Shown here: positions 1 to 32,099 of the stretch, one piece after another | Position numbering within the stretch: the stretch's first letter is position 1 | Layout: each line of letters starts with the position of its first letter | Source of the DNA: a virus | Lineage: Duplodnaviria; Caudoviricetes | DNA length: 32,099 nucleotides | Strand: one strand, 5' to 3' | IMG/VR virus record: IMGVR_UViG_3300037423_001090 | Location: 1 to 32,099 of that record | Translations under genes and position numbers: made by a program | The notes under the pieces: generated by a model | The model's input: the letters and a program-made list of their open reading frames with translations, nothing else | Told to the model about the DNA's origin: nothing | Database searches by the model: none

Positions 1-62
1 TTATTGGAGAACCCGGCCAACACGGCATCGGCGAAGGCTCGCTGTTTGCCTGTTAAAGCCAT
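1..62 (-). CDS. Terminase small subunit, N-terminus (runs off window)
   Basis: Manual translation from ATG at 62: MALTGKQRAFADAVLAGFSN..., GGAGG RBS upstream; typical TerS N-terminus, directly downstream of the packaging HNH gene. Not in the ORF track. Confidence 0.75.
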   Translation of the reverse strand, partial: MALTGKQRAFADAVLAGFSN

Positions 63-163
63 TAACAAATTCCTCCACGGGGAAAATAATCTGCGGATGA
101 GAGGGCATGCGGTGTCGGTCGAAGAAGAGTTCCGGAGTTTGCCCCCGCCCCTCCCTTTGGCCG

Positions 164-484
164 TCAGGTGCCGCGCGCACGCGCCGCCGCCTCCCGGGCG
201 GTCTTAGCATCATGACAAGGTTGGCACAGGAGTTCTTTATTGCTGTCTTCATCGCTTCCGCCCATCCAGAGCGGAGTCTTATGGTCGACAGCTACGCCCA
301 CGCTAACCCTGCCATTACGCTGACACTCTTGGCAGAGTCCGCAGTCGCGGGCACGGATCCGATTCCGGTCCTGTACGCCAGCCCAACCACGCTTACGCTC
401 GACTGTGTCGGGCCTGGGCGGATCGAAGGTGGCGAGGCGATTACCGGCTGTCGTGAGACGCGGCTTCAAGGTCTGTAGCTTCAT
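164..484 (-). CDS. HNH endonuclease, terminase-associated (HK97 gp74-like)
   Basis: CQEC...VDHKTPLWMGGSDEDSNKELLCQPCHDAKT HNH motif; position just upstream of TerS. Confidence 0.9.
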   Translation of the reverse strand: MKLQTLKPRLTTAGNRLATFDPPRPDTVERKRGWAGVQDRNRIRARDCGLCQECQRNGRVSVGVAVDHKTPLWMGGSDEDSNKELLCQPCHDAKTAREAAARARGT

Positions 485-490
485 TGGGGC

Positions 491-718
491 TCAGCGAGAG
501 ATGGTCTGCACAGCTAATGGCCGGCTGGTACCGGCCGAAATGCCATCGCCGGCCGGCGCTCGCGCATATTGCGTCGGCGCAGCCACGCCCACCTTCTCGG
601 GTATGCCAGATGTGAGCGCGGCAACGGTGGCAGCATGGTCATATGGCACAGTAGCCTTCAGCAGCACAACGCCAGGAGGAGCCGTGTAGCTTGGCTGTTT
701 GCGTTGATCGCTCATCAA
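491..718 (-). CDS. Small hypothetical phage protein
   Basis: 75-aa ORF overlapping the stop of the upstream gene and ending 6 nt before the HNH start. Confidence 0.5.
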   Translation of the reverse strand: MMSDQRKQPSYTAPPGVVLLKATVPYDHAATVAALTSGIPEKVGVAAPTQYARAPAGDGISAGTSRPLAVQTISR

Positions 719-1035
719 TGATCCTCACGAACGAACCACATCGTCCGGTCGATCTGCTCGCCGTTTGCGCAGGTAAGGCGGATCGTGCAGAAGTTGACCG
801 GGTTCGCGGAAATATCCAGGCCGCTAAGCTTGACTATTACGTCCGTACCGACGATGCGCGGGTTGGCTCCGGTGTTGTCAGTCGCTAGCGTCACACCGGA
901 TACGATGGCTACCGCCGACGCGCCCGTGGTTCCAGAATCAGCCAGATCCTTGGCAAAGCCGAACTTGTAGTACCGGATGTCATCCGGGTCTTTTAGGCAA
1001 ATCCACTTGCCACCAACGAATGTAGGGTCTGCCAT
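715..1035 (-). CDS. Putative phage fibre adaptor protein (KDPD-type, Ig-like)
   Basis: KDPDDIRYYKF...CTIRLTCANGEQIDRTMWF resembles small fibre/tail adaptor proteins; translationally coupled (TGATG) to the upstream ORF. Confidence 0.65.
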   Translation of the reverse strand: MADPTFVGGKWICLKDPDDIRYYKFGFAKDLADSGTTGASAVAIVSGVTLATDNTGANPRIVGTDVIVKLSGLDISANPVNFCTIRLTCANGEQIDRTMWFVREDH

Positions 1036-1214
1036 CAGAAGTTCACTCGGTTAGTTCCACCGCTGAAGTCGACACGGTTTGTGCCGCCATCGAAGTTGAC
1101 GGTCCGCGATGAGGGCACATCAACATACCCAGCAGGTTGAGTTGCTGGAGGAGCCGCCGGCGCAAGGTACGTACGGCCACCGACAAGCGCTTGGTGCAGG
1201 TAAATTTGTGCCAT
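1035..1214 (-). CDS. 59-aa hypothetical protein with V(N/D)FxGGTNRV repeat
   Basis: Manual translation MAQIYLHQALVGG...VNFDGGTNRVDFSGGTNRVNF; starts immediately after the stop of the 827-aa gene and its TGA overlaps the next ATG. Below the ORF-track cutoff. Confidence 0.7.
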   Translation of the reverse strand: MAQIYLHQALVGGRTYLAPAAPPATQPAGYVDVPSSRTVNFDGGTNRVDFSGGTNRVNF

Positions 1215-3698
1215 TTACGCCACCGTAGCGGATACGTCGAAGTTTCTGCCGTCCGCCATCTGCACGGAGACGCCGCACGCCCCGCCCGCAGCAAGCGTCG
1301 ACTGCATCGTGAACGTCAGAACCCCGCTCGCGTCTGTGGTCTGCGTTGAGGACTTATACACAGGCGCGCCGCGTAGGTCTGGCGTAGGCTGGTCGAATGC
1401 CGCGACCTTAAGCCCTGTCAGGTTTGCGAGAGCTCCAGTCGTGTCGCCGAGCGTCAGTGTTACCGTGCGTGCGGTCGTCACTCCCGCGGAATTCAGCGCC
1501 GAGCGAATCGCCGTCGCCGCCATTGGGCCGAGTCGGTTCATACTCACATTGCCGTACGGGTGTAGGCCATCCGCGCTGTCAGCCGTGATAAACCATCCCG
1601 TCGTATCCACGTATGTGACACGGCTCGGGGTCGTGCATGCTGCAATGCCTGCCTGCAGGTCGGTCGCGTGCGTTCCATTGAACGGGCGCAGAACGATGAT
1701 CTTCGTCGTGGCCGGCGTCGCGGACAGCAGCCCATTAAGCACGGTCGTGAGGGCCGTTGTCACGTCCCCCGAGTCGTTCGTCCCGTGCAAAATCGCAATG
1801 AAGTCCGGCACGGAGGCAAACGAACGGCTTACACCCGAATATAGGAGGTTGTAGCAGTCCACGAGGGCCGGGACGCCACCGCTGCCGGGATTAGTCAATC
1901 CTTGCGAACCGAACCCCACGATACCCACTTCAGCGCCGAGCAACTGCGCCGCTTGATACGCCCAGGCGATACGGGAGTTTGCCCGGTCCATGTCGTTGGT
2001 GTACGAGCCGTCCATCGTGCGGACGCCTTCGGTGATGCTGTCGCCGAAGAACAATGCACGCAATGGTTTGGCCGTCGCCTGCGTCAGCGTCGCGCCAGAG
2101 TCCAGAACGATACCCGTCAGTACAAGCGCCGTGGACTGAGGAGACCAGCGCGGACCTGCCAGATACGAACTCTTGAACACCACTTCCAGGACGTGGCCGC
2201 CCTTGTTGTTGAACATGGACGTCGTGCTCGGCACGGCGATGGTCACGCTTGCTGCGATATTTACGGTCGTCCAGCCGCCGACGCCATCTACGATGTAAGA
2301 AATCTGCGGGACCGGCGACACGATGTTCGTCATGTCGAATTGGAGCGTGCAGCTCGACCCCGTGAACAACGTCTTGAAGTACGCCCCCGGATTGATGGTC
2401 TTTGCGGTGTTCGCGTCCACATTCCAGTTGTACGGCGAGAACAGGACATTGCCGGTGCCATTGGTCAGCGCGTTGACGGTGGTTGCGCCGACGTTGTTTG
2501 TGACGGCGGACGGTCCAAAGCTTGCGGTCAGATTGCCGGCGGCATCTTGCAGGCGCGGATTCGCGCCGGGTTGCGTGTAGCTAACCGTGATCGTGTCGGT
2601 GGAGACGTACGCGCTATTTACCGTCAGCGTGAACGTCGCCCCGGACGGATTGCCCACGGCCGTAACGGTTTTGCCGCCGGATACCGTGAAAGCCGAGGTT
2701 GGCGGCGTGCTGGCGGCCAGTGTCTCGCTCATCGTCACGGTGATGACCGTTGGCGATGCGTTCGCCACGACCGCGCTCTGGAACGTCGGCGGCGTCGTGT
2801 CGGCGGCAGATGCCGTGTACGTGATGCTCGCCGGGTTCGTCAAACTTCCGTTGTTCGTAACCGCAATGGTGTACGTTCCTGCGGATGCCGCCGTCGCGGT
2901 GAATGTCGCCGTGGGGGACGCACTGCTGATCTGGACGCTCGTTGGCGTGAACGTGATGCCCGTGACCGGGGTCGGTGTAATCGTAACTGTGCCAGTGATC
3001 GCGCCGTTCGCGCCAATCGTGTACACCGACGATGCCGATCCAGCCGTGCCAGAAGTCGGACCAGTCATCGTGACAGCGGTTGCCGCCTGCACTACGCCGT
3101 CATCCAGGCTGAAGTCATCAACCGCAGTGCCAACCGAACCCGCGCCCGTACGGAAAAGGCCAACGTAACCGCTCGCAAATGACGATTCGGTGAACGACGC
3201 CGTAGCGGTAGTCGGCTTGACATCGGTGGATCGCCAAATGCGTATCTCGTGCGTGCTGCCCGATGAGATACATTCCACATTGATGATGTCGCCGACGGCG
3301 AACACCGTGGACATCGTGGCGCCAACCTGCGGTGCCGGGAAGGACCCGTTGGTGCGCGTGTAGAGCCGCGGCGTGAGCTTACCTGCGTTGTAGTTGAAGT
3401 CGATCAACCACACGTAACCGTTCAGGTAGCCCGAATCCATGCGCAGAATGGGCGAATAGTGGCCTGCGTTCGACAGCGCGGGCAGCTTCTGCGTAAACTG
3501 TACTTTCGTGTACGTCTGCGCCGCCACCCCGGTGTACAGCGCGGTATTTTGGTCGACAGCCGTTGTCGACCCGAACGACTGTGCGCCCGAGATCGGGTTG
3601 CTCGTGCCGACCGCCCAAGTTCCGGACTTGGCGACCCAGCCAGTGGCTATCTGACCAGATGTCTCGCTGTCGAAATTGCTGCTATAGATTACGGTCAT
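1215..3698 (-). CDS. Multidomain fibre-like protein: ConA-like lectin, Ig-like/SwmB repeat and SGNH/GDSL esterase
   Basis: SGNH blocks FFGDSITEG, GFGSQG, HGTND, DGLHP; SwmB-like segment DTTPPTFQSAVV...TVSYTQPGANPRLQDAAGN; Thr/Ser-rich beta linkers; no signal peptide evident. Confidence 0.8.
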   Translation of the reverse strand: MTVIYSSNFDSETSGQIATGWVAKSGTWAVGTSNPISGAQSFGSTTAVDQNTALYTGVAAQTYTKVQFTQKLPALSNAGHYSPILRMDSGYLNGYVWLIDFNYNAGKLTPRLYTRTNGSFPAPQVGATMSTVFAVGDIINVECISSGSTHEIRIWRSTDVKPTTATASFTESSFASGYVGLFRTGAGSVGTAVDDFSLDDGVVQAATAVTMTGPTSGTAGSASSVYTIGANGAITGTVTITPTPVTGITFTPTSVQISSASPTATFTATAASAGTYTIAVTNNGSLTNPASITYTASAADTTPPTFQSAVVANASPTVITVTMSETLAASTPPTSAFTVSGGKTVTAVGNPSGATFTLTVNSAYVSTDTITVSYTQPGANPRLQDAAGNLTASFGPSAVTNNVGATTVNALTNGTGNVLFSPYNWNVDANTAKTINPGAYFKTLFTGSSCTLQFDMTNIVSPVPQISYIVDGVGGWTTVNIAASVTIAVPSTTSMFNNKGGHVLEVVFKSSYLAGPRWSPQSTALVLTGIVLDSGATLTQATAKPLRALFFGDSITEGVRTMDGSYTNDMDRANSRIAWAYQAAQLLGAEVGIVGFGSQGLTNPGSGGVPALVDCYNLLYSGVSRSFASVPDFIAILHGTNDSGDVTTALTTVLNGLLSATPATTKIIVLRPFNGTHATDLQAGIAACTTPSRVTYVDTTGWFITADSADGLHPYGNVSMNRLGPMAATAIRSALNSAGVTTARTVTLTLGDTTGALANLTGLKVAAFDQPTPDLRGAPVYKSSTQTTDASGVLTFTMQSTLAAGGACGVSVQMADGRNFDVSATVA

Positions 3699-3707
3699 GA
3701 GTGGCCC

Positions 3708-3824
3708 TTACAGCGCGGTATCGCCAGTGATACGAAAGTTGGCGAAATCGACGATTGCGACACGCGACGAGTTACCAGCATCGCAGGACAGCCGGTGCTG
3801 AATGTCGGTTGAGGCGATAGCCAT
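3708..3824 (-). CDS. 38-aa ORF, possibly an internally deleted virion-protein remnant
   Basis: Manual translation MAIASTDIQHRLSCDAGNSSRVAIVDFANFRITGDTAL fills the gap between flanking genes. Confidence 0.4.
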   Translation of the reverse strand: MAIASTDIQHRLSCDAGNSSRVAIVDFANFRITGDTAL

Positions 3825-3834
3825 TCTGCTTTCA

Positions 3835-4194
3835 CTATTCAGCGAGCCGTGCGGCGATGAATGCCAACAGCTCGTTGTCGGACTTGCCGACTATGTCTTC
3901 GGGGATGATCGCTATGGATCCGCGCGGGCCTTGCACGACGACCACGAGCGCACCAGGCGCAGAGGCTTCGGCCCGGATATTTGCGAGCCACGCGACGGTT
4001 GTCGGCAGCAGCGCTGGTTTTGCAGGCGCAGGCCGCTGGTTGATGCCAAAGTCAACGATGCGCTCGACACATCGATCAAGGTACGCGCCGACGCGTTCGG
4101 GCGCGATTCGGCGACATGCGCGCACGAGTGCGATCGCCGGGCGCACCCACCAATCGATGGTGAGCAAGCCCGACTTGATCGCGACAGTCTTCAC
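3835..4194 (-). CDS. Hypothetical phage protein
   Basis: 119-aa ORF in operon orientation; GTG start overlaps the upstream TGA. Confidence 0.6.
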   Translation of the reverse strand: MKTVAIKSGLLTIDWWVRPAIALVRACRRIAPERVGAYLDRCVERIVDFGINQRPAPAKPALLPTTVAWLANIRAEASAPGALVVVVQGPRGSIAIIPEDIVGKSDNELLAFIAARLAE

Positions 4195-4507
4195 CGCGCA
4201 CTCCAGATGTCATGCACTTCGCCCAGATCTGGGTATCGCGCAGCGGATGCCCGCAGTCTTTGTGACTTGAACAGTTCGCGAAGCATGCCGCGCACGTTCT
4301 CGGGCAGGCTGCGCGCCAGCTCGACAAACGTCTGTCCGGCGGCGCCGTATCCCTTCGCACGCAGGATCATCTTGGCGTCCTCGCAGTCGACCAGGTGTGC
4401 GGCAATCTGATTCAGCCGCTCGATGTTCGCGACCCTCGATTCATTCGCCCTCTCCCCAGCACAGCGCGCAGGATCTCAGCGCGATAGACGTCTGCCGGAG
4501 TTTTCAT
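4191..4507 (-). pseudogene. Hypothetical gene with 1-nt frameshift in a G4 run
   Basis: MKTPADVYRAEILRAVLG continues as ERANESRVANIERLNQIAAHLVDCEDAK...DIWSAR* if one G is added at 4454-4457; the restored ORF is coupled to both neighbours. Confidence 0.6.
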
Positions 4508-4593
4508 GCCGCAGCCTTCATTGCGTTGCGGTTCTGCTGCAACTGGATGAGAACCATCACCCAGGCGCGCTCTGCTTCGACGGTCATGCGCAT
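4504..4593 (-). CDS. 29-aa hypothetical peptide
   Basis: MRMTVEAERAWVMVLIQLQQNRNAMKAAA; GAGG RBS; ATGA overlap with the next gene. Confidence 0.45.
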   Translation of the reverse strand: MRMTVEAERAWVMVLIQLQQNRNAMKAAA

Positions 4594-4608
4594 GGCGCAC
4601 CTCAGAAT

Positions 4609-4642
4609 AAAAAAACCGCCTTCGCATTACTGCGCCAGGCGG
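4609..4642 (-). terminator. Rho-independent terminator
   Basis: CCGCCT/AGGCGG stem followed by T7 on the minus strand. Confidence 0.7.
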
Positions 4643-4679
4643 CAAAGTCCAAGAGAGAGACTTGGAGGAGACTCGGTAC

Positions 4680-4955
4680 TTAGTCGGGCGCTTCCGTGAA
4701 AGTCACGTAATACTTCTTCCCGACGACAAGCTTGTCGTTGACGGCTTGGTTAAGAATGGAACCCTTGAACTCCGCATACGGAGTCCAGTGGCCGAACACG
4801 GCGTTTTCGGACGCTTGCTGTTTCTCGGTCGACCCTTCCCACACTGCGCCGAAATGAACCGACTGCCCAGGCATCTCCTCGTTTGTCGAGCTGTAGCCCT
4901 TCATCGGATTTTTGCTGTGCAGTTGGAGCTTGCAGACCATAACTTGTTCAGACAT
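4680..4955 (-). CDS. Conserved hypothetical phage protein
   Basis: MSEQVMVCKLQ...ENAVFGHWTPYAEFKGSILNQAV...GKKYYVTFTEAPD; AGGTGA RBS. Confidence 0.75.
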   Translation of the reverse strand: MSEQVMVCKLQLHSKNPMKGYSSTNEEMPGQSVHFGAVWEGSTEKQQASENAVFGHWTPYAEFKGSILNQAVNDKLVVGKKYYVTFTEAPD

Positions 4956-5031
4956 TTCGTCACCTATCAAAAGAGAGCACCCTTGCGGGCTGATATAGGG
5001 CGGTTGTCTTACGGTCTTGCGGCCCTGCTAA

Positions 5032-5200
5032 TTGTTTGTGGCGGCCGGTGCTGGCGTTCCGGCTCCGTGAATCGCTTGCTGCGCTCTCGGCCGTGAGCCT
5101 CTGTGCTAGCTGTGCTCATGGCGTCAACGAGCGCCGATACGCGAGTCCACGGGAAGTCGTATCGATCTACGCATCAGCTAATGCGCATGCACCACACAAC
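5032..5200 (-). ncRNA. Candidate structured RNA with tRNA-like architecture in the late leader
   Basis: Closing stem UGUGGUG(5196-5190)/CGCCACA(5043-5037); 5' hairpin UGCGCAU-uagcug-AUGCGUA; 3' hairpin GCCGG-aacgccagca-CCGGC; loops complementary (GCUG/CAGC). Confidence 0.45.
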
Positions 5201-5367
5201 TGCGCTCTGCTGGAGCCGTGCCCCGCCCGTCTAGAACAGGAGGCAAAGCGCATGTGTGTGGCCACCGGTTACGCCGGTGAGGCGCCGACGCCCGCATAAG
5301 GCAGCGTTCGCAGCATTCAACAGTCGGGTTTGAATCAGCGGGGCCGAGCCGCTGTGCGTCGGAAATG

Positions 5368-5397
5368 AAAAAGCCCGCGGACCTTTCGGTGCGGGCT
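5368..5397 (-). terminator. Rho-independent terminator (tR'-like, downstream of Q)
   Basis: AGCCCGC-ACCGAAAGGT-CC-GCGGGCT hairpin followed by a T run on the minus strand. Confidence 0.75.
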
Positions 5398-5556
5398 CGA
5401 TGTGCTCCAGGGCTATCTGCCAAGTGAGCGAGACAAATTACGGTTCGCGCAGGCGAGCGCCGGCTTTACTGCGGGCTGAGCACTCGACTGCCTCGGGTGA
5501 TGTTGGCGCCGTAGCGCGCATTACATGGTGCCGAGGGAACTGTATGGAACAGGAGT

Positions 5557-6009
5557 TTACGCCTGTTTTTTTTCTTGCGCAACAGCGATCTCAGCAGCGG
5601 CACGTGTAACAGCGCGGCGGGTGGAGGCATTCTTGTCGGCGCCCCACGACTCACTGATGACACGCTGCAGCGGAGCTACGGCCTGCGCCTCACGATAGGC
5701 TGTTGATTGAAGAACATCGATGTCCAAATCTGCCGCTAGTTCGAACGCATCGCTGCTGTGCCGGAGCGAGTTCCAGGCATAGATGATCTTCCCATCGGCG
5801 AAGTGCAGATTGACCCAGTCCTCGCCGTCGACAGGTTCTGCCTGCGCCCCGATCGCGCGTGCGGCCAGCGTCAACAACTCCAGATCGGCATCGGCGATGC
5901 CCTCGCCGCGAGGCCGCAGCGGGAATCCGCTAGCGTCGTCATCGTCGCTAGGCTCCCACTGGTCGCCAGTCCACTCGACCTTTTGGAATCTGTTTTCGTC
6001 CGTGCTCAT
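5557..6009 (-). CDS. Hypothetical protein, phage ABA-sandwich-like
   Basis: DLELLTLAARAIG...WNSLRHSSDAFELAADLDI...TRRAVTRAAAEI pattern; start MSTDENRF after GGGGGA. Confidence 0.65.
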   Translation of the reverse strand: MSTDENRFQKVEWTGDQWEPSDDDDASGFPLRPRGEGIADADLELLTLAARAIGAQAEPVDGEDWVNLHFADGKIIYAWNSLRHSSDAFELAADLDIDVLQSTAYREAQAVAPLQRVISESWGADKNASTRRAVTRAAAEIAVAQEKKQA

Positions 6010-6055
6010 CGTTCCCCCAAGTGCTATCGCTGCAATTCTACCGACAGCGGAGGAA

Positions 6056-6601
6056 CTACGCGGCACGGCGTAATTTGGAACCGGCGCGCGCTCCATGCGC
6101 CTGATACAACCCTTCCAATTCCGAGATCATGTCTTTGACCCGCTCCACTTCCATCGCGCCGCCGGCAATCGGTTCGCGGCCAGTACCGGCGCAGCACGTG
6201 CACGCACGGCCGGCGGCGATTTTGGTTCCGTGACACACCTCGCACTCACCCTGCAACCAGTGAGCCAGCGACACGCGCGCGATCTTCTCGTACATCCCGT
6301 GCGCTGCCTTGATGTCCCACTCGTTCTTGATTTTGAGCCACTGACGGGCCACGCCCTTTTGCGTGACCGCTTTTGTCCAGGCTCGCAGCAAGACAGCGAG
6401 GTTTTGATTGCCGGCCTCGAAGGTCTTGTGCTGGATGCCGTCGGCGTACTTCGCGCGCGCGAGGAGCGAACCCAGGACTTCGCCGGATCCTCCCGTCAGG
6501 TCAGCCAATGCAGCCGCGGCAAGCGCATCGGTTTGGTGATGCAGTTCGTCGTCCCTCAGGTCCGACGTGTTGAGCGATTGAAGGTACTTTTCGACGAACA
6601 T
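6056..6601 (-). CDS. Q-like late antitermination protein (zinc finger)
   Basis: CEVCHGTK...CTCCAGTG zinc finger; position at the end of the early operon before late genes; AAGGAG RBS before ATG 6601. Confidence 0.7.
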   Translation of the reverse strand: MFVEKYLQSLNTSDLRDDELHHQTDALAAAALADLTGGSGEVLGSLLARAKYADGIQHKTFEAGNQNLAVLLRAWTKAVTQKGVARQWLKIKNEWDIKAAHGMYEKIARVSLAHWLQGECEVCHGTKIAAGRACTCCAGTGREPIAGGAMEVERVKDMISELEGLYQAHGARAGSKLRRAA

Positions 6602-6749
6602 GGTTTGCTCCTTGGAATGACAGAGCAAGCGTATCACTCAGCAATAAACTATGAAGTTGTTCCGACATTTTCCAAATCGCAATGCAAAGACGTAAACTTC
6701 CGTTGGCAGCCGCAATTGCTCTACAATAAATTTTTTAGGCTAGGCAAAC

Positions 6750-7181
6750 ATGACAGATATCTTCCAGAAGATACTTGACGAGCGCGACAAGAAGTGGGAC
6801 CGCATAGACGCGGAGACTCTGCGTGCAGACTCACATACCACTGAGGGGCTCAAGGCTCTTCTTACCCTTCACGGAGGCGGTTGCGTGGCAATGCTAGGCT
6901 TTATGCAGGCGCTGCTAACGAAGGAGAAGACAGCTATTTTTACTGCGTACAAATACTATGGCGAGAATGCCCTTCTGTTTTTCGCTATTGGACTTGTTAT
7001 CGCAGCACTCATGCCAGCGGCTCGAGTGCTCGACGCACATCACTCGATCGCGAACCTTTTAGGCGCGAAGGGCCATCACTTGTGGGCCCGCGCTTCGTAT
7101 GTTCTATGGGGCTTGTCTTGGCTCGCATTTATTATTGGTCTCTTTTATGTCGGCAGGGGCATCGATCTCGCCCTCATCTAG
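6750..7181 (+). CDS. Small integral membrane protein (moron-like)
   Basis: About 3 hydrophobic segments; lower GC; opposite strand to the flanking operon. Confidence 0.75.
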   Translation: MTDIFQKILDERDKKWDRIDAETLRADSHTTEGLKALLTLHGGGCVAMLGFMQALLTKEKTAIFTAYKYYGENALLFFAIGLVIAALMPAARVLDAHHSIANLLGAKGHHLWARASYVLWGLSWLAFIIGLFYVGRGIDLALI

Positions 7182-7231
7182 CGAAAATGTGTCGATGCAC
7201 GCTCTTCTAGACATGAATCGCCACGAGTTTT

Positions 7232-8266
7232 CTAGACACTCGACAGCCGCTGAAAATACTGCTTTTCGTACTCGACCGGCGACAGGTCATTGCTGAAGCC
7301 GTGCCGCCGCTTCGGATTGTAGAACATCTCGATATAGTCGAAGACATCCTGCTTTGCTTCTTCACGGGTGCCATAGGTTTTGCGACGAATCCGTTCCCGC
7401 TTGAGCAACTGGAAGAAGCTCTCGGCAACGGCGTTATCGTGGCAGTTACCGCGCCGGCTCATGCTTTGCTGCAGATTGTGCGCGTCCAGAAAGTCGCGCC
7501 AATCGTAGCTACTGAATTGACTGCCTTGATCGGAATGCACCATCACCGTATTCTTGGGTTGCCTACGCCAGACGGCCATCAAGAGCGCGTTTATCGCGAG
7601 CTCGCGATCGATGCGCGAACTCATCGACCAACCGACCACCTGGCGCGAAAACAGGTCAAGTACCACGGCCAGATAGAGCCAGCCTTCGTACGTGCGGATA
7701 TAGGTAATATCCGTCACCCAAACTCGATTAGGTTCCTGCACGTCAAACTGGCGCTGCAAATGATTTGGCGCCACCAGCGAAGGGGCGCCGCCGCGTTTGT
7801 ACTTGCGCTTGGCGTAGCCGGTCTGCGAGCGGATTCCGGCCGATCGCATCAGGCGATGAACGCGATTGATACCGCATTGTTCACCCAGTTCGCGCAAGTC
7901 ATCGCTGACCTTGCGGTAACCGTACACGCTGCCGCTTTCCAGCCATGACTCCTTGATGGGAACCAGCAGCCGCCTGTCTTCTTTGGCGCGGCGGCTTTCG
8001 GGGTTCAGACGCCAGGCATAAAAACCACTGGGATGCACGCCGAGCACCTTGCACAGCCGCCGCACAGAGAATTGGTCCTGAAACTCAGCAATGAAGGTGT
8101 ACCTTACCCGGACGTCTTGGCAAAGTACACCGCGGCCTTTTTCAAGATGTCGCGCTCCTCCGTGACGCGCTTCAACTCGGCCTTCAGGCGCCGCATTTCC
8201 TCGGCCTGGGAATCCACCGCTTTGCGCTCCTCTTCGGGCACGCCGTAGCGCTTTGTCCAGGTGCAC
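7232..8266 (-). CDS. IS3 transposase OrfB (DDE/rve), probably expressed by -1 frameshift from OrfA
   Basis: WVTDITY, HSDQGSQF, DNAVAESFF catalytic motifs; A5G slippery site at 8137-8142. Confidence 0.95.
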   Translation of the reverse strand: MHLDKALRRARRGAQSGGFPGRGNAAPEGRVEARHGGARHLEKGRGVLCQDVRVRYTFIAEFQDQFSVRRLCKVLGVHPSGFYAWRLNPESRRAKEDRRLLVPIKESWLESGSVYGYRKVSDDLRELGEQCGINRVHRLMRSAGIRSQTGYAKRKYKRGGAPSLVAPNHLQRQFDVQEPNRVWVTDITYIRTYEGWLYLAVVLDLFSRQVVGWSMSSRIDRELAINALLMAVWRRQPKNTVMVHSDQGSQFSSYDWRDFLDAHNLQQSMSRRGNCHDNAVAESFFQLLKRERIRRKTYGTREEAKQDVFDYIEMFYNPKRRHGFSNDLSPVEYEKQYFQRLSSV

Positions 8267-8382
8267 AGGCTATGGATACTCACTCCCAGGCGCGCCGCGA
8301 CTTCGCTCGCCGGGTGACCGCGCTCCGCCACCTGCTTGACCGCCGCGATCTTGAATTCCTCTGTGTACCGCTTTCCGCTCAT
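8104..8382 (-). CDS. IS3 transposase OrfA (HTH)
   Basis: MSGKRYTEEFKIAAVKQV...ELKRVTEERDILKKAAVYFAK. Confidence 0.95.
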   Translation of the reverse strand: MSGKRYTEEFKIAAVKQVAERGHPASEVAARLGVSIHSLCTWTKRYGVPEEERKAVDSQAEEMRRLKAELKRVTEERDILKKAAVYFAKTSG

Positions 8383-8410
8383 ACCTTCTCCTTGTGCCCA
8401 ACATTATGGC

Positions 8411-9034
8411 TCAGGAGTGTCTACGATAGTCGTGGCGATTCAACATGATGCTCTGATAGAACTGCATCCAACGCTCCCTCCCGAAATTCGCCTTTGAGTT
8501 ACATGCCGAGCACAAGCAGATGAGATTGATGGGACGACAATCGCTCTTCTCGTAGTTGATGTGATGCGTTGTCAACCTCCGGTCAGCTCCCGAACATGCC
8601 GGGTTCCAGCATCGCTCACCATCTCGTTTAATGATGGCTCGGCTAATATTCCTGAAATTCCACGGGTAGGGGAGCCTGGAAACGCCTCCTGCCCAACTTG
8701 GGTTGCCACTGCCTTTAGTAAGTCTGGAGCGCCTAACGTAGGAACACTTTTTGGAGCAACAGTGGTATCGACCGACGTGCGAAGCAGGAATCCAACAGAA
8801 GACCCCGCAAACCTCGCACTCCAGCTCAACGCGCTTCAACTTTTCGACCTGCTTATTGCACTTACCGCGCTGCGATAGTCCTACGCATTGCAAGGAGCAG
8901 AAGCGGGACGCACTGTGCACTGGCTTTACTTGATAGTGTTTCCCACAGATCTCGCAACTCTTCGCTATCAACCCGCCCTTCCATTTTGGGTTCTTTGCAC
9001 CGGATACATCTAACCCGGCTGCGTTAAGCGGCAT
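8411..9034 (-). CDS. HNH endonuclease with Cys-rich repeats; C-terminus replaced by IS3
   Basis: CEICGK...FCSLQC and CEVCG...CCSKKC repeats; TTHHINYEKSDCRPINLICLCSACNSK HNH; last ~10 codons lie in the IS end. Confidence 0.8.
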   Translation of the reverse strand: MPLNAAGLDVSGAKNPKWKGGLIAKSCEICGKHYQVKPVHSASRFCSLQCVGLSQRGKCNKQVEKLKRVELECEVCGVFCWIPASHVGRYHCCSKKCSYVRRSRLTKGSGNPSWAGGVSRLPYPWNFRNISRAIIKRDGERCWNPACSGADRRLTTHHINYEKSDCRPINLICLCSACNSKANFGRERWMQFYQSIMLNRHDYRRHS

Positions 9035-9380
9035 TTCCGACCTCGTCTACTCGCCATCCGCCACCGTCTTTTTTCGGCTGAACCCGAATAACGAAGAACC
9101 GCATTGGGTACAAATCCGCTGCCACCTTAATCTTCACATTTGCATCCTCTTGCATGTAACCTTTGACCTCATGCATTTCTAGCGCCCCGTCGACCAACAT
9201 GACGGCAAAATCTGGAGTATAGAAAGTGTTATCCGCAAGGCGTAACTTGATACCCTCGAACTTGAACCACGCCACCTCGCCAGCGGTGCGGCGCTGCTCC
9301 AGGGTCGCGGCATATGCCGCCTCCGTCTTGTTCATGGTGCCGGCCTTGAGTCGGCCCAGCGCTTGCAGCCCTCGCTTCAT
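9024..9380 (-). CDS. DUF1064-like PD-(D/E)XK endonuclease
   Basis: MNKTEAAY...FYTPDFAV...EMHEVKGY motif. Confidence 0.8.
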   Translation of the reverse strand: MKRGLQALGRLKAGTMNKTEAAYAATLEQRRTAGEVAWFKFEGIKLRLADNTFYTPDFAVMLVDGALEMHEVKGYMQEDANVKIKVAADLYPMRFFVIRVQPKKDGGGWRVDEVGNAA

Positions 9381-9631
9381 TGGCGAACCTCGATCGTCGT
9401 CGCCACCACGGCTGCCAAGCTATGTAAGCGCGCGTTGAACCAGCGTCGGATACAGTACGAACGCGCCACGCTGATGACTGTATAGATCAGGCCCATGATG
9501 AAGTTGGCGCCAGGGCTGATGTGAAACCCAAACATCGGGAAGATCAGCAGGTTCGCGAAATAGTTGATCGAGAACCCGATGCACGTGTTGATGACAGCTT
9601 CGATCAGGGATTCGAGTCGGCTTTGTGTCAT
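9377..9631 (-). CDS. Small phage membrane protein
   Basis: QSRLESLIEAVIN...ISVARSYCIRRWFN with two hydrophobic helices; coupled to both neighbours. Confidence 0.8.
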   Translation of the reverse strand: MTQSRLESLIEAVINTCIGFSINYFANLLIFPMFGFHISPGANFIMGLIYTVISVARSYCIRRWFNARLHSLAAVVATTIEVRQ

Positions 9632-10101
9632 TGGTCGAGCCCCGCAAACGTGATCGTGTAGTGCGTCGGATTGCGGTCAGCGTAGCGGTCGACGATGTCG
9701 GCCGCGCAAGCGTTCAGGCTCGGGTAGAACGGCTTGGAGCGCGGCGGTCGGTCGTCCGTGAACTTCCCTTGGATCATGGCGTCCCGCAGGACCACGAGCG
9801 AAGTGATCGCCTTCGTGATGTGCGACATTCCGGAATCCGGATCGATGTCCTCACCTTCCCACCAGTCCATCAGGTGGCGCATCGTGCCGTCGTAGTAGAC
9901 CGAGCCACGTACACCGACAGCCCTATAGTTGTGTCGGCCATACTTGCTGGCCCCTTCGAGCATCGCCACGCCGACTTCGGCTAGGACGTTGGCGGGGACC
10001 GTCGACATCGGCGCCTTGCGCATGCCTACCATGTCCTTCGGGTTGCTCGGCTTCGCGCCTTCCAGCGTGTGGAACGTCAGCATTTCGTGCGAGTCTTCCA
10101 T
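9628..10101 (-). CDS. DUF5664-like dATP/dGTP diphosphohydrolase-domain protein
   Basis: NPKD..G.RK, EGASKYGRHNYR, RHLMDWWEGEDIDPDSGMSH motifs. Confidence 0.8.
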   Translation of the reverse strand: MEDSHEMLTFHTLEGAKPSNPKDMVGMRKAPMSTVPANVLAEVGVAMLEGASKYGRHNYRAVGVRGSVYYDGTMRHLMDWWEGEDIDPDSGMSHITKAITSLVVLRDAMIQGKFTDDRPPRSKPFYPSLNACAADIVDRYADRNPTHYTITFAGLDQ

Positions 10102-10155
10102 GTCATCCTTTCGTGTCGTCTTTGTTGCCGCCCGGCGGACGGGCGGGATGGCGCG

Positions 10156-10533
10156 TTATTCCTCGCTCGTGCTGACGGGCTTGCGACCATAGAGCGGCGT
10201 GTCCGAAATGATCCGGCCGACGTTCGGAATGTCGCTGTCAAGGTCAGTCCATGTCGTGATCTGGAACACACCTTTGCGGCCGCGCTTCGGTACGTAGACA
10301 ACCTTCCGACCGATCGGCAGACCGGCCTCGATACGTTCGATGTCCGTGCGGCGGCGCGAGTTTTCTTGATGACGGCCGACGTGCGGATACTCACGCTGCA
10401 GCATGTCGTCCCACAGTTGTCCCAGCAACTGGATCGCGCGGCCATAACCAATCGATGCGCCAATGCGTTCCAGTTGGACCTTTTCCGGGGCCTCTGCCGC
10501 CTCCATCCGCTGCATAACGTCGTTCAATTCCAT
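10156..10533 (-). CDS. Hypothetical phage protein
   Basis: 125-aa ORF with AAAGG RBS in operon. Confidence 0.65.
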   Translation of the reverse strand: MELNDVMQRMEAAEAPEKVQLERIGASIGYGRAIQLLGQLWDDMLQREYPHVGRHQENSRRRTDIERIEAGLPIGRKVVYVPKRGRKGVFQITTWTDLDSDIPNVGRIISDTPLYGRKPVSTSEE

Positions 10534-10542
10534 GTCTGCCTT

Positions 10543-10821
10543 TCAGGTAGTTGTCGATGCCGGAATCTCGGCTTCGGTTGATGTTGACTGCTTTTCTCGC
10601 TTCGCCAGCTGCCGCTCGATCCACTCCTGCCGAATCACCACATCTTCCGCCCTGAAGAATCGAGCACACGGCTTGGAGGACCACGGCACGAACGGGTTGA
10701 TCAAGGGCTGGGCGTTGTCGTACCCCGTGCACCGCCCTAGCCCCACTCGCGCATGGTCTGGGTACTCCTTCATCTTGAAGTGCTTGCAGCGGGCGCAGTT
10801 GTCGTTTGGTATAACGGTCAT
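10543..10821 (-). CDS. Cys-containing hypothetical protein
   Basis: CARCKHF...GRC...PCARF; ATGA coupling. Confidence 0.7.
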   Translation of the reverse strand: MTVIPNDNCARCKHFKMKEYPDHARVGLGRCTGYDNAQPLINPFVPWSSKPCARFFRAEDVVIRQEWIERQLAKREKQSTSTEAEIPASTTT

Positions 10822-11456
10822 GCGACACCTGCCAACGCCAATGCCTGGCCGGTCGCCGGCGCGGGGCTATCCAGTAGCGCCCCGAGCGGTCGACCGCAGT
10901 TGATTACCTGTAGCGCCGCCGCCTGATTGCCGACGAGCCGGACGCACGGCTTCGCGAGTTGCTTCGCAGTGTTGTGCGTGCTGGCCGTGCCAAGCAGATA
11001 TTTCGGGTATTCCGGCACTTGGCCCGATATCCTGAAGCCGCGGTAACGCGTGATGAACTCCTTCGCCACGAAGGGCCAGTTCTCATCCTCGTACGAATTG
11101 ATGCGCACCCAGCCGCCCATGTCGTGCAGCACGCGGTGGATGACTGGATCGTCGAAGGCGACGTCGGCCCAGATTCCGATCCGACGCACGGCACCGTCGA
11201 CCTTCGACCATGCCAACTGCGCCTGATCCTCGGTCCGGCCCTGCAGCACCTTCGTGACGTCGGCGATCTTGGGCATGAACTGGCCGCTGTCAGGGTTCTG
11301 CGTGTGCTGCCAAAGCGCGCGCTCGATCGCGGCGTAGTCGTATTGCTTCAGGCCTTCCCAGTACAGGCCGATGCTCGTGATCGACAGTTCCTTGCTGTAG
11401 TAATCCGCAATTCCAGTGATGAGCGTCACAAAGTTTTTGCGATCATTAGGCTGCAT
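10818..11456 (-). CDS. DUF6475-like protein (putative helicase loader/P-equivalent)
   Basis: GQFMPKIADV, AWSKV..AVRRIG, VAFDDPVIH...MGGW motifs; follows the O-like gene. Confidence 0.75.
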   Translation of the reverse strand: MQPNDRKNFVTLITGIADYYSKELSITSIGLYWEGLKQYDYAAIERALWQHTQNPDSGQFMPKIADVTKVLQGRTEDQAQLAWSKVDGAVRRIGIWADVAFDDPVIHRVLHDMGGWVRINSYEDENWPFVAKEFITRYRGFRISGQVPEYPKYLLGTASTHNTAKQLAKPCVRLVGNQAAALQVINCGRPLGALLDSPAPATGQALALAGVA

Positions 11457-11946
11457 GTCCGCTCTCCTCCAGCCAGCGTTGAGCGTTTTGGGCCGTGGTC
11501 TGCCCCTGCTTTCCCAGTTGCGCCGGCTGCTTGGACGCCTCGGCCTGACGACGCTTCATCACGAGCGCACCCCAGTTTTTACGAAGCGCCCGCGGGCACT
11601 GAATGTTCTGGCACCAAAACGAATCGTGTAACGCCCAGCGAAACAGTCCACCGATCTCCTTATGTGTGCGGTCGTCGATCTCTCGCATCACCCGGACGTC
11701 GCGCGCCCAGGTTGCAAAGTTTGGCTTTCTAGCAGTTGCGTCTACGCTCAGCAGAACGTCGTACATCCAGCGCGCGCAGCGCTCGTCCTCCTCGCTACCC
11801 GGCTTCTGCTCGCGCTTTTCCTTCTTTGGCACGATCTTCACGTTGACGCTCTCTGCGGCATCCAGGAGGCGAAGAATCGTCTCCGAGTCGACGGTGACGG
11901 ACGGCGCCGACTCCGCCATCCGGCGAAGGGTCGAGAGGTCACACAT
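11446..11946 (-). CDS. Lambda O-like replication protein, C-terminal domain only
   Basis: ARKPNFATWARDVRVMREIDDRTH...LFRWALHDSFWCQNIQCPRALRKNW matches the recalled lambda O C-terminus (ARKPNFAGWANDIRLMRERDGRNH...LFRWACQDNFW); only ~55 aa precede it. Confidence 0.8.
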   Translation of the reverse strand: MCDLSTLRRMAESAPSVTVDSETILRLLDAAESVNVKIVPKKEKREQKPGSEEDERCARWMYDVLLSVDATARKPNFATWARDVRVMREIDDRTHKEIGGLFRWALHDSFWCQNIQCPRALRKNWGALVMKRRQAEASKQPAQLGKQGQTTAQNAQRWLEESGHAA

Positions 11947-12652
11947 CGGTGCACTCCCCGCGTTGCTTCAACTGCCATTTGGCCAGTTCGCCGGCGACCC
12001 ATTCCACGCCCTTCGCGGTGAACTTGGCCGTGTTGTAGGCGTGGCCGTTGCCCTGGGCGGTACCGGCGCGCATCTCGAAGCGCCCGGCCTCAATGTGGTT
12101 CGCGTGCGCCGTCCACTCGCCATTCAGCGGGTACATGATCTTCTGCGAGTGAAGAAAATGGCGGAACTCAGGCTCCTTGACCTTCAGCAGCTTCGCCACC
12201 TGGCGGAAGGTCATCAGGCCGGTCGATTCGACGTAGCGACCCACGAATTCCAACGCTGGTTTCGCCGCCTCAATCTGCGCGGCAAGCGCAACGCGCTCCC
12301 GTTCGGACTCCATTGCCATTTCGAGGATCTGCAGGCGCGACAGCTCGACGGGCGCCGGCGCGCGCGCTTCCAGTTCCTGCCAACGATCGACAAGGCGCGC
12401 AGTGAACTCGGGCGAGAGCTGAGCGACCACGACGTAGGAGTCTCGTTTCGTCAAACGATACTCCGCGGCCGGCCGTCCCAGGCTATCGAGGTATTCCCCC
12501 AGTGGGGGATGAGAGATGGCGCCGCGGTCGGCGAGCCGTTCGATGCTTTGCTTCACCTTGTCATGCCGGGACTCGACCAAGTCGGCAATCTCGCGACTCG
12601 ACATTGTCACTTCACCGCTTCCAACGGTTTGCAGATTCAACATGCATCCCAT
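11939..12652 (-). CDS. Rha-family / KilA-C antirepressor-like protein
   Basis: TMSSREIADLVESRHDKV...QLSPEFTARLVDRWQELE (Rha) plus AKPALEFV...FRQVAKLL...FTAKGVEW (KilA-C/ANT). Confidence 0.9.
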   Translation of the reverse strand: MGCMLNLQTVGSGEVTMSSREIADLVESRHDKVKQSIERLADRGAISHPPLGEYLDSLGRPAAEYRLTKRDSYVVVAQLSPEFTARLVDRWQELEARAPAPVELSRLQILEMAMESERERVALAAQIEAAKPALEFVGRYVESTGLMTFRQVAKLLKVKEPEFRHFLHSQKIMYPLNGEWTAHANHIEAGRFEMRAGTAQGNGHAYNTAKFTAKGVEWVAGELAKWQLKQRGECTDV

Positions 12653-12666
12653 GTCAATCCCCCTCC

Positions 12667-13320
12667 CTATCCCATGAGTGCAGACAGCCAGGTCTGCGGG
12701 TTCTTGCGCATTCGATTCCGCTGCAGGTAGTGGCCGTGCCGGTGCGGGTCAGCCTTGAGCCTGACCCAGTAACGGGCGCACTTCTCATGCTCACTCTGCG
12801 GTGCCGGGCGCTCCGCGTCAGCAGCAGCTCCGACGGCATATACCGGTGACCGCCATGCGCCGGACGCATCCTGGCGCCAAGAAACGACGTGAATCCGGCC
12901 GGCGGCGTGCAGATCAATGAGGTAGACCCGGGCGCGCTGCAGCAGCATCTCGTCCACGACCTCGGCTGCCGTCATCGGGCGCGCACCTAGCTTCTTCATA
13001 ATCTGCTCGTACCGGTCGTCGACTGTGACGCGACCCTTAGGTGCTCTCGCCTTCCGAAACGGCACATCCGGCTTGTCACCCAGGCCATACGTCGGCGCCG
13101 ATCGCTGTCCCTCTTGATTACGGGCGTGGCCCGCGACATGCAAAAGTCGCGGCTTCTCGGCCATCATTCCGTTTATGTGCCACTGGGCGCCACCGCGTGA
13201 AAGGTGCAGCTTGTCGGCCACTTGCTGCGCAGTTAGTGGCCCGGCTTGGACAGCGGCGAGGATGCGAGTGCGCTGGTATGCCCGGCGCGGATCCGGCTTG
13301 CGGACGTCGTTCGGCATCAC
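12667..13320 (-). CDS. Tandem winged-helix DNA-binding protein
   Basis: Two repeats: GPLTAQQVADKL...LHVAGH...PTYGLG and RPMTAAEV...IHVVSW...PVYAVG. Confidence 0.7.
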   Translation of the reverse strand: MMPNDVRKPDPRRAYQRTRILAAVQAGPLTAQQVADKLHLSRGGAQWHINGMMAEKPRLLHVAGHARNQEGQRSAPTYGLGDKPDVPFRKARAPKGRVTVDDRYEQIMKKLGARPMTAAEVVDEMLLQRARVYLIDLHAAGRIHVVSWRQDASGAWRSPVYAVGAAADAERPAPQSEHEKCARYWVRLKADPHRHGHYLQRNRMRKNPQTWLSALMG

Positions 13321-13805
13321 GCCACCTCCTTCCGGATCTCCCGCATCACGCTCGTGCTGTTGATCCGGTGGCGCACGCGGCGCGCGACCTCGATCGCTGC
13401 GTGGTCGACGTCGATGGAACGAGAGTTCACCAGCTGCGCGTCGTGGCAGTCCAGGGCGTGATTGATGGCCGTGAGCTCGGGGCCAGTGCAGACGAAACGA
13501 TCGTTAGTGAGTGCCGCACGCTTACCGATGGAGAGCAGCGCGTCGCGCGCAGCGATGGTCGTCTGGCGGAACTCGTCGCCAATGCCCATCTCGCACATGA
13601 CGTTTGCGATGTTGATGGCGCCTACGATGCGGTTCCACTGTGCGCGGGTGCCCCGCCCTTGCGCCATGTCGACCATGGCCAAGTGATTGAGGGTCTGGAT
13701 CTCCTGCAGCTTGTCGCGGTGGGTGTCGCTCATGCCACCGAAGATCGACAGGACGTTGGTTGTGTAGCCCTTCGGGCGGTATTTCTTGTTGCGCGGCTTC
13801 TTCAT
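13317..13805 (-). CDS. Hypothetical phage protein
   Basis: 162-aa ORF coupled to both neighbours. Confidence 0.75.
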   Translation of the reverse strand: MKKPRNKKYRPKGYTTNVLSIFGGMSDTHRDKLQEIQTLNHLAMVDMAQGRGTRAQWNRIVGAINIANVMCEMGIGDEFRQTTIAARDALLSIGKRAALTNDRFVCTGPELTAINHALDCHDAQLVNSRSIDVDHAAIEVARRVRHRINSTSVMREIRKEVA

Positions 13806-16420
13806 GCTGCCTCCCGCTCCGGCTGCTCCGCATCCATCGCCTCCATGTCGAAGAGCGACGGCATGCTGACCTCGCGCTCCATCGCACGGCAGTAGTGCAC
13901 CTGGTCCGCGAAGTAGGATGGGTTGAGCTCCGATCCGGCGCCGCGGCGACCCAGCTTCATCGCCCTGACCGGTACCGTACCCAGGCCGCAGAATGGGTCA
14001 TAGACGATGTCGTCCGGGTTGCTGTAGCGCTGGATGAGGCGGTCGACGATGTCGATCTGGAATGGGCAGACGTGCTTCTCGACCGCGCGTGCCGACTGCT
14101 CGCCGTTCAGGGTGCGCATACGCACGATGTCATGCCAGACCATCGGATCGCTGCTCCCGGGCGCCAAGCTAAGGTAATCGGCCGGCAGCGTCTTATTGGC
14201 GAGCATGGCTTCGCCAACCGCTACGTGGTATTCGTAGTTGTAGACATTCGACAGCGACAAGTCCGTGAACATCTTCGCCAGCTTGGCAGGACCATAGCTG
14301 GCCAACTCGGCTGCACTGAGCAGGCGATCTCCACTCGATCGCCAGAACGCATGGGCATCGACCTGCCAGCGCGCGACGCTGTAGCCGGTACCGGGGATCG
14401 GCGCGAGACGACGATCGAAGCTAACTGGCATGCCGTCGTCGTCCTGACAAAGCGGCTTTGCCTTTGTCACTGGAACGTCAGCGTAGCCTCGGCTGCGATC
14501 GGACTGCGGCTTGTGGAACAGCAGGATGTATTCCGGCGAGCCGACGCCCATCTTCGTGCCGTCCTTGCACACCTCGCTGTAGCCCAGTCGGTAGGTCTGG
14601 TTGTTCTCGCGCACGACGTCGGTAACGACCGTGATCATGCCCATGTAGTCGAAGCCGTGCTTCATCCCATGAAACAGCGCTTCGGCGTGGAATGGACTTA
14701 CGGTCGGCACGCCGGCGCCGGTCACATTCCCGAAGTTGATCCTATCCTTGACGTGACAGGCATAGATGCGCCCCGGCTGCAGGATCCGGTGCAGCTGCGG
14801 CGTCAGGAAGTCCATCTGCGCCCAGAAGTGGGCGTTGTCCTGGGTATGGCCAAAGTCGTTGTAGCTGGGCGTGTACTCGTAGTGATTCGCGAACGGGATG
14901 CTGGTGACGATCAGTCCGACCGAGTTGTCCGGCTGCTCGATCGCCTCCAGCACGCAATCGTTGTTCGCCACCGTGAAGCGCTCGCCCTTCACGACATGCC
15001 GCTCGACGCCGATCGTGCGCGCGAGTGAATCCTGCATCGACAGCTGGTCCAGGCCATAGGTGCGGATGATCTCGCCCATCTTTTCCTGCATCTCGTCGTG
15101 TCGGCGCCACTTCTCTTGCAACTCGGCCAGCACCGCGCGCTCGACCTCCGTGTGGATGATGTCGATGACGACCGGGCGCGTTTGCTGGAACCGCTGCACG
15201 CGGTGGACGGCCTGTATGAAGTCGTTGAACTTGAACCCGATACCAGCGAAGATCTCGCGGTGGCAGTGCACCTGGAAGTTGCAGCCGGATCCGGCGATAA
15301 TCGGCTTGGTCGAAAGGATCCGAAACTTACCGTCGCTAAAGTCTGCGATGCGCTGCTCGCGCTGCTCCAGGTCCTGCGTACCCCAAACGCTCATCGCTTC
15401 CGGCACCGCCGCCTGAATGGCATGGCGCTCATCCTCGAGGTCATGCCAGACGACAAAGTGGTCGTTCGGTGCCTCGCCAACGATTTCCGCCACCTTCGCA
15501 ACGCGAGCAGCCATACTTTGACGCTTCTCGCCGGCTGCAGCCGAAAGCCCCATTGCGACGTTCGGGATCAGGAGGCCCTGTCCGTTCTTCTCCGCGCCCG
15601 CAGCTTCATAGTCGCTCGGCACCTCGTGGTAACGCACCTCGAGTGGAGGCAGGTCATAGCCTTCGTCCGAATGACCCAGGTCACTCGGACGGCGGATGAA
15701 GCACGCCCAACTGGCAACCCACAGCCAGAACTCCTGCTCCTTGTGCGGGTAGAGCGTCAGGTTGCCGGCCTTCTCGCTGTCGCGCTGGAAAAAGCGGGTC
15801 AGGGCCTGCCCGGTGTCCATGACGCCCAGGAAACCAGCATAGTGGATCAGCTCCTTGAAGCGGTTCGGGCTCGGCGTCGCCGTGAAGACGAACTTGAACT
15901 CGACCTGGTCGAACATCGGCAAGAACTCCTGATAGGTCTTGCTGCCGTAACTGCGCAGGACGCTCGCCTCGTCCAGCGACGTCGCGCCAAAGCGGCCGAT
16001 CGTGATCTTGCCTTCGCGGACCGATTCATAGTTCGTCATGTAGACGGTACCGGGGCCGTCGATTTCGGCGTCCGACCGGATGAACTTCAGATCGATGGCA
16101 TAGTCACTGGTGAAGCGCTTGGCGACTTCGCGGGCAAACTCCTGGCGCACCCCGAGCGGCAGGACGATCAGCCGGTACATCTCCGGAAAGCGGATACCTA
16201 TCTGGCGCATTACCTCGAGGTTCGTGCTGGTCTTATGCAGGCCGAACGAGGCGAAGATGGCGCGCTGGCCGCCCTGCAGAGCCCATCGGACGATGTCGCG
16301 AGTGTGCGGCTTGAGACCCGGATTGATCTGGTCGAGTTGCACATCGAAGCCACGCGCCGGCGCCAGGCGGATCTTATCGCGAAGGAAGGCGTTATATTCT
16401 TGTAAAATGTTGCCAGACAT
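13802..16420 (-). CDS. SNF2-like helicase fused to N4/N6 DNA methyltransferase
   Basis: Helicase-like FGLHKT, LDEAS, TATPSPN, QAVHRVQRF; MTase TSIPF (motif IV variant), HVCPFQ, DPFCGLGT (motif I). Confidence 0.9.
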   Translation of the reverse strand: MSGNILQEYNAFLRDKIRLAPARGFDVQLDQINPGLKPHTRDIVRWALQGGQRAIFASFGLHKTSTNLEVMRQIGIRFPEMYRLIVLPLGVRQEFAREVAKRFTSDYAIDLKFIRSDAEIDGPGTVYMTNYESVREGKITIGRFGATSLDEASVLRSYGSKTYQEFLPMFDQVEFKFVFTATPSPNRFKELIHYAGFLGVMDTGQALTRFFQRDSEKAGNLTLYPHKEQEFWLWVASWACFIRRPSDLGHSDEGYDLPPLEVRYHEVPSDYEAAGAEKNGQGLLIPNVAMGLSAAAGEKRQSMAARVAKVAEIVGEAPNDHFVVWHDLEDERHAIQAAVPEAMSVWGTQDLEQREQRIADFSDGKFRILSTKPIIAGSGCNFQVHCHREIFAGIGFKFNDFIQAVHRVQRFQQTRPVVIDIIHTEVERAVLAELQEKWRRHDEMQEKMGEIIRTYGLDQLSMQDSLARTIGVERHVVKGERFTVANNDCVLEAIEQPDNSVGLIVTSIPFANHYEYTPSYNDFGHTQDNAHFWAQMDFLTPQLHRILQPGRIYACHVKDRINFGNVTGAGVPTVSPFHAEALFHGMKHGFDYMGMITVVTDVVRENNQTYRLGYSEVCKDGTKMGVGSPEYILLFHKPQSDRSRGYADVPVTKAKPLCQDDDGMPVSFDRRLAPIPGTGYSVARWQVDAHAFWRSSGDRLLSAAELASYGPAKLAKMFTDLSLSNVYNYEYHVAVGEAMLANKTLPADYLSLAPGSSDPMVWHDIVRMRTLNGEQSARAVEKHVCPFQIDIVDRLIQRYSNPDDIVYDPFCGLGTVPVRAMKLGRRGAGSELNPSYFADQVHYCRAMEREVSMPSLFDMEAMDAEQPEREAA

Positions 16421-16422
16421 AA

Positions 16423-16974
16423 TTACTCCACGGTGATTTGTTCAGAGGCCGCGGCGGCTGCAACCGGCGCGGTCTCGCTATTTCGAAGCAGGCCTTTAGC
16501 CCGCAAGATCTGCCGGCTCTCTTCCCGGGCAGCGTCGAAGCGCGCGTCAACCGATTCCCTACTGGTCCCGCTGGCCGCATACCCGCCGTCGAGCCAAGCG
16601 TGGCAGTCGTAACACCCATAGCAGCCTTCCTCGTCCGGCGCTTTCAGGCCCATGCCCTTACCGTCCGCCAGACGGTTCGAGTGGCACCAGACAGTGGTGT
16701 CCGGGTTTCGGTTACAGATGCCTGGGAAGCGCAGCGTGCAGTCCTGGCCCTGGGCCGAGGCGCGGATCGGCGTCATCTTCGGGCCATTCGATTTCAGCTG
16801 CTTACGCGGCTTGGTCAGCTTCAGCGTCTTCGCCTCCTTAGCAGTCTTGTGTCGAACCGCAGCTACGCGCAGCACGCCGGCGCCGGAGGATGGGGTCTTG
16901 AAGCCGCTGCCGCGCGACATCGGCGTCTTGCGCTGGAGTGGCTTGCCTGGCTTTAGGGCTGACCGGCTCAGCAT
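16423..16974 (-). CDS. DUF1364/YbcO-like nuclease-domain protein
   Basis: AQGQDCTLRFPGICN...TTVWCHSN...GKGMGLK...YGCYDCHAWLDG. Confidence 0.8.
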   Translation of the reverse strand: MLSRSALKPGKPLQRKTPMSRGSGFKTPSSGAGVLRVAAVRHKTAKEAKTLKLTKPRKQLKSNGPKMTPIRASAQGQDCTLRFPGICNRNPDTTVWCHSNRLADGKGMGLKAPDEEGCYGCYDCHAWLDGGYAASGTSRESVDARFDAAREESRQILRAKGLLRNSETAPVAAAAASEQITVE

Positions 16975-17006
16975 GCTAGGATGTCCTTTTTGACAAGGAG
17001 TCGCCC

Positions 17007-17258
17007 ATGGAAAAGCCACGACTGAACGAAGACCTGTACATTGCAGAACTGAACCGCCGCCTGCAGGAGCACCCGGATTACTCTCCAGGCATGGCGTTCT
17101 TGCCCCACCCACAGGGTGCTACGGGTGGCAATATCATGGGGATTGCGATTGCCGGCTTTGGCTACAACAGCACGTACATAGACGTTAGCAACGCGGTGCA
17201 AAATGACTTTGACGTTGAGGTGACGTATGCCGGCTTTCAGCGGGAAGTTAAGGGGTAA
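17007..17258 (+). CDS. Small hypothetical protein on the opposite strand
   Basis: AAGGAG RBS; fits the gap between two minus-strand genes; lower GC. Confidence 0.65.
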   Translation: MEKPRLNEDLYIAELNRRLQEHPDYSPGMAFLPHPQGATGGNIMGIAIAGFGYNSTYIDVSNAVQNDFDVEVTYAGFQREVKG

Positions 17259-17263
17259 CGTTT

Positions 17264-17950
17264 TCATGGCGCCACCCGCTTGAACTCGACCACCCACACC
17301 CAGGGATTGACGTCCCAGCTGCCGGCACCGTTGATGCTCTCCCATAGCGCGCGGTAGGCCTGCGACGCACAGGAATAGCGGGTGCCGAACCCGGCGAACG
17401 GTTCATATGCCACGTCGTCCAGCGGGAATTCGGAATCGTGCCAGTCGTACGGGTACCGATGCAATCCTTCTTCGCGCGCGTCGCGCGGGCTGATGTCCTG
17501 CAGCCGCTCGACGCGCACGCCGGTGATCTCCAGCAGGATGCGGCTGGCCCAGCGAGGCATGTGGATGGACGGACAGGCTTTGCGCGAGTACCACCATGCG
17601 ATGTCGAACCCATCAGGCGTCAGCACGTCGACGCCGTCAACGGTGTAAGCGCCTCCGTCGTACTTGGGCGCAAGCGGCTCCCCAGTCAGAAGATTCAGCA
17701 TTGGCCGGCGATGCGTGGTCTCTCGCACCCACAGGCGATCGCCAGGCCGGCCATACGGGCAATCGCGCAACAGCGCTGCCTCCGTAATCGGTTCTTGGCC
17801 GCCGTACTGAAACCGATTGGTATGCGGGTCCGTGGCTATTTGGATTGGGTAGTCGGGCTGATAACGCAGTGCGCGCCGCGACTGCGTTTTCGTCCCATCG
17901 AGCAGTGCGCGCACCATCGGGCCGCTGAAGAGGATTGGGCGCTCTTTCAT
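17264..17950 (-). CDS. ASCH/PUA-like phage protein
   Basis: MKERPILFSGPMVRALLDG.KTQ.RR, CPYG.PGDRLWVRET, PSIHMPRWASRI.LEI, NPWVWVVEF. Confidence 0.85.
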   Translation of the reverse strand: MKERPILFSGPMVRALLDGTKTQSRRALRYQPDYPIQIATDPHTNRFQYGGQEPITEAALLRDCPYGRPGDRLWVRETTHRRPMLNLLTGEPLAPKYDGGAYTVDGVDVLTPDGFDIAWWYSRKACPSIHMPRWASRILLEITGVRVERLQDISPRDAREEGLHRYPYDWHDSEFPLDDVAYEPFAGFGTRYSCASQAYRALWESINGAGSWDVNPWVWVVEFKRVAP

Positions 17951-18342
17951 GCCACAACCTCCACTGCCAACCTCCCAGACTTGACGCGCGCGCCCATCTT
18001 CATCAGTGCTTGTGCGGTGTCGTATGGCGCCTGCCAGGCGGGCGCAGGCTTACGCCGCTCGGCTGCCGACACATCGAACATGGCTCGGATCATCTGCTCG
18101 CCAGTGGCAGGGGGACGGCGCCGGCGAAGACAATCCTCTGGAACTCCAATCCGACGCCCTCGGTGAACCAAGTCAACCAAATAGCCAACAACCTCTTCGC
18201 CTGTATTGGCAATAACGCCGCGGGTAGGTGGCGAGATGATCGTGACCTCACGCCCCATCAACTCCGGGAAGCTTATGGTTTTGACGATGATGCACACCTC
18301 GCCGACCCGAAACGGACCGCGTTCGTTGAAGGCGGCGCTCAT
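17947..18342 (-). CDS. Hypothetical phage protein
   Basis: 131-aa ORF with 4-nt overlaps. Confidence 0.7.
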   Translation of the reverse strand: MSAAFNERGPFRVGEVCIIVKTISFPELMGREVTIISPPTRGVIANTGEEVVGYLVDLVHRGRRIGVPEDCLRRRRPPATGEQMIRAMFDVSAAERRKPAPAWQAPYDTAQALMKMGARVKSGRLAVEVVA

Positions 18343-18767
18343 GCATCACCTCCAGCAATGCTCTTGAACCCAAAGCCCTCCGGACGATTCGACCAGGCCG
18401 GAATGTCCAGGCGCGTACCGCGGCTGTTGATCTGGTACTTCTTGCTCAGGCCCGGGCTTGCGAACACGTTGCGCGTCGGCGCCGGAGCGATCTGGCCGAC
18501 GTACTTCTCTTCCGGCTTCTCGCTCTGCTCGTCGTAGTAGTCGGTAGCTGCTCGGCTGCAGGCGATCTTTCCGCGCTCGGTTTCGATCAGCCAGCCGCCA
18601 CGAATTGCGCCTTGCAGGGCAACGTCGCGCTCATACTTGCTTTTCCCAAAGTTCACGGCCAGGAACAATTCGGCCTCGGTGCAGGAGCCGTACTTGTATA
18701 GGTACTCGCCGGCAAGGTACGGGATCTCGCCCGGTTGCGGGCGGCGGATGTTTTGACGTTGGGTCAT
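18339..18767 (-). CDS. Hypothetical phage protein
   Basis: Start MTQRQNIRRP overlapping the methylase stop, GGAGG RBS. Confidence 0.7.
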   Translation of the reverse strand: MTQRQNIRRPQPGEIPYLAGEYLYKYGSCTEAELFLAVNFGKSKYERDVALQGAIRGGWLIETERGKIACSRAATDYYDEQSEKPEEKYVGQIAPAPTRNVFASPGLSKKYQINSRGTRLDIPAWSNRPEGFGFKSIAGGDA

Positions 18768-20761
18768 GCTGCCCTCCCGGCAATTTGACGTTCGTGCGCG
18801 AAGTTCGCGCGGATGAGCGCTTCCGAAAGCGGCGGGCACACACTGTTGCCGCACATGCGGACCTGCGCAGACTTGGTCAGCGGGACGCGTGGCAGCGAAA
18901 GTGGATCAACGTCGACCTGATGGCCGTCGACGAACAGCTTCGCCGGGTCAGGAATCTCGTCGATGATGTAATCGGCCGGGAAGCCCTGAGCGCGATACAG
19001 TTCGTGCGGAGCGAGCATGCGCAGACCGATGTCGACGATCTCGTAATCCTGCCCCTGGATCGTCACCAAGCCATAACGATCTTTCGTCGTCACGGTGTGC
19101 AACGGCTCCCCCAGTCGCGGATCCTGATCAGTGCCGTAGTACTTGAGCAGGAATGCGCGCACCTCGGCATGATGCTGCCCCTGGGCGCTGATCGTGCCGA
19201 TCGGCTCGTCCATGCTCGCAGCCGTTGACGTGCCACGAAGCTTGATAAGGTTGCTGGTCACCACGCCAAGCGCATGCGGAGCGCCGGCCGGATTTTCTTT
19301 TGGGCCCGCGGTGATGGTCGGCATCGGATCAACCATGTCGCTGCCGGTCGATCCGGTGCGGAACTTGGTCAGATGCGCTGTCACCAAGCTGTGGTGATCC
19401 GTGCTGGTCACCGTGCCGATCGGCTGCTCGAGCTGAGAACCTACGACCCCCGTGTAGTGCTTCGCGAGGAACGCCGTCGCAACCGCGGTATCCGCCTTAG
19501 CAGTAATGGTGGCCGTCGGCTCATCGGCGCCACGTGGACGGCTGTCGCCGGCGCGGCCTCCAACCCCGACAAGCGCTGCCGACACCATGCTGAAGTGCCC
19601 ACCCTTGACCTGGGCGCAGATCGTACGCAGCGGCTCGTCCGCAGGCATCACACGCTGGTTGCTCGCATTGGCGTGCTCGTTCAGGAAGGCCGTGACAAGC
19701 GCCGCCTTACTCGATCCAACCACGGTGCCAAGCGGCTTCTCGATGTCGAGCGCACGGGGCGCCTGGCCTTCACGCTCGCCGTACCCGACTTGCACCATCG
19801 TGGCTGTCGCCAGGGCTTTCTCACCGCGCTGGGCACCGGTGATAGTTCGGAACGGCTCGCGCACGGATTCGCTACGATCGCCGCCCTGATGCGTGACCGG
19901 GACGATACTCGGCACAACTGCGGCTCCTCGGCCGACGATGAACGGCGATTCTGCGTCCACGACGTACCGCATGATGCCCTTTGCGATACGGCGCAGCGTT
20001 GCATCCGCCAAGGGACGCTTGCGATCGAAGATCGACGGGCACGGCAGCGCCCAGTCGATGCATTCCGCCGCGGTGCGGTACGGCTGCAGCTTACCGGCAC
20101 GGACGCCGACGGAGTCCGGAGCACCATGCGTCGCCATCGGCCAACGGATCGGCAGACCATCACGGCGCGCGACCAGGAAGAAGCGCTTTCGGATGGTCGG
20201 CGTATCGTGGTCGCAGGCGCGCAACTCACGATATTCGACCTTGTAGCCGTGCCCCTCCAACTGGCGAACGAAGCTCCGGAACGTGACGCCCCGCTTTGCC
20301 GGATCCGGATACCAGACTTCGGCGCCGTCAACGACCTTCATCGTCAGCGGGCCCCACGTCTGGAACTCCTCGACGTTCTCCAGCATGATGACGCGCGGTT
20401 TGCACTTTGCCGCCCAGCGCATCGTCACCCACGCCAGGCCGCGGATCTTCTTCTCGACCGGCTTTCCGCCCTTTGCTTTGCTGAAGTGCTTGCAGTCCGG
20501 TGACAGCCAAACCAGGCCAACAGGCTGATTGTTCGTTACCTCGATCGGGTCGACGTCCCACACGCTCTCGCAAAGGTGCTTTGTGTACGGGTGATTGATG
20601 GCGTGCATCGCGAGCGCTTCCGGGTCATGGTTGATCGCGATATCGACCGGACGTCCGAACGCCGCCTCGAGACCGGTACTGGTTCCGCCGCCGCCGGCGA
20701 AGTTGTCGATGATGAGTTCAGAGCCGAGGTCGAGACCCATGGTCATGAGATCACGCTTCAT
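18764..20761 (-). CDS. DNA (cytosine-5) methyltransferase with repeat-expanded variable region
   Basis: DNFAGGGG (I), SPDC (IV), ENV (VI), RKRFF (VIII), GNSV (X); start MKRDLMT at 20761. Confidence 0.93.
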   Translation of the reverse strand: MKRDLMTMGLDLGSELIIDNFAGGGGTSTGLEAAFGRPVDIAINHDPEALAMHAINHPYTKHLCESVWDVDPIEVTNNQPVGLVWLSPDCKHFSKAKGGKPVEKKIRGLAWVTMRWAAKCKPRVIMLENVEEFQTWGPLTMKVVDGAEVWYPDPAKRGVTFRSFVRQLEGHGYKVEYRELRACDHDTPTIRKRFFLVARRDGLPIRWPMATHGAPDSVGVRAGKLQPYRTAAECIDWALPCPSIFDRKRPLADATLRRIAKGIMRYVVDAESPFIVGRGAAVVPSIVPVTHQGGDRSESVREPFRTITGAQRGEKALATATMVQVGYGEREGQAPRALDIEKPLGTVVGSSKAALVTAFLNEHANASNQRVMPADEPLRTICAQVKGGHFSMVSAALVGVGGRAGDSRPRGADEPTATITAKADTAVATAFLAKHYTGVVGSQLEQPIGTVTSTDHHSLVTAHLTKFRTGSTGSDMVDPMPTITAGPKENPAGAPHALGVVTSNLIKLRGTSTAASMDEPIGTISAQGQHHAEVRAFLLKYYGTDQDPRLGEPLHTVTTKDRYGLVTIQGQDYEIVDIGLRMLAPHELYRAQGFPADYIIDEIPDPAKLFVDGHQVDVDPLSLPRVPLTKSAQVRMCGNSVCPPLSEALIRANFAHERQIAGRAA

Positions 20762-21207
20762 GCCCACACCCCCGACGGCACCAAGTTGAAGAACGCCGCC
20801 ATCAGCGGGTGATGCGCCGGAATGGCCTTCGACACGCGCACCTTGAACTCGACGTCGTCCTCCATGATGTGGAAGTGGCGCGCCGGATCCTGAGCCGCGA
20901 TCGTCAGTTCGCACTTGCGAGGCTTCGCCGGGCGCGAAGCTGCTTGCTCGTCCAGCCTGGCGAGGTAGGCGTCGACCTTCGCTGCGTCGCTCGTGAGGCG
21001 GCACACCAGGTGGCCAGCGACATACACCGATTCGACGAGGCCGTGCAGGTCGACCATGTACTTGCGAACGCCCGACGGGCCGATGGCGAGCAGACCGCCG
21101 ACCTCATCGCGCGAGAGTTCGCTGACCTGCAGGGCAGTGATCAGGGTGCGCACGCGCTCGATGCGCTCCACGGTGCGGGATGGGGTGACGTAGCGGGAGC
21201 GGCTCAT
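20758..21207 (-). CDS. Winged-helix-like hypothetical protein
   Basis: ELSRDEVGGLLAIGPSGVRKYMVDL HTH-like segment. Confidence 0.65.
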   Translation of the reverse strand: MSRSRYVTPSRTVERIERVRTLITALQVSELSRDEVGGLLAIGPSGVRKYMVDLHGLVESVYVAGHLVCRLTSDAAKVDAYLARLDEQAASRPAKPRKCELTIAAQDPARHFHIMEDDVEFKVRVSKAIPAHHPLMAAFFNLVPSGVWA

Positions 21208-21833
21208 GCTGCACCGCCGTTCTGGCATGGCGCTGCAGTAGCCCGGTCGATGCGTTCGATGTCGGCCAGGATCAAGGCAGCAGCTTTAACCAGGTTCCGG
21301 CGGTCGTCCGTCGGCTTCCACCATTCCTTGTCCCACGGCCAATCTTCAGGTGGCCCGTAGTTAAGGGCGTTGCCTTGCATGGCATAGCACGCAGCGGCCA
21401 TGGAAAGCTGCCCATCCTCGTAGTCGTCGTCCTGATCAGGATGCCAGCCTTCTTGCTCGACTTGCCGTCTGCGCTCGGCCAGCACGTCTTTAGCCGCCAG
21501 TGTTGTCGCACCCTGAAAGCTCAGCGCCTCAACCAGACGTGGATGGAGCTCGATCACATCGGCCGCAGGATCGACGATCTCGTTCTTATCCCACATGATC
21601 ACGTAACACATGCCACCGATGACGCGGCCGGGATAACCAGGCCCTTTATCCAGCGTGGCCTTGACGGCATCGTAGAAGGCGCGCAGATGCTCGGGATCTT
21701 CTTCGTCAAAGAACGTCGGCGCATTCTCCTTTGCGCCGCGCTCGGGGTAATAACCCTTGTCAATGTCGTGCAGAATGGACATCAGGTCGCCGGCTGCTTC
21801 GATGTCGCGCTCGGAAGGTTTCGCCATTTTCAC
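21204..21833 (-). CDS. Phage accessory protein (Ead/Ea22-associated C-terminal domain)
   Basis: DVLAERRRQVEQEGW...AAACYA...WPWDKEWWKP.DDRRNLVKAAALILADIERIDR. Confidence 0.75.
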   Translation of the reverse strand: MKMAKPSERDIEAAGDLMSILHDIDKGYYPERGAKENAPTFFDEEDPEHLRAFYDAVKATLDKGPGYPGRVIGGMCYVIMWDKNEIVDPAADVIELHPRLVEALSFQGATTLAAKDVLAERRRQVEQEGWHPDQDDDYEDGQLSMAAACYAMQGNALNYGPPEDWPWDKEWWKPTDDRRNLVKAAALILADIERIDRATAAPCQNGGAA

Positions 21834-22336
21834 GCTGCACCTCCGACTTCGAACATGTCGATAACGCGCGGATCGCGAACGGAAGCGTTCGCAGCGACGG
21901 CCTGCGCGAAGTCAGCTGCGGTCAGCTTCTGGCGACCGACCGCTTGCGCCTGATAGACGATGTCGCCGGGGCGGAGCCAGTCGTTTTCCCGGATCAGGTC
22001 AGGCAGAGACGATGCGCCAAACTCCTGACCAGTGACCGACCAGAACACGCCGCGGCCGATATCCATTGCCGCGAGCACGGCGCACGCATAGGACAGGCCG
22101 GCATGATCCGCGCCGTTGATGGCGCCGAACAGCGCACGCACCGCCTTGTGATGTTCAGGGCTGACGCAGGCGCTGATGTCGTCGCGCTCTTCCTGCAGGT
22201 AGTCGTTGGCCAGCGTCTTGGCCGCGCCAAGCAGCTGGACCGCGAGATTCGACCAGTGTGCCGCGCGCGCTTCGAACTGGCGCGAGGACTGATCTTCACC
22301 GACGTGCGCCGCCGGCGTGATTTTTTCTGATAACAT
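21830..22336 (-). CDS. Hypothetical phage protein
   Basis: 168-aa ORF, GGGAGAG RBS. Confidence 0.7.
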   Translation of the reverse strand: MLSEKITPAAHVGEDQSSRQFEARAAHWSNLAVQLLGAAKTLANDYLQEERDDISACVSPEHHKAVRALFGAINGADHAGLSYACAVLAAMDIGRGVFWSVTGQEFGASSLPDLIRENDWLRPGDIVYQAQAVGRQKLTAADFAQAVAANASVRDPRVIDMFEVGGAA

Positions 22337-22362
22337 GCGCTCTCCCTTGTAGTTGCTTCACT

Positions 22363-22387
22363 AAGCCCGCCTGGCCGCGGGCTTTTT
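22363..22387 (+). terminator. Intrinsic terminator facing the antisense (+) direction
   Basis: AAGCCCGC-ctggcc-GCGGGCTT hairpin with a T run on the + strand. Confidence 0.6.
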
Positions 22388-22511
22388 CATTTCTGCTGTC
22401 CTTCCAGCAGCTCTCGGTACTTCTTCTTGCTCATCACATGCCCGGGCTCGATCGGCGCCGGCTGTTGCTCTTCTTCGTTTTGCTGCATCTGCTTCCTTTC
22501 TTTGTTCAGGC

Positions 22512-22718
22512 CTAGGACGCCAGCTCGCGAATCTCCTTCACCGGCAAGTCCAAGCGCTCGTGGATTCGAAGAATCGTGCGGTCGCTCAGCAGTCGCATCC
22601 CCGAGCGCAGCTTGCTGATGTCCGGCGGCGTCATGCCCAACTCGCGGGCCAGGGCCGAGTCGCTCTTGATGTCGAACCGCTTGCGCAGCGTGTCCAGCAG
22701 CTTCGATACGTTTGTCAT
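22512..22718 (-). CDS. Small XRE-type HTH protein
   Basis: LLDTLRKRFDIKSDSALARELGMTPPDISKLRSG. Confidence 0.8.
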   Translation of the reverse strand: MTNVSKLLDTLRKRFDIKSDSALARELGMTPPDISKLRSGMRLLSDRTILRIHERLDLPVKEIRELAS

Positions 22719-22775
22719 CTCTTGGGCTCCCTGTTCGAGGTATTGGTGGCAGCATGCCCGCCGCCTGGGTCTTCC

Positions 22776-23228
22776 TTACAGCGAAGCCGGTTTCTCGGAC
22801 ATGCCGTTCAGGCGCTCGATCAGCTGCATCATTGGACGGAAGGCCTTGAACACCGCCGCGCGCACCCTTTCCACTTCGTGTTGTTCGACGCGACCATCTT
22901 CCAGCGTCATATGGACCTCATTCGCGACGTCGCCCAAGCGCTGCCAAATGCAGGTGACGTTTTCAAGCACGCCCATGTCCGAAGCGGGCTGTTCTTCGAG
23001 CTTCGTCAAGACAAAGCCATGTGACTCAGCCAGAGCGTGCAAAACCGAGTAGTCTTCCGTCAGCGACATCACACGCTCGATGTCGTCGATGGTCACGACG
23101 TTGGCCTCGTTGTTCGGATTGGCCTTATTGCGCAGGATCGTTGCCGACATACCGAGACGAGCAGCCAGGGCGATGCAACCGCCAGGTGCGGAGTGAACGG
23201 TTTGGTGGAAAGCGTCTTTGGCGTTCAT
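22776..23228 (-). CDS. Phage regulatory CII-family protein
   Basis: PGGCIALAARLGMSATILRNKANPN...LEDGRVEQHE; downstream of cro. Confidence 0.85.
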   Translation of the reverse strand: MNAKDAFHQTVHSAPGGCIALAARLGMSATILRNKANPNNEANVVTIDDIERVMSLTEDYSVLHALAESHGFVLTKLEEQPASDMGVLENVTCIWQRLGDVANEVHMTLEDGRVEQHEVERVRAAVFKAFRPMMQLIERLNGMSEKPASL

Positions 23229-23422
23229 GCTCTTGTCTCGCTAAAAAATGATGTTTTGGAAACTTGTTGTTGAGAGAATGCTTACATCGAAACTTCGCCA
23301 ACCCTGGAGCTCAACATGCCGGACACTGCCTTCGTACTGCTGAACTGCGATTTGATCGCTGTACCGCTTCAACTGGGTTGCGCCGGCGTCGTTACGATCT
23401 ATTGCGGGGCTAAGCGTGCTGG

Positions 23423-23677
23423 TCAGCTGCTGCCTGGCCTCGATGCAGCATCCTTTGAGTCGGTCGCACGACGCATCGGCGAATCGCCCGTGGCACCAGA
23501 GCAGCGCTCGGCATGCAGCTCCTCGAGTCGGTCGCCGATGAATTTCGAGGGGCGCGATCCCCGGGTTCCCGCCAAATACGCAGCAATCGTCGATTGCCCG
23601 CATGGGACCAGATCGGCCAACTCCTGCTGAGTAAGCCCGGACTTTAGTAGGTCCGACGTGATTTTTTGCGTATCCAT
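23423..23677 (-). CDS. cro: Cro-like repressor
   Basis: LLKSGLTQQELADLVPCGQSTIA HTH, divergent from the CI-like gene. Confidence 0.8.
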   Translation of the reverse strand: MDTQKITSDLLKSGLTQQELADLVPCGQSTIAAYLAGTRGSRPSKFIGDRLEELHAERCSGATGDSPMRRATDSKDAASRPGSS

Positions 23678-23685
23678 GGGCAAAC

Positions 23686-23749
23686 AATATCACGTTCGTG
23701 TTTGGACCGTCAACACCAACGTGATTGTGTTATGTATTACATTCGTGAT
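23686..23749. promoter_or_regulatory. OR: three 14-bp operators and divergent promoters
   Basis: ATCACgttcGTGTT (23689), AACACcaacGTGAT (23712), ATTACattcGTGAT (23736); minus-strand TTGACG-N16-GATATT. Confidence 0.8.
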
Positions 23750-24232
23750 ATGGATACTTTGGCAAAGCGGCTCATCTGGGCCCGAGAACAAAAGGGGCTT
23801 ACCCAGGCGGCGCTAGCGAAGCTAAGCGGCGTCACGCAGAGCACGATCGGGAATCTGGAATCGGGTATTCGGTCCAGCGCACGCCGTATCGTCGACATTG
23901 CTGCCGCACTCGATGTAAATCCGAACTGGCTGGCAAACGGTCAGGGAAATGCGACAGAAGTGGACCTAAATAAACTGGGCGTTGAGGAGCCCCTTACTCA
24001 GTACAGGGCAGTCAACGATGGCCCACGGAGCCGGCCTGTTGGGCGCGATGCCAACTATATGGAAGATGTTTCGCTGTCGTCCGAGACGACACTCGAACGA
24101 TTGAACGCGCGAGAGAAAATGATTCTTGAGCTATATCGCCGCTCGAGCGACGAAGGCAAGCTTATGATATACGGCGCCTGCAAGGCAGCCGCAGAATATA
24201 ACGACGCCACGATTGTCGGGCGCTCAGAGTAG
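23750..24232 (+). CDS. CI-like XRE repressor lacking an S24 peptidase domain
   Basis: LAKRLIWAREQKGLTQAALAKLSGVTQSTIGNLESG HTH; short helical C-terminus LNAREKMILELYRR; ATG abuts the third operator. Confidence 0.85.
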   Translation: MDTLAKRLIWAREQKGLTQAALAKLSGVTQSTIGNLESGIRSSARRIVDIAAALDVNPNWLANGQGNATEVDLNKLGVEEPLTQYRAVNDGPRSRPVGRDANYMEDVSLSSETTLERLNAREKMILELYRRSSDEGKLMIYGACKAAAEYNDATIVGRSE

Positions 24233-24421
24233 TTGCAGTTTGATTGCCTCCGCCGGGGTCGTTCGACGGTATGACTCCGACATCTCAACGAACACAGACT
24301 GCGCACTACGCTTCATGGCGCGAAAATTCGACACCAGGCGCCGCTCCTGAACCGTCAACTGAAACTCATCATTGTCATTCTCGGCCGCAAGGACCAACTT
24401 CGGCATCGTCTCGTCTGACAT
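24224..24421 (-). CDS. 65-aa protein resembling a repressor C-terminal helical domain
   Basis: AAGGAG RBS; LTVQERRLVSNFRAM resembles LNAREKMILELYRRS of the adjacent CI. Confidence 0.7.
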   Translation of the reverse strand: MSDETMPKLVLAAENDNDEFQLTVQERRLVSNFRAMKRSAQSVFVEMSESYRRTTPAEAIKLQLL

Positions 24422-24438
24422 CTTTACTCCTTTGCAAG

Positions 24439-24474
24439 TGTCCTACTAACTATATGGCGTAGGACATGTCCTAC
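24439..24474. promoter_or_regulatory. Perfect 16-bp palindrome plus extra half-site
   Basis: GTAGGACATGTCCTAC at 24459-24474; TGTCCTAC at 24439-24446. Confidence 0.55.
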
Positions 24475-24603
24475 ATGCAACGAAAAGAGCGGTCTTTATG
24501 GGCTATTTACGATGCATAAAACGACTAAGTATCACATTGCCCTACGCAAACATAAAGCTCTAGTTATCACTTCCGGTCTCAATACGGTATCCTGACCGGA
24601 AAA

Positions 24604-24624
24604 GTGCCATCGTTTGTATGGCAC
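24604..24624. promoter_or_regulatory. Inverted repeat upstream of the Arc-like gene (putative operator)
   Basis: GTGCCAT-N7-ATGGCAC. Confidence 0.45.
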
Positions 24625-24664
24625 TCGCAACACTGCTGTTCCGAAACGCGCAAGAATCGCGCGC

Positions 24665-24949
24665 ATGAAAGAACAGCCGCCCAAGAAGCCTCCCATCAAG
24701 ACCGCGATGCGCCTGCCCGCCGAGTTGCACGCCGACCTCAAAGAAGCCGCCGAGCGCGAAGATCATTCGATGAACGACGAGATCATCCTTCGCTGCACCG
24801 CCATGTCAGGCGGCGCCTCTCTCGCCACCATCCTTGCCCAGACCCAGCGCCTGAGCGAAGAAAATCGGCAACTCAAGGCGGAGGTCCAAAAAACTCAACA
24901 AATGGTTCAGTCCATCATTGACGCTCTAAGGCCGGGGAGAAAGCGCTAG
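24665..24949 (+). CDS. Arc-family ribbon-helix-helix protein with coiled coil
   Basis: KTAMRLPAELHADLKEAAEREDHSMNDEIILR. Confidence 0.85.
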   Translation: MKEQPPKKPPIKTAMRLPAELHADLKEAAEREDHSMNDEIILRCTAMSGGASLATILAQTQRLSEENRQLKAEVQKTQQMVQSIIDALRPGRKR

Positions 24950-24981
24950 CCATCGGGCGTTCATATTGTAGGTCCGAAACA

Positions 24982-24997
24982 CTGTATGTTCATACAG
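24982..24997. promoter_or_regulatory. LexA (SOS) box overlapping a leftward sigma70 promoter
   Basis: CTGTATGTTCATACAG (CTGT-N8-ACAG); minus-strand TTGACC-N18-TATACT with the -10 running into the box. Confidence 0.8.
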
Positions 24998-25067
24998 TAT
25001 AGGTTTGCATGTTGGGCAAGGTCAAGTAATTCTGTACCTTTGCACTCAACCTTTCTATACTGTCCGT

Positions 25068-25823
25068 ATGGATGATCTAAAACAACTTTTGGCTGCCTGG
25101 ATCCGCGATGCGCGGAAGGCAGCCGGACTATCTCAAGAGGACCTCGGCGCTAAACTAGCGCTCGAGATGGGCGACGACCGCGGCTATACGAAGGCCAACA
25201 TTTCCGGATGGGAGAACGTCAAGCATAGCCCTAGCCTGAAACAAGTGATGGCGATCGCTAAGGTCACTGGCGCCGGCCTTCCTGCGCCAATACTCGATGT
25301 GCTCCAAAACGATCAGCCAAGCGCTGCAACAATCCCGACAGGCGCCGACGTCTTGAGGCTGTTTCCTGGGGCTCGACCTGTACGTGTAGGCGACGAGCTG
25401 CACACGCTACCGATCCGGTTCGTGAAGCTGAAACTTCATGCTGGTGTCGCCCGCTTCGAGACTGAGCCAGTGCTTGAGGATTGGGGCTTGCTACCCATGC
25501 CGAGATCTGTGATTGAGAAGCACAACCTTTCACCGGCCCAGTTGCTCGCAATGCGTGTTTCAGGCTGCAGCATGGAGCCGATGTTGTTTGAAGATGATGT
25601 CGTCGTCATCAACACCGCGGATACGCGCCCGATAAGCCGCGAGGTGTACGCCGTCAACTTCGATGGCGAAGCTTGTGTCAAGCAGTTGCGCTACCAGGGC
25701 GGTCAGTGGTATCTGCATTCATTCAATCCAGATTTCGGACCGATCAACATGCGCAGCGGCCAGTGCAACATCGTCGGACGTGTGGTCTATCAGCCCGGCC
25801 GAGTCGTGACGGGGCGCCTGTAG
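25068..25823 (+). CDS. XRE HTH plus S24 peptidase repressor (CI/LexA-like)
   Basis: HTH GLSQEDLG...YTKANISGWE; LHAG cleavage site; VSGCSMEP catalytic Ser; ACVKQL Lys. Confidence 0.9.
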   Translation: MDDLKQLLAAWIRDARKAAGLSQEDLGAKLALEMGDDRGYTKANISGWENVKHSPSLKQVMAIAKVTGAGLPAPILDVLQNDQPSAATIPTGADVLRLFPGARPVRVGDELHTLPIRFVKLKLHAGVARFETEPVLEDWGLLPMPRSVIEKHNLSPAQLLAMRVSGCSMEPMLFEDDVVVINTADTRPISREVYAVNFDGEACVKQLRYQGGQWYLHSFNPDFGPINMRSGQCNIVGRVVYQPGRVVTGRL

Positions 25824-26078
25824 AGTGAGAAATCCAAACACTGAGCAGCCATGACCGACAGTGCATCTCTGCGGCCGCACAGGCACTAAACGATTACATC
25901 GTCGCCAGTGGGGCGAGCACCTCAACCTCGCTGGATTCTCGGCTATTGCCATGTCTCCCGAAAATTCTTATTACGCACGGGAACGTGAGAATGTGTTGGT
26001 CTTTTGCCAAAATAACATGGTATTATTCCTATATGCAATGGAACTGGTGAGTTGCTGCATACTTAAGGAGTAGCATAA

Positions 26079-26264
26079 ATGATGCTCGACGCGCATGACG
26101 CGGACGCCACGCAGATCGAACCGCCTCATCAAGATGGCGCGTCTGAGATTCAGGCGCCCCCTGCCAGTAAATCGGCATTCAGGCGAGTGGTCGGCTTGCT
26201 GCGAAGTATGTGGGAGCCGGCGCCAGAGCAAAGCGAAGAGGAACAGCAAAGCAGGGCTTGGTGA
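26079..26264 (+). CDS. Small hypothetical protein
   Basis: TAAGGAG RBS before ATG; 61 aa. Confidence 0.5.
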   Translation: MMLDAHDADATQIEPPHQDGASEIQAPPASKSAFRRVVGLLRSMWEPAPEQSEEEQQSRAW

Positions 26265-26442
26265 TAACCAGCTGATTCCGCCCTGTAGAATCCGCAGGGC
26301 GAAATTTGAATCTCGACATTCACGCCGGCACAGAGTTGCGCAATCGGTAGCGCCGGGCCTGGCGCAGTACGAAGCCTGGGACGCGCAGCGCCTGACGTAG
26401 TCAGTCCGATTAGCCGGCTACAACTCGACCGATCGCGAAGTA

Positions 26443-27063
26443 TCAGCCGGCTCGGAAGTCGACAGTTTGGTTAGCTTTGCCGTGATTACAATCTTCGCAT
26501 AAGACCTGTAGATTCTCGATGTCTAGCGCTAGAGCGGGAAATCGGCGGCGCGACTTAACGTGATCAACGTTTAGGACCACCCCAGCCCCAGGCGTCGCGC
26601 CACAGCAAAGGCAAACGCGACCATACTTTTTGAACGCCTGGAGCCGCAACTGACGCCATTCGAATGACTTGAGGAATTCTGCCGAGTTGACATAGGCACC
26701 CCACTCTGATGCGGAAGGGAGCGGCTTGGGGGCCGAGCTTGGCTCCGCCGGCACGGATATGGGCGCAATCGTCAGGCCCAGTGTCTTCATTGCCTTCGCC
26801 ACTACCCGCTTAGCTTTCCGCACCTTCTTTGACTCCTTCGGCGTAGCGCCGAAGAGTGCAATATTAGTTTCTTTTCTTGCCCTCAAATCCGCCTTGCGAG
26901 CTCGCATCGCAGCGTACATTGCATCGCCATCCACATCTTTTAAACGGTTCTTCTTAAACCATCCAGATGGCAGCGGGTAGTCAATGCCTGCAATTTTTGC
27001 CTCAGCGAGCGTTAATGCCGCGGAGCCACGTCGGTACTTAGCAATGTACTCTTCTAATGTCAT
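26443..27063 (-). CDS. HNH endonuclease with basic N-terminal extension
   Basis: FLKSFEWRQLR...CLCCG...LNVDHVKSRRRFPALALDIENLQVLCEDCNHGK. Confidence 0.88.
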   Translation of the reverse strand: MTLEEYIAKYRRGSAALTLAEAKIAGIDYPLPSGWFKKNRLKDVDGDAMYAAMRARKADLRARKETNIALFGATPKESKKVRKAKRVVAKAMKTLGLTIAPISVPAEPSSAPKPLPSASEWGAYVNSAEFLKSFEWRQLRLQAFKKYGRVCLCCGATPGAGVVLNVDHVKSRRRFPALALDIENLQVLCEDCNHGKANQTVDFRAG

Positions 27064-27096
27064 GAGGCAACTTAAGACTGAGATCAACAGATCATC

Positions 27097-27288
27097 TCAT
27101 TTTACACGACGCTTCCGAGGCTTACGATCGCCGCGTGGCAGCTTCATGTCGAACCTTGGCAGCCATCGCTCAAATACAGTCAGCAGCAGGCCAGGCGGAA
27201 CATACCAAGTCTTCAGCTCAGCATTCCATCGAGCGCCCAACCGTCGGGCTTCGTCTTTTTCCGCGTAGGGCACGTTCAGTTTGGTCAC
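27097..27288 (-). CDS. DUF5710-like protein
   Basis: LNVPYAEKDEARRLGARWNAELKTWYVP; GTG start after GGAGG. Confidence 0.8.
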   Translation of the reverse strand: MTKLNVPYAEKDEARRLGARWNAELKTWYVPPGLLLTVFERWLPRFDMKLPRGDRKPRKRRVK

Positions 27289-27316
27289 GGCCTCTATCCC
27301 TCCTGCGCACGCGCGC

Positions 27317-27364
27317 ATTAGATAACTCGAACTCAGAATATAGACAACTCGACTGTTATCTAAT
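27317..27364. repeat. Direct/inverted repeat cluster (iteron- or operator-like)
   Basis: ATTAGATAAC (27317) / GTTATCTAAT (27355) inverted; TAGAYAACTCGA direct repeats at 27319 and 27341. Confidence 0.6.
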
Positions 27365-27797
27365 CAAGCTGGCTTCTACTACGGCCGCTTCGCTGCACGC
27401 TTGCTTCGCAAGCTCTCGCACTATCGTGCTCGGCGATATCTTTTCTTTACTTACGTTTTTTCTCTAGCCCCCAACCCCAGAGATATAGCTAATACGCGTG
27501 CATATGCGAGCGCGTACGTTTCGCTTCCTTCAGGCGTTAGCTCGACAAGCGTTTTCACGCCCGAGGCACCATCCGACAGACTTTCGGGTACAAGGCTCTC
27601 TCTTCGCCACCTTGTGTGAGTCTCACCCTCGCCCCCCCGTTTTTTTCACCAGGTCGCAGTCTCACCTATCCCCCTACACCTGTGTGTTTTCTGCATGTAG
27701 GGCGGCTGATTCCGTCAGCTCGGTTGCTCTCTGGGCCTTTAGCGTCGGAGTTTCCCTCCCCGCCCCAGGCTTGCAATCAGCAGAACTCACCTGATGG
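27365..27797 (-). ncRNA. Candidate large structured RNA
   Basis: No convincing ORF; more than 8 hairpins, GAAA loops and G-U pairs favouring the minus strand; TAAAAT -10 at 27807-27802. Confidence 0.55.
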
Positions 27798-27815
27798 ACG
27801 AATTTTAACCCAATC

Positions 27816-27856
27816 ATCACGTTTGTGTTGATCTTTTTAAACACGTATGTGATACT
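27816..27856 (+). promoter_or_regulatory. OL operators and pL-like promoter
   Basis: ATCACgtttGTGTT (27816), AACACgtatGTGAT (27840), same consensus as OR; TTGATC-N17-GATACT. Confidence 0.82.
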
Positions 27857-27890
27857 GTGTTCAACGTAGCGAACTCAACCAGGAGCCGCA

Positions 27891-28049
27891 ATGACGCAGA
27901 CGACCAAGCCGAGCAATCAACAAGTGCGTAGTTGGATGCACCGGCGCCAGGCGGACAGAACACCGCCGCCGGCGCCGGATCAGGTCCGGATGGAACTGGG
28001 CTGGAAGATGGTTGAGGCAGAGCGAGAGACGAATAGGATCAAACGATGA
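27891..28049 (+). CDS. First gene of the pL operon, 52-aa hypothetical
   Basis: AGGAG RBS; MTQTTKPSNQQVRSWMHRRQ...PPPAPDQVRMELGW; ATGA coupling. Confidence 0.7.
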   Translation: MTQTTKPSNQQVRSWMHRRQADRTPPPAPDQVRMELGWKMVEAERETNRIKR

Positions 28050-28234
28050 ACACCCTGAAGAACGACGGCTACCGATTCATGGTGAGCCCTACCGGCCGCG
28101 AAGCGAACTGGATTCACCCGCTGGAAGTCGAGGCGCGCGCACCGGGCTGGCACGACTGCACGGACATGGACGACACCGAGTTCGATCTATTCATGGCCGA
28201 ACTGCGCGTGAAGTTTCCTCCCTTGGCTGCGTGA
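28046..28234 (+). CDS. Hypothetical phage protein
   Basis: 62-aa coupled ORF. Confidence 0.7.
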   Translation: MNTLKNDGYRFMVSPTGREANWIHPLEVEARAPGWHDCTDMDDTEFDLFMAELRVKFPPLAA

Positions 28235-28242
28235 GGAAAGAC

Positions 28243-28677
28243 ATGAGCAAGCAATGGGATGAAGCCTACCTGCGCGAAGTGTTCGCCGATGAAATCGCAC
28301 TGGCAGCCGTGCACAAGAACTGGTTCCTTCTTCGTTTTGAAGCCCCGGCCTTCCTGGGGCTGAGCGAAAGCCTCGTGCCGCGGCGTGGCCGGTCCCTCGT
28401 GGGCGGCACAAACAGCCGCTTGGAGTTCGCATCGACTCGGCCAACGACCCCGCCCCACTGGCGCCGCGACTGGGCCGCAGCTGGTCCGCTGATTGGCTTG
28501 TTGGGCCTGAGCGTCCGACCCGACGACGATGAAGGCTGCGTCTCTGTTGGCAACGGCAGCCGCCGGCGTGACGTCACGGAATCGTATGCCGACCATCCGG
28601 ATAAAGACGCAGCAATCCTCGCAGCCATCGTGCGCGCCGCGATTCGAGTGTGTACCGAAGCGCGCGAAATCTACTAA
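28243..28677 (+). CDS. Phage ABA-sandwich-like protein
   Basis: PHWRRDWAAAGPLIG...AAILAAIVRAAI; GAGG RBS. Confidence 0.65.
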   Translation: MSKQWDEAYLREVFADEIALAAVHKNWFLLRFEAPAFLGLSESLVPRRGRSLVGGTNSRLEFASTRPTTPPHWRRDWAAAGPLIGLLGLSVRPDDDEGCVSVGNGSRRRDVTESYADHPDKDAAILAAIVRAAIRVCTEAREIY

Positions 28678-28707
28678 CCCGAACTACTCGACCATCTGGA
28701 GATCACC

Positions 28708-28839
28708 ATGCGCTTTCGTATCACGATTCGAACCGCCCGCGGCATCAAGACCGTATCCGTGATTGGCGACCGCAACGACCTGCTCGACGCCGCGTACGAC
28801 GCCGGTGCCCTGGGCGTGACTCTGGTGGCCGAATCATGA
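28708..28839 (+). CDS. 43-aa hypothetical protein
   Basis: GGAG RBS; MRFRITIRTARG...AYDAGALGVTLVAES. Confidence 0.6.
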   Translation: MRFRITIRTARGIKTVSVIGDRNDLLDAAYDAGALGVTLVAES

Positions 28840-28943
28840 GCCGCTACCAGATCAGTGCGCGACTGGCTTCTTACGCGATCCACTGCGTTGCTGCTGTCGT
28901 GCTGGTACTGACCATTGTCTACAGCCAAGCGGCGCTGCAGTAA
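28836..28943 (+). CDS. 35-aa single-TM peptide
   Basis: MSRYQISARLASYAIHCVAAVVLVLTIVYSQAALQ; ATGA coupling. Confidence 0.5.
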   Translation: MSRYQISARLASYAIHCVAAVVLVLTIVYSQAALQ

Positions 28944-28974
28944 TCGCCGAACCCACAACAACAAGGAACCCAAG

Positions 28975-29874
28975 ATGTTTTTCAAGAACCTGCAGGTGTA
29001 TCGACTTCCGCAAAACTGGGACATGACCGCCGGTCGCCTGGCCGACGCCCTCGCCTCCCAGGCCTTCACGCCGGCATCGAGTAACGAACTGCTGCGCCAG
29101 GGCTGGAAGGCGCCGCGCGGAACCGGTACGCCTTTGGTGCACGCCGTGAACGGCCAGTTCCTGCTAACGCTGGCCACCGAAAAGAAGATCCTGCCGGCGA
29201 AGGCAGTCAATCAAGTGGCGAAGGCGCGGGCCGCGGAGCTCGAAGAGCAGCAAGGCTTCCCGCCCGGGAAGAAGGCCATGAAAGAACTGAAGGAGCGCGT
29301 CGCCGACGAACTGCTGCCGCGCGCCCTCTCCGTCCAGTCTGAAACCAACGTGTGGATCGATCCCGTCAACGGCTGGCTCGTGGTCGACGCAGCCAGTGCG
29401 AACAAAGCGGATGACGTCATCAAGTTCCTGCTGAAGGCCGTCGACAAGCTGCCGCTGGAATCGCTGCGCGTGCAGCGCTCGCCGGTCGCCGTGATGACCG
29501 CATGGCTCGAGTCCGACGAGGCACCGCATAACTTCACGATCGACCAGGATGCCACGCTGCGCGCTACCGGTGAAAGCAAGGCCCAAGTCGGCTACAAGCG
29601 TCACACGCTCGAAGTCGGCGAGATGCGTGAGCACATCGCCCGCGGCAAACAGTGCGTGCGCCTGGCCATGACCTGGAACAGCCGGATCTCGTTCGTGCTG
29701 ACCGAGCAGCTGGAAATCAAGAGCGTCAAGCCGCTCGACGTCATCAAGGAAAACGACGCGATCACGTACGACCATAACGAACGCTTCGACAACGACTTCG
29801 CCCTGATGACGGGCGAGTACGCGAAGCTTCTGGCCGATCTGGTCGAAGCACTTGGCGGCGAGGCCCAGGGATGA
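28975..29874 (+). CDS. rdgC: Recombination-associated protein RdgC
   Basis: MFFKNLQVYRL, EKKILPA, LLPRA, RISFVLTE, DFALMTGE...LVEALGGE. Confidence 0.95.
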   Translation: MFFKNLQVYRLPQNWDMTAGRLADALASQAFTPASSNELLRQGWKAPRGTGTPLVHAVNGQFLLTLATEKKILPAKAVNQVAKARAAELEEQQGFPPGKKAMKELKERVADELLPRALSVQSETNVWIDPVNGWLVVDAASANKADDVIKFLLKAVDKLPLESLRVQRSPVAVMTAWLESDEAPHNFTIDQDATLRATGESKAQVGYKRHTLEVGEMREHIARGKQCVRLAMTWNSRISFVLTEQLEIKSVKPLDVIKENDAITYDHNERFDNDFALMTGEYAKLLADLVEALGGEAQG

Positions 29875-30056
29875 GAAAGCGTCGAATCCGCCGCAACTTC
29901 GGTGAGACCGAACAGGGACTCACCGCCGAAGACCGCAAGGCGATGCAGACCTACCGCACGAACCGCGGATCAAGTCGCTACTACCGCGACCTGGACGAGA
30001 TCAACACCAGCACAGCGGCTGACGGAAAACCAAAGACCAACGACCAACCGAAGTAA
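29871..30056 (+). CDS. Small basic hypothetical protein
   Basis: 61-aa ORF overlapping the rdgC stop. Confidence 0.55.
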   Translation: MRKRRIRRNFGETEQGLTAEDRKAMQTYRTNRGSSRYYRDLDEINTSTAADGKPKTNDQPK

Positions 30057-30070
30057 AACAAGGAGAAACC

Positions 30071-30679
30071 ATGAGCCATCAAAACGACCATCCGACGATC
30101 CTGGGCGAGCCTTTCGAGGGCGGCTTCTACGCCGGCCGCATTCAGGTTGACGGCGTGCCGCACATCCTTATTGTCGCCCCGAAGGCCGAGGGGGAGCGCG
30201 CAGACGTAGCCTGGCTGGAGGCGGAAGACCGCGTCGATGGCGCCGATAGCTACTGCGACGGGATGAAGAACACCGTAGCGATGGCCGAATGCGGCAGCGA
30301 GCTTGCGAACTGGGCTCGTGCCCTGACGATCGGCGGTCACACGGACTGGTACGTCCCGAGCCAGGACGAGCTGGAGGTCTTATACCGCAATCTGAAGCCG
30401 ACCACCCGCAGCAATTCGCTGTACGGTCGCTCCGGCATGAACGTCTCTGCCGTGCCGCCCACCTACGCATACACCGCAGAGATCCCTGCGCAAACTGCGG
30501 CATCGGCATTCGTAGAAGGCGGCGAGCAGGACTTTGCTGACGATTGGTACTGGTCGAGCACGCAGCACGCTTCCTACGATGGATCTGCCTGGACTCAGGA
30601 CTTCGACTACGGCGACCAGGACGACACCAGCAAGTCGGCCGAGTTGCGCGCCCGCGCCGTCCGCAGATTCGCAATTTAA
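30071..30679 (+). CDS. DGR target protein 1 (DUF1566/C-type-lectin-like)
   Basis: GGHTDWYVPSQDEL, WYWSST, RARAVRR; C-terminal VR1. Confidence 0.92.
   Translation: MSHQNDHPTILGEPFEGGFYAGRIQVDGVPHILIVAPKAEGERADVAWLEAEDRVDGADSYCDGMKNTVAMAECGSELANWARALTIGGHTDWYVPSQDELEVLYRNLKPTTRSNSLYGRSGMNVSAVPPTYAYTAEIPAQTAASAFVEGGEQDFADDWYWSSTQHASYDGSAWTQDFDYGDQDDTSKSAELRARAVRRFAI
30560..30669 (+). repeat. DGR variable repeat VR1
   Basis: 110 nt, 12 mismatches to TR, all at TR adenines. Confidence 0.97.
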
Positions 30680-30706
30680 CAATTCATCTATTTTTCGGAG
30701 CCGCAC

Positions 30707-31165
30707 ATGACCACCGTTACTCTCGCGGACATCGAAGCCGCACACCAGCAGGTCAGCGACATGATCCAGGCGTTCAAAGCCCAGGCCCCGCGCGTCACTC
30801 GCATCGCACAGGCGGAGATCGAACTGCAGCCGGGTGAACACTACGCCGGCATCATCCTCAGCGCCGATGGCAAGCCGTCGCATCACCTCATCCTGCTGCC
30901 GGGCGATGTCGACGATGTCACCTGGGCGCAAGCGAAGGAATTCGCCGAGAAGGCAGGCGGCGAGCTGCCGACGCGCCGCGAACAAGCCCTGCTGTTCGCG
31001 AACCTGAAGGATCAGTTCGAGGAGCGCTACTACTGGTCCGGCGCGCAGCACGCTTCCTACGATGACTATGCCTGGACTCAGCACTTCGGCTACGGCACCC
31101 AGATCCTCAGCAGCAAGTCGGCCGAGTTGCGCGCCCGCGCCGTCCGCAGATTGACCATTCAGTAA
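30707..31165 (+). CDS. DGR target protein 2 (DUF1566/C-type-lectin-like)
   Basis: TWAQAKEFAEKAGGELPTRREQALL, YYWSG, RARAVRR; C-terminal VR2. Confidence 0.92.
   Translation: MTTVTLADIEAAHQQVSDMIQAFKAQAPRVTRIAQAEIELQPGEHYAGIILSADGKPSHHLILLPGDVDDVTWAQAKEFAEKAGGELPTRREQALLFANLKDQFEERYYWSGAQHASYDDYAWTQHFGYGTQILSSKSAELRARAVRRLTIQ
31043..31152 (+). repeat. DGR variable repeat VR2
   Basis: 110 nt, 14 mismatches to TR, all at TR adenines. Confidence 0.97.
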
Positions 31166-31182
31166 TTTAACAATTTCTCAGC

Positions 31183-31536
31183 ATGGCACTCCACACAAGC
31201 TTGCCGATTTACAGGGTGGCGTATGACCTCCTCGACGTCGTCACGGACCTCGCCAAGAACATGCCGCGTGATTTCAAGGCATCGATCGGCGGAAAGATTC
31301 GCGATGAAGTCGTGGAGATCGTAACCCTGATTTACCGGGCCAACGTCGCCCGGGAAAAGGCGGCGCACCTGCAGGATCTCGTCGAGCGTCTGCAGGTGGC
31401 AGAACTGCTGATTCGTCTCTCGCGCGACAAGCGCCTGATATCGACGAAGCAGTATGCCGCCGCAGTCGAGCTCACGACCAGCATCGGCAAGCAGGCAAGT
31501 GGTTGGCGCCGTTCCGCATCGCCCGCTTCACGGTAG
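31183..31536 (+). CDS. avd: DGR accessory variability determinant (Avd-like four-helix bundle)
   Basis: LPIYRVAYDL...MPRDFKASIGGKI...IRLSRDKRLIS...IGKQASGW; between the targets and TR/RT. Confidence 0.9.
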   Translation: MALHTSLPIYRVAYDLLDVVTDLAKNMPRDFKASIGGKIRDEVVEIVTLIYRANVAREKAAHLQDLVERLQVAELLIRLSRDKRLISTKQYAAAVELTTSIGKQASGWRRSASPASR

Positions 31537-31547
31537 TCAAGGCTGCC

Positions 31548-32099
31548 ATGACTGAGCGATTTCTTAATCTGGTCGTGCCGCTGGCTCATAAGGCCACCGC
31601 CATGCGCATAGCAGGGACCTCCCGACATAGTTCGGGACCGTCTGGCGCAGTTTCCCCGCTGATCGGTCAAGGCGACCTTCGGAGGGGTGACGTAGATAGC
31701 ACGAACAAACGCAGCACGCTTCCAACGATGAATATGCCTGGAATCAGAACTTCAACAACGGCAACCAGAACAACAACAACAAGTCGGCCGAGTTGCGCGC
31801 CCGCGCCGTCCGCAGATTATCCCGGCCGCCACCATGCTGACTTTTCTTTCGATGAACTTGTACAGGCCTATCTGGACTGCCGCCATGCGAAGCGCAGCTC
31901 CGCCAGCGCTATCGCGTTCGAACAAAACCAAGAGCGCAACTTAGCTCAGCTGCGCGACGAACTGCTGGGCGGAACGTATCGCCCTGGGCGGTCGATCTGC
32001 TTCGTCATCACGCGCCCGAAGCCGCGCGAGGTATGGGCGGCGGATTTCCGCGACCGTATCGTGCACCACCTGCTTTACAACCGTATCGCGCCGCGCTTC
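31548..32099 (+). CDS. DGR reverse transcriptase, 5' part (start uncertain: 31548, 31602, 31728 or 31734; truncated by window)
   Basis: Manual translation ...FSFDELVQAYLDCRHAKRSS...GTYRPGRSICFVITRPKPREVWAADFRDRIVHHLLYNRIAPRF = RT domains 0-2; absent from the ORF track (no stop in window). YxDD not visible. Confidence 0.9.
   Translation, partial: MTERFLNLVVPLAHKATAMRIAGTSRHSSGPSGAVSPLIGQGDLRRGDVDSTNKRSTLPTMNMPGIRTSTTATRTTTTSRPSCAPAPSADYPGRHHADFSFDELVQAYLDCRHAKRSSASAIAFEQNQERNLAQLRDELLGGTYRPGRSICFVITRPKPREVWAADFRDRIVHHLLYNRIAPRF
31709..31818 (+). ncRNA. DGR template repeat (TR)
   Basis: AAC-rich copy of both VRs (34 adenines, 10 AAY codons in the VR frame); located between avd and the RT core. 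Confidence 0.96.

What the first reader, a model, noticed from the sequence alone, without database searches (positions are those of the whole stretch)
30071..32099. Two-target DGR in the phage early (pL) operon, diversifying small non-tail lectin-fold proteins
Seen: one TR (31709-31818) matches two VRs (30560-30669 and 31043-31152) with 12 and 14 mismatches, every one at a TR adenine, followed by avd and an RT. Ten AAY codons allow about 15^10 variants per target. Known: adenine-specific mutagenic retrohoming as in Bordetella phage BPP-1, whose target is the tail tropism protein Mtd. Inference: these targets are 202- and 152-aa proteins with no fibre or signal features, downstream of rdgC under the repressor-controlled pL promoter. 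They may be hypervariable intracellular binders (e.g. anti-defence or host-takeover adaptors) rather than receptor-binding proteins.
Basis: partly seen in the sequence, partly recalled or inferred. Interest (0 to 1): 0.92.

Follow-up and report, generated by a model that had tools for sequence, protein, structure and literature searches.

The report
Frozen phage mutator, early lectin-fold targets
A temperate soil phage carries a real targeted-mutation cassette (a DGR) aimed at two small lectin-fold proteins encoded among its early genes rather than its tail genes; this copy's enzyme gene is cut short, so its variants are likely frozen, but relatives still mutate, and a DGR-made relative in a lytic jumbo phage lies in an early-expressed block and was not detected in virus particles, so these proteins likely act inside the infected cell.

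Summary
The TR/VR observation is exact (12 and 14 mismatches, all at TR adenines; 10 AAY codons). The targets are stand-alone DUF1566/Lcl_C C-type-lectin-fold proteins in a leftward early operon with lambda-like operators. But an identical assembly that runs past the window shows the RT frame ending 15 codons later, before YxDD; that stub is recorded on 10 contigs and both VRs are invariant on 11, so this copy is most likely dead. The family is common and active: 66 of 80 related phage loci have an intact RT, near-identical pairs differ almost only at TR adenines, and no tail gene lies on the cassette's strand. The layout is in print (phage Magia; short DUF1566 targets; 'non-structural' viral targets) and this scan has found it on at least 13 other genomes. 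New here: jumbo phage PA5oct holds an orphan allele that matches the TR of P. aeruginosa DGR phages at adenines; it lies in an early-transcribed block and is absent from the published virion proteome. That is indirect experimental support for a non-virion role. The ligand is unknown; anti-defence is inference. New member of a known kind.

The parts
23423..23683 (-). cro-like HTH gene
   Evidence: HTH_3/phrog_6831
23689..23749 (.). three operator-like sites (23689-23702, 23712-23725, 23736-23749) between cro and the divergent repressor gene
   Evidence: pattern AWYAC-N4-GTGWT, 5 sites in the window, chance mean 0.34 (pattern drawn from these sites)
23750..24232 (+). cI-like repressor (HTH); likely binder of the operators (inferred)
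   Evidence: HTH_3 5e-15, phrog_8/phrog_4
27816..27856 (+). pL-like promoter read by eye (TTGATC 27828-27833, 17 nt, TG-n-GATACT 27851-27856) overlapped by two operator-like sites (27816-27829, 27840-27853)
   Evidence: sequence; best 14-mer shared with the cro/cI gap 13/14, 1 of 300 shuffles as good, 13 other gaps 9-12. Not listed by the consensus promoter scan
28975..29874 (+). rdgC
   Evidence: PF04381 2e-110
30071..30679 (+). target 1, 202 aa, Lcl_C/DUF1566 C-type-lectin fold, net charge -17
   Evidence: PF07603 46.4 bits over cut-off; model matches Lcl C-terminal domain 8q4e Z 8.1
30560..30669 (+). VR1
   Evidence: 12 A-only mismatches to TR
30670..30696 (+). AT-rich IMH-like tail of VR1 (role inferred)
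   Evidence: shared with VR2, absent after TR; conserved after 102 VRs, not after 54 TRs
30707..31165 (+). target 2, 152 aa, N-terminal helix plus C-type-lectin fold; predicted homodimer
   Evidence: PF07603 5e-6, under cut-off; model pLDDT 96; 8q4e Z 13.1
31043..31152 (+). VR2
   Evidence: 14 A-only mismatches to TR
31153..31179 (+). AT-rich IMH-like tail of VR2 (role inferred)
31183..31536 (+). avd
   Evidence: PF22296 1e-15, phrog_3206
31517..31711 (+). RT-15 structured RNA, the 5' spacer of the template RNA
   Evidence: Rfam RF03018, 163.6 bits, gathering 82
31709..31818 (+). TR, 10 AAY codons
31548..32099 (+). 5' part of the RT frame (open from just after avd through the TR; start inferred); broken at the window's last base in the identical longer assembly

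Best explanation
This is a two-target DGR (target-target-avd-TR-RT) in the leftward early operon of a temperate phage of a likely Massilia-like host; its RT is cut before the catalytic motif, so its two variants are likely frozen, while in active relatives the cassette rewrites small lectin-fold proteins that likely work inside the infected cell, most likely by binding a host protein that would otherwise restrict the phage. Shown: A-specific TR/VR pairs, Avd, RT-15 RNA, lectin fold of the models, early-arm position, RT break, ongoing A-specific change in relatives. Inferred from the BPP-1 paradigm (established knowledge): Avd-RT copies the TR RNA with errors at adenines and the cDNA replaces each VR at its GC-rich/IMH end. 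Inferred here: loss of repression opens pL, so targets and mutator are made together early in lytic growth and progeny leave with new alleles; target 2 is predicted to form a dimer whose two VRs lie side by side; the next host selects the allele. The ligand (defence or regulatory protein) is a hypothesis.
For: TR/VR statistics. RT stub: L001; break at residue 199 of a 476-aa relative, before CDLANFF 243, GLPIG 312, YVDD 347; exact stub on 10 contigs, targets, RdgC and the next gene on 11 each, each target a one-member 90% cluster; contigs of 4 of the 11 holder runs span VR1's variable part with no other letter in 4 of 4 and VR2's in 3 of 4. Family activity: L004/L005 differ at 14 of 95 TR-A sites, 0 of 232 other VR sites, 0 of 4,674 outside; L072/L073 36/78, 1/138, 3/4,785; L014/L016 17/33, 1/78, 45/4,586. 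Position: 11 consecutive + genes with gaps of -4 to 31 nt from 27891 on, no + terminator found there, shared operators; of 67 non-duplicate loci 56 have early markers, 0 a tail gene on the cassette's strand, 12 head/tail genes on the other strand; in 4 phages 95-100% complete the TR matches only the early cassette, and G003's head-tail module is on the other strand. All 142 targets are 75-216 aa, none of 136 has a hydrophobic N-terminus. PA5oct EST35_0104 is a homologue (HHalign 99.5%, 36% identity) whose tip differs from the TR of DGR phages phPA-G/Haboob at 16 adenines and 3 other sites (P 3.6e-7); it lies in the gp34-gp105 block that PMC7318152 calls early and is absent from the supplement with the 93-protein virion list, where control EST35_0051 is found. 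Target 2 homodimer: score 0.83, best of 3 controls 0.00; mark reached by 20 of 30 solved homodimers and 1 of 23 single chains; runs agree in at least 98% of contacts, pLDDT 91; interface includes VR residues 129-133 (trimeric or dimeric lectin domains are solved, so likeness may contribute).
Against: No ligand or phenotype is known; no PADLOC hit. The same fold tips long collagen, peptidase-S74, laminin-G and tail-fibre proteins of phages and extracellular adhesins (Lcl, Bd2740). Roux 2021 warns that unannotated viral targets may be unknown structural proteins. PA5oct evidence is from an orphan in another phage; the paper says 'most' genes of the block are early (no per-gene value seen) and MS can miss low-copy proteins. 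The window, and contigs in runs X2 and X8, end exactly at the RT break, which suggests a fork in the assembly graph, so a minor allele with another continuation is open; contigs drop rare variants; the 11 runs may be one strain from one campaign. 7 of 17 near-identical pairs show no VR difference and 10 of 80 loci lack an intact RT, so activity is not universal. pL is read by eye, not mapped.
Confidence: 0.6

Rival explanations
1. The targets are small virion accessory adhesins or decoration proteins encoded outside the late module; the DGR tunes adsorption as in BPP-1.
For: Lectin fold shared with adhesins and with long phage fibre-like proteins; Magia authors mention host range; target 2 has a neck-helix-plus-lectin build.
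Against: Early arm and opposite strand to tail genes in lambdoid, and early/middle region in Mu-like genomes; same cassette in phages with different tail types and a captured allele in a jumbo myovirus not detected in virions.
Confidence: 0.15
2. The targets serve the lysogen or the infecting phage against other phages (superinfection exclusion or phage-phage sensing) by binding incoming phage proteins.
For: Hypervariable binders suit fast-evolving phage ligands (inference); some relatives place a target right beside the repressor.
Against: In this window the genes sit behind operators like those at cro/cI, so they would be silent in the lysogen; a strictly lytic jumbo phage keeps one.
Confidence: 0.12
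3. This very copy is still active, through a minor allele with an intact RT or an RT supplied in trans by another prophage.
For: Window and two runs' contigs end exactly at the break; that contig is 14-20% deeper than its neighbours in X2 and X8; TR, RT-15 RNA, avd and IMH-like tails are intact.
Against: Stub on 10 contigs, one sequence per target on 11; no VR variants in laid contigs.
Confidence: 0.12
4. The proteins are intracellular but bind a small molecule or glycan (for example a signalling nucleotide or envelope precursor), not a protein.
For: Closest solved fold is the Lcl domain, recalled as a glycan binder; the predicted dimer joins two VRs into one surface.
Against: Ten randomised positions rich in Tyr, Asp, Asn, Ser, Gly (857 of 1,143 counted as Y 226, D 198, N 151, S 140, G 132 plus minor residues) resemble antibody-like protein-binding faces; a fixed small ligand gives little reason for endless change (inference).
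Confidence: 0.1

Closest known systems
DGR of Burkholderia phage Magia (MT701587; PMC7883833)
   Same: RT plus Avd with short lectin-fold targets (genes 47, 57 named in print; gene 46 is 52% identical to target 2) between immunity repressor and integrase; RTs in one supported clade of 67 rows (98).
   Different: Magia's RT is full length; it has a dispersed target and no 202-aa target-1 type beside avd. The paper does not discuss the early location or test function.
Wu et al. 2018 category 'd' / CLec2 targets, architecture B1 (PMC5758913)
   Same: DUF1566 target, about half of which are short stand-alone domains; avd-TR-RT order; two targets occur in 13% of DGRs.
   Different: The example given is the Legionella surface lipoprotein LdtA; these targets have no signal or lipobox. 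Formal CLec2 alignment not run.
Roux et al. 2021 non-structural viral targets (PC_00009, PC_00007; clade 3) (PMC8144416)
   Same: Prophage-encoded proteobacterial DGRs with targets called non-structural/unknown.
   Different: Membership not tested here; no gene-context or proteome evidence in the passages read.
Bordetella phage BPP-1 DGR (mtd-avd-TR-brt)
   Same: A-specific TR/VR, Avd, gene order, C-terminal VR on a lectin fold.
   Different: Mtd is a tail-tip protein in the late module; here two small early proteins (Mtd matches target 1 only at Z 3.3), no hairpin after the VRs, and the RT frame runs through the TR.
DGRs of P. aeruginosa temperate phages phPA-G and Haboob, and orphan targets in phi_D3 and PA5oct-like jumbo phages
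   Same: Same RT family (61-62% to P0122), two small targets plus avd just past the CI repressor.
   Different: Intact RT in phPA-G/Haboob; none found in PA5oct, Deifobo, phi_D3 (3 of 5 records).

Membership tests
DGR | TR/VR pair with mismatches restricted to TR adenines | tested here: met
DGR | Full-length DGR RT with YxDD | tested here: not met
   frame ends 15 codons past the window in the identical assembly; stub on 10 contigs. Met in 66 of 80 relatives
DGR | Accessory Avd | tested here: met
   PF22296 above cut-off; NF033474 below cut-off
DGR | VR at the C-terminus of a C-type-lectin (or Ig) fold | tested here: met
DGR | IMH after VR differing from IMH* after TR | tested here: inconclusive
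   AT-rich motif after 102 VRs (AT 0.73) not after 54 TRs (0.44); function not tested
DGR | Ongoing mutagenic homing | tested here: not met
   no VR variants for this copy in contigs (rare variants invisible); met in relatives
BPP-1/Mtd-type tropism DGR | Target is a tail receptor-binding protein in the late module | tested here: not met
BPP-1/Mtd-type tropism DGR | DNA hairpin just downstream of the VR (feature recalled) | tested here: not met
   no stable fold after either VR, z +1.1 and +0.8
Wu 2018 category d / architecture B1 | DUF1566 target | tested here: met
   PF07603: target 1 above, target 2 below cut-off
Wu 2018 category d / architecture B1 | avd-TR-RT core order | tested here: met
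Roux 2021 clade 3 / PC_00009 | RT placed in clade 3 and target in PC_00009 | not tested
   their profiles were not searched
Magia-like early-arm phage DGR | Short stand-alone targets between repressor and integrase, same RT clade | tested here: met
   L001 map CI-rdgC-DGR-integrase; tree with the 89-residue RT piece (quick tree)
Phage anti-defence protein | Blocks a host defence system | not testable with these tools
   no assay; no PADLOC hit

The most novel reading that the evidence does not exclude
Early-arm DGRs are a phage library of hypervariable intracellular binders that neutralise host-specific defence or control proteins, and their winning alleles are frozen and exported: this phage froze its pair by losing the RT, and lytic PA5oct-like jumbo phages captured at least four different DGR-made alleles into their early region. 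DGRs would then be an adaptive counter-immune system of phages, not only a tropism switch.
Probability: 0.3. Interest if true: 0.85.

Novelty: new member of a known kind. Interest (0 to 1): 0.42.

Why it matters
Viral DGRs are read mostly as tail-fibre switches. A widespread proteobacterial clade instead randomises small early proteins, and what they bind is an open question. This locus itself adds little (a likely dead copy of a layout already in GenBank and in print), but the link to cultured P. aeruginosa phages makes the question testable now: two isolates with intact cassettes, and a well-studied jumbo phage whose orphan allele has published transcript and virion data pointing away from the particle. 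If the ligands are defence proteins, it is a programmable source of natural counter-defence binders.

Tried and rejected
ATG 31834 as RT start: wrong frame (error; frame fixed). Foldseek on PDB for target 1: no match at E<=0.001; fold came from the wide aligner. My ORF filter was too strict and that picked antisense frames over integrase and RT; context was therefore mapped by tblastn with markers, which sees only marker families taken from these loci (8 of 67 loci had none). Eleven of 136 targets pass a 19-residue hydropathy of 1.6; rejected as membrane segments because the matching stretch is a beta-hairpin in the model of target 1. One lipobox-like match (L052_t1) without hydrophobic leader, not pursued. 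Multiples-of-three spacer lengths are by construction and not used. No third-position bias in the avd-TR spacer (0.15/0.15/0.18), so no sign that its residues matter; it is the RT-15 RNA. Remote tail target: none in 4 near-complete phages; the ungapped scan missed one known VR in G005, and a further Lcl-like gene lies at G005 4836-5234 in the early arm. Gene whose end follows the RT break not identified. ESM Atlas gave only hypothetical clusters. The careful RT tree did not finish; the quick tree is quoted. Literature searches for an explicit early-operon claim: DGR+prophage+early region 0 papers; DGR+prophage+Burkholderiales+target protein 0; DGR+intracellular+phage+anti-defense 1 review, listing only; DUF1566+phage 12 listed; PA5oct+diversity-generating 3 listed, not read; 1 listed. 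Subscription papers are not covered.

Full report
Observation. No further VR exists in the window, L001 or the last 4.2 kb of that record. Target 1 (202 aa) and target 2 (152 aa) hit Lcl_C/DUF1566 (above and below cut-off), avd hits bAvd, and the last 267 bases are the start of a DGR RT. The avd-TR spacer is the Rfam RT-15 RNA (163.6 bits); Weinberg 2017 (PMC5737381, passages) speculated that RT motifs act in DGRs but does not name RT-15 in the main text.

This copy is most likely dead. The assembly is only the window, but IMG/VR contig L001 is 100% identical over 21183-32099 and goes on. There the RT frame stops 15 codons after the window's last base, at residue 199 of a 476-aa relative and before all catalytic motifs; the new sequence reads as the end of another gene followed by a ribosome site and an early-arm gene, which fits a deletion. 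The exact 139-aa stub is on record on 10 contigs; both targets, RdgC and the next gene on 11 each; each target is the only member of its 90% cluster. Eleven soil or rhizosphere runs hold the stretch; I laid 4 of them: one contig spans VR1's variable part without a changed letter in 4 of 4, VR2's in 3 of 4. Limits: contigs drop rare variants, the runs may be one strain, and the window and contigs of two runs end exactly at the break, which suggests a fork; a minor allele stays open.

The family is common and active. Avd found 161 viral stretches, of which the best 80 were kept: 51 have two VRs, 12 one, 8 three, 1 four, 8 none detected; 66 have an intact RT, 4 are cut by the contig end, 10 lack one. 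Of 17 near-identical pairs, 3 differ almost only at TR-adenine sites (14/95 vs 0/232 and 0/4,674; 36/78 vs 1/138 and 3/4,785; 17/33 vs 1/78 and 45/4,586), 5 differ there with poorly aligned flanks, 7 show no VR difference and 2 had no VR called. An RT search of GTDB genomes kept 80 of about 800 stretches; 57 close loci with avd carry mostly two (36) or three (15) short targets, in Massilia, Janthinobacterium, Duganella, Pandoraea, Pseudomonas, Gallionella and others. The window's RT piece falls with Massilia varians in a 13-row clade (support 100) inside an Oxalobacteraceae-rich clade (quick tree, 86 rows, window row only 89 residues), so the host is likely Massilia-like.

Position. The window is the control and early region of a temperate phage. 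Five sites fit AWYAC-N4-GTGWT, three between cro and cI and two at 27816-27853 (chance 0.34, but the pattern is post hoc); an unbiased comparison gives a 13/14 match between the two gaps, reached by 1 of 300 shuffles and by none of 13 other gaps. They overlap a lambda-like promoter read by eye, which the consensus scan did not list. Eleven + strand genes follow with gaps of -4 to 31 nt up to the RT. Among 67 loci (13 near-duplicates dropped), 59 had a marker, 56 an early one; repressor upstream in 12, recombination or rdgC upstream in 19, integrase or excisionase downstream in 23; no tail gene on the cassette's strand; head or tail genes on the other strand in 12; two Mu-like loci have head genes 6 kb downstream. 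In four phages 95-100% complete the TR matches only the early cassette.

Targets. All 142 are 75-216 aa. Target 1's model (pLDDT 76; VR under 50) best matches the Legionella Lcl C-terminal domain (Z 8.1, rmsd 2.9, 103 residues); target 2's (pLDDT 96) has a helix at 6-26 and matches it at Z 13.1 (rmsd 3.6, 112 residues). A homodimer of target 2 scores 0.83 against a best control of 0.00 (mark reached by 20 of 30 solved homodimers and 1 of 23 single chains; runs agree in at least 98% of contacts; pLDDT 91), with VR residues 129-133 meeting across the axis; this is a prediction. At 1,143 AAY positions Tyr, Asp, Asn, Ser and Gly dominate and Cys (3) and Ala (1) are nearly absent (RT bias and selection not separated). 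Against an intracellular role, the fold also tips long fibre-like phage proteins.

An outside test. Target 1 finds homologues in cultured Pseudomonas phages. phPA-G and Haboob carry the whole cassette just past the repressor; PA5oct, Deifobo and phi_D3 have the target but no RT. PA5oct EST35_0104 (36% identity, HHalign 99.5%) differs from the phPA-G/Haboob TR at 16 adenines and 3 other sites in 105 nt, two of which the donors' own VRs share (P 3.6e-7), and sits in an island of GC 0.50-0.56 amid about 0.30: a captured DGR product. Seven of the nine Wroclawvirus isolates listed were compared and carry four VR alleles; over 10 sequences, codons 126-163 have 0.34 non-synonymous differences per codon pair against 0.10 in the body. 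PMC7318152 (section 6, passages, supplement parts 1 and 3 and a search) calls most genes of gp34-gp105 early and lists 93 virion proteins; EST35_0104 is not in the file, control EST35_0051 is. This is indirect, but it is the only experimental evidence I found on where such a protein acts, and a small tail part of a D3-like phage would be of little use to a jumbo myovirus (inference). The pptx supplement could not be read.

Mechanism. Shown: anatomy, fold of models, position, break, activity in relatives. From established DGR biology: Avd-RT copies TR RNA with errors at A and homes to each VR. Inferred: derepression of pL co-expresses mutator and targets early in lytic growth; the targets bind a host protein inside the cell, most likely one that restricts the phage (target 1 is strongly acidic, a trait I recall for many counter-defence proteins); alleles are selected in the next host and can be frozen by RT loss or capture. 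Side feature: the RT frame is open from the avd stop through the TR in 49 of 56 loci (other frames 1 and 0) and 51 of 56 have no in-frame start between TR and RT core, so the template likely lies inside the RT coding frame.

Known or new. The Magia announcement (PMC7883833, main text read) reports this kind of DGR with short targets, and its record places them between repressor and integrase. Wu 2018 (passages) has short DUF1566 targets and two-target cassettes; Roux 2021 (section 9, passages, supplement passages) has non-structural viral targets in prophage DGRs. This scan holds 13 findings with the same words on other genomes and none naming PA5oct. It works like a DGR but, lacking YxDD, is a degenerate member. 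Verdict: new member of a known kind; interest 0.42, carried by the open ligand question and the PA5oct lead rather than by this locus.

Noticed in passing
L187:2501-2992 (PA5oct EST35_0104); L185, L189-L193: Lytic Wroclawvirus jumbo phages carry an orphan DGR target in a high-GC island of the early terminal repeat, with four different VR alleles among seven isolates, matching the TR of P. aeruginosa temperate phages at adenines.
   Followed up: yes
window 31537-31860: The RT frame runs unbroken through the RT-15 RNA and the TR, with no start codon after the TR in most relatives and frequent stop-start overlap with avd.
   Followed up: partly
window 32099 / L001:10917: The window ends exactly at the RT break; contigs in two runs end there too.
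   Followed up: partly
window 23750-24232 and 25068-25823: Two repressor-like genes in tandem, one HTH only, one HTH plus S24 peptidase, with an Arc-like gene between.
   Followed up: no
window 27571-27686 (-): Match to Rfam Betaproteobacteria-1 RNA, 45.7 bits, just under the gathering score 49.4.
   Followed up: no
window 7232-8382 (-): Two-ORF transposase (IS-like) inserted in the phage; the identical contig behind L001 ends at it.
   Followed up: no
window 1215-3698 (-): 827-aa ORF hitting a neck-passage-structure PHROG next to an HNH gene, the only structural-type hit in the window; no VR in it.
   Followed up: no
L186:5268-6576 (phage Medea1): Two tandem DUF1566 genes in the early region with no avd or RT annotated beside them, another likely frozen pair.
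   Followed up: no
L039-L041, L045, L089-L096, L183: Dispersed extra targets 2-8 kb from the cassette, some on the other strand or next to the repressor.
   Followed up: partly
L002:3331-3460: A relative has a different pair of palindromic operator-like sites at the same pL position, as expected for another immunity type (by eye).
   Followed up: no
L088: Closest relative lies on a 58-kb high-coverage contig filed in a Xanthobacteraceae MAG, probably a mis-binned phage.
   Followed up: no
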